NCBI RefSeq assembly: GCF_031769215.1
Contig: NW_026782006.1
Location: 992,001-1,056,000 of the forward strand
Source: Ylistrum balloti
Taxonomy: Eukaryota
Reading direction: 5' to 3'
Length of the DNA stretch: 64,000 bases
Part shown: positions 1 to 64,000 of the stretch, piece by piece
How positions within the stretch are numbered: the stretch's first letter is position 1
How the letters are laid out: the number at the start of each line of letters is the position of its first letter
Made by a program: the position numbers and the translations under genes
Notes under the pieces: model-generated
What the model was told of the DNA's origin: nothing
Database searches by the model: none
What the model saw: the letters and a program-made list of their open reading frames with translations, nothing else

Positions 1-145
1 GTATTAAGGTGTCACACTGTCTGATAGGACGTATTAAGGTGTCACACTGTCTGATAGGACGTATTAAGGTGTCACACTGTCTGATAGGACGTATTAAGGT
101 GTCACACTGTCTGATAGGACGTATTAAGGTGTCACACTGTCTGTC
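1..145. repeat. 30-bp minisatellite (GTATTAAGGTGTCACACTGTCTGATAGGAC), running off the left edge
   Basis: About 4.8 perfect copies visible. Confidence 0.97.
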
Positions 146-560
146 TTTCATAAACTTTTCTCTGTCCAGAGATCTCTTCCCATAGTTTTCAACTGATCTC
201 TTTCAAACTTGGTAGACTCAATCATCTTGACATGAAACTGAGTTTCCCCAAACAGCAGTATGATTGGATTGTATTTTCAGGAGTTACTGCCCATTGTTAT
301 TTTCCTGATAATAATTTTGTCCAGAGGTCTCCTGTCTTAGTTCTCAATCAATTTCTATCAAGCTTGATAGGCTTAATCCCCATGGCATGAAGCTGTGTTT
401 TCCTGACTGGCAGTTTGATTTAATGGTAATTCCTTCATTCTTCATGGTCTAAATAATGTCAGGAGATCTCTCTAGTTTTCATTTTATCTTTTTTAAACTT
501 TGAAGGATTTACAACCATGTCATTAAATTGTGAATATTTCTTTGTCATGGGACAGGCATA
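146..560. mobile_element. Helentron-associated/HINE-like interspersed repeat fragment with ~150-bp internal core repeats
   Basis: Related motif GTCCAGAGATCTC recurs at about 164, 320 and 459. Resembles abundant bivalve non-autonomous Helitron/Helentron repeats, judged from memory without a database search. Confidence 0.45.
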
Positions 561-685
561 TATTGTAACCCCGCAAGGTTCTTTTGTTGTTTAAAAGAAT
601 GGTTATGCTGTGTAGTATTCTGAGTCAGGGAGAAGTAACCTTTATACATTGTAGTTTTCTTATGGGAGAGGATTTTATTTGTCAG

Positions 686-796
686 GGAGAAAATGTAACC
701 AATCCATGTTGCCATGTGCCCTCTGAAGCCTTCCTGGACCTACCACTGGGGATGAAACAATTTTCACTAGATCATTCAAAAATCCCCATTGTTTAG
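686..796 (+). CDS. Possible terminal exon of an unidentified plus-strand gene (GENVTNPCCHVPSEAFLDLPLGMKQFSLDHSKIPIV*)
   Basis: Acceptor ttttatttgtcag at 685, open frame to TAG at 796, AATAAA near 1160. No family recognised. Confidence 0.3.
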   Translation, partial: GENVTNPCCHVPSEAFLDLPLGMKQFSLDHSKIPIV

Positions 797-1499
797 AAAA
801 AGGATTCCTTAAGTTAAGTAAAACAGATAATACAAAATATGTAATAGGCAGAGCTTCAGAGGACATGATAGTGCCTTGATATACTTCTTATTGTAGCACG
901 ATTCTAGATAATGAATGAGTTTAATATAATTGATATTATATTTACACTTTTTACATAAGGTTCATTACAATATATATTACATTATTATATTTTGATATTG
1001 TAAAGGGAGGTTACCTTTGTAAATATTTACTTTTGGCCGAGCACATCAGTAAGTTATTGTTGTGCCAAATGTCCCCCTGTAATGTATGGTGATAGAATAA
1101 GAACATCTCTTGTACATATTACATATATAATGACCTACATTATATATTGTGTAAATGTGAATAAAGAGTCACAAATCTCCTCTTTCTTTGTGTGTTAATA
1201 TAGAATCAGTTAATACTAATAAAATACTGGAGGTCACGAGAGTAAGTCTGCCATTGAGCTATTAAAAGGTTTGAAACATCAAAATCCAGGTTTGCAGTTT
1301 GACCTTGAACAAAAACCAGTGAAGTCAAATTTGAATTTGTTTAGTGTCAACAAATTGAAAAATAACAAAAACAAGGAAAAACTATATCACAATGCCCAGT
1401 AGGTTATTTTAATGTCAGATTCTAACATTTGCTGGTTTGATTGGTGTATATAATCTTCGATTATTTGCCACATTGAAGACAGGCTCTTTGTAAAACTCC

Positions 1500-4400
1500 T
1501 TAGTGTAGCTGCTTTTTCTTGCCTTTGCTACTGGTTTTCTTTGGAGGTGGAGTATCATCATGTGTTACATTAAGGGTACGGTTGTCTCCCTTAGCGGAGT
1601 TCTTTCCGTTTCTGAGATTATGTTTGCTTGGAGTTTGGGCTGTGATTGCAATTAAACAAAAATACACATTTAAAAATAATGTAATCATACATCTGCCTGT
1701 TGTAAAAGAGGAGAATTTATTCAGAATGACTGAAAAACGTCTTGCTTTGGTTTCAATGGGTTACAAATGGAGAGTGTGTAGTCGTTTACATATATATATA
1801 TTCCAAAACGTCTATCCAGACAGTTAAGGATTCCATCGTTATCACATTTACATACGTCAGCATGAATGGTTCACAGAGATCAGAATAAGCTTTCAGATAA
1901 TGTAATACAGTAAAGAACACAATTCCTTCTAAATTATCCATTAAAAGTAGAAAAAGAACATCACTGATACAATCACAATCTTGTTTGAAACCATTTAAAC
2001 AAAAAAATTCTGAATGTAGTCGTAGCCGACAAGAAATAAAGCACATGACCCTCAATACCAGTGATGTTAATTACTTCATAGTTACCAACATGTTAATACC
2101 ATAAAACATGTTTGGAATGCGATGAACGGTCTATAGATATACCAAATATCCTTTGTTTTCGAAGTATATTAGTAATGATTCTATTGAAGGTAGTCTTTCA
2201 GTTAAGCTCAGATTTAGAACTGGTCATATTGCTGGATGTCAAAAACGTGGTCATTTTGTTTAGGTCAGGTGTAGTATCTATAGATTGATGGGACGCTTTC
2301 TTACTTCATTTATATTGGTCTGTTAAGTTAAGCACTTTTGTAATGGGACAGCGACAGCCATCATAATTTACCAGAGTTCTTTATACCTGCTTTCATTTGT
2401 TTGATATCTGAAACTTTCACCTGGACAACCAGAAATGGAAGAACAGATATTTATAGTGTTTTAGGACACTAGCCGATTTCCTGACCTCGGTATAATTTCA
2501 TATACGTACATGTGGGAGAATCACTTTTAACACACAGCTTACTGCCCCGGCCTCCCTTGTTATCCTTCTCTTGAGCGATAATCTGTTTGGCTTTTTTGTC
2601 GCGCTGTCTCAGCTTTCCTAAATAGTATAAAATATATGCATCTTAAATTAGGACACAAATACAAGGTACCAAGGCATCATATAATTTGGTTGAAAACTGC
2701 AAAATGATATTAAAGTGTGCTTAAGTCCAAAAATCATAATTTGATACAATTGGTTCCCTTAATTATTCAAGTCACGGAAGGAAATTCATTTCAACAGATG
2801 TTTTATCCAATACCCTTACATGCTTCTGGCCAATATCTCAACAAGCCAAACGTCACGAACAAATGAGTTCTTTCGAGACTGGATCAAACTAAAAACTTTA
2901 AAGATCGGTCAGTATCATTCTTTTGAACATAAGAAGCTCTTCAAGTCAGCAAATTTACCAGAAGTGACACTACATACATGAACAACATGCATGTTAGATA
3001 AATATATATTTGTATACCACAACATTGTGCCGTTTTCTCCCCATATATACACTTCGTCATAAGTTGAAGACCATGAATTTCAGTATCAAAACGGATTTTT
3101 ACAAACATATAAACCTTGTCGTACTCCTTGCAGTGTCCTTTGTGTTTGGTGCCATATGTTACATACGATAATCCAACATGAGGACAACCAGGGTTAAACA
3201 GAGATATCCCGTACTCTTACTCAGGCACCATTTTCTCTTGTTTTAAATCATAACCATGCTCATACTGTATTTAAAGATGGCACTTCTAAAAACTGACAAT
3301 AGCTGAAAGATGACACTTCTAAAAACTGACAACAGCTGAAAGATGACAGTCTAAACCTGACAATAGCTGAAAGATGGCACTTCTAAAAACTGACAATAGC
3401 TGAAAGATGACACTTCTAAAAACTGACAACAGCTGAAAGATGACAGTCTAAACCTGACAATAGCTGAAAGATGGCACTTCTAAAAACTGACAGCAGCTGA
3501 AAGATGACACTTCTAAAAACTGACAACAGCTGAAAGATGACAGTCTAAACCTGACAATAGCTGAAAGATGGCACTTCTAAAAACTGACAACAGCTGAAAG
3601 ATGACACGTCTAAACCTGACAATAGCTGAAAGATGACAGTCTTAACCTGACAATAGCTGAAAGACGACACGTCTAAACCTGACAATAGCTGAAAGACGAC
3701 ACGTCTAAACCTGACAATAGCTGAAAGATGACAGTCTTAACCTGACAATAGCTGAAAGATGACAGTCTAAATCTGACAATAGCTGAAAGATGACAGTCTA
3801 AATCTGACAATAGCTGAAAGATGACAGTCTTAACCTGACAATAGCTGAAAGATGACAGTCTAAATCTGACAACAGCTGAAAGATGACAGTCTAAATCTGA
3901 CAATAGCTGAAAGATGACACGTCTAAACCTGACAATAGCTGAAAGATGACAGTCTAAACCTGACAATAGCTGAAAGACGACACGTCTAAACCTGACAATA
4001 GCTGAAAGATGACAGTCTAAATCTGACAACAGCTGAAAGATGACAGTCTAAATCTGACAATAGCTGAAAGATGACAGTCTTAACCTGACAATAGCTGAAA
4101 GATGACAGTCTAAATCTGACAATAGCTGAAAGACGACACTTCTAAACCTGACAATAGCTGAAAGATGACAGTCTTAACCTGACAATAGCTGAAAGATGAC
4201 AGTCTAAATCTGACAATAGCTGAAAGATGACAGTCTAAATCTGACAATAGCTGAAAGATGACAGTCTAAATCTGACAATAGCTGAAAGATGACAGTCTTA
4301 ACCTGACAATAGCTGAAAGATGACACGTCTAAACCTGACAATAGCTGAAAGACGACACGTCTAAACCTGACAATAGCTGAAAGACGACACGTCTAAATCT

Positions 4401-7400
4401 GACAATAGCTGAAAGACGACACGTCTAAATCTGACAATAGCTGAAAGATGACAGTCTAAATCTGACAATAGCTGAAAGATGACAGTCTAAATCTGACAAT
4501 AGCTGAAAGACGACACGTCTAAACCTGACAATAGCTGAAAGATGACAGTCTAAATCTGACAATAGCTGAAAGATGACAGTCTTAACCTGACAATAGCTGA
4601 AAGATGACAGTCTAAACCTGACAATAGCTGAAAGATGACAGTCTTAACCTGACAATAGCTGAAAGATGACAGTCTAAATCTGACAATAGCTGAAAGATGA
4701 CAGTCTAAATCTTACAATAGCTGAAAGACGACACGTCTAAATCTGACAATAGCTGAAAGATGACAAGCTTCTGGAATGGTTCAAGGATGTATAACGTACG
4801 GGCAGGTAGCTGTAAATTTTAATGCCCATTTGGTATTTCTTGATATGAACAAAATCAGGCATGTTGACAGGTCTGACAGACCTTGAAAGACTAAAGATAG
4901 AGAAATAGACTTCTCTGTGTAGACAGACAAGGTGAACCAAAGTTACTACTGCTAACAGACTTAGATAGTGGAACGTCAATGCGTTAACAACAGGCGACCA
5001 GTCCTCTGCTGACAGTCACAAGAAAGCAAAACAAGACTGCAATGGACACGTGATCACCGGACATGGAGTATAAGGTCTTAGCGAAAAGTTCACTGATTAG
5101 ATGGAAACCACTTTTTACTTAGTCTGACAGACGTGTTTGGAGACTAAGAAATAAGGCACACCATCACAGTCACATTCTAGGCACATCATTTGGCGCTGGC
5201 GATGTTACTGTTTGAGGAAACTTGTCTCTAAACTCTAAGCTTGGTTTGCATTTTCTTGGTGATCAGATCCTTAGACCTTAGACCTTAAGTCATTCCGCAT
5301 TTTGATGTCCATCTATTGGCAGGTCGGCCTGCCCTAATGGATGACAATTTCAAACCACACAAAGCTCGCCGAGTGCAAGGCTATCTTCAACAAAAAGTGA
5401 TAGGGACGCTTCTATGGCCTGCAATGTCACCAGACATGAATCCAAATGAGCATGTGTGGGACTATCTCGGGCAATAAAATCAATGCATGGGATCCAAAAT
5501 GCTATACAATCGGAGAATTACGGGCTGTATTGGTTCAGGATGGCGGAGGTTTCTTCAGAGCAAGTTCCTGCGTCTGGTCAATGGTATGAGGTGACGGACA
5601 ATAGAATTGTACCGGGAGCATGGTGGCTATAACCGGTATTGACTTTTTCAAACCCAACAGAACTTGCTGGTCAGTTAATCTGCTTTACAAAGTAACGTTG
5701 TGATTTGATCATGTATCTGTTAGTAAGATACATTTAAAGTTGGACCTTTTTCTAGACTTTGGGTATGTCTTTTTAACATGATACAGCACTTCCGGTTCGG
5801 TAACTTTCTTTTCCCGTCGATTGTATATAGCTTTGTTAGCTGTTTAAAACAGTCGTCCATCCTGTTGAGTTGTTATTGAATATGTTTCTTGAATACAGCG
5901 AAAATAATAAGCCAAATCAAAGATATGGATAAGCCTTAAACTTATGGCCGAGATATATTTCGTAATATCACATATATTTCGATCAAACTTACTCTCCATA
6001 AAAGGATATTTCTTCTCCCAGTCTGTCAGTAGAGGAGTTACCTTTGAGATGCTGCCATCAGCGCCTTCTAGAAAAACATTTTCAAATTGGTTATAGTAAG
6101 TATACGAACGAATCTGAGTGAAATCCTCGAGTGACCTCAAACGTCTTAGTGTAAGTGTCCATTACTTGTGTCAAACGTCTTAGTGTAAGTGTCCATTAAT
6201 TGTGTCAAACGTCTTAGTGAAAGTGTCCATTAATTATGTCAAACGTCTTGGTGTAAATGTCCAATAATTGTGTCAAATTTCTTAGTTAAGTGTCCATTAA
6301 TTGTGTCAAACGTCTTAGTGAAAGTGTCCATTAATTATGTCAAACGTCTTAGTGTAAGTGTCCATTAATTGTGTCAAATTTCTTAGTTAAGTGTCCATTA
6401 ATTGTGTCAAATTTCTTAGTTAAGTGTCCATTAATTGTGTCAAACGTCTTAGGTAAGTGTCCATTAATTGTGTCAAACGTCTTAGCGTGTCAATTAATTG
6501 TGTCAAACGTCTTAGTGAAAGTGTCCATTAATTATGTCAAACGTCTTGGTGTAAATGTCCAATAATTGTGTCAAATTTCTTAGTTAAGTGTCCATTAATT
6601 GTGTCAAACGTCTTAGTGAAAGTGTCCATTAATTATGTCAAACGTCTTAGTGTAAGTGTCCATTAATTGTGTCAAATTTCTTAGTTAAGTGTCCATTAAT
6701 TGTGTCAAATTTCTTAGTTAAGTGTCCATTAATTGTGTCAAACGTCTTAGTTAAGTGTCCATTAATTGTGTCAAACGTCTTTGTGTAAGTGTCCATTAAT
6801 TGTGTCAAATGTCTTAGTGAAAGTGTCCATTAATTGTGTCAAATTTCTTAGTTAATGTCCATTAATTGTGTCAAACGTCTTAGTTAAGTGTCCATTAATT
6901 GTGTCAAACGTCTTTGTGTAAGTGTCCATTGTGTCAAATTTCTTAGTTAATGTCCATTAATTGTGCCAACGTCTTAGTTAAGTGTCCATTAATTGTGTCA
7001 AACGTCTTTGTGTAAGTAGCCTTTAATTGTGTCAAACGTCTTAGTGTGTCAATTAATTGTGTCAAACGTTTTAGTGTAAGTGTCCATTAATTGTGTCAGA
7101 TTTATTAGTTAAGTGTCCATTAATTGTGCCAACGTCTTAGTTAAGTGTCCATTAATTGTGTCAAACGCCTTTGTGTAAGTGTCTATTAATTGTGTCAAAT
7201 TTCTTAGTTAAGTGTCCATTAATTGTGTCAAACGTCTTTATGTAAGTGTCCATTAATTTCTCAAACTTCTTAGTGTAAAGGTCCATTAATTGTGTCAAAC
7301 ATTCATCGCCAACAGATCAAATTCTCACTTAAGCATCTGATTAATAGAGACTTCTACATCAGGACATTGCACAATACTTGGTAGGAATCATAAGGACTCG

Positions 7401-8256
7401 GAATGCCGGTACTATGTGGAAATTAAAAGTATCTTTTTGGATTCAATCTTATCCGGTTCTATTACAGTTACTAGTATTTTTAATACGAAATGACTGTTAA
7501 TTAGACATTTACATTATTTATCATTCCTATCTCCTAAACAAATAAGTCGATTGACGAGTTAAAAAGCAGTGAAACTCACTATCAATTTGTACCAACACAA
7601 ATGTACTTCGTGGCATGAAGTAGTCGAACATATTCTCGTGTGGGGGTTTGTTGAACAGTTCCACTAGACTGGCATGTTCATCACTCAAGTCTACGACCAC
7701 TGTAACACAACAACCATGCGGTAAATATCATTAAAGAGTGAAGTTCAAAAAGCAGAAGATACCTTTTGGACAGAAAAGAATTATCAATGTTGATATTTGA
7801 TACATCGTTATCATTTTCGTAATTAAACAATCATTTTTTCATGAAAGTCAATTGAGAAATCTTGTATAAAAACTATAAATATCGTTTGCAGTAAAGTCCG
7901 GTCCGTTGGCTTTAAGTTTACAGTAACAAGGCATAAAACATATGAATAAGACTTTTCAATCTCAAGGTGGATAAACCAGAGTCTGAAATGCTGCATTGTA
8001 AAATCTGACTTGCCTTTTGGGCGGATACCACACGCCCTCCTTACATAATCCTGTAACACCACAGCATTACAGTCGGGGTTCACCAACAAGGTTTTGCCGT
8101 CTTAAACAGAAGAAACATCGGATGAGTTCCATCTCAGTACATAATATATAGCATACACACATATATATATATAATGTTCTTAAATTTTGGCTAAGTTTAA
8201 GATAACGCATTGACTCGTGGAAAGCACATGGACTTGACACGAATTCCTAACCCGCG

Positions 8257-8307
<51 letters not shown>

Positions 8308-8864
8308 ATATGTGTGTGTGTATTTATTATAGTGACTCTATGTTTAGATATATATGTCCTAAATATCAAAAAATTAACACAATGCATCATATATAGTAAT
8401 GGTGTTGATTGGAAAGTTCCAAATGTGGATCGAGACACCTAAATTTACACTACCGTTTTCGACTTCAGTTTATAACTTTGTATCTGTTTTATGCGACGTA
8501 ATTTATGTGTTTTTTTTTTTTTTTTTTGTCTTGATAAAGGGGTAGATTGCCTTGAATATTTGACAATATATATATATGGTCCGCGGGTTAGGAATTCGTG
8601 TCAAATCCATGTGCTTTCCACGAGTCAATGCATTATCTTAAACTTAGCCAAAATTGTAAGAAAATTATATATATATATATGAAGTACAATTTGTACCGCT
8701 CATATGTGGTGATGCGACGTTTCAACTTCAATCATATAAATTTGTATAGACCCCTATACTATGTATGACTTACACAACTATCGGACTTGATTAGCAGTTT
8801 CTGCATGTATATTACCAATAGAATGTTACGTAAACCTACCTCCGTATTCCACGTTAATGAACAT
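1500..8864 (-). CDS. CXorf65-like: CXorf65/C22orf15-family uncharacterised protein, 6 exons, 173 aa
   Basis: Exons 8840-8864, 8014-8100, 7580-7699, 5993-6067, 2543-2617 and 1500-1639, all joined by phase-1 introns, 522 nt in total. Translation: MFINVEYGDGKTLLVNPDCNAVVLQDYVRRACGIRPKVVVDLSDEHASLVELFNKPPHENMFDYFMPRSTFVLVQIDKGADGSISKVTPLLTDWEKKYPFMERKLRQRDKK...KGKKKQLH*. This matches the recalled N-terminal MFIxxxxGxxxxxLVNxxC pattern, the DL motif and the basic tail of CXorf65/C22orf15. Confidence 0.9.
3276..4766. repeat. 31-33-bp minisatellite (CTGACAATAGCTGAAAGATGACAGTCTAAA) in intron 4 of the CXorf65-like gene
   Basis: Direct tandem repeats. The left end is organised as a 97-bp trimer. Confidence 0.97.
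5068..5764 (+). mobile_element. Internally deleted Tc1/mariner remnant
   Basis: 5335-5470 translates to LMDDNFKPHKARRVQGYLQQ...WPAMSPDMNPNEHVWDYLG, the Tc1 DDE C-terminal motifs. Only degenerate terminal inverted repeats. Confidence 0.75.
6135..7300. repeat. 33-34-bp minisatellite (GTGTCAAACGTCTTAGTGTAAGTGTCCATTAATT)
   Basis: Tandem repeats, including a duplicated block of about 298 bp (compare 6244 and 6542). Confidence 0.97.
8160..8680. mobile_element. MITE-like inverted repeat (~90-bp arms) embedded in (TA)n microsatellites
   Basis: 8173-8260 (aatgttcttaaattttggctaag...cctaacccgcggac) is the near-perfect reverse complement of 8578-8666. Each arm is flanked by (TA)n. Confidence 0.8.
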
Positions 8865-10904
8865 TGTTGTCAGCGCTCGTAGTATTCGACGTCCCTATAG
8901 CTTTGGTAGTTAACTGTCGCTAAGTGCTGCTCTCTAGTGACGTTGATGTATTTATGACGTCGAACTTTGGACAAGCTACATGTAATTTCATTATGACGTA
9001 ACAAAGCTGTTTTTTGCAGACGTCCCGTTATCTACCCATCAGTCCATGTCATCTCACAGTAAATAAGTTTGTCTTCTAATCAAAGTCCTTTAGAGGATTC
9101 GAATTTCCGTCTTGAGAAGCTGGATGAAGTATTCCATTGAATCAGGTTTAGATCCTCCGATTTCAGCCATGCGTAAAGTTTCATATTTTCAACTTTGTAA
9201 GTTCCGCGGTAAGGAAAAGTTCACATATGGAATGAACTTGAGATAATTCAGACCATGTATTCTTATTTTACAGGTCGGTCTTTAAATCCAAAATAACAGT
9301 AATTTCAAAAATAGTTTAAACCTTATTCTCATGTTGAGAAACTTAATTAGCTATCGGCCACATTGGGATAGCAACACGAGGCTTCGACGATCACATGGTT
9401 GTTCAATTAGCTGTTTTGTTATTGATACAAGTTAATAGGTAAAAAATAGGCATAACGTGCTGTAATATGAATGTCTATCTCACCGGCATTTCTTTTAACT
9501 AGTGTGAAAATTCCCACACTTTTTGCAATTATTCACGCGGTTACTTACATCATCATTTATTCAATAATCAAGAAGCATTTTGTAACATACTTGAAGTAAC
9601 AATGTATATTTTAATTTGATGTGATTAGTAGTATGTTCTGGTAACTTTGATTTTTATCAAACTGAAAATACTATTAGTTCTTTAATAGTATTCAATACAA
9701 ATAAAAGTGTTTAAAGGGAGATAACTCAAAACAGTATGTAATTTAAATACATGTAACCTATGTCCACGTGTGGTCAGATAATCTAATTCAGCCAAGAAGT
9801 ACTCAGATCAGTTGTTGTATCGTGACTACAGTAATAAATATTTAAAAAAGACTGGTTAATATGTAAATACTTTATTATTATTATTGCAGGCTAACTGATA
9901 ATAAGTGTATTCATTGAAGATTTAGAAAAAATATACTTAAGCATTTTGCTACTGGAGGAGGGTTCATTTTAGATGTCTTTATTGTCTGTCAAGGAATCGC
10001 ATCAATCCTTGGCAAAATTTTCCGGTTTGATAGGTCATCCTCCTATTTATCTCATGACAAATGATATAACGAATGTTATTGATGTTATAATTTTATTTAC
10101 AAACAAAAAACACTACTGAAAGAACAGTAAAAGAGGATCTACATAGAATTACCAGTAGAATGGACTTAATGACTGACATTGTCATAGTAACATATGTATA
10201 GGATTGTGCGTGTCTTGTAACAGCGGGAATCAGAGGACAATGTCAAACCTTGTGTTATCTTGTTTTCAATTCAGGTAGGTATATACGGTGGACATAACAA
10301 ATAAATTTCTTGTTATTCAAAAACAAAACAAAAAACAAGTCGATCAAAAAGGGACACCGTTACTATGTATTAAAGAAAACAAAGGACTGCAATTATAGTG
10401 TTACAGATCAATGAGTTGGTAAACAGTAGGATGGAACCATTCTTACAGTTTACTAATCATAGGATGCATCCTTAACGGTCAACTGAGATGATTTTTTGTT
10501 TTGTACGAATGACAAGCACAAACTTAACAAAACTGCCTTATCCAATATCTAGCAAATAAATGTATGTCTGCAGAATGTTGTTTGTAACAAGTGTAGATTT
10601 AAAGAACATTGCAGAAATTTGAAAAATCCAACAAGTTTTCAAAACATCGAACCTGCTTTGTGATTCCAACTGGAAATGAATACAAATACTAAAACATTTT
10701 ACCCCTGTAACCTCGAAAGTCAGTCAAGGTTATTAATTTGAACAAACTTGGTAGCCCTTCATCCCAGCATGCGAAGGAGACTGTATTCGTTCAAATACTC
10801 AGAGGTTACTTAATTGAAACGTAATTATATGTAAAACCATGTCATCATTTCAGGAGAAATATATCAGAGATTTTAACACACACCAATTGTAGGTCAATTT
10901 TCAT

Positions 10905-12410
10905 ACACTCATTCAGCAATGTAATAAAACAGTAACACTCATTTAGCAGTGCAATAAAACAGTAACACTCATTTAGCAGTGTAATAAAACAGTAACACTC
11001 ATTCAGCAGTGTAATAAAACAGTAAAACTCATTCAGCAGTGTAATAAAACAGTAACACTCATTCAGCAATGTAATAAAACAGTAACACTCGTTTAGCAGT
11101 GCAATAAAACAGTAACACTCATTTAGCAGTGTAATAAAACAGTAACACTCATTCAGCAGTGTGATAAAACAGTAAAACTCATTCAGCAGTGTAATAAAAC
11201 AGTAAAACTCATTTAGCAGTGTAATAAAACAGTAACACTCATTTAGCAGTGTAATAAAACAGTAAAACTCATTCAGCAGTGTAATAAAACAGTAACACTC
11301 ATTTAGCAGTGTAATAAAACAGTAACACTCATTCAGCAGTGTAATAAAACAGTAACACTCATTCAGCAGTGTAATAAAACAGTAACACTCATTCAGCAGT
11401 GTAATAAAACAGTAAAGCTCATTTAGCAGTGTAATAAAACAGTAAAACTCATTTAGCAGTGTAATAAAACAGTAAAACTCATTTAGCTAATTCAGCAGCA
11501 ATGTAATAAAACAGTAACACTCATTCAGCAATGTAATAAAACAGTAACACTCATTCAGCAGTGTGATAAAACAGTAACACTCATTTAGCAGTGTAATAAA
11601 ACAGTAACACTCATTCAGCAGTGTAATAAAACAGTAACACTCATTTAGCAGTGTAATAAAACAGTAACACTCATTCAGCAATGTAATAAAACAGTAACAC
11701 TCATTCAGCAGTGTAATAAAACAGTAAAACTCATTTAGCAGTGTAATAAAACAGTAACACTCATTCAGCAGTGTAATAAAACAGTAACACTCATTCAGCA
11801 ATGTAATAAAACAGTAACACTCATTCAGCAATGTAATAAAACAGTAAAACTCATTTAGCAGTGTAATAAAACAGTAACACTCATTCAGCAGTGTAATAAA
11901 ACAGTAACACTCATTCAGCAATGTAATAAAACAGTAACACTCATTCAGCAATGTAATAAAACGGTAACACTCATTCAGCAGTGTAACAAAACAGTAACAC
12001 TCATTCAGCAGTGTAATAAAACAGTAACACTCATTCAGCAGTGTAATAAAACAGTAAAACTCATTCAGCAGTGTAATAAAACAGTAACACTCATTCAGCA
12101 GTGTAACAAAACAGTAACACTCATTCAGCAGTGTGATAAAACAGTAACACTAATTCAGCAGTGTAACAAAACAGTAACACTCATTCAGCAGTGTGATAAA
12201 ACAGTAACACTCATTCAGCAGTGTAACAAAACAGTAACACTCATTCAGCAGTGTAACAAAACAGTAACACTCATTCAGCAGTGTGATAAAACAGTAACAC
12301 TCATTCAGCAGTGTGATAAAACAGTAAAACTAACTTAGCAATGTGATAAAACAGTAAAACTAATTTAGCAATGTGATAAAACAGTAAAACTAATTTAGCA
12401 ATGTAGTAAA
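10905..12410. repeat. 30-bp minisatellite (GTAATAAAACAGTAACACTCATTCAGCAGT)
   Basis: About 50 tandem copies. Source of the LLNECYCFIT ORFs. Confidence 0.97.
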
Positions 12411-12689
12411 ACAAGACTGAAAGGACCGTTTTGCGTCAACTTTAAGTCTGCAAAATAGGGGTATAACTTTTCAGAATATCTTTTTTTTTCAATTACTATA
12501 TCAAGAAGCAATTAACAAAAGCAAAACACACAAAAAAATGATACGGAGAATAGATGACCGAAAACGAAAAATAAAAGAAACAACTTTCACGTGTGTATGA
12601 AACATATTCCACTCACGGGAAATTTGTTAAAAGTCATGGCAAAGTCTCAGAGAGAATACTTAACGTACCTCTGCTGGTAAGAGTACACA

Positions 12690-13730
12690 TACTGTTTACA
12701 CTGGTGTAGAGTGTACACATACTGTTTATACTGGTGTAAAGTATATACATACTGCTGTAAAGTGTACAGATACAGCTGTAAAGTGTACATATACTGGTGT
12801 AGAGTGTACATATACTGGTGTAGAGTGTACATATACTGCTGTGAAGTGTACTTATACTGCTGTAGAGTGTACATATACTGCTGTAAAGTGTACATATACT
12901 GGTGTAGAGTGAACATATACTGGTGTAAAGTGTACATATACTGCTGTGAAGTGTACATATACTGCTGTAAAGTGTACATATACTGGTGTAGAGCGTTCAT
13001 ATACTGGTGTAGAGTGTACATATACTGCTGTAAAGTGTACATATACTGCTGTAAAGTGTACATATACTGGTGTAGAGTGTACATATACTGCTGTAAAGTG
13101 TACATATACTGGTGTAGAGTGTGCATATACTGGTGTAGAGTGTACATATACTGCTGTGAAGTGTACATATACTGCTGTAGAGTGTACATATACTGCTGTA
13201 AAGTGTACATATACTGGTGTAGAGTGTACATATACTGGTGTAGAGTGTATATATACTGGTGTAGAGTGTACATATACTGCTGTAAAGTGTACATATACTG
13301 GTGTAGAGTGTACAAATACTGGTGTAGAGCGTTCATATACTGGTGTAGAGTGTACATATACTGGTGTAGAGTGTACATATACTGCTGTAAAGTGTACATA
13401 TACTGGTGTAGAGCGTACATATACTGGTGTAGAGTGTACACATACTGCTGTAGAGTGTACATATACTGCTGTGAAGTGTACATATACTGCTGTAGAGTGT
13501 ACATATACTGGTGTAGAGTGTACATATACTGGTGTAAAGTGTACATATACTGGTGTAGAGTGTACATATACTGGTGTAGAATGTACATATATGGTGTAAA
13601 GTGTACATATACTGGTGTAGAGTGTACAAATACTGGTGTAGAGCGTACATATACTGGTGTAGAGTGTACATATACTGGTGTAGAGTGTACATATACTGCT
13701 GTAAAGTGTACATATACTGGTGTAGAGTGT
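12690..13730. repeat. 21-bp minisatellite (GTGTACATATACTGGTGTAGA)
   Basis: Tandem copies, open in several frames on both strands. Confidence 0.97.
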
Positions 13731-14229
13731 ATACCTTCAAGTTTACAGTGGACACCCAAGAATACGAACAATATGCTTTGACGCATTGATAAACAGTCTC
13801 TTGACATTTGTAATCCAGCTTGAATCGCTATATTTTTAAAGCAAGACTTGCTCTCAACTTCTATTAACAGAAGTTCCCGATTTAAACTTGGGTATATTGA
13901 TAACGATTCATGTTAATGTTTTAATTATCCAATAAGCCATGTGTCCCGATAGTGATTATCTTATTGTGCTAGAAAAACAGATGTTATCATTTGTTAAACA
14001 CGATATATGGATCTGTTAAAATTAACGATATTATAGAAAATCAATATCGCCAAACTATATGTCAAACGTAATCATCATTATTATATAAAAATAAACATTA
14101 TTTCTGGTTTTTATATCAATGATGCTACCCTTCAGTTAACACTTCTTGGAATGATATATCTAGATATAATTTTATTAATGAGATCACTTAACAGAATTCT
14201 AGAGATCATGTAACAAAATGCAATTTCAG

Positions 14230-14880
14230 AGATCTTGTCACTAAATATAATTCTAGGGATCATGTCACTAAATGTAATTCTAGGTATCATGACACTAAAT
14301 GTTATTCTAGGGATCATGTCACTAAATATAGTTGTAGGGATCATGTCACTAAACATAATTCTAGAGATCATGTCACTAAATGTTATTCTACGGATCATGT
14401 CACTAAATGTAATTCTAGGTATCATGTCACTAAATGTTATTCAAGGGATCATGTCACTAAATATAATTATAGGGATCATGTCACTAAATATGATTGTAGG
14501 GATCATGTCACTAAATATAATTCTAGAGATAACGTCACTAAATGTTATTCTACGGATCATGTCACAAAATGTGATTCTAGGTATCATGTCACTAAGTGTA
14601 GTTCGACAGATGATATCATTTAACATAAATCTAGGGATGATACTGCAAAATGTAATGGTAGGGAGTAGTACACTCCAAATAATGCTAAAAGTGTTATGAT
14701 TAAATATTATTCTATGGATGGTTTCACCAAACATAACTCTAGGAATGATATCACTTCACAAATTACTCTAAGGAATGTGGCAATACATATCATTCTGAGG
14801 TGGTATCACTAAGTATTATTCAAGGAATGATATCTTGAAATATAATTCTAGGGATGGAATCATTTGATATAATTCTAGAG
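14230..14880. repeat. Degenerate 30-bp minisatellite (core TTCTAGGGATCATGTCACTAAA)
   Basis: Tandem copies that decay towards the right. Confidence 0.9.
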
Positions 14881-15091
14881 ATAGCCTCACACAATACAAC
14901 TCAAAAGATGGTATCACTCAATACATTGATGGCTGTTCATTAACCAATATCCACTTAAAGAAGTGTATCTGAAAGAAACAATTTTCAAAATGAAAATGAT
15001 TACTTTAATGACAAAGAGTTTGTCAGAAACATCATATCCCCAACACCTAATATGATCCTTGAGACAAAATGAGTTGAGAAGCTTACTTATT

Positions 15092-18000
15092 TTAACTGTC
15101 GCTATCAGAATTACAAACATCAGTTTCACGCTGACACCTGTCCTTCTTTCTAACCTTGACCACTGGTTCTGAGTCACCTTCTCTGCTGTGATCTTCAGGT
15201 GTGTTGTCTTTTTTCCGCCCTGTAACGTGAAGGGTCCCCCTATCACTGCTATCTCTGCTTAACCGCTTCCCCTGGTGTTTATCGACCTGGTGAATACGGC
15301 TTCTTCCTGTCAACAGAAACATTGTTGTGTGCTAAGCTTTTTACTATCTTATTTTTAACATCAGATTATTATTGTTACCGTGTGGAAAGATCACATGCAT
15401 GATTGGAAGACAAATATTATTATCAATACAGTGATTCGGTCCATCATGTTACTTTGTAACCTGTTACTAAGAAAGACATGTGACGTCATTGATAAAGGAA
15501 CTCATAACTAGACCAAAGACAGTTACTGTTTAAATGTGAAAGTAGTAAAACCACTGGACTCTCCCTCACTTTGGTTTCTCACAGCACTCATTAGTATGAC
15601 ATACTTTTCATAAGCCCTGAATCTTCTAGATAAAGAGTAGGTTCTGCCTTTGACTTAAGATATGTGTATTACATAATTTCTGGATAGAGCCTACCAGATT
15701 AGTATAAGGTAAACTTTTCTGTAGATATAGGTATTTAAATATTGCAATCAAGATATATCCACGGTTCCTACTGAAATCTCTATCAGCATCCATAATTGAT
15801 TAGTCTTCATTCCCGATGTTTGTAAAACAACTCAGACTCATCAGTATGGACAGATGTCTAGATATAAAACAACACTGACTTGTCAGTATGGACAGATGTC
15901 TAGATATAAAACAACACTGACTTGTCAGTATGGACAGATGTCTAGATATAAAACAACACTGACTTGTCAGTATGGACAGATGTCTAGATATAAAACAACA
16001 CTGACTTGTCAGTATGGACAGATGTCTAGATATAAAACAACACTGACTTGTCAGTATGGACAGATGTCTAGATATAAAACAACACTGACTTGTCGGTATG
16101 GACAGATGTCTAGATATAAAACAACACTGACTTGTCGGTATGGACAGATGTCTAGATATAAAACAACACTGACTTGTCAGTATGGACAGATGTCTAGATA
16201 TAAAACAACACAAAACAACACAGACTTGTCAGTATGGACAGATGTCTAGATATAAAACAACACTGACTTGTCAGTATGGACAGATGTCTAGATATAAAAC
16301 AACACTGACTTGTCAGTATGGACAGATGTCTAGATATAAAACAACACTGACTTGTCAGTATGGACAGATGTCTAGATATAAAACAACACTGACTTGTCAG
16401 TATGGACAGATGTCTAGATATAAAACAACACTGACTTGTCAGTATGGACAGATGTCTAGATATAAAACAACACTGACTTGTCAGTATGGACAGATGTCTA
16501 GATATAAAACAACACTGACTTGTCAGTATGGACAGATGTCTAGATATAAAACAACACTGACTTGTCAGTATGGACAGATGTCTAGATATAAAACAACACA
16601 GACTTGTCAGTATGGACAGATGTATAGATATAAAACAACACTGACTTGTCAGTATGGACAGATGTCTAGATATAAAACAACACGTGTCAGTGTAGACATA
16701 TGTCTAGATATAAAACAACACTGACTTGTCAGTATGGACAGATATATAGATATCACACTGACTTGTATGGACAGATGTCTAGATATAAAACAACACTGAC
16801 TTGTAGATATATAAAACAACACTGACTTGTCAGTATGGACAGATGTCTAGATATAAAACAACACTGACTTGTCAGTATGGACAGATGTCTAGATATAAAA
16901 CAACACTGACTTGTCTGTATGGACAGATGTCTAGATATAAAACAACACTGACTTGTCAGTATGGACAGATGTCTAGATATAAAACACACTAGATATAAAA
17001 CAACACTGACTTGTCAGTATGGACAGATGTCTAGATATAAAACAACACTGACTTGTCAGTATGGACAGATGTCTAGATATAAAACAACACTGACTTGTCA
17101 GTATGGACAGATGTCTAGATATAAAACAACACTGACTTGTCAGTATGGACAGACTAGATATAAAACAACACTGACTTGTCAGTATGGACAGATGTCTAGA
17201 TATAAAACAACACTGACTTGTCAGTATAGGACATGTATGGACAGATGTCTAGATATAAAACAACACTGACTTGTCGGTATGGACAGATGTCTAGATATAA
17301 AACAACACTGACTTGTCAGTATGGACAGATGTCTAGATATAAAACAACACTGACTTGTCAGTATGGACAGATGTCTAGATATAAAACAACACTGACTTGT
17401 CAGTATGGACAGATGTCTAGATATAAAACAACACTGACTTGTCAGTATGGACAGATGTCTAGATATAAAACAACACTGACTTGTCAGTATGGACAGATGT
17501 CTAGATATAAAACAACACTGACCTGTCATTATGGTCAGATGTCTAGATATAAAACAACACTGACTTGTCAGTATGGACAGATGTCTAGATATAAAAAAAA
17601 ACACTGACTTGTCAGTATGGACAGATGTTTAGATATAAAACAACACTGACTTGTCAGTATGGACAGATGTCTTGATATAAAACAACACAGACTTGTCAGT
17701 ATGGACAGATGTCTAGATATAAAACAACACTGACTTGTCAGTATGGACAGATGTCTAGATATAAAACAACACTGACTTGTCAGTATGGACAGATGTCTAG
17801 ATATAAAACAACACAGTATGGACAAATGTATAGATATAAAACAACACTGACTTGTCAGTATGGACAGATGTCTAGATATAAAACAACACTGACTTGTCAG
17901 TACGGACAGATGTCTAGATATAAAACAACACTGACTTGTCAGTATGGACAGATATATAGATATAAAACAACACTGACTTGTCAGTGTGGACAGATGTCTA

Positions 18001-21000
18001 GATATAAAACAACACTGACTTGTCAGTATGGACAGATGTCTAGATATAAAACAACACTGACTTGTCAGTATGGACAGATGTCTAGATATAAAACAACACT
18101 GACTTGTCAGTATGGACAGATGTCTAGATATAAAACAACACAGACTCATCAGTATGGACAGATATATAGATATAAAACAACACTGACTTGTCAGTATGGA
18201 CAGATGTCTAGATATAAAACAACACTGACTTGTCAGTATGGACAGATGTCTAGATATAAAACAACACTGACTTGTCAGTATGGACAGATGTCTAGATATA
18301 AAACAACACTGACTTGTCAGTATGGACAGATGTCTAGATATAAAACAACACTGACTTGTCAGTATGGACAGATGTCTAGATATAAAACAACACTGACTTG
18401 TCAGTATGGACAGATGTCTAGATATAAAACAACACTGACTTGTCAGTATGGACAGATGTCTAGATATAAAACAACACTGACAGTATGGACAGATGTCTAG
18501 ATATTGACTTGTCAGTATGGACAGATGTCTAGATATAAAACAACACTGACTTGTCGTATGGACAGATGTCTAGATATAAAACTAGATATAAAACAACACT
18601 GACTTGTCAGTATGGACAGATGTCTAGATATAAAACAAAAACACTGACTTGTCAGTATGGACAGTCTAGATATAAAAAAACACTGACTTGTCAGTATGGA
18701 CAGATGTCTAGATATAAAACAACACTGACTTGTCAGTATGGACAGATGTCTAGATATAAAACAACACTGACTTGTCAGTATGGACAGATGTCTAGATATA
18801 AAACAACACTGACTTATCAGTATGGACAGATGTCTAGATATAAAACACACTGACTGATCAGTATGGACAGATATATAGATATAAAACAACACTGACTTGT
18901 CAGTATGGACAGATGTCTAGATATAAAACAACACTGACTTGTCAGTATGGACAGATGTCTAGATATAAAACAACACTGACTTGTCAGTATGGACAGATGT
19001 CTAGATATAAAACAACACTGACTTGTCAGTATGGACAGATATATAGATATAAAACAACACTGACTTGTCAGTATGGACAGATGTCTAGATATAAAAAAAA
19101 ACACTGACTGATCAGTATGGACAGATGTCTAGATATAAAACAACACTGACTTGTCAGTATGGACAGATGTCTAGATATAAAACAACACTGACTTGTCGGT
19201 ATGGACAGATGTCTAGATATAAAACAACACTGAATTGTCAGTATGGATAGATGTCTAGATATAAAACAACACAGACGTGTCAGTATGGACATATGTCTAG
19301 ATATATGGACATATGTCTAGATATAAAACAACACTGACTTGTCAGTATGGACAGATGTCTAGATATAAAACAACACAGACTTGTCAGTATGGACAGATGT
19401 CTAGATATAAAACAACACTGACTTGTCAGTATGGACAGATGTCTAGATATAAAACAACACTGACTTGTCAGTATGGACAGATGTCTAGAACTTGTCAGTA
19501 TGGACAGATGATATATAGATATAAAACAACACTGACTTGTCAGTATGGACAGATGTCTAGATATAAAACAACACAGACTTTTCAGTATGGACAGATGTCT
19601 AGATATAAAACAACACTGACTTGTCAGTATGGACAGATGTCTAGATATAAAACAACACTGACTCATCAGTATGGACAGATGTCTAGATATAAAACAACAC
19701 AAACTCATCAGTATGGACAGATATATAGATATAAAACAACACTGACTTGTCAGTATGGACAGATGTATAGATATAAAACAACACTGACTTGTCAGTATGG
19801 ACAGATGTCTAGATATAAAACAACACTGACTTGTCAGTATGGACAGATGTCTAGATATAAAACAACACTGACTTGTCAGTATGGACAGATGTCTAGATAT
19901 AAAACAACACTGACTTGTCAGTATGGACAGATGTCTAGATATAAAACAACACTGACTTGTCAGTATGGACAGATGTCTAGATATAAAAAAAAACACTGAC
20001 TTGTCAGTATGGACAGATGTCTAGATATAAAACAACACTGACTTGTCAGTATGGACAGATATATAGATATAAAACAACACTGACTTGTCAGTATGGACAG
20101 ATATATAGATATAAAACAACACTGACTTGTCAGTATGGACAGATATATAGATATAAAACAACACTGACTTGTCAGTATGGACAGATGTCTAGATATAAAA
20201 CAACACTGACTTGTCAGTATATGGACAGATAGATATAAAACAACACTGACTTGTCAGTATGGACAGATGTCTAGATATAAAACAACACAGACTTGTCAGT
20301 ATGGACAGATATATAGATATAAAACAACACTGACTTGTCAGTATGGACTGATATATAGATATAAAACAACACTGACCTGTCAGTATGGACAGATATATAG
20401 ATATAAAACAACACTGACTTGTCAGTATGGACAGATATATAGATATAAAACAACACTGACTTGTCAGTATGGACAGATATATAGATATAAAACAACACAG
20501 ACTTGTCAGTATGGACAGATATATAGATATAAAACAACACTGACTTGTCAGTATGGACAGATATATAGATATAAAACAACACTGACTTGTCAGTATGGAC
20601 AGATGTCTAGATATAAAACAACACTGACTTGTCAGTATGGACAGATGTCTAGATATAAAACAACACAGTATGGACAGATGTCTAGATATAAAACAACACT
20701 GACTTGTCAGTATGGACAGATGTCTAGATATAAAACAACACTGACTTGTCAGTATGGACAGATGTCTAGATATAAAACAACACTGACTTGTCAGTATGGA
20801 CAGATATCTAGATATAAAACTACACTGACTTGTCAGTATGGACAGATGTCTAGATATAAAACAACACTGACTTGTCGGTATGGACAGATATATAGATATA
20901 AAACAACACTGACTTGTCAGTATGGACAGATGTCTAGATATAAAACAACACTGACTTGTCAGTATGGACAGATGTATAGATATAAAACAACACTGACTTG

Positions 21001-24000
21001 TCAGTATGGACAGATATATAGATATAAAACAACACTGACTTGTCAGTATGGACAGATGTCTAGATATAAAACAACACTGACTTGTCAGTATGGACAGATA
21101 TATAGATATAAAACAACACTGACTTGTCAGTATGGACAGATATATAGATATAAAACAACACAGACTTGTCAGTATGGACAGATATATAGATATAAAACAA
21201 CACAGACTTGTCAGTATGGACAGATATATAGATATAAAACAACACTGACTTGTCAGTATGGACAGATATATAGATATAAAACAACACTGACTTGTCAGTA
21301 TGGACAGATGTCTAGATATAAAACAACACTGACTTGTCAGTATGGACAGATTTATAGATATAAAACAACACTGACTTGTCAGTATGGACAGATGTCTAGT
21401 CTATTGATATAAAACAACACTGACTTGTCAGTATGGACAGATATATAGATATAAAACAACACTGACTTGTCAGTATGGACAGATGTCTAGATATAAAACA
21501 ACACTGACTTGTCAGTATGGACAGATGTCTAGATATAAAACAACACAAACTCATCAGTATGGACAGATGTCTAGATATAAAACAACACTGACTTGTCGGT
21601 ATGGACAGATGTCTAGATATAAAACAACACTGACTTGTCAGTATGGACAGATGTCTAGATATAAAACAACACTGACTTGTCGGTATGGACAGATATATAG
21701 ATATATAACAACACAAACTCATCAGTATGGACAAATGTATAGATATAAAACAACACTGACTTGTCGGTATGGACAGATGTCTAGATATAAAACAACACTG
21801 ACTTGTCAGTATGGACAGATGTCTAGAATCCGACCATTCCTTATGAACTTACGCTTGCTTGTACTGGCCATTATTTCTTCCATTGACATTTCCAGTGAAC
21901 TTGGTTTCCTTGAAAAGACATCTTCTGAAGACCCTGAAGTATTTGATGTTAGTCTAGGTCGTTCAAGAATCTCAAATGATTCTTGTCTGGACAAACGTCG
22001 AGAGCGTACACTTGCTCCACTGACGTATCCGGACTCCTGGCGTTCATATCTTTCTTTATTTCGGTAAACTGGAGTTGGGAAGTGCTGGGTGTCATCAATA
22101 GTCTTCCTTACATCTACTTGTAACTCCTTATTCTTTTTGGAATCAGAAGAGTACTGAGAACTGTCCGTCTCTTTTTCATTTGTCAGATCGTCACTGCTGT
22201 AACTCTCCTCTGCACTATCAAGCAAACTATCAGAATCTTCAGAACTCACGCTACAGTTGGATACAATAGTCGATGGTATACATTCAAATCTCTGTAAATG
22301 TAGAACATAAACATGCATTTTCGTAAGATCGTGCCATATGTGAATGAAATATATAAAATTCTAATTAAGTCTGTGAATTCCTATCATGTAAATGTATTTA
22401 TTCATTTGTTCTTTATTTTTCTTTCTAATCATTTAACGAGTTTCGTTTCAGTCCCGCAACATGAAAATGAAAAAAAACATAAGTCAACCTTCCTGATGTG
22501 TCTATGACCTACAACTATAGAAAGGTGTCGACTCTCCTGATGTGTTTATGACCTACAACTATAGGATGGTGTCGACTCTCCTGATGTCTCTGACCTACAA
22601 CTATAGGATGGTGTCGACTCTCCTGATGTGTCTATGACCTACAAATATATGATGGTGTCGACTCTCCTGATGTCTATGACCTACAACTATAGGATGGTGT
22701 CGACTCTCTTGATGTGTCTATGACCTACAACTGTATGATGGTGTCGACTCTTCTGATGTGTATGACCTACAACTATAGGATGGTGTCGACTCTCTTGATG
22801 TGTCTATGACCTACAACTACAGGATGGTGTCGACTCTCCTGATGTCTATGACCTACAACTATAGGATGGTGTCGACTCTGCTGATGTGTCTATGACCTAC
22901 AACTATAGGATGGTGTCGACTCTGCTGATGTGTCTATGACCTACAACTATAGGATGGTGTCGACTCTCCTGATGTCTATGACCTACAACTATAGGATGGT
23001 GTAAGCTCTCTTGATGTGTCTATGACCTACAAATATAGGATGGTGTCGACTCTGCTGATGTGTATGACCTACAACTATAGGATGGTGTAAGCTCTCTTGA
23101 TGTGTCTATGACCTACAACTATAGGATGGTGTAAGCTCTCTTGATGTGTCTACGACCTACAACTGTATGATGGTGTCGACTCTTCTGATGTGTATGACCT
23201 ACAACTATAGGATGGTGTCATCTCTCCTGATGTGTATATGACCTACAACTTTATGATGGTGTTGACCCTCCTAAAGTGTCTGACCTACAACTACAGGAAG
23301 GTGTCGACTCTCCTGATGTGTCTATGACCTACAACTATAGGATGGTGTCGACTCTCCTGATGTGTCTATGGCCTACAACTATAGAAAGGTGTCGACTTTC
23401 TTGATGTGTCTATGATCTACAACTGTAGGATGGTGTCGACTCTCCTGATGTCTATGACTTACAACTATAGGATGGTGTCGACTCTCCTGATGTCTATGAC
23501 CTACAACTATAGGATGGTGTCGACTCTCCTGATGTCTATGACTTACAACTATAGGATGGTGTCGACTCTCCTGATGTCTATGACCTACAACTATAGGATG
23601 GTGTCGACTCTCCTGATGTCTATGACCTACAACTATAGGATGGTGTCGACTCTCTTGAGGTGTCTATGACATACAACTACAGGATGGTGTCGACTCTCTT
23701 GATGTCTATGACCTACAACTGTAGGATTGAGTCGACTCTCTTGATGTGTCTATGACATACAACTATAGGATGGTGTCGACTCTCCTGATGTGTCTATGAC
23801 CTACAACTACAGGAAGGTGTCGAACTCTCTTGATGTGTCTATGACCTACAATTACAGGATGGTGTCGACTCTCCTGATGTGTCTATGACCTACAACTATA
23901 GGATTGAGTCGACTCTCTTGATGTGTCTACGACATACAACTACAGGATGGTGTCGACTATCCAGATGTTCCCGTGACGCCTTGGATGTTATATGTCTTCT

Positions 24001-27000
24001 TCTTACCGAATACTCCTGTTGTAACCGGGATTTCCTGTTTGCGTCTGTTCTTTTGACAGCTAGTAGGTGGAATCTCTTGATGTCAGGATATTCATCATGA
24101 TCTGTGGGCATCCCTCCTTCCATCATCTTTTCCATTGTTTTGTCATAGTAAGTGACAGATTGTTGAAGGAGGCTATAACCTTCAGCTGTTTAAGACACAA
24201 ATATTTTATAAAAAAGTTAAGACTTTGTGATATATGATCATTGGTCTGTGATCCATCACTAATTTAACATTACGTTCACTTTCAGAGATGATGTAGAACA
24301 ATTCAAACATTTGTTCCATATCATCTTTGATAGTGAACTTTAACTTTGCACAAAGTCACTGATATAGGCAACCTCTCTTATTGTTTTCATGTATCTGATC
24401 ACTTCAAAAGAGCATCAATATCAATCTGCATTGTCTACCGCATGTGATCTGGAAGACTTATAAAAGACACACAAGTGAATAACACTTTTTAATACAGATT
24501 TAGAACGAGATACATTAGAACCAAAGAAACTGCCATGATCTTCACTCATGCATAGAAACCAATATTTTACTTTCACAACAGTAATAACTATGGGCGTACA
24601 TAGATAACAAGAGTCCTAGTGGACTTGATGGTCTTATCAGATAAGCCCCGTCCTCGGGCCACTGTGGGGTTGGGAATGTATAATTCACATTTTCGCTCAT
24701 ATTAGGCCTGAGAAGGTTTCTGAAAAATTTCACTGAAACTGATCAGAGGTTTTTGAGAAAAATTCAAAAATTGTTTACGGACGCACGGTGCACAGCCCAC
24801 GATGCACGATGCCGGTCGAAAATGAGCCAATCAGGTCACAGCAGTCTCATTAAATATGTGCAGAATTTGCCGATAATCAATGGATAAAGGTAACAAGCGT
24901 AACAACCCAGTTCCATAAAAACAGTCCCTCAAAAGATATCATGCAGAAAGCAGTATCCGGACGGACGGTCGGATGGACGAAAGGGACCCATTTGAATACC
25001 CCCTCCATATTCGTCGGGCGGGGGATAAAAAGTACGATAACTTGAACTACATTCAATTTGACCGATTTTTGGCTCCGCCCATCAGCCCCTGGGGTCAACC
25101 GAGGTCAATATATGCTTCTCATCAAACTGTCAGTTTTTCTTATAATTCTAACCAAATTTGAACTATTTCTGAAAGAAAATAAAAAAAATGCTCAAAAATA
25201 AAATTTTCCTACATAAAATATTGTAAATTCTATCCCCTCCCCAAGTGGAAATTAGAGACCCTAGGATTATGAAATTTACTATTTTGGTAACGCACCGTAA
25301 GACACGTCCATGCATGAAGAGTATTTGGTTATATTTTTCTCTGGGTATTGAGAAGAAGATTTAAAAGAATTCAGTCAAATTGACCCGTTTTTGACCCCGC
25401 CAGTCAGCCGGGGTCACTATAAGCATTTTAAATTGCCATCTTACACTTATAATTCCTACTTAGTCTAAAATATTTCCAATAGAAAATAAACAAATTCAAA
25501 ATGTTCAAAAATATAATTTTCCTATATAAAATATATTAAATTTAACCCCTGTTTCAATCATTCCTACCCATTTTTTGCCCCGCCCCTCAGGCTCCTTGGG
25601 TTTGGGGACCATACCAATTAGAGTTTGGGAAGCCTTTAGCCATGGATGATTTTTGTTAAATTTCATTGAAATCGGTTCCGGCGTTTTCCAGAAGAAGTCC
25701 GAAATATTAAAAGTTTACGACGCACGTCGCCGGGATCGCAATAAGTCACCCTGAGATTTTGTCATATTATTGCATGGCGAGCTCTGGCCACCGGACAATA
25801 AAAATTTTCCACTTCTGTATAAGGTTTCTATCTTTTTACCATCAGATATTCGACCCCGTTATGTAAGGATTTCGGAATTAGAAAATTGATGCCTTAATCC
25901 AGTGCTCCCCATTTTGACCAGTATCAGCAACACTCTGAATTTCTCTGGTCAATTCCAGCGAGTTTGAAGAAGTAGACAACGTGTTAAGCCGACAAAACCA
26001 AATGGTCACATAACCTAACTATGGACACGAAACAAACCATTGATTAAGTGTAACATGAATACGAACCTATTTTATCGTCACGGATCCTCTGGTCTCCCCA
26101 GTTAAACAGGATACGGGCAATAAGGCTATAACTTAATGTCAAATACACATGGGGCTCCTTCAGAATCTTTTCTCGTACTTCAAGACTTTTTTTTGCATCA
26201 GCTTTTGCTTCCTCATACCTTTTTAATTGAAGGTACAAGATTGATCTGTTTCTCAAAGCTTCAGCATGATCGTCTGTGTTATCTGTGCCACGCCTTCTTC
26301 CCTCTGCTATTGCCCTGTCGAAATGTTCCAGAGTCTCGTTAATGTACTGATCACGTGATGAATCTTTTGAAGTATTATCCAATATTTCTTTTAACAAACA
26401 AACAGCGCGGTTGTTCCTGAACCGATCTACATCTGGATGCTCTTCTTCAGTAAAACGTCTCCATAGAGATGCCCTTTCTATTGCCTCTTCATGATACTTT
26501 CTGCATTTGTCATTGTCGTAGAGATAGAAATAACAACCAAGGTCATTAAAGACATTGGCAAGAATCATATTTAGATTTTCATTCCTCTCCATTACCTGTT
26601 GGAGTTCTTTGTCCTCTAAATACTTCTTTGCTCTGTCCAAGCTTTTTAAGATATCATGTCGTCTTTCAATTTTTCTGAAGTAAATAGCTTTCCTGTAGTA
26701 GTAGTTTCCTAGAGCTACTTTTATGGCGGTGTCGGATCTGCTGTTGGCCTCATCAAGTTTTTCTTCGGTAACATGTATAATGTCAGATATGCGTGTAGTA
26801 TCATCCATTTCAGTCAGCAACTGTATCATGTAGCCACGGAAAAAGAACAATTTATCGATTTCGTTATTTTGCTCCGCTTTGTGTGTTACCCACTCAAGCC
26901 ATCGCAGCTGTCTGTTTTGTGTAAGGGTACGTCTTCCTATCGCCAATATTCTGTTTGACGCTTGGATGTTTGACCGGCCAGTGTCATAATCATCTGTAAT

Positions 27001-30000
27001 TTCCTGTATCATATCAAAATAGCTCTGGACATGTACGTTATACTCTCTCATGTAAGATCCAACACTGTAGTAAGAATTTTCTTGTTCCTTTCCTATAATT
27101 CCAATGATATTTTCCATGTACTCCACAAACCTTATTCTGGCGGGCTCCATGACATTTGAAAACTCACTTTTACGTTGAATTAGAAATTCAAACATTCGAG
27201 GATGAAGAGAGTACAGGATGTTTCTGTCACTGTCTCCCAAACCTGGAGGTCTTTCTTGTGTTGTGTTCCGCTCCAAGTTTCCCTCTGTCTGAACAGTCAT
27301 ATCGTGGATTTCAATGAGATGACGGCTTTTCAAGTGGAATAGATTCATCTTTGTATTAAGAACTGGTGAATATGGAGCATTGTCTTCCTTCAGAACGGCA
27401 TCGGCTGCATCAATGTCAAAGGATGAGGTCTTGAACAAAGTAAGCTGCATCAGAATGTTCTTCATGTTTTCGTCAAGTCTATCATAACTCTCCTGGAGGC
27501 ATTTCTCCATTCTGTCCATGTTGATTACTCTATTTTTTCTCAGATGATTAATAATTTCAACTGGTTTCACCTGTCTACAGCAGCTTCTCAGAATACTACA
27601 TATTGTTCGTAAAGCTAGAGGAATGCCATCAGTCAGTGTAACAAGACTGTCGCATTCTGCTTCTGAGACTAAGTCCTGAAGAGACATGAATTAAGTGCAT
27701 TTTACTGTCAACCGTACTAAACTGAGCACATTTCAGTCCTTACCTTTACATGCAAATTAATTCAAATCAGAATAAGTATCAAATTGGTGTTAAAGGCAAC
27801 ACTTATTTACTGGATAACATCTTTTATTTGTTACTTAATATGCTCAACAAAAAAGAAACGCTCAAAGTCCCCCTGCAGTTCACCTTAGCTGGAAGGAAAT
27901 ACTGAAATATTTGGTCAGATATTACATCAAGAATTATCACCCTTCTCATCATTCTACCCTTGAATCATCCAAGCATGACGATGTCATTGTCTGATTTAAT
28001 GAGCTACCTAAGTCCAAATCACGCGGCGTGATCAAACCAAGCCTAATTGGTTTTTCAAACGAATAATTTCAACGGATACTCTAAGTTCAGCCACGTTGGC
28101 ATTTTGATTTCTCCATTGACCGAAATGCTATGCTTAACGCAAATTCAGAAGGGTAGCACAACTGCGATGTTGATGGATGGTCATAGCCAAACTGCTGTCG
28201 CACGGTAGTTTGGCAATACCCCGTGTACAATTAACCGTCTATACACTTTTCCATGCTACTGGGTTAGTTTCCCATCGTCACAGGAGTGGTCTTCCGCGTG
28301 TAACGACCGCACGACAAGAGAGGACGATTCGATTGCCGCATTTGCACAACAGATTCAGAACTGCTATAGAGACTGTGTCGCGTACCTAAGGTACTCATGG
28401 CATACTTATTAGTGCTCAAACTTCCAGGAACCGCTTGAGTGCCGATATAATCATTGCGTGCTGACCTTATGTCAGGTCACCTCTGACTCCACGGAGGCGG
28501 CAAGTGCGTCTTGACTGAATGCGCAGATATGACCCGAATAGGGTTTGGATGCGTCGGTGGAGGCGTGTGATGTTCACTGACGAGTCTAGATACTGTCTGT
28601 ATCGGTCAGACGGAAGAAAAAAAAGCATATCGCAGACGCGTTGAGCGTGTTGCCGACGCATGCGTGGTTGAACGCGATGTATTCGGTGGGGCTTCTGTAA
28701 TGGCAAGTGTTGCATATTGCCAGATTCTGACGTACTTTACTCATGGCAACTACGTTCAGCCTCTAGAATTGCCCCAAAATAACCCCGACATGTCTCCCAT
28801 CGAGCATCTGTGGGGTGATCTGGACAGGCGTAGTAGGAAACGTCCAGTTGATCGCAGCATTAACACAAGAATGGAACAAAATTCCCTTGAGGCGAATTAA
28901 TGTTCTCATGAATTCAATACATAAGAGACTCCGTGTAGAGAATCGTGTCTCCACACCTGGTACTTAATTGTCATTTTGTTTTTTGCGGATATCCCACTTT
29001 GAGTAACTACTGACGACACGAGCGACGTCACACAGACTTTTCTTCTGCAATATTGTAAATAGTAGACTTGTCCCTTCATATATTTTAATTGTGCGTTTCT
29101 TTTTTGGTTGAGTATATTTTTATGCGATTGTGCTCTACACAGACAGCTACCAAACATCAAATCAAGTTTATGAATAAATTTAATACGTTAAAATTGTGTT
29201 GAATATTTATTACATTTTCAAGCTTTCTAGACTTTTTCTTCAATTTCTCACAATGTTTTGATAACCATTTTGGAATATCTAATAACATATTTGATTATAT
29301 AAAGAAACGAACGTTCAAGCTATAAGGGCAGTGAAATATCTTGCTGATGAAGTCATTCATCGTGCCCAAATTGTCTTTATACCTTGGGAGTACACTTTCT
29401 GATTAGCTCCTTTGCGGGATGCCTGTCTAACGGTCCAACTTCCAAATTACGTATTAAATCCCTCATGTGAGGCATTGTTCTTTCGAAGATGTCACGCAGG
29501 TTTACACGGTTTGTAACGATGATACGGACCTGTCAAAAGAATAACACCAGTGGACTATGATCCCACTCATCCTTATATTATCAACACCAACGAACTATGA
29601 AACAAGCCAGAGCTATTACTTAAGGAGGGTTGTCAATAACACTATATGTTGGCACGAAAATGGCCCAGAATCGTGAATAGAAATGACATAGGGTTGTGAG
29701 CAACACCAAAGCACTTCCCTGAAATGACATTAGACAGTGAGAAACACAATACCTGCTCCCGGTAATGATACATGTTTGATAGCAAAACTAGACATGTTCC
29801 CAAAAATACCACGATCATTCGAGGAACCTAGCGCAAACGTTAAAAATCATCTCAGGCGGATTTTCAACAGTACCAAAAAACTGTAAATAAAGGTGGATAT
29901 TTAGGGTTTAAAAATGAAATGCTTTAATGAAATCAACCCAAGGACAGAAAACAATTCAGGAAAAAAACCAAATAAGTGACAGGTAACTTTGTTGTAACAT

Positions 30001-33000
30001 GAAGAATTTTAACAAAACTTTAGAAATGAACCGACAGTTAGGATCAAATATGGCGGAATCCCTATGGTGTTTTTCTGAGAAGTGTCTTTCTTTTGAGAAA
30101 GACGGACAGATCCACAATACCGCATGGAATTCCCCTTCCTGACTTCACATTGGACATTTTAAAAACCCATCCGAATAGGCTTGACATAGAACACCACAGA
30201 GGTAAGAATTAAAACCAAACCTTTGAACAGCAAGGTGCTGATACAACTGGCTATGTAATGCGCCTTACGCTTTAGAGGCAAATTAGTGAACTGTGACCAG
30301 GGGGATCGCTTTGGTATAATTGAAGTCATTTCACTCAAAACCCCTATCCTCCGAAAGTTTCAAATGGGAAAATGAACAATGGTATTTTATAAGGGATAAA
30401 TTGTGTCACAAAACAAAGACATATCCGATAAGAAATTCAAAATGCGTACAAGAAGGTCACACATTCTTGGAATGTCCAAAAGATTGGAAGTGTTGGGTCT
30501 GTGGGGATACTGAACACGAACAAACGGACAGTAAGTTCATTTAACAAGTCTACACTCCATTCTCAAACCTGATAATACAAGCAAGTGCGCTAACACGAGA
30601 GACGCAGTCAACGTTGACGAGGTAAACACAGTCGTACCAGGACAGGACGACAAATTATTCAACATATTATGAACCTAACGACAACATGACGAAAAGCGTA
30701 CTCAAGGACAACCTGTCGACAAAATAGCTGGTTAGCGACATGCTCGTTGCATTTTGACCAGACGCAAAGACCAAGATATGCCATTCATCAATAAAACATT
30801 GCGACCGTAATGAACTCCTGATATACTACTTCCACCCCAGTAAGACGAACGGTATCTACCAACACCTTACGAAGACTTCATGAAAATAAAAAAAATACAT
30901 GACAAATGAACGACAAACACAGGTGTCTTAACAAGAATTCACAAACAAGGCAATATCTTATCGAAGAAAAAGTACCAATACTAATGTCACCGAGGTCTTC
31001 GAAACAAGTGTTTGAATGGTAGTTTCTGAGAAAACAACAGCAGAGGTGTAACAATAATCAGGAACACACTCATCAATGTGATTTACAGAAGGAAATCATT
31101 GATGGAAAAGGAAGTTGCATTTTATTTCACGGTGACATTAATGATATACTCTTTTTTATCGTGAATGTGTATGCGATAAATTGCGAGCAAACTGGAAACT
31201 TTTTTTACAACAAACAAAAGCAAATAATATCCAATAAAGTAGGTTTTTACTTGTCGGAGATTTTCAGAGAAATCATCACGAAAGTACAGTATACGTGGCG
31301 ACGTAACAAAAAGCCAGCAGAATTGATTAATTCTGAGTAAGTAATGATACAATTAACATGGTCAAAAGTGTAGTTTTCAACAGATCTCAAGCTGTATATC
31401 TTAAATTAGAAAGATAGATAGAGGTCCTGGTATATGGAATATAAACACAAGTGCAAAATGAAGGATATAAGGTACTAATTAGTAGTGATTTAATTGAGAA
31501 ATATTTCTATGTGCGATCGATATGAAGTTGGACGTGTTTGATACTCGTAAATTTGCCTTTTGGTTCTGTTGTTGAATGATTTGTATACATGACGCTTACT
31601 TTCCCGGAACACCTGGACTTACTCTACTTTTTTTATCTTCTATGTTTATGTTGACATGTTGGTATTTTCTTCGTCTCCTTGTTTTTTGTTATTGTTGTTT
31701 TTTATCTTAGGTTGTACAAAAACACACAAGTGAAAAACACCTTTCCATAATCTAGAGTGAGACACAGCAGAGCCAAACACTGAATTAAACTGCATCATAC
31801 AGCTGTTTCGTCTTTCTAGGACTCTTCAGTGATGTTAAGAGCATAAATTTGAAGCCTAGAAGACGATTAAGGAAAATCAAAAGTGATCAAAAGAAAAGTA
31901 AAAATCTAGACGGGAATGTGCAGCAGCCCCATAATTAGAAAAATTTCGTAATTTTGATACATCAGATAAATTTAGAATATAGTCAAGTACATGTTTTGCT
32001 CTGAACCGTGTCACTATTCGAGTGAATTTAAACGTGGCATGAAGGTTACGTCAAACATCGAGAACTACAGCTAAAGATATTTGCGTTTTTATAAACAGTG
32101 TCAGTAATCAACATATTCATGTATCAAACAAAATACCAAGCTAAAGATGGCTTATCTGCAAATTGCTGCTCTCACGTGTGTAAATGGTACCCTCTTTTTA
32201 AAACCGAAAGTACTGAATGTATACATAATTTGGAAGACGGACAATTTACCCGCATCATGGTTGAAAGTGTAGCGGTATGTGAGTGTGAATAATTTCTGTA
32301 TAGTGATTGTATAATCACGAGTTTTTAATGAACATACATTAAATTTACTTTTTATAATTAGAAAAATATTTTGGTACATAATTAAAGGTAATAAGGCACT
32401 GAATCAATCAGGACAAAGATACAGTGATTTGCTTTCCATCTAGACAACATGTGCAGTATCTAACACCAGAAAGAGGGTGAATAGAAGTGGGAGATAAACC
32501 CGTGTTATCATGAGAATAGTATGCGTATGTTATTATACAAATATGTTTGAACAAAACTTTGATAACACAAGTTCAAATCTACTAGCACATACAATCAACT
32601 TATGATGAAACGGCTCTACGCATAGTTCGTGCTCTGAAGTATGTCCTTTTTCTTGTCACTTTTAGTATAAATTTTATCTATGTATGAAGAAGAATTGATA
32701 TGTATCTTAATTAACATTCACCATACTAACAAAAGAAATGAACACATGTTTAGAAATACTGTAAAATCATAAAAGATCATAATGAAGATTAGAAATGTGC
32801 AATACGTGTAAGGCGTTCCATTGGTATTCTGAACACTCTGTACATTACAGTTGTTAACCTCATGTTATTGTATTTGTCCATTATATTGAAATGACCATTA
32901 TAAGCCATTTATAAAACGCCAAATTCGGTGTACAAACACCGACAGTGAATTGCATCAAATGAGTATCCATATATTTCATTAGCTTATCAATAACATATTA

Positions 33001-35740
33001 CACAGGTCTGTAAATGTAATACGCTTGAATCTTAATACTTACATAGCTGTGCGGTACATGTTTAAGGACAAAAGGGTTCACAAAGTATTAACATTTACAT
33101 CATTCTGATGGTAAAAGGAAATGTCAAATAATCTTACCTTACAAGTATCTCGTAACTTCTCCAATATCTTTTGGACGAATTGTAGAAACTGATTTTCATT
33201 TTTGTGAATGATATCGTCCACATTATCCAGCATGACAATTGTTCCTGTAGAGATAACAATGGTGTTAAATAGGTATAATGATTAACGATATCTGAACACC
33301 CATTTCACTTATCGTCTTGATCGATTTCACTATTATCATTAATATTGAACTGCACTATACCTTTGTTTCGTTCTTCTAGGACTCGCCAGTAATATTAAGG
33401 ACATCCATTTTAAAGACGATTGAGGAAACTCCAAAGTGATCGAAAGAACATTCAAACTCTTGACGGGGAGGTGCACTAGCCCCATGATTCCAGAAATTTC
33501 GCAATTTTCATGTATCTGATAATAACTTAATAACAATGTCTAGTATATGTGTGCATTCTGAATCATGTGACTATTGAATTAATTAAAATGTAGCATGCAG
33601 GTTACAGCAAACCGAAGTAACGTATATATGATCCCGAATAGAAAACCAAAAAATATTTTATTAGATTTAAGGAGGATATAATAGTGTGAACAAATTAAAA
33701 TAAATCTAAATAACAAATGATTTGTTTAAAAGAGTTGGGGAAATATTGAAATGTTCTTTGACGTCAGATAGTTGCACGTAACGCTTGACAACGAAATTTT
33801 GAATTTACGTGGTATTTCAACATCTCGTGCTTTTTTTCTTTGGTAATCGCTTACAGATCTGCTTTATACACCAAATTAGAGATAACCAAATAGGCACATG
33901 AAAAATATTTGTTAGAAAACCAGCTTAGTTAACCTTTGCCTCGTTTGCGACAGAACAGCAAAACATACCAACTTCAATGCAGTGACCAAAAACATCGCTC
34001 TGATTGGCCAAAACTAAAAAAGGTGATATCATTGCTAGAAAAGTGTTATCATATACGATATCTTATATCTTAAATGAAATTGATAGATTCCTATATTTCA
34101 TTAGCAAAAATTAAACCTGATAAATATATTGTGGTGTTTTATAATTAAAACAAAATAAACAAAAAAATGACACGAACATCTTCTGACAAAGAATTTTTCT
34201 GCCATGTTTTGAAATATGATTATTTATATTATTCATATCGTTATAAATATAGGTAAACACTTTGACACATCTGATAATACTTACTGCGAGTGATTTTACT
34301 AAGGTGGTCTAAAATGTTGGCTTGCATCTTGCTGTCCTTGGTATCCTTAAGACTGTTTAATAGGTCATCGGATGACATGCCGTCGTCTTTCAATTGGAGC
34401 TCCAAGACAATGTCCTTCAACAAATCCCCCATAGAATCTTTCTCTCTGTAATAAAATGCAAGAAAATGGTGATAAAGTTGGGAATACATAGAAGGCTTTA
34501 ATAAGTTTCTATATAAATGTTATATGTTTGCATTCATTTAAAATTGTTTGTGTAAGATATTCTCGATTCAATCACAGATTGTCTCAACAATGCCGTAATG
34601 TCTTAATTAAGTTATTTTTCTGACGTGAGATTTCATACCACATCAGAATTTATTTTGATCAAAATATAATCTATTAAACAATGGGTTAGTTTACCTTAGA
34701 TCAATTTTGATAACCTGCCAGTGCTTTTTAGAAGACCATAGTCTACGACAAATTTCATTGCCAATAGCAGTCTTTCCTATGCCTCCGGCGCCCGAAATGC
34801 TCACAGCTGTAAATAAGATCAAATAAAACATTACGTATGAGTTTTTAAAAAAGTTATGATTTCTACGTCACTGAAAAACTTTCTAATTATAAATAAGTGA
34901 TACTCAAATGAACGCTTTACACTCTGGTCTGAACAGTAAAAAGTGTATGGCCCTTCAATTTAAATCATTTATGTATGTGATTAAAATGTTGATCATGAAA
35001 AGAGCGTTAAATACGTACGTTTACGGAATTAGCCAGATATCAATTATCACTTTTCCAATTAATCTCTAATGATGCAACCAGCCAGACAAAATATTAGCAC
35101 TGAAACTTTTAAAACGTGTTTCAATTTTGAGGTGGGGGTATCGATGCAGGAGGTCACTAATTAAGCATATCAAATTAACTATAATTACTAAACATTATGC
35201 TATAACTTTGATTACTTATTAAAGATATCATTCTACCTTTGAATACTAATTTAACATTATACACTAGATATAATAATTAGTTATAGTACTCCAACCGGAA
35301 GAACTCTTCTTACCAGGAACGGTGCTTTCGATGAAATCCTTGATTTGATTTTCCCGTCCAACGAAGTTTACATCAAATATGTCCATCTGCATACATCTTC
35401 GTTTGTGTTCCACAAACTTCGTTTTGTACTTTTTTAACATATCCGCTACTCTGTTACGGCCTAGGTCACGATGCCAGTTTTGAAAATCTGTCACATTGAT
35501 CAGAAAATCAAGCATGTCTTCTTCTCCGAAATTATTCTTCAGAATTTGGAAATAATGGGTCGCATTTTGTATATTGTTTTTGGACAACCCGCCGAGTGAA
35601 GTCCTCGACAGATTGATAATCTCGTCAAATGTCAAGTCATCGCCATCCAAATCTGAGATGAGATCATTTACAATCACATCAAAGGGATCTAACCTAGTTT
35701 GATCTCCAAACGCAATACGGTCATCTTTTGTGTAAGCCAT
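15092..35740 (-). CDS. NLR/STAND protein: DED-like death fold + NB-ARC + TPR repeats + Ser/acidic tail, 9 coding exons, ~1131 aa
   Basis: Exons 35314-35740, 34695-34806, 34285-34445, 33138-33244, 29383-29529, 26067-27675, 24007-24185, 21853-22291 and 15092-15306. All junctions are GT-AG and phase-compatible, 3396 nt in total. Motifs in order: FVGRE, Walker A GAGGIGKT, Walker B IVMLDNVDD, sensor-1 IIVTNR, LEVGPL, GIPLAL, YSLHP (MHD position), then TPR-like helices (LANVFNDLG, ALRNRSILYLQLKRYEEAKADAKKSLE). Confidence 0.92.
15835..21826. repeat. ~6-kb 42-bp minisatellite (CAGTATGGACAGATGTCTAGATATAAAACAACACTGACTTGT) filling the last NLR intron
   Basis: About 140 tandem copies. Source of all the MSRYKTTLTCQYGQ ORFs. 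Confidence 0.98.
22495..23960. repeat. 42-44-bp minisatellite (ATGACCTACAACTATAGGATGGTGTCGACTCTCCTGATGTGTCT) in NLR intron 7
   Basis: Tandem copies. Confidence 0.97.
24606..25760 (+). mobile_element. Cluster of Helentron-associated/HINE-like repeat fragments
   Basis: AACAAGAG-type start, ACGG/GACG tetranucleotide tails and GC-rich terminal hairpins (ccccctcc...gggcggggg). Family assignment is from memory of bivalve repeats. Confidence 0.5.
27841..29114 (+). mobile_element. Near full-length decayed Tc1 transposon in NLR intron 5
   Basis: TIRs TGCTCAACAAAAAAGAAACGC and its reverse complement GCGTTTCTTTTTTGGTTGAGTA, flanked by TA. Frameshifted transposase pieces: PRVTTARQERTIR, VMFTDESRYCL, FGGASVM, PDMSPIEHLW. 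Confidence 0.9.
29640..31130 (+). mobile_element. Decayed L1/Tx1-type ORF1 (gag-like zinc knuckles) remnant
   Basis: 30440-30530 translates to C..EGHTFLECPKDWKCWVCGDTEH, two degenerate CCHC knuckles. Flanks are broken by stops. Boundaries are approximate. Confidence 0.5.
31793..31834 (-). ncRNA. Minimal type I hammerhead ribozyme (Penelope-type)
   Basis: Minus strand reads CATCA-CTGAAGA-GTC(CTAGAAA)GAC-GAAA-CAGCTG-TA-TGATG. It has a complete catalytic core, stem I CATCA/TGATG, stem II GTC/GAC, a palindromic stem III and a GUA cleavage triplet. Confidence 0.85.
32099..32292 (+). CDS. Orphan terminal exon with cystine-knot-like Cys spacing
   Basis: Acceptor ttgcgtttttataaacag, then phase-1 frame SVINIFMYQTKYQAKDGLSANCCSHVCKWYPLFKTESTECIHNLEDGQFTRIMVESVAVCECE*. 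ATTAAA about 47 nt after the stop. Upstream exon not found. Confidence 0.4.
33350..33615 (-). mobile_element. Second, diverged copy of the ~270-bp hammerhead-bearing element with a degenerate ribozyme
   Basis: Aligns by eye along its length to 31790-32060. The core reads CTGGCGA...GAAA and stem III has lost its palindrome. Confidence 0.75.
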
Positions 35741-36045
35741 TGTGGTCAGATTCAGCTCGGCTCTGTAGGTATTTCTCTTTGCCCCAGAGGTGGATTCATA
35801 TATTTTGACAAACGTCTATATCTGGACCAAGAACTATGGAATATCCATCTACCAAGAAAATAAAAAAACAGGCAGGTAATGACAGCTCTGATATATACAA
35901 TGAGATTTTGTCCCTTATCACGGGCCTTCGGCGTCCATCGGCCGAAAGGATTATCGAGACACCAAAATTTACACCACTTTTTTCGATTTTAGTTTATAAC
36001 TTTGTATTTATTTGATGTTCTATGTGAAAATATGACAATGGCAGT

Positions 36046-39000
36046 GGCCCCCTCCAGGGGGACTCAGGAGGTGGGGTGAGGGCTCCTGGAAAAATTTGTA
36101 AACAAAGAAGCCTGTCGGTGCTAACATGGCTTAATTAAATGACCATGAATAACACAATGTTTAATTGTTGTTAGAAACAAGAAATAAAAGTGGGTGGCTA
36201 AAAGGCATCGTCCCATTCAGAATCTTCTTCATCGCTGACAGTGTCCTCTTACCTTTCCTTCATTTCATGGTCAAGGTTTAGCCGTTGCACAGCCACCCTC
36301 ACCTGGGACACAGGCTCACCAAGACTGCCAGATACAACAGCTGGGTCAGTTTGTATCCCGGAGTCCTGGACCTCGGTCAGAAGTTCCTTATCAATCATGG
36401 CATATGAAATATCACGTTTGGGAGGTGGTTTATAACTTTCTATTTATTTGATGTTCTATGTGAAAACTTGACAATTCGCTTGTCCGTACTGTCGATATTA
36501 CTTCAGCCATCATATATCTATTCCAGTAACACGCATCCAAAGAACAATTGTTTGTTAGGATCCAGTACGGATATTAGACCATAACCGTTAATATTACTTA
36601 CCAGGTTTCATATATGTATATCACTCATACTTATCATTGCAGTCCCATTATCTCTACTTTAATCTACTAATCAAACCTCACCTTCCAAGGTTCTGTGATC
36701 ACATTGGCCTGAATGAATATGACATTTCTCCTTTTTACGTAGTTTACATGTTTATAACATCCTCGGTAAGTGTAGGACTAGACGCTTTCGTAGAATTCTG
36801 ATCATTCAGTTTTTATGCAAAGGGGGTTTAATCTGCATTCGGTAAAAATGATATCCGATCTTATTGACACATTTTATGGTCTTTACTTGTTCTTTAAACG
36901 TTAAGCGATGAAAAAAATTGTTTACAGACCGACGATAGACTACGGACGTAAGGCGACTGTCCAGCATTTGAACTTGGGCTGAAAAAGATTACATATCAAA
37001 GGATGTTCTCAAAAAGATCGCGGTTTTTCTTTTAACACCCTCGACTGTATATGTTAAACGTAGTTACCTTATATATTTCTGACTACTATTTTTATCATGA
37101 ATTGTAGGTAACAATATTGTATATATATATACAGTCTACATATCAGGTGATTTCCTAGGTAAATACAGTCTACATACCAGGTGCTTTCCCAGATAAGTAC
37201 ATTCTACATACCAGTTGATTCCCCAGGTAAGTACCATAATCATACCATTTGATTCCCTAGGTAAGTACCATAATCATACCAGGTGATTTCCCAGGTAAGA
37301 ACAGTCTACATACCAGGTGCTTTCCCAGATAAGTACAGTCTACATACCAGATGATTTCCCAGGTATGTACAGCCTACATACCAAATGATTTACCAGGTAA
37401 GTACCGTCTACATACACAGGTGATTTTCAGGTAAGTACAGCCTACATAACAGGTGATTTCCCAGGTAAGTACAGCCTACATACCAAATAATTTCCCAGGT
37501 GTTAGTAAATTACAATAATGTCTATATGACATGCCTCGAGAGCGTTGCTCGAAACTATCACTGATACATGTTTACCTGCAAATCAACCTCCGACATCAAG
37601 GCCTTCCCGTTTTGACTACGGCTATTGGGTCTCCTAGAGAGACTTCTTCAGCAATTATTCAGGCTACAGCTCCGACAAGCACCTATACATTACAAGCCAA
37701 TAGATGAAGTTTCAGACTGGGTCCCCTACCTGTTTGTTCTGTCACGAACTATAAAATAGAGAACATTTCCTTCTATACTGTCCGAAACGGGAACGCAAAC
37801 ATGAAAAACATCTACCACAAATACTTTTAAACACCAGATATATACTATGAGTGTAGCTACTGATCCTGAAGTCGACAAGATTGTACCTTCCCGATAGTGC
37901 AAGAATTGTATAATCCAAGTGAAAACGACACGAGCAAAATCGAAAGAATCAGCCTATTTCTGGAATATTACCTTCATCTGCAAAGATCAAGTTTGATGGT
38001 CTCCAAATTGAAGCTAACCACTTCAGTGTACTATAACAAATGTCAGTTACTATTATGAGTCCAAGTAGGGGATATGTTGATTTAATGTAACTTCCTCTTC
38101 TAACATACAATTTGTATGACTGCGCATTTAATCTTTCCGTGATGTGCGCAGCGTTGACGTGTGCATCAATTAATTTTCATGCGTTAATGTGCATTACCCA
38201 TTTCTAAACTGGGGTACAAATCCAGTTTTAAGTTTCAGCTAAATTATGACGACCGACACAAAAAATTGAAAAAATGAGCTGCACTTACATATTTATCTGC
38301 TTACATCCCAGTATGTAGGAATAACACTTTAAAAAATTGATAGAACTTCAATATCCAGGGCGTTGGATTGCAAGGTCAAGACACAAATGAGACAGGATAT
38401 ACAAAAATCCACCAATCATTTGACGAAATCCAAAAAAAAAGACACGCACTTCAACAATAACGGTAACACACAGATGTGTATGTGTATCGTTATATAACAG
38501 TGATGTTTATGTATCCAGGGTTTTCTATAAATATTTTAATAATAGGCTGTAAAATGGAGTAGGAGTCTGGCGAAGCCAGCCGACTGAGCCGTAACGCGGC
38601 GAGGCGGGGATGGTTTGAGGAGGGGGCACTGGCCCCCTCCAGGGGGACTCAGGAGGTGGGGTAAGGGCTCCTGGAAAAAATTGTAAACAAAGAAGCCTGT
38701 CGGTGCTAACATGGCTTAATTAAATGACCATGAATAACACAATGTTTAAAAGGCATCGTCCCATTCAGAATCTTCTTCATCGCTGACAGTGTCCTCTTAC
38801 CTTTCCTTCATTTCATGGTCAAGGTTTAGCCGTTGCACAGCCACCCTCACCTGGGACACAGGCTCACCAAGACCGCCAGATACAACAGCTGGGTCAGTTT
38901 GTATCCCAGAGTCCTGGACCTCGGTCAGAAGTGCCTTATCAATCATGGCATATGAAATATCACGTTTGGGAGGTGGTTTATAACTTTCTATTTATTTTGA

Positions 39001-42000
39001 TGTTCTATGTGAAAACTTGACAATTCGCTTGTCCGTACTGTCGATATTACTTCAGCCATCATATATCTATTCCAGTAACACGCATCCAAAGAACAATTGT
39101 TTGTTAGGATCCAGTACGGATATTAGACCATAACCGTTAATATTACTTACCAGGTTTCATATATGTATATCACTCATACTTATCATTGCAGTCCCATTAT
39201 CTCTACTTTAATCTACTAATCAAACCTCACCTTCCAAGGTTCTGTGATCACATTGGCCTGAATGAATATGACATTTCTCCTGTTTACGTAGTTTACATGT
39301 TTATAATATCCTCGGTAAGTGTAGGACTAGACACTTTCATAGAGTTCTGATCATTTCAGCTTTTATGCAAAGGGGGTTTAATCTGCATTCGGTAAAAATG
39401 ATATCCGATCTTATTGACACATTTTATGGTCTTTACTTGTTCTTTAAACGTTAAGCGATGAAAAAATTGTTTACAGACCGACGATAGACTACGGACGTAA
39501 GGCGACTGTCCAGCATTTGAACTTGGGCTGAAAAAGATTACATATCAAAGGGTGTCCTCAAAAAGATCGCGGTTTTTCTTTTAACACCCTCGACTGTATA
39601 TGTTAAACGTAGTTACCTTATATATTTCTGACTACTATTTTTATCATGAATTGTAGGTAACAATATTGTATATATATATATACAGTCTACATACCAGGTG
39701 ATTTCCTAGGTAAATACAGTCTACATACCAGGTGCTTTCCCAGATAAGTACATTCTACATACCAGTTGATTCCCCAGGTAAGTACCATAATCATACCATT
39801 TGATTCCCCAGGTAAGTACCATAATCATACCAGGTGATTTCCCAGGTAAGAACAGTCTACATACCAGGTGCTTTCCCAGATAAGTACAGTCTACATACCA
39901 GATGATTTCCCAGGTATGTACAGCCTACATACCAAATGATTTACCAGGTAAGTACCGTCTACATACACAGGTGATTTTCCAGGTATGTACCGTCTACATA
40001 CCAGGTGATTTTCCAGGTAAGTACTTCTTCATACCAGGTGATTTCCCAGGTAAGTACCGTCTACATGCCAGGTGATTACCCGGAGAAGTACCGTTTACAT
40101 ACCAGATGATTTCCCAGGTAAATATATTCTACATACCACATGATTTCCCAGGTAAATATATTCTACATACCAGGTGATTTCTCAGGTATGTACCGTCTAC
40201 ATACCAGTTGATTTCCCAGGTAAGTACCGCCTACATACCAGGTGATTTCCCAGGTAAGTACCGTTTACATACCGGTTGATTTCCCAGGAAAGCACCGTTT
40301 ACGTACCAGTGATTTACCAGGTAAATACAGACTACATACCAGGTGATTTTCAGGTAAGTACAGCCCACATACCAGGTGATTTTCAGGTAAGTACAGCCTA
40401 CATACCAGGTAATTTCCCAGGTGTTAGTAAATTACAATAATGTCTATATGACATGCCTCGAGAGCGTCGCTCGAAACTATCACTGATACATGTTTACCTG
40501 CAAATCAACCTCCGACATCAAGGCCTTCCCGTTTTGACTACGGCTATTGGGTCTCCTAGAGAGACTTCTTCAGCAATTATTCAGGCTACAGCTCCGACAA
40601 GCACCTATACATTACAAGCCAATAGATGAAGTTTCAGACTGGGTCCCCTACCTGTTTGTTCTGTCACGAACTATAAAATAGAGAACATTTCCTTCTATAC
40701 TGTCCGAAACGGGAACGCAAACATGAAAAACATCTACCACAAATACTTTTAAACACCAGATATATACTATGAGTGTAGCTACTGATCCTGAAGTCGACAA
40801 GATTGTACCTTCCCGATAGTGCAAGAATTGTATAATCCAAGTGAAAACGACACGAGCAAAATCGAAAGAATCAGCCTATTTCTGGAATATTACCTTCATC
40901 TGCAAAGATCAAGTTTGATGGTCTCCAAATTGAAGCTAACCACTTCAGTGTACTATAACAAATGTCAGTTACTATTATGAGTCCAAGTAGGGGATATGTT
41001 GATTTAATGTAACTTCCTCTTCTAGCATACAATTTGTATGACTGCGCATTTAATCTTTCCGTGATGTGCGCAGCGTTGACGTGTGCATCAATTAATTTTC
41101 ATGCGTTAATGTGCATTACCCATTTCTAAACTGGGGTACAAATCCAGTTTTAAGTTTCAGCTAAATTATGACGACCGACACAAAAAATTGAAAAAATGAG
41201 CTGCACTTACATATTTATCTGCTTACATCCCAGTATGTAGGAATAACACTTTAAAAAATTGATAGAACTTCAATATCCAGGGCGTTGGATTGCAAGGTCA
41301 AGACACAAATGAGACAGGATATACAAAAATCCACCAATCATTTGACGAAATCCAAAAAAAAAGACACGCACTTCAACAATAACGGTAACACACAGATGTG
41401 TATGTGTATCGTTATATAACAGTGATGTTTATGTATCCAGGGTTTTCTATAAATATTTTAATAATAGGCTGTAAAATGGAGTAGGAGTCTGGCGAAGCCA
41501 GCCGACTGAGCCGTAACGCGGCGAGGCGGGGATGGTTTGAGGAGGGGGCACTGGCCCCCTCCAGGGGACTCAGGAGGTGGGGTGAGGGCTCCTGGAAAAA
41601 ATTGTAAACAAAGAAGCCTGTCGGTGCTAACATGGCTTAATTAAATGACCATGAATAACACAATGTTTAAAAGGCATCGTCCCATTCAGAATCTTCTTCA
41701 TCGCTGACAGTGTCCTCTTACCTTTCCTTCATTTCATGGTCAAGGTTTAGCCGTTGCACAGCCACCCTCACCTGGGACACAGGCTCACCAAGACCGCCAG
41801 ATACAACAGCTGGGTCAGTTTGTATCCCAGAGTCCTGGACCTCGGTCAGAAGTGCCTTATCAATCATGGCATATGAAATATCACGTTTGGGAGGTGGTTT
41901 ATAACTTTCTATTTATTTTGATGTTCTATGTGAAAATATGACAATTCGCTTGCCCGTACTGTCGATATTACTTCAGCCATCATATATCTACTCCAGTAAC

Positions 42001-45000
42001 ACGCATCCAAAGAACAATTGTTTGTTAGGATCCAGTACGGATATTAGACCATAACCGTTAATATTACTTACCAGGTTTCATATATGTATATCACTCATAC
42101 TTATCATTGCAGTCCCATTATCTCTACTTTAATCTACTAATCAAACCTCACCTTCCAAGGTTCTGTGATCACATTGGCCTGAATGAATATGACATTTCTC
42201 CTGTTTACGTAGTTTGCATGTTTATAATATCCTCGGTAAGTGTAGGACTAGACACTTTCATAGAGTTCTGATCATTTCAGCTTTTATGCAAAGGGGGTTT
42301 AATCTGCATTCGGTAAAAATGATATCCGATCTGATTGACACATTTTAAGGTCTTTACTTGTTCTTTAAACGTTAAGCGATGAAAAAATTGTTTACAGACC
42401 GACGATAGACTACGGACGATAAGCGACTTGTCCAGCATTTGAACTTGGGCTGAAAAAGATTACATTTCAAAGGGTGTCCTCAAAAAGATCGCGGTTTTTC
42501 TTTTAACACCCTCGACTGTATATGTTAAACGTAGTTACCTTATATATTTCTGACTACTATTTTTATCATGAATTGTAGGTAACAATATTGTATATATATA
42601 TATACAGTCTACATACCAGGTGATTTCCTAGGTAAATACAGTCTACATACCAGGTGCTTTCCCAGATAAGTACATTCTACATACCAGTTGATTCCCCAGG
42701 TAAGTACCATAATCATACCATTTGATTCCCCAGGTAAGTACCATAATCATACCAGGTGATTTCCCAGGTAAGAACAGTCTACATACCAGGTGCTTTCCCA
42801 GATAAGTACAGTCTACATACCAGATGATTTCCCAGGTATGTACAGCCTACATACCAAATGATTTACCAGGTAAGTACCGTCTACATACACAGGTGATTTT
42901 CCAGGTATGTACCGTCTACATACCAGGTGATTTTCCAGGTAAGTACTTCTTCATACCAGGTGATTTCCCAGGTAAGTACCGTCTACATGCCAGGTGATTA
43001 CCCGGAGAAGTACCGTTTACATACCAGATGATTTCCCAGGTAAATATATTCTACATACCACATGATTTCCCAGGTAAATATATTCTACATACCAGGTGAT
43101 TTCTCAGGTATGTACCGTCTACATACCAGTTGATTTCCCAGGTAAGTACCGCCTACATACCAGGTGATTTCCCAGGTAAGTACCGTTTACATACCGGTTG
43201 ATTTCCCAGGTAAGTACCGTTTACATACCGGTTGATTTCCCAGGAAAACACCGTTTACGTACCAGTGATTTACCAGGTAAATACAGACTACATACCAGGG
43301 GGTTTTCAGGTAAGTACAGCCTACATACCAGGTGATTTTCAGGTAAGTACAGCCTACATAACAGGTGATTTCCCAGGTAAGTACAGCCTACATACCAAAT
43401 AATTTCCCAGGTGTTAGTAAATTACAATAATGTCTATATGACATGCCTCGAGAGCGTCGCTCGAAACTATCACTGATACATGTTTACCTGCAAATCAACC
43501 TCCGACATCAAGGCCTTCCCGTTTTGACTACGGCTATTGGGTCTCCTAGAGAGACTTCTTCAGCAATTATTCAGGCTACAGCTCCGACAAGCACCTATAC
43601 ATTACAAGCCAATAGATGAAGTTTCAGACTGGGTCCCCTACCTGTTTGTTCTGTCACGAACTATAAAATAGAGAACATTTCCTTCTATACTGTCCGAAAC
43701 GGGAACGCAAACATGAAAAACATCTACCACAAATACTTTTAAACACCAGATATATACTATGAGTGTAGCTACTGATCCTGAAGTCGACAAGATTGTACCT
43801 TCCCGATAGTGCAAGAATTGTATAATCCAAGTGAAAACGACACGAGCAAAATCGAAAGAATCAGCCTATTTCTGGAATATTACCTTCATCTGCAAAGATC
43901 AAGTTTGATGGTCTCCAAATTGAAGCTAACCACTTCAGTGTACTATAACAAATGTCAGTTACTATTATGAGTCCAAGTAGGGGATATGTTGATTTAATGT
44001 AACTTCCTCTTCTAGCATACAATTTGTATGACTGCGCATTTAATCTTTCCGTGATGTGCGCAGCGTTGACGTGTGCATCAATTAATTTTCATGCGTTAAT
44101 GTGCATTACCCATTTCTAAACTGGGGTACAAATCCAGTTTTAAGTTTCAGCTAAATTATGACGACCGACACAAAAAATTGAAAAAATGAGCTGCACTTAC
44201 ATATTTATCTGCTTACATCCCAGTATGTAGGAATAACACTTTAAAAAATTGATAGAACTTCAATATCCAGGGCGTTGGATTGCAAGGTCAAGACACAAAT
44301 GAGACAGGATATACAAAAATCCACCAATCATTTGACGAAATCCAAAAAAAAAGACACGCACTTCAACAATAACGGTAACACACAGATGTGTATGTGTATC
44401 GTTATATAACAGTGATGTTTATGTATCCAGGGTTTTCTATAAATATTTTAATAATAGGCTGTAAAATGGAGTAGGAGTCTGGCGAAGCCAGCCGACTGAG
44501 CCGTAACGCGGCGAGGCGGGGATGGTTTGAGGAGGGGGCACTGGCCCCCTCCAGGGGGACTCAGGAGGTGGGGTGAGGGCTCCTGGAAAAAATTGTAAAC
44601 AAAGAAGCCTGTCGGTGCTAACATGGCTTAATTAAATGACCATGAATAACACAATGTTTAAAAGGCATCGTCCCATTCAGAATCTTCTTCATCGCTGACA
44701 GTGTCCTCTTACCTTTCCTTCATTTCATGGTCAAGGTTTAGCCGTTGCACAGCCACCCTCACCTGGGACACAGGCTCACCAAGACCGCCAGATACAACAG
44801 CTGGGTCAGTTTGTATCCCAGAGTCCTGGACCTCGGTCAGAAGTGCCTTATCAATCATGGCATATGAAATATCACGTTTGGGAGGTGGTTTATAACTTTC
44901 TATTTATTTTGATGTTCTATGTGAAAATATGACAATTCGCTTGCCCGTACTGTCGATATTACTTCAGCCATCATATATCTACTCCAGTAACACGCATCCA

Positions 45001-48000
45001 AAGAACAATTGTTTGTTAGGATCCAGTACGGATATTAGACCATAACCGTTAATATTACTTACCAGGTTTCATATATGTATATCACTCATACTTATCATTG
45101 CAGTCCCATTATCTCTACTTTAATCTACTAATCAAACCTCACCTTCCAAGGTTCTGTGATCACATTGGCCTGAATGAATATGACATTTCTCCTGTTTACG
45201 TAGTTTGCATGTTTATAATATCCTCGGTAAGTGTAGGACTAGACACTTTCATAGAGTTCTGATCATTTCAGCTTTTATGCAAAGGGGGTTTAATCTGCAT
45301 TCGGTAAAAATGATATCCGATCTGATTGACACATTTTAAGGTCTTTACTTGTTCTTTAAACGTTAAGCGATGAAAAAATTGTTTACAGACCGACGATAGA
45401 CTACGGACGATAAGCGACTTGTCCAGCATTTGAACTTGGGCTGAAAAAGATTACATTTCAAAGGGTGTCCTCAAAAAGATCGCGGTTTTTCTTTTAACAC
45501 CCTCGACTGTATATGTTAAACGTAGTTACCTTATATATTTCTGACTACTATTTTTATCATGAATTGTAGGTAACAATATTGTATATATATATATACAGTC
45601 TACATACCAGGTGATTTCCTAGGTAAATACAGTCTACATACCAGGTGCTTTCCCAGATAAGTACATTCTACATACCAGTTGATTCCCCAGGTAAGTACCA
45701 TAATCATACCATTTGATTCCCCAGGTAAGTACCATAATCATACCAGGTGATTTCCCAGGTAAGAACAGTCTACATACCAGGTGCTTTCCCAGATAAGTAC
45801 AGTCTACATACCAGATGATTTCCCAGGTATGTACAGCCTACATACCAAATGATTTACCAGGTAAGTACCGTCTACATACACAGGTGATTTTCCAGGTATG
45901 TACCGTCTACATACCAGGTGATTTTCCAGGTAAGTACTTCTTCATACCAGGTGATTTCCCAGGTAAGTACCGTCTACATGCCAGGTGATTACCCGGAGAA
46001 GTACCGTTTACATACCAGATGATTTCCCAGGTAAATATATTCTACATACCACATGATTTCCCAGGTAAATATATTCTACATACCAGGTGATTTCTCAGGT
46101 ATGTACCGTCTACATACCAGTTGATTTCCCAGGTAAGTACCGCCTACATACCAGGTGATTTCCCAGGTAAGTACCGTTTACATACCGGTTGATTTCCCAG
46201 GTAAGTACCGTTTACATACCGGTTGATTTCCCAGGAAAACACCGTTTACGTACCAGTGATTTACCAGGTAAATACAGACTACATACCAGGGGGTTTTCAG
46301 GTAAGTACAGCCTACATACCAGGTGATTTTCAGGTAAGTACAGCCTACATAACAGGTGATTTCCCAGGTAAGTACAGCCTACATACCAAATAATTTCCCA
46401 GGTGTTAGTAAATTACAATAATGTCTATATGACATGCCTCGAGAGCGTCGCTCGAAACTATCACTGATACATGTTTACCTGCAAATCAACCTCCGACATC
46501 AAGGCCTTCCCGTTTTGACTACGGCTATTGGGTCTCCTAGAGAGACTTCTTCAGCAATTATTCAGGCTACAGCTCCGACAAGCACCTATACATTACAAGC
46601 CAATAGATGAAGTTTCAGACTGGGTCCCCTACCTGTTTGTTCTGTCACGAACTATAAAATAGAGAACATTTCCTTCTATACTGTCCGAAACGGGAACGCA
46701 AACATGAAAAACATCTACCACAAATACTTTTAAACACCAGATATATACTATGAGTGTAGCTACTGATCCTGAAGTCGACAAGATTGTACCTTCCCGATAG
46801 TGCAAGAATTGTATAATCCAAGTGAAAACGACACGAGCAAAATCGAAAGAATCAGCCTATTTCTGGAATATTACCTTCATCTGCAAAGATCAAGTTTGAT
46901 GGTCTCCAAATTGAAGCTAACCACTTCAGTGTACTATAACAAATGTCAGTTACTATTATGAGTCCAAGTAGGGGATATGTTGATTTAATGTAACTTCCTC
47001 TTCTAGCATACAATTTGTATGACTGCGCATTTAATCTTTCCGTGATGTGCGCAGCGTTGACGTGTGCATCAATTAATTTTCATGCGTTAATGTGCATTAC
47101 CCATTTCTAAACTGGGGTACAAATCCAGTTTTAAGTTTCAGCTAAATTATGACGACCGACACAAAAAATTGAAAAAATGAGCTGCACTTACATATTTATC
47201 TGCTTACATCCCAGTATGTAGGAATAACACTTTAAAAAATTGATAGAACTTCAATATCCAGGGCGTTGGATTGCAAGGTCAAGACACAAATGAGACAGGA
47301 TATACAAAAATCCACCAATCATTTGACGAAATCCAAAAAAAAAGACACGCACTTCAACAATAACGGTAACACACAGATGTGTATGTGTATCGTTATATAA
47401 CAGTGATGTTTATGTATCCAGGGTTTTCTATAAATATTTTAATAATAGGCTGTAAAATGGAGTAGGAGTCTGGCGAAGCCAGCCGACTGAGCCGTAACGC
47501 GGCGAGGCGGGGATGGTTTGAGGAGGGGGCACTGGCCCCCTCCAGGGGGACTCAGGAGGTGGGGTGAGGGCTCCTGGAAAAAATTGTAAACAAAGAAGCC
47601 TGTCGGTGCTAACATGGCTTAATTAAATGACCATGAATAACACAATGTTTAAAAGGCATCGTCCCATTCAGAATCTTCTTCATCGCTGACAGTGTCCTCT
47701 TACCTTTCCTTCATTTCATGGTCAAGGTTTAGCCGTTGCACAGCCACCCTCACCTGGGACACAGGCTCACCAAGACCGCCAGATACAACAGCTGGGTCAG
47801 TTTGTATCCCAGAGTCCTGGACCTCGGTCAGAAGTGCCTTATCAATCATGGCATATGAAATATCACGTTTGGGAGGTGGTTTATAACTTTCTATTTATTT
47901 TGATGTTCTATGTGAAAATATGACAATTCGCTTGCCCGTACTGTCGATATTACTTCAGCCATCATATATCTACTCCAGTAACACGCATCCAAAGAACAAT

Positions 48001-51000
48001 TGTTTGTTAGGATCCAGTACGGATATTAGACCATAACCGTTAATATTACTTACCAGGTTTCATATATGTATATCACTCATACTTATCATTGCAGTCCCAT
48101 TATCTCTACTTTAATCTACTAATCAAACCTCACCTTCCAAGGTTCTGTGATCACATTGGCCTGAATGAATATGACATTTCTCCTGTTTACGTAGTTTGCA
48201 TGTTTATAATATCCTCGGTAAGTGTAGGACTAGACACTTTCATAGAGTTCTGATCATTTCAGCTTTTATGCAAAGGGGGTTTAATCTGCATTCGGTAAAA
48301 ATGATATCCGATCTGATTGACACATTTTAAGGTCTTTACTTGTTCTTTAAACGTTAAGCGATGAAAAAATTGTTTACAGACCGACGATAGACTACGGACG
48401 ATAAGCGACTTGTCCAGCATTTGAACTTGGGCTGAAAAAGATTACATTTCAAAGGGTGTCCTCAAAAAGATCGCGGTTTTTCTTTTAACACCCTCGACTG
48501 TATATGTTAAACGTAGTTACCTTATATATTTCTGACTACTATTTTTATCATGAATTGTAGGTAACAATATTGTATATATATATATACAGTCTACATACCA
48601 GGTGATTTCCTAGGTAAATACAGTCTACATACCAGGTGCTTTCCCAGATAAGTACATTCTACATACCAGTTGATTCCCCAGGTAAGTACCATAATCATAC
48701 CATTTGATTCCCCAGGTAAGTACCATAATCATACCAGGTGATTTCCCAGGTAAGAACAGTCTACATACCAGGTGCTTTCCCAGATAAGTACAGTCTACAT
48801 ACCAGATGATTTCCCAGGTATGTACAGCCTACATACCAAATGATTTACCAGGTAAGTACCGTCTACATACACAGGTGATTTTCCAGGTATGTACCGTCTA
48901 CATACCAGGTGATTTTCCAGGTAAGTACTTCTTCATACCAGGTGATTTCCCAGGTAAGTACCGTCTACATGCCAGGTGATTACCCGGAGAAGTACCGTTT
49001 ACATACCAGATGATTTCCCAGGTAAATATATTCTACATACCACATGATTTCCCAGGTAAATATATTCTACATACCAGGTGATTTCTCAGGTATGTACCGT
49101 CTACATACCAGTTGATTTCCCAGGTAAGTACCGCCTACATACCAGGTGATTTCCCAGGTAAGTACCGTTTACATACCGGTTGATTTCCCAGGTAAGTACC
49201 GTTTACATACCGGTTGATTTCCCAGGAAAACACCGTTTACGTACCAGTGATTTACCAGGTAAATACAGACTACATACCAGGGGGTTTTCAGGTAAGTACA
49301 GCCTACATACCAGGTGATTTTCAGGTAAGTACAGCCTACATAACAGGTGATTTCCCAGGTAAGTACAGCCTACATACCAAATAATTTCCCAGGTGTTAGT
49401 AAATTACAATAATGTCTATATGACATGCCTCGAGAGCGTCGCTCGAAACTATCACTGATACATGTTTACCTGCAAATCAACCTCCGACATCAAGGCCTTC
49501 CCGTTTTGACTACGGCTATTGGGTCTCCTAGAGAGACTTCTTCAGCAATTATTCAGGCTACAGCTCCGACAAGCACCTATACATTACAAGCCAATAGATG
49601 AAGTTTCAGACTGGGTCCCCTACCTGTTTGTTCTGTCACGAACTATAAAATAGAGAACATTTCCTTCTATACTGTCCGAAACGGGAACGCAAACATGAAA
49701 AACATCTACCACAAATACTTTTAAACACCAGATATATACTATGAGTGTAGCTACTGATCCTGAAGTCGACAAGATTGTACCTTCCCGATAGTGCAAGAAT
49801 TGTATAATCCAAGTGAAAACGACACGAGCAAAATCGAAAGAATCAGCCTATTTCTGGAATATTACCTTCATCTGCAAAGATCAAGTTTGATGGTCTCCAA
49901 ATTGAAGCTAACCACTTCAGTGTACTATAACAAATGTCAGTTACTATTATGAGTCCAAGTAGGGGATATGTTGATTTAATGTAACTTCCTCTTCTAACAT
50001 ACAATTTGTATGACTGCGCATTTAATCTTTCCGTGATGTGCGCAGCGTTGACGTGTGCATCAATTAATTTTCATGCGTTAATGTGCATTACCCATTTCTA
50101 AACTGGGGTACAAATCCAGTTTTAAGTTTCAGCTAAATTATGACGACCGACACAAAAAATTGAAAAAATGAGCTGCACTTACATATTTATCTGCTTACAT
50201 CCCAGTATGTAGGAATAACACTTTAAAAAATTGATAGAACTTCAATATCCAGGGCGTTGGATTGCAAGGTCAAGACACAAATGAGACAGGATATACAAAA
50301 ATCCACCAATCATTTGACGAAATCCAAAAAAAAGACACGCACTTCAACAATAACGGTAACACACAGATGTGTATGTGTATCGTTATATAACAGTGATGTT
50401 TATGTATCCAGGGTTTTCTATAAATATTTTAATAATAGGCTGTAAAATGGAGTAGGAGTCTGGCGAAGCCAGCCGACTGAGCCGTAACGCGGCGAGGCGG
50501 GGATGGTTTGAGGAGGGGGCACTGGCCCCCTCCAGGGGACTCAGGAGGTGGGGTGAGGGCTCCTGGAAAAAATTGTAAACAAAGAAGCCTGTCGGTGCTA
50601 ACATGGCTTAATTAAATGACCATGAATAACACAATGTTTAAAAGGCATCGTCCCATTCAGAATCTTCTTCATCGCTGACAGTGTCCTCTTACCTTTCCTT
50701 CATTTCATGGTCAAGGTTTAGCCGTTGCACAGCCACCCTCACCTGGGACACAGGCTCACCAAGACCGCCAGATACAACAGCTGGGTCAGTTTGTATCCCA
50801 GAGTCCTGGACCTCGGTCAGAAGTGCCTTATCAATCATGGCATATGAAATATCACGTTTGGGAGGTGGTTTATAACTTTCTATTTATTTTGATGTTCTAT
50901 GTGAAAATATGACAATTCGCTTGTCCGTACTGTCGATATTACTTCAGCCATCATATATCTACTCCAGTAACACGCATCCAAAGAACAATTGTTTGTTAGG

Positions 51001-52777
51001 ATCCAGTACGGATATTAGACCATAACCGTTAATATTACTTACCAGGTTTCATATATGTATATCACTCATACTTATCATTGCAGTCCCATTATCTCTACTT
51101 TAATCTACTAATCAAACCTCACCTTCCAAGGTTCTGTGATCACATTGGCCTGAATGAATATGACATTTCTCCTGTTTACGTAGTTTGCATGTTTATAATA
51201 TCCTCGGTAAGTGTAGGACTAGACACTTTCATAGAGTTCTGATCATTTCAGCTTTTATGCAAAGGGGGTTTAATCTGCATTCGGTAAAAATGATATCCGA
51301 TCTGATTGACACATTTTAAGGTCTTTACTTGTTCTTTAAACGTTAAGCGATGAAAAAAATTGTTTACAGACCGACGATAGACTACGGACGATAAGCGACT
51401 TGTCCAGCATTTGAACTTGGGCTGAAAAAGATTACATTTCAAAGGGTGTCCTCAAAAAGATCGCGGTTTTTCTTTTAACACCCTCGACTGTATATGTTAA
51501 ACGTAGTTACCTTATATATTTCTGACTACTATTTTTATCATGAATTGTAGGTAACAATATTGTATATATATATATACAGTCTACATACCAGGTGATTTCC
51601 TAGGTAAATACAGTCTACATACCAGGTGCTTTCCCAGATAAGTACATTCTACATACCAGTTGATTCCCCAGGTAAGTACCATAATCATACCATTTGATTC
51701 CCCAGGTAAGTACCATAATCATACCAGGTGATTTCCCAGGTAAGAACAGTCTACATACCAGGTGCTTTCCCAGATAAGTACAGTCTACATACCAGATGAT
51801 TTCCCAGGTATGTACAGCCTACATACCAAATGATTTACCAGGTAAGTACCGTCTACATACACAGGTGATTTTCCAGGTATGTACCGTCTACATACCAGGT
51901 GATTTTCCAGGTAAGTACTTCTTCATACCAGGTGATTTCCCAGGTAAGTACCGTCTACATGCCAGGTGATTACCCGGAGAAGTACCGTTTACATACCAGA
52001 TGATTTCCCAGGTAAATATATTCTACATACCAGGTGATTTCTCAGGTATGTACCGTCTACATACCAGTTGATTTCCCAGGTAAGTACCGCCTACATACCA
52101 GGTGATTTCCCAGGTAAGTACCGTTTACATACCGGTTGATTTCCCAGGTAAGTACCGTTTACATACCGGTTGATTTCCCAGGAAAACACCGTTTACGTAC
52201 CAGTGATTTACCAGGTAAATACAGACTACATACCAGGGGGTTTTCAGGTAAGTACAGCCTACATACCAGGTGATTTTCAGGTAAGTACAGCCTACATAAC
52301 AGGTGATTTCCCAGGTAAGTACAGCCTACATACCAAATAATTTCCCAGGTGTTAGTAAATTACAATAATGTCTATATGACATGCCTCGAGAGCGTCGCTC
52401 GAAACTATCACTGATACATGTTTACCTGCAAATCAACCTCCGACATCAAGGCCTTCCCGTTTTGACTACGGCTATTGGGTCTCCTAGAGAGACTTCTTCA
52501 GCAATTATTCAGGCTACAGCTCCGACAAGCACCTATACATTACAAGCCAATAGATGAAGTTTCAGACTGGGTCCCCTACCTGTTTGTTCTGTCACGAACT
52601 ATAAAATAGAGAACATTTCCTTCTATACTGTCCGAAACGGGAACGCAAACATGAAAAACATCTACCACAAATACTTTTAAACACCAGATATATACTATGA
52701 GTGTAGCTACTGATCCTGAAGTCGACAAGATTGTACCTTCTCGATAGTGCAAGAACTGCATAATCCAAGTGAAAACG
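36046..52777. repeat. Tandem macrosatellite/segmental array, ~3-kb unit, about 5.7 copies
   Basis: The same landmark ORF starts at 36241, 38789, 41710, 44701, 47692 and 50681, giving periods of 2548, 2921, 2991, 2991 and 2989. Length differences arise mainly in the internal minisatellite. Confidence 0.98.
39680..40425. repeat. 33-34-bp minisatellite (GTACAGTCTACATACCAGGTGATTTCCCAGGTAA) inside each array unit
   Basis: Other copies at about 37130-37505, 42603-43415, 45595-46405, 48585-49395 and 51575-52355. Confidence 0.95.
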
Positions 52778-52784
52778 GTAACAT

Positions 52785-54020
52785 TATCGGTATATCACAG
52801 TAATGTTTATGTATCGGTATATCACAGTAATGTTTATGTATCGGTATATCACAGTAATGTTTATGTGTAGGTATATAACAGTAATGTCTATGTATTGGTA
52901 TACCACATTAATGTTTATGTATCGGTATATCACAGTAATGTTTATGTGTAGGTATATAACAGTAATGTCTATGTATTGGTATACCACATTAATGTTTAGG
53001 TATCGGTATATCACATTAATGTTTAGGTATCGGTATATCATAGTGGTGTTTATGTATCGGTATATCACAGTGTTGTATGTATACCACAGTGGGTATACGG
53101 TATATCACAGTAATGTGTGTGTATATGTATCGGTATATCACAGTAATGTTTATGTGTCACAGTGTTGTTTATGTATATACCACAGTGGTGTATGTATGTA
53201 TATCAGTAATGTATGTGTGGTATATCACAGTAATGTTTATGTGTAGGTATATAACAGTAATGTCTATGTATTGGTATATCACAGTAATGTTTATGTGTAG
53301 GTATATAACAGTAATGTCTATGTATTGGTATACCACATTAATGTTTAGGTATCGGTATATCACATTAATGTTTAGGTATCGGTATATCATAGTGGTGTTT
53401 ATGTATCGGTATATCACAGTGTTGTTTATGTATCGGTATACCACAGTGGTGTTTATGTATCGGTATATCACAGTAATGTTTATGTGTAGGTATATAACAG
53501 TAATGTCTATGTATCGGTATATCACAGTAATGTTTATGTATCGGTATATCACAGTAATGTCTATGTATTGGTATATCACAGTAATGTTTATGTGTAGGTA
53601 TATAACAGTAATGTCTATGTATTGGTATATCACAGTAATGTTTATGTGTAGGTATATAACAGTAATGTCTATGTATTGGTATACCACATTAATGTTTAGG
53701 TATCGGTATATCACAGTGTTGTTTATGTATCGGTATATCACAGTAATGTTTATGTATCGGTATATCACAGTAATGTTTATGTATCGGTATATCACAGTAA
53801 TGTTTATGTATCGGTATATCACAGTAATGTCTATGTATTGGTATATCACAGTAATGTTTATGTGTAGGTATATAACAGTGATGTCTATGTATTGGTATAC
53901 CACATTAATGTTTAGGTATCGGTATATCACATTAATGTTTAGGTATCGGTATATCATAGTGGTGTTTATGTATCGGTATATCACAGTGTTGTTTATGTAT
54001 CGGTATACCACAGTGGTGTT
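52785..54020. repeat. 27-bp minisatellite (TATCGGTATATCACAGTAATGTTTATG)
   Basis: Tandem copies. Source of the YRYITVMFM ORFs. Confidence 0.96.
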
Positions 54021-54794
54021 TATATCCTTGATTATTTGTATATAATAACACGAGACATTTGTCGAACTGGTGGACTGAGGCTTGACATAATCTGTTCAGT
54101 GTGTTGATTTTTCGTCCTGTCTTAGGAATATATCTAATGTGCATGGCTCCGTTATTTCCCACTAGATAAATTGAGCTTGATGTTTACAAGTAATAATACC
54201 TTAGTTGGTAAATAATGTTTCCACTTGTAAGTAAATGACATACTTACTATGTAAACGGACATAATGGTTGGTTTGAATCAGCGGTACGGTAATGTTTGTT
54301 CGTTCCATCCATTGATTTTAACAATGATACGCGCGTAGCTGTGTTTATTGTCCTAGTTTAAATTCAAAAAGGCGCATTCGATACACACTGTGACAAACAT
54401 GTGCTCTGGTTACTTATACCATATAACGAGATCAACGTTAAAGGTGTAGGTATGTAAAGTTGATCGATTGTAAGAATCCTGTTTATGGGATATTGTAAGT
54501 GGAATAATTAATAGAAACAATATAAAAACCGCCATACTAATATACTAGAAAAAAAACACTTTATAGTCATAATAACATACGGTAATAGCTCACACTGCTG
54601 TTGTTTACGTCGATACACAGACTACATAGACGTCACACAGTTAAATATAGTAACACTGAATACTACAATTATAGCTGTATATCAATATACATTCAGATAC
54701 TTATTACACCAAAATGCGTACTGACGCATACACGTAATGACACTTTTACACAAAAATATATATACATAGTGAAGTACATTACACAAAAATAGTT

Positions 54795-54830
54795 GTAATA
54801 ATAATGATAATAATAATAATAATAATAATA
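54795..54830. repeat. (AAT)n microsatellite
   Basis: Direct reading. Confidence 0.9.
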
Positions 54831-57034
54831 AACTTTATTTTCGGAGGATTACATATTTAGCCAACGGCTTATCTTCCATATGGTCCTCTTGTTAGTAATT
54901 TACTTTATCTATGCGAGGCAATTAAAACACTCTTTTCCTATTCCGATTTCATCCACACTTTTACAGTTGAAAGGTAATTGTCCAGTTTTTTGTTAAATTT
55001 TACAGTGCTAGGCCAACCAACTTTGGGCCAATCATGTGTTGTAGCTAGTAAATGTAGGATCTAGACCTCGACAGTTTGATAATTTTGCGTAATGTAACCA
55101 CTTATTGTGTTTTAAGGAAAAGTAACAGATTTCGAGAAATATGGGAAAAAAAACAACATTAAATGTAATAAAGACACCATTTTTCTTTAACCTTGATGAT
55201 ATGAAGAGGTGTACATGCTAGATCATTCACTCGATGTCTAAATTTTAAAACTGACATAAGTACCTAAATAAACTGTGCTGTGACCAAATTCTTGTGGTTA
55301 TTGATCGTATCGTAACAAAACAGTTTTCAAGCGCAGGTTGCGTCAGTTTGCCATGGCCTAGTTCGAAGAATTATATCTGTTCTCTATTTATTTTTTTTGT
55401 CTACGGGTCAACTTTCAGCCAAGGGGTGTATGGCATTCGCAACTTTTATTAGAAAGGGACGGCGAACTTTTTCTCCTAACTTATACAAATCATGACGGGT
55501 ACGTGTGTGTAAGCAATGATAAGTAAGGAATAATGACATGACTCCCCTAGAAGTTATACAACTATAAACAGCTAGGTTTTCTACACAGAGTATTTCTGAC
55601 ACTTTTTTAAGACTATAGTATGGATATTCATCACTTGTTATTTCTTCCTAGTTCTTGTTTTAAACATTAAATCTGATCGAATGCAGCAAAATGGCCCATT
55701 TTATCCTGTTTAATGTATCCCAATATTTGTTAAATGTTACTGTAACAAACCCGCACGCTATATCTACATTTACATAGGATATTGCTCATCACGGCTCCAT
55801 TTGTGAGAGAAAACCAATTATTTCACAAATCAAGGTTTTTCTTTAACAGTGCTCTACAATATACAAAGACTGACATGACCAGTGTTAATTGAATACCACG
55901 GTCTTGTTCCGGTTCTGTAATATCTTATCGTTTCGTTATCTCAGCACTAAGTATTAAAATACTTAGTATGACTTTCAGACCAGTTCTTAAACCTCGAGTA
56001 AGATAGTGGTGTCGCTTATGATATTTTGTGGTAATAATTTGCAAGAGGAAATCAAACACTGTGATGTGTTGTAAATAGTTCAATAATACATACGTATAGT
56101 ACACAGTTCCGAAGTCACTGTGTTAGGTTGGAATACTTCCAAATAAGGTTTGATCAAAGCATACGGCTATTATAAAGACTATAATTACTGAAGTGACATC
56201 AGACAGTAATTGTACATTATGTAACAAGAATACAGTGTTCGGGTACCTACTTTAAAGTATGGTATGACTAATACTGAACCATGTCACGTGCAAAAAGTTT
56301 CAAACAATTATAAATAAACCTGTGGCTTTTTGGGTATTTCGATTGCTTTCAACTTTGTAATTACAGGTATGAAAACTGTAACTACCGGATTCATTGTGTG
56401 AGTTTTGTCTCCCAAGGTGTCTGGAGTATTACATAACCATAAAGTACAGATCAGTTTTAAACACGATAATAACATAGCTGTGTCGCTAGTCATTTATAAC
56501 TTATCCGTGTGACTAACGATTCTTTTTATCTTATCTATACACAGTTGTTAATAACACGTATTGATACACATATCCAAATCCAGTTATAGAGTACAGCCAG
56601 AAAATGATATTGAAAGTATGTAGTGATACATAGTTTCAGAGCTAGCCCTGGTAAAATACAGTATATATGTGTTAGTTAAAAGTTACATATTGTATATACA
56701 TAGTAAACCTGTAGTAAGAAAGCAAGATATTACAGATAATAATTTGGATTGGAATATCACGTTATGCATAAATATTATACATAATATTAAATCAATTTAA
56801 ACAGCTCCAGCTTTGTACATATATATAATAGTGCATCAAAGAAAAAGTAAAATGACATAAGAAAATACCAATAATATAAAAATGTGTGTTTACAATGTTG
56901 ACAAGAAATACGCTGGAGGATAAACAGTTAATTTCGGGTTAAAAGCTTTATAGGTAAGACAATAGGATAATAATCTGCTAAAATATTGAATAGACTTAAA
57001 ACAGTTCTTTAGAGAATTTTATTATGAAATCTGA

Positions 57035-60000
57035 TCATCCATGCTCCTTGACGTGATTGCTGAGGGAACGTTTAAAAGAGGCAAAACGTGTTGTCGTCCT
57101 TATCTCATTCAGCAAATTGTTCCAGAGTTGGCTTCCTGCAACTACAAAATTATTGCCATAAAACTTGGTAAGATATTTAGGAATATGTATAATATTGCTA
57201 TGGCTTGATCTTGTACATCTGGTTTGGATATCAGACTTCAGGTTAAACAAACTACATAAATATTCTGGAACAAGGTGATGGACACATTTGTATACCATTG
57301 AACCTGTCCTGTAACGATAAAAATCAGCTAAAGGCAACCAGTTTAAAACACAAAAAAAGCTTTTGCGACAGATTTTTGAACATCCACTCCAGACTGTTGA
57401 ACAATACAGGAAGTGGAGAAAAACGCATGCATTAAAATATTTGATTCCAGCGTTCCTTGGAAGGTATTTCTTAATTCTTCTCAAGAGACACAAACCTTTA
57501 TTAATTTTTCCTAATACATAGTTGACATGATCTTCCCAGCATAAACACTTATCAATTTTTACACCCAGCAGTTTAGCAGACTGTACCTGGGCAAGCTCTG
57601 TATTGTTTAAAGACAGATCCAAGACATAATATTTTCTACTATGTTTCTGCTTTGTGGTTATAACCATACATTTTGTTTTGTCAGCATTAATAATCATTCT
57701 ATTTTCAGTACACCAATTTTCGACTGCATTTAGGTCACATCGTAATTTATTTTGGACATTTAAAATAGAAGAATCAGAAGCTGATAGAGTTGTGTCATCA
57801 GCGTACATATCAGTTTTACAACCTCCGTGAAGTTGATTCCCTATTCTCTATTCCTTTACTTATTCGACGTAGCAGTTGATTACTTATTCCTTATTCCTTA
57901 TTCAATTACCAATTCGACACTTTCATTCCTAATTCAATGCTTCAGAATAATTATCAAACGTGCCCATTCTATTTTTCCTCCTTTCTATTATGTATTCAGT
58001 TCCTTTTCGTTATTCCTCCCCTCATTACTTATAGACAATAAAGATCATTTTAAATGAATGCATAAATGTTTTAATTCCTTTCTTCGACCTATACAACACA
58101 TGTAGAATGCTGATTACTTATTCGAAACCTTCATTACTTATTCGATTTCCTCATTACTTATTCGATTTCTTCATTAATTATTCAATTTTTACATTACATA
58201 AACACGATATGGACCGTATTCACATGACCTGACGAGAATTTCTAAAGTTTCCATTTAATCTTCCATCATGTTTTTTGTAGCTAAATGGCTGCGAAATGAT
58301 AGAAACATGGACTAATAGGATTATTAGGAGTACTAATAATTGATTAACGTTTTCATTTATATTGTCAGTAATGCCAGTCGGTAAATAAACTTTGGACTAC
58401 AGTCAAAATAAACGTACAAGATACAGCAAACTGATATATTAAAATAAAAGAAAATAAGAAAATTATTCATTGTAAAGGATTCGAGCAGGAAGTGAACATT
58501 GGTTTCGACATATAAAACTCATATAAGTAATAGAAATACCCAATGATTTGTTTTAACCAAGTATGGACAGAAAAGTGGACAAAGGGTAAAGAGTAAGAAA
58601 AGTGAGAATTCAATTCAGTAATACCAGTTTCAGAATAAGAAATGAAAGTATGAATAAGTTATGGATATGATAATTGATACGTATTTCACCGTTCATTTTG
58701 ACAATAGATTCTAAAGAAATATCAGATTCTAATACATAATGAGTACAGTATCTCCGATAAACAGGTCGAAAATAGAATGAAATCGTCTAATTCTTCATTT
58801 AAAACTATCTGCATTATTTATAAATGATAATAAATCGAATAAGTAATGAGAAAATCGAATAATTAATGAAGGATTGGAATAAGTAATGAGCACTTTACAT
58901 ATGTTGTTCAGGTGGAAAATGCAATTAAAACGTTTATTCATTCATTTAAAACTATTTTTTATTGTTTATAAGTAATGGGAATATCGAATAAGAAATGAGG
59001 AAATGGATTAAGAAAAGTGTACTGAATATGTATACTGTAATAGAAAAGAGGAATAATAGAATGAGCACGTTTAATAATTATTTAGAAACATTCATTGTGT
59101 TATTTCATAATTTTTAAATGAATAAATAATAGGTATTGAATTCGGAATGAAAATTTCGAATAGGTAATTAAATAAGGAATAAGTAATCAACTGCACCGTC
59201 GAATAAGTAATGGAATAAGGAATAGGGAATAGGGAATCAACTTCACGGACGTAGTTTTACACTGTTTTTCTAAGGGAAGATCATTTATAAAAGTTAAAAA
59301 TAAAACAGGTCCCAATATAGATCCCTGAGTAATAGTCATGCTTTGGGACAATTCACCTGAAATACTTACTTTTTGTAGTCTATTGGTGAGATAGGATTTA
59401 AACCAGCTCACCGATAACTCATTGCACTGGTAGAGCTTAAACTTTTGGATTAAAACATGATGATCAACGCAGTCAAACGTTTTTCTAAAGTCTAAAAATA
59501 CAACACCATTTATATTACCTTGATCAGCGTCCTGTGTCCATGAGTTAATAATTTTCAATAAGGCAATTTCACAGGAGTGATCTTTTCTAAAACCAGATTG
59601 AGAGGACACCAACAGGTTATTTGCACATAGTTATTTGTAAAATTAAGTGTGTACATGCCTCTCAAGAATCTTAGATAATGCATTTAAGACAGATATGGGT
59701 TAAAATTTGACACATCTGATTTATACCCACTTTTATGAATTGGTAAAATTTTTGCAAGTTTCCAATTACTAGGGAACTTACCAGACTTTATACTCAGGTT
59801 ACAAATATATGTAAGAGGCCTAGAAACATGAGCATATTATACTTTGATTACTTTGACCAACGGACTTATGCTTGTCAAGACCTTTCAGAAAGTTTTGAAC
59901 AAATTTATCAGTAATTAGTTGGATAGAAGATATGCAGTCGTTATCAAGTTTTTCTTTCACAAACTTGACGAAACTTTAGAAAGGGATTCTCTTAATTTAC

Positions 60001-61275
60001 TAGCAATAGTAGAGAAATAATGGTTAAAAGTTTCAGCTATTTCACATCTGTCAAATGTTTCACAATTTCCGTTTAGGACCATGCCTGGTGTTGAACTATT
60101 CTTTATTGGAGCAAGATCCTTAACAAATTTCCATAGTTTACTAGGATTGTCTAGGTTACTTTCGATGACAGATTGATATTGTGTGGATTTTGCCTCCTGA
60201 ATCATAGATGTAACCTTGTTACGTTGAACACGGTAGTTTACCATGTCACGAGCGGCCTTTAAACAGTCGCGTTGGATTATTTCATCAGTCATCCATTCAG
60301 GTTAGGCAGGTTTCTTAACTCGACGCGTGCGATAAGGTGCATGTTGGTAAGAATGTCAGTAAATAATTTAGTCCACGCATAGAGAGCATCGTCTACATCG
60401 TCAAACATTTCAATGACCGTCCATGGGGCTGATGCGATGTCAGAGAGAAAAGTCTCCTCGTCGAAACCCTTGAATGATCGGTAACGGTTATCTGTATGGG
60501 AGAATTTGGAACCAAAACTCCATTTGCGGACGAAACAAATGGGGTAATGGTCACTTAGCCCATTTTGTATTACATGTGTGGCTCTAATGAACTCTGGTGA
60601 CGATGTATACACATGATCAAGTAAGGTTTCTGATTCAAAGACCCTAGTAGGATCTTTTACCATCGGAGATAAATAGTGGCCGGAGGTGATATCAGTCATT
60701 TGATTGGTCTTTACAAGGTCAATGTTGAAATCCCCCACGATTATTACTTCAAGATTTAAGTCAAATAATTTATCAAGAAACAACTAAAAGTTCTCCATCC
60801 ATGAAACAGGAGATGCTGGTGGCCTATAAATATTTGCTATAAGTAGTGGTTTGGAGTTTATGAACTTCATCTCGAGACAGACAGTTTCCATGTCAGGAGT
60901 TTCAATGTCATGTCTCCTAACAAATGGGATGGCAGACTTTACTTAGGTAGCAACACCACCATGGCGCTGACCATCAGACCTGTCGGAACGTTCCAGTGTT
61001 AGACCTTTAATGGATATTTCTTCATCACTAATTTGAGAATTTAACCAAGTCTCTTGAAGACAAACAACACCAAAGTTGTTGCTTGTTACATGATAAGAAA
61101 GTTCAGGCATTTTATTGTACATGTTCCTTATATTCCACGAAAAAAATCGGAGACCAGCGGGCAATGTGTGATCAAAGAAGTTCTGGGAATTGCCATTGTA
61201 AATATGTGCAAGAGTATTTCCAGTAAACAGATCATCAGGGAAGCATTGTACATAAGTTTGTATAGGTAAAAACAT
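57035..61275 (-). mobile_element. Decayed CR1/L2-type LINE (APE endonuclease + reverse transcriptase), interrupted
   Basis: APE motifs SWNIR, CLQETWL, VGDFNID, LLDHVY and SDHYPI. RT motifs QSGFR, FLDFRKTFDCVDH, QGSILGPVLF and YADDT, plus C-terminal LGVKID. Multiple frameshifts. Confidence 0.93.
57821..59252. mobile_element. Non-autonomous foldback/Mutator-like DNA element with long TIRs and a 9-bp TSD
   Basis: Ends ACCTCCGTGAAGTTGATTCCCTATTC and GAATAGGGAATCAACTTCACGGACGT. TSD AGTTTTACA at 57812-57820 and 59253-59261. Subterminal ACTTATTCGA/TCGAATAAGT repeats extend the inverted arms by about 400 bp. Confidence 0.9.
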
Positions 61276-61779
61276 ATCACTACAGGTGGACAGTGGGGTA
61301 CCTCAGGAGCATTCACAACACACAATAGCCAAGGTAATCCCCAGTAGTATACAGGTAAAAATAGGTTTACCTGGCGACTGTTCAGGCGTGACACTTGATT
61401 TCCCCATACTGTACCTCAGCTACATAGATTTGTGCACAACACTATCATGGAATAGTCCAAGCTTGCATCTGTAGTCATTTAAATAACACATTTCTTACAC
61501 AAATATAAATACAGTGAACTTACACACACACAGACAGATATACACACCGACAAGATTTGCCGTCAAAATCACCCTTTTCCCCCTATCGAGCAGCTTTTTG
61601 TGCTCGGGTAACGTTATGATTGTTCAATTTAACAATATTGTTGTTATACTCAAAATCAAACATCTTTGTTAAATATAGAATGAAATGAACGCACCATTGT
61701 GCTTACAATTAAACATGACAAATATATTCTACTCTTATCTGATATTCGTAGCTTTCTTTTCCCTGAACGGTTAACGGCC

Positions 61780-62680
61780 GGACAAATATTTGGTTGTGAA
61801 TTATACTGAAGCGTATTTAGGGCAAAATACGTCCGAATCAAAGAAGTAATATACGCAGGACGAAATAAAAAAAAACGGATCGAGTCTCTGGTGGACAACA
61901 TCTTCATCGAGTCTGATGGCTCTCCCAAGAGACAAAATGGCATACCCATGGGAACTAATTGCGACCTTTTGATGGCTGACTTTCAAACTCGTTTAATTTC
62001 ACTTTCATGTATGTTGTTGACAGATGACCTTATGTCTTTTAATAACAAGATATTTCGTGACCACCTACATCATATATACGCACCAGAATTGGTAATTAAG
62101 GACACTATAGGGTCTTTTACATCAGTCGCTCATCTTCATTCAAGCTGTAATATAAGCGTGATGATTTCAATATCCCTATTGTCTTTTTTAATTTGTGGAT
62201 AATTTATTGATACCAACAATCATGCATCTCCATCATATAATGTTTACATGTCGCATTTAATACGATACTCGATGGTCTGTTCCCATTATCATGATTTGCG
62301 TGCAAAAAGTTGATAGGGTGTCAAAAGCGATGGATATTATGGCGATGTTTAATGGTTGTCATGGTGAACTCATTGTTCTATTTCTTTGTGAGATTTGAAG
62401 CTGTACGTGTTTTCCTGTTTGCTCCATTGTTGTATGCCTTGTCTTGAAAACCCGATATGACTTACTTAGATTGACCAAGATTTACATGGCGGGTTTCGTC
62501 ATTGTAGCAGAAAACGCTTATTCTTCAGGAACTTTGAGTCTTATTCTTCCTGTACTTTTTCAGGGGGCTCCGACTAAATGTTTTATTGAATTGAAGTTTG
62601 AATTATGTCCATGTTGATATGTTGGTAATTTTTCTTCTCGTGTTTTAGCAACTGTTCAATAAATCACTGAAGATAACAGA
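61780..62680 (+). mobile_element. Penelope-like element RT remnant and 3' tail
   Basis: DNIFIESDG..QNGIPMGTNC, FNNKIFRDHLHHIYAPELVIKDT, DDFNIPIV and SHLIRYS, all typical of mollusc PLE reverse transcriptases but fragmented. Confidence 0.75.
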
Positions 62681-63369
62681 AATCTTATTCTTTACTTACT
62701 ATTCATTATTCAGTCATACATTATTGGCATTTTGTTTCTCCTTTTTTGTCTTCTTTTCCATCTCTCAGTCTGATTTTCATAACTACAAGCTAGAGAACGT
62801 TTCCATATAAAATTTCAGATACATCGACCAAATGTCTCTAAAGATACAGTGACAACAAAATGCAACTGTTATGATAATATATGGTTGTCTGTCGGCCATT
62901 TTAATATTCTAATCTGTCCCAAATGAACAATATATAACTACAAAGTAAGGTATCTACATAAGAAATATTAATAACGATCCATCTAGTACTTCTCAAGATA
63001 CAATATATATACATAACGATCCTCAAGAAACATTAAAGCTGTCTGTAGACCATTTCGATCAAATCTGTTCCTTATAGATTCGGCTTTTACTGACGTCCCG
63101 CCTTTTGTTGACCCGTCATCCATTTTTACCAGAGAGATTTTAGAGAATAATAAAATGACACCATATAGCATATGGTTAGATGCTGGAAAAAGAAATACCA
63201 CCATCTGAGAACAGTGAAGCGGTGGAACTCTTCAAGAAATGCACGCGGGAGGTGGGAAAATGTTAAAATCTATTCCTATTAGTTCAACACATTAATTTGA
63301 TACGGGGAAATCTGGAAAATGGTGATACAAAATTATATTATTTCAAAGGGTGATTTTTTATCCATTCAT

Positions 63370-63900
63370 ATAAACCAACCGTCTTTTGCATATTTTTATG
63401 CTTCCAAATTCGAAGGGCTTATTATATTTAGTCAGTCTATCTGTCAATCTGTTTAAGGGTTGTCGCGTCGAATGATTTCAGATTTCTTCATCAGACTTGA
63501 GCCAATCGTCCTGTAATTCTTTATATCAATAAGATCTCAGATGACGTAGATATTATTCCTAATCCATATATATTTGCCAGAGTTACGGAGCTTTAAAATC
63601 CATTTCTTTGTTTCTGTTTAATAACTTTAAGCCTTAGTGTCATATTTGAACCAAATTGATTTCATTGCTTTATATTAGTGAGATCTCAAATATGTTAACA
63701 ATGGTCAAAATCCGTCAACAGGTAACAGAGTTTAGAGAATTTAAGATCCTTAAAACAGATGCTTTCTTTGTTTTTATTCAATAGCTACATTTTTTTTGTT
63801 TTGAACTAAATTTGGTATAAATAACTCAGATTGGAACCAAATTTGGTAAATCAATATATCCCCGCAAGAACTCGAAAGAGTTTGATTCGTCATTTTTTTC
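63370..63900 (-). mobile_element. HINE-like repeat fragment in reverse orientation
   Basis: Starts ttttatgcttccaaattcgaagggc..., followed by degenerate gtct/gtca repeats and a core resembling the fragment at 146-560. Confidence 0.4.
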
Positions 63901-64000
63901 CACAGTTACGGAACTTAAAAACCTTGACACCTTCAATGTCATGAAGACATATTTTCAATTTGCATGTCGTGGCCCACATGTTTACTTATCCTTCAGAAAT

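What the first reader, a model, noticed from the sequence alone, without database searches (positions are those of the whole stretch)
31793..31834. Intact hammerhead ribozyme in sense orientation inside an NLR intron
Seen: a complete minimal type I hammerhead on the minus strand. It has the core CUGAAGA/GAAA, a GUA site, a 5-bp stem I that can extend via UUAA/UUAA past a bulge, and palindromic stem III CAGCUG. It lies in intron 4 of the minus-strand NLR, so it is part of the pre-mRNA. Established: minimal hammerheads with palindromic stem III are characteristic of Penelope-like retroelements and work best as dimers. Inference: it could cleave the NLR pre-mRNA co-transcriptionally and tune receptor dosage, or it is simply a young PLE relic.
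Basis: partly seen in the sequence, partly recalled or inferred. Interest (0 to 1): 0.8.

Follow-up and report, generated by a model that had tools for sequence, protein, structure and literature searches.

The report
Decayed hammerhead repeat copy in intron
The self-cutting RNA motif is really there, in the sense strand of an immune-receptor-like gene's intron, but it is one slightly decayed copy among thousands of a ~400-base mobile repeat that carries this motif all over the genome, so it is most likely an ordinary insertion and not a regulator of the gene.

Summary
The sequence observation holds. Window 31793-31834 (minus strand) has a complete type I hammerhead core, a GUA cleavage site, a 5-bp helix I, a 3-bp helix II and a 2-bp helix III with the palindromic loop AGCU. 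It lies in the sense strand of a 3,608-nt GT-AG intron of an NB-ARC/STAND-TPR gene.

It is not a special feature of this gene:
- It belongs to a nearly full-length, 13%-diverged copy (31698-32088) of a ~400-nt AT-rich dispersed repeat.
- The 648.5-Mb genome holds about 8,900 near-identical ribozyme cores, roughly equal on both strands.
- 1,390 copies are closer to the full 44-nt consensus ribozyme than this one is.
- This copy has lost one pair in helix I and at least one in helix II. It scores 23.7 bits on Rfam Hammerhead_1 (gathering score 34), against 34-36 bits for consensus-type copies.
- Its monomeric hammerhead fold is about 8 kcal/mol weaker than that of a consensus-type copy.
- It has no usable dimer partner in the window. 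The only other copy, in the previous intron, has a dead core.
- Its ribozyme segment is no better conserved than in other copies.

The family matches the animal "non-LTR retrozymes" published for mussels. The scan has already recorded hammerhead repeats of this family (45-nt arrays) on other DNA of this genome. Cleavage, expression and orthologous conservation could not be tested.

The parts
31793..31834 (-). Type I hammerhead motif. The catalytic core is intact (CUGAAGA...GAAA...GUA). Helix I has 5 bp, helix II 3 bp, and helix III 2 bp with the loop AGCU. The predicted cut lies between 31798 and 31797.
   Evidence: Sequence. Rfam RF00163 full-length match at 31792-31835, 23.7 bits against a gathering score of 34. 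It differs at 3 of 44 positions from the family consensus ribozyme: one at the free N7 position, one breaking the 6th pair of helix I, and one breaking the 4th pair of helix II.
31698..32088 (-). Nearly full-length copy of a ~400-nt dispersed, AT-rich (34.8% GC) non-autonomous repeat of retrozyme type. It lacks roughly the first 30 nt of the unit, and the hammerhead sits about 85 nt from its 3' end.
   Evidence: nhmmer with a profile of 19 genomic copies: profile positions 68-435, E 3.7e-109, where full-length copies start at about profile position 30-38. BLAST to other copies gives 81-88% identity. It is 13.3% diverged from the majority. GC content.
33335..33655 (-). Second, older copy of the same repeat in the preceding intron, on the same strand, with a dead hammerhead. 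The core reads CUGGCGA, helix III reads CAAAGG (not palindromic), and helix I is broken.
   Evidence: nhmmer E 7.5e-52, profile positions 65-354. It is 24.6% diverged, with 10 of 44 changes in the ribozyme segment.
24442..24539 (-). 3'-terminal fragment of the same repeat, downstream of the gene, with no hammerhead.
   Evidence: nhmmer E 6.5e-11, profile positions 358-424.
29530..33137 (-). Host intron of 3,608 nt (GT...AG). It is 'intron 4' if the exon holding the first ATG is counted as exon 1. The cleavage site lies 1,340 nt from the donor and 2,268 nt from the acceptor.
   Evidence: Splice sites and phase continuity ...DTCK|VRIIVTNR.
33138..33244 (-). Host exon with the Walker B motif (VMLDNVDD).
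   Evidence: Open stretch and splice sites.
29383..29529 (-). Host exon with the RIIVTNR motif (49 codons).
26044..27675 (-). Last host exon: the GIPLAL (ARC-type) motif followed by TPR repeats, ending at the stop codon.
   Evidence: Translation. Pfam TPR_12 2.9e-8 and TPR_10 1.1e-6. Acceptor at 27676/27675.
34694..34867 (-). Open stretch holding the P-loop exon (GAGGIGKT). Exact exon borders were not set.
   Evidence: Pfam nSTAND3 3.4e-4 and NB-ARC 5.7e-3, both below the curated cut-offs, as expected for a 58-aa piece.

Best explanation
This is a solitary, middle-aged insertion of a ~400-nt non-autonomous hammerhead-bearing retroelement (an animal 'non-LTR retrozyme' type repeat) that happened to land in sense orientation in an intron of an NB-ARC-TPR gene.

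Inferred from the published mussel, coral and axolotl elements: in its source copies the type I hammerhead, working as a dimer between neighbouring units, cuts multimeric transcripts into unit-length RNAs that are circularised and reverse-transcribed by a retrotransposon enzyme supplied in trans.

Shown here: the intronic copy keeps the catalytic nucleotides but has lost a pair in helix I and at least one in helix II, and it has no second functional copy nearby. Inferred from that: it is spliced out with the intron and cuts the pre-mRNA little or not at all. Its effect on the host gene is most likely nil.
For: Copy number and strand balance. There are 8,921 matches within 3 mismatches of the 32-nt core (4645 forward, 4276 reverse, reversed-pattern control 0) in 648.5 Mb. 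1,390 copies lie within 1 mismatch of the full 44-nt consensus ribozyme, whereas the window copy has 3. At least 1,289 dispersed-type ribozyme/3'-flank junctions exist, and the ~285-bp flank search gave more than 3,655 candidates.

Repeat membership. nhmmer E 3.7e-109. Units are ~400 nt, with occasional partial head-to-tail units or tails (L019, L020) and adjacent inverted partial copies (L012, L015). GC is 34.8%.

Decay of this copy. Rfam gives 23.7 bits against 35.8, 34.1 and 32.1 for relatives. Helix I has 5 bp against a modal 6, and helix II has 3 bp against a modal 4-5. The hammerhead fold is worth -1.9 kcal/mol against a competing MFE of -8.6, compared with -10.2 for a consensus-type copy. 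The local fold has a z-score of 0.

No partner. The only other copy in 64 kb has a dead core and a non-palindromic helix III.

No site-specific selection. The ribozyme segment shows 3/44 changes against 14.2% in the rest (p = 0.24). That matches the pooled average of 19 other copies, 7.5% against 14.9%.

Literature. The mussel genome has ~5,000 type I hammerheads in 350-390-bp repeats expressed as circRNAs (PMC7229834). A short helix III with a palindromic loop needs a second copy for efficient cleavage (PMC4209133). About 43% of Xenopus retrozyme copies overlap introns (bioRxiv 10.64898/2026.07.22.740005).
Against: All catalytic core nucleotides and the GUA site are intact, so some residual self-cleavage cannot be excluded. 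The mussel hammerhead was reported to cleave co-transcriptionally from a cloned genomic repeat (PMC7229834). The substrate half of this copy (helix III strand, GUA, helix I 3' strand) is identical to consensus. All three fragments of the family in the window lie on the gene's sense strand, though with n = 3 the chance of that is 0.25. Expression, circular RNA, retrotransposition and the mobilising enzyme are inferred from the literature and not shown. No autonomous element carrying this hammerhead was found.
Confidence: 0.86

Rival explanations
1. The intronic hammerhead cleaves the nascent NB-ARC-TPR pre-mRNA in cis, slowly and as a monomer, and so lowers or tunes the receptor's mRNA output.
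For: The motif is in sense orientation in a 3.6-kb intron, with 2,268 nt still to be transcribed before the acceptor, which gives time for cleavage. The catalytic core and GUA site are intact. There is published precedent for an intronic ribozyme whose inhibition raises host protein (PMC10919898).
Against: Helix III has only 2 bp and needs a dimer partner (PMC4209133), and none is available in cis. Helices I and II are weakened relative to the family, and the hammerhead fold is strongly disfavoured. Thousands of equal or better copies exist without strand bias. The ribozyme segment shows no extra conservation. No orthologue or close paralogue was available to show retention.
Confidence: 0.05
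2. Abundant RNAs of the same repeat family pair in trans with the consensus-identical substrate half of the intronic copy, forming a double hammerhead that cuts the pre-mRNA. This would couple the gene's output to the repeat family's expression.
For: All three changes in the window copy lie in its 5' 'enzyme' half, and its substrate half is identical to a consensus-type copy. For two consensus-type RNAs, the predicted minimum-energy dimer is exactly the double hammerhead, with intermolecular helices I and III. Mussel retrozyme RNAs are reported at up to 1% of total RNA (PMC7229834).
Against: For window plus consensus RNA, the predicted best dimer is not the hammerhead arrangement. If such trans-cutting were real, it would hit every sense-strand genic copy and would not be specific to this gene. 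Expression of the family in this animal is unknown. Nothing was tested experimentally.
Confidence: 0.03
3. The match is a chance resemblance and not a hammerhead at all.
For: It falls below Rfam's gathering score. A loose core pattern occurs at chance frequency in the window. The local fold has a z-score of 0.
Against: It is homologous, position by position, to a repeat family whose members reach the gathering score. The 32-nt core has about 8,900 matches against 0 for the reversed control.
Confidence: 0.01

Closest known systems
Metazoan non-LTR retrozymes (Cervera and de la Pena 2020, PMC7229834), especially those of the mussel Mytilus galloprovincialis
   Same: Thousands of copies per genome; unit of about 350-400 nt; low GC; one type I hammerhead per unit, with a short helix III and a palindromic loop; no ORF; some head-to-tail arrangement.
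   Different: At this site the copy is solitary and slightly truncated at the 5' end, not a tandem. In this genome the 45-nt ribozyme unit itself is also amplified into long spacer-less arrays, which the mussel paper does not describe. circRNA expression was not tested here.
Hammerheads of Penelope-like elements (Cervera and de la Pena 2014, PMC4209133; Craig et al. 2021, PMC8557442)
   Same: Type I topology; thought to act as dimers; associated with retroelements that insert as partial tandems or inverted copies.
   Different: No RT/GIY-YIG ORF belongs to this element. None of 30 GIY-YIG loci sampled carries this hammerhead within 1.5 kb. The motif has a real helix III, unlike the PLE 'min-HHR'. 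Bivalve PLEs are mostly Naiads, which lack canonical hammerheads (PMC8557442).
Functional intronic ribozymes of vertebrates: the conserved intronic hammerheads of amniotes (cited in PMC7229834 as references 22 and 25) and the CPEB3 HDV-like ribozyme (PMC10919898)
   Same: A self-cleaving motif in the sense strand of an intron of a protein-coding gene.
   Different: Those are conserved at orthologous sites, and by my own recollection (not checked here) they are single- or few-copy and fold stably as monomers. This one is a decayed member of a family of thousands of copies, needs a partner, and shows no site-specific conservation.
Newt satellite 2 and Schistosoma SM-alpha hammerhead repeats (cited in PMC4209133 and PMC7229834)
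   Same: Type I hammerheads with a weak helix III inside short dispersed or tandem repeats; the double-hammerhead mechanism.
   Different: Different sequence families and hosts. No direct comparison was made here.

Membership tests
Hammerhead ribozyme, type I (Rfam RF00163) | Conserved core CUGANGA ... GAAA ... UH, with the G10.1-C11.1 and A15.1-U16.1 pairs | tested here: met
   All core positions are present: N7 = A, H17 = A, G-C closes helix II, and A-U opens helix III.
Hammerhead ribozyme, type I (Rfam RF00163) | Three helices around the core, with helix I open | tested here: met
   Helix I has 5 bp, helix II 3 bp, and helix III 2 bp plus a 4-nt loop. All are at or below the family's usual lengths.
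Hammerhead ribozyme, type I (Rfam RF00163) | Score at or above the curated gathering threshold (34 bits) | tested here: not met
   23.7 bits. Homologous copies elsewhere reach 35.8 and 34.1 bits.
Hammerhead ribozyme, type I (Rfam RF00163) | Self-cleavage | not testable with these tools
   Needs in vitro transcription or RNA-end mapping.
Metazoan non-LTR retrozyme | Non-coding repeat unit of about 170-400 bp carrying a type I hammerhead, with low GC (<45%) | tested here: met
   The unit is ~400 nt, has no ORF, and has 34.8% GC.
Metazoan non-LTR retrozyme | Tandem (dimer to multimer) genomic arrangement | tested here: inconclusive
   The copy at this site is solitary. Among 19 sampled loci most are solitary, and a few have partial tandem units or tails (L019, L020) or inverted partial copies (L012, L015). 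The published Xenopus families also have many monomers (bioRxiv 10.64898/2026.07.22.740005).
Metazoan non-LTR retrozyme | Expression as linear and circular unit-length RNA | not testable with these tools
   No transcriptome was available.
Penelope-like element (autonomous) | ORF with a reverse transcriptase and a GIY-YIG endonuclease, flanked by pseudo-LTRs | tested here: not met
   The 391-nt copy has no ORF. The intron has no RT or GIY-YIG ORF. 30 GIY-YIG loci lack this hammerhead, and the one nearby match is an opposite-strand neighbour.
Selected intronic ribozyme (HH9/HH10 or CPEB3 type) | Conservation at the orthologous site, above the neutral background | tested here: inconclusive
   No related genome, close paralogue or empty site was available. 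Within the family, the ribozyme segment of this copy is no better kept than in other copies.
NLR / STAND NTPase (host gene) | P-loop NTPase of the NB-ARC/NACHT type plus a repeat sensor domain | tested here: met
   GAGGIGKT, VMLDNVDD, RIIVTNR and GIPLAL motifs lie in successive exons. There are weak nSTAND3 and NB-ARC hits and TPR_12/TPR_10 above cut-off. The repeats are TPR, not LRR, so 'NLR' holds only in the loose sense.

The most novel reading that the evidence does not exclude
Sense-strand intronic copies such as this one keep a consensus-identical 'substrate half'. They might be cut in trans by abundant unit-length RNAs of the same repeat family through a double-hammerhead. If so, the output of this immune-receptor-like gene (and of every other gene with such a copy) would depend on the activity of the repeat family.
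Probability: 0.03. Interest if true: 0.75.

Novelty: new member of a known kind. Interest (0 to 1): 0.12.

Why it matters
As it stands, it matters little. It documents one more genic insertion of a hammerhead-bearing repeat, in a genome that holds thousands of them, and the kind of element is already published for another bivalve. It is a useful caution for the scan: in this genome any window may contain a 'complete hammerhead', and its position in a gene is not evidence of function. If residual cis or trans cleavage were shown, sense-strand intronic copies would be a genome-wide source of ribozyme-mediated transcript loss. That would be interesting, but it would not be specific to this gene.

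Tried and rejected
1. The Rfam gathering scan of the whole window found nothing. Only the permissive local scan lists the motif.

2. A loose hammerhead pattern in the window gave 5 matches against 5.2 expected. The other four are chance matches, so they offer no dimer partner.

3. I searched for an empty site or paralogous intron using the two intron flanks. Only other repeats matched: a ~95-nt dispersed repeat related to a 56-nt satellite, and low-copy matches of 66-81% identity. There is no empty site.

4. I searched for paralogues of the last exon. The best is 25% identical, too distant to compare introns.

5. I tested for a link to autonomous Penelope elements through the Pfam GIY-YIG family. 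None of 30 loci has the family hammerhead. The one element match (L077) lies upstream of a degraded endonuclease fragment on the opposite strand. This negative result is weak, because bivalve PLEs are mostly Naiads with an N-terminal endonuclease and no canonical hammerhead (PMC8557442), and the loci extend only 1.5 kb either side.

6. A word-based protein search with the last exon returned only three distant, unnamed or TPR-named proteins. It gave no orthologue and no taxon.

I resent it in plain letters within the rule.

8. A candidate target-site duplication (ATAAAAAC-like) seen by eye at the two ends of the copy was not pursued. In DNA this AT-rich it is not distinguishable from chance.

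9. I did not verify the organism. 'Scallop/bivalve' comes from earlier notes of the scan.

Full report
**What is at the coordinates**

On the minus strand, 31834..31793 reads as follows: helix I 5' strand CAUCA, core CUGAAGA, helix II GUC / 7-nt loop / GAC, GAAA, then A-C-[AGCU]-G-U (helix III of two pairs closing a palindromic loop), the cleavage-site A, and helix I 3' strand UGAUG. The predicted cut lies between 31798 and 31797. The UUAA/UUAA extension of helix I beyond a three-base bulge is also present.

Rfam's type I hammerhead model aligns over its full length at 31792-31835 with 23.7 bits (E 0.0027 for the 601 nt searched). That is below the curated threshold of 34 bits, so the standard scan of the window returns nothing. 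A loose core pattern is no rarer than chance in the window, and the local RNA does not fold better than shuffled sequence. Its minimum-energy fold is a different structure. The motif alone would therefore be only suggestive.

**Why it is nevertheless a real hammerhead: it is a repeat**

The 32-nt core has 8,921 matches within three mismatches in the 648.5-Mb genome. Of these, 4,645 are on one strand and 4,276 on the other, against 0 for the reversed control. The surrounding ~285 bp matches dozens of scored loci at 81-88% identity, out of more than 3,655 candidates.

Aligning copies with their flanks defines a unit of about 400 nt that ends without a poly(A) tail. A profile built from 19 copies places the window copy at 31698-32088 (profile positions 68-435, E 3.7e-109). 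Full-length copies start at about profile position 30-38, so roughly 30 nt are missing at the window copy's 5' end.

Better-preserved relatives reach Rfam's threshold: 35.8 bits inside arrays, and 34.1 and 32.1 bits for two dispersed copies. At least 1,289 copies share the ribozyme/3'-flank junction typical of the dispersed unit.

In many places the 45-nt ribozyme unit itself is amplified head to tail without a spacer. There the type III model also scores across adjacent units, up to 46.7 bits against a threshold of 48.5. Earlier notes of this scan had already recorded such 45-nt arrays elsewhere in this genome and took it for a scallop or bivalve genome. I saw the arrays myself but did not verify the organism.

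**State of this copy**

Compared with the 44-nt consensus ribozyme of the dispersed unit, the window copy has three changes. One is at the free position N7. One turns the sixth pair of helix I into an A·C mismatch. One turns the fourth pair of helix II into a C·A mismatch.

- Among 104 instances collected from fetched loci, helix I is 6 bp in 72 and helix II is 5 contiguous pairs in 60. Here they are 5 and 3.
- The hammerhead fold of the window copy is worth -1.9 kcal/mol against a competing minimum of -8.6. A consensus-type copy gets -10.2.
- Genome-wide, 1,390 copies (714/676 by strand, control 0) lie within one mismatch of the full 44-nt consensus, so all are better preserved than this one.
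- The whole element is 13.3% diverged from the majority of 19 other copies, which is mid-range for the sample (8-24%) and so not young.
- The ribozyme segment has 3/44 changes against 14.2% in the rest (Fisher p = 0.24). That matches the pooled figures for the other copies, 7.5% against 14.9%. The relative conservation of the ribozyme is a property of the family, not of this site.

**Partner for dimerisation**

The literature is explicit on this point. Metazoan type I hammerheads with a 1-2-bp helix III and a small palindromic loop cleave poorly as monomers and form an active double hammerhead with a second copy (PMC4209133; the axolotl data in PMC7229834 agree).

The profile search finds only two other pieces of the family in the 64-kb window:

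- An older copy at 33335-33655 lies on the same strand in the preceding intron. Its core reads CUGGCGA and its helix III CAAAGG, so it is dead and not complementary. It is 24.6% diverged.
- A 3' fragment at 24442-24539 has no ribozyme.

No cis partner therefore exists. In a cofolding test, two consensus-type RNAs give exactly the double hammerhead as the best dimer. Window plus consensus, and window plus window, do not, because the window copy's enzyme half falls into a competing hairpin. The substrate half of the window copy is identical to consensus. This leaves trans-cleavage by family RNAs as a remote possibility.

**Host gene**

Minus-strand open stretches carry, in order:

- an N-terminal exon with the first ATG (within 35815-35267);
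- a P-loop piece, GAGGIGKT (within 34867-34694; weak nSTAND3 and NB-ARC matches);
- a further piece (within 34519-34244);
- a Walker B exon, VMLDNVDD (33244-33138);
- an exon with RIIVTNR (29529-29383);
- a last exon that opens shortly before GIPLAL and ends in TPR repeats (27675-26044; Pfam TPR_12 and TPR_10).

Exons 4, 5 and 6 have canonical acceptors and donors and join in phase. The hammerhead thus lies in the sense strand of a 3,608-nt GT-AG intron, 1,340 nt from the donor. 'NLR' is loose, because the repeats are TPR and not LRR.

I searched the exons piece by piece and did not build or search a joined coding sequence.

The nearest paralogue of the last exon is 25% identical and lies ~50 kb away. 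The intron flanks match only other repeats. No related genome is available, so conservation at the orthologous site could not be tested.

**What the element is**

It has no ORF, is AT-rich (34.8% GC), is about 400 nt long, and carries one type I hammerhead near its 3' end. It occurs mostly as solitary copies, with some partial head-to-tail units or tails (L019, L020) and adjacent inverted partial copies (L012, L015).

This matches the animal non-LTR retrozymes described by Cervera and de la Pena. In the mussel these comprise ~5,000 hammerheads in 350-390-bp repeats, expressed as abundant circular RNAs (PMC7229834). A 2026 preprint argues that such elements derive from the terminal repeats of Penelope-like elements, and it finds ~43% of Xenopus copies in introns (10.64898/2026.07.22.740005).

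The tandem/inverted insertion pattern is the one described for PLE-type integration (PMC8557442). However, I could not tie the element to an autonomous PLE. None of 30 GIY-YIG loci has this hammerhead within 1.5 kb, and the one element match is an opposite-strand neighbour. That negative result is weak, since bivalve PLEs are mostly Naiads, with an N-terminal endonuclease and no canonical hammerhead (PMC8557442).

**Verdict**

The best reading is an ordinary, somewhat decayed intronic copy of a known kind of mobile element.

Shown: the sequence, copy numbers, decay, intron placement, and absence of a cis partner. Inferred from the literature: transcription, dimer-dependent cleavage, circular RNA and retrotransposition of the family. 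Untested: any cleavage at this site.

Noticed in passing
L028 (G000:C18:512570-515601), L029, L022, L009:2968-3285 and many others: There are long spacer-less arrays whose 45-nt unit is one complete hammerhead of the same family. In them Rfam's type III model also scores across adjacent units (up to 46.7 bits, gathering score 48.5). In L009, and at C19:665666-665799, an array sits inside or abuts a dispersed ~400-nt unit, which suggests local expansion of the ribozyme segment. Earlier scan notes had already recorded such arrays.
   Followed up: partly
window 33335-33655 (-): A second, older copy (24.6% diverged) of the same repeat lies in the preceding intron of the same gene, also in sense orientation, with a dead hammerhead core (CUGGCGA). 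With the 3' fragment at 24442-24539, all three pieces in the window are on the gene's strand. With n = 3 this is not significant.
   Followed up: partly
window 36046-52777, with 34-nt arrays at 37130, 39681, 42603, 45594, 48585 and 51575: A 34-nt minisatellite recurs about every 2.99 kb just upstream of the gene. This fits the large near-identical tandem array that another note of the scan describes on this window.
   Followed up: no
window 15823-21827: A 42-nt minisatellite is repeated 143 times. The 381-aa ORF at 20267-21412 and its weak 'Galaxin-like repeat' Pfam hit (below cut-off) run through this repeat and are probably artefacts of translating it. The window holds many other 20-44-nt minisatellites (3273-4765, 6137-7300, 10905-12413, 12727-13731, 22491-23968, 52785-54023).
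   Followed up: no
window 31483-31577 (-): About 120 nt downstream of the hammerhead repeat, the same intron holds a ~95-nt dispersed repeat (803 candidates genome-wide, 77-86% identity). Its core also forms a 56-nt satellite on contig C850 (619317-620727).
   Followed up: no
G000:C149:1070720-1072246 (-) and C149:1056103-1057455 (+), just beyond the window's end: A distant paralogue (25% identity, open) of the TPR-bearing last exon lies ~50 kb away on the same strand. A fragment with 7 stop codons lies right after the window on the opposite strand. Together they suggest a small local cluster of NB-ARC-TPR genes and pseudogenes.
   Followed up: no
L005 copy, cofolded with itself: For two consensus-type 58-nt RNAs, the predicted minimum-energy dimer is exactly the double hammerhead: intermolecular 6-bp helix I, 8-bp helix III, and intramolecular helix II. 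This is a clean computational illustration of the dimer model for this family.
   Followed up: partly
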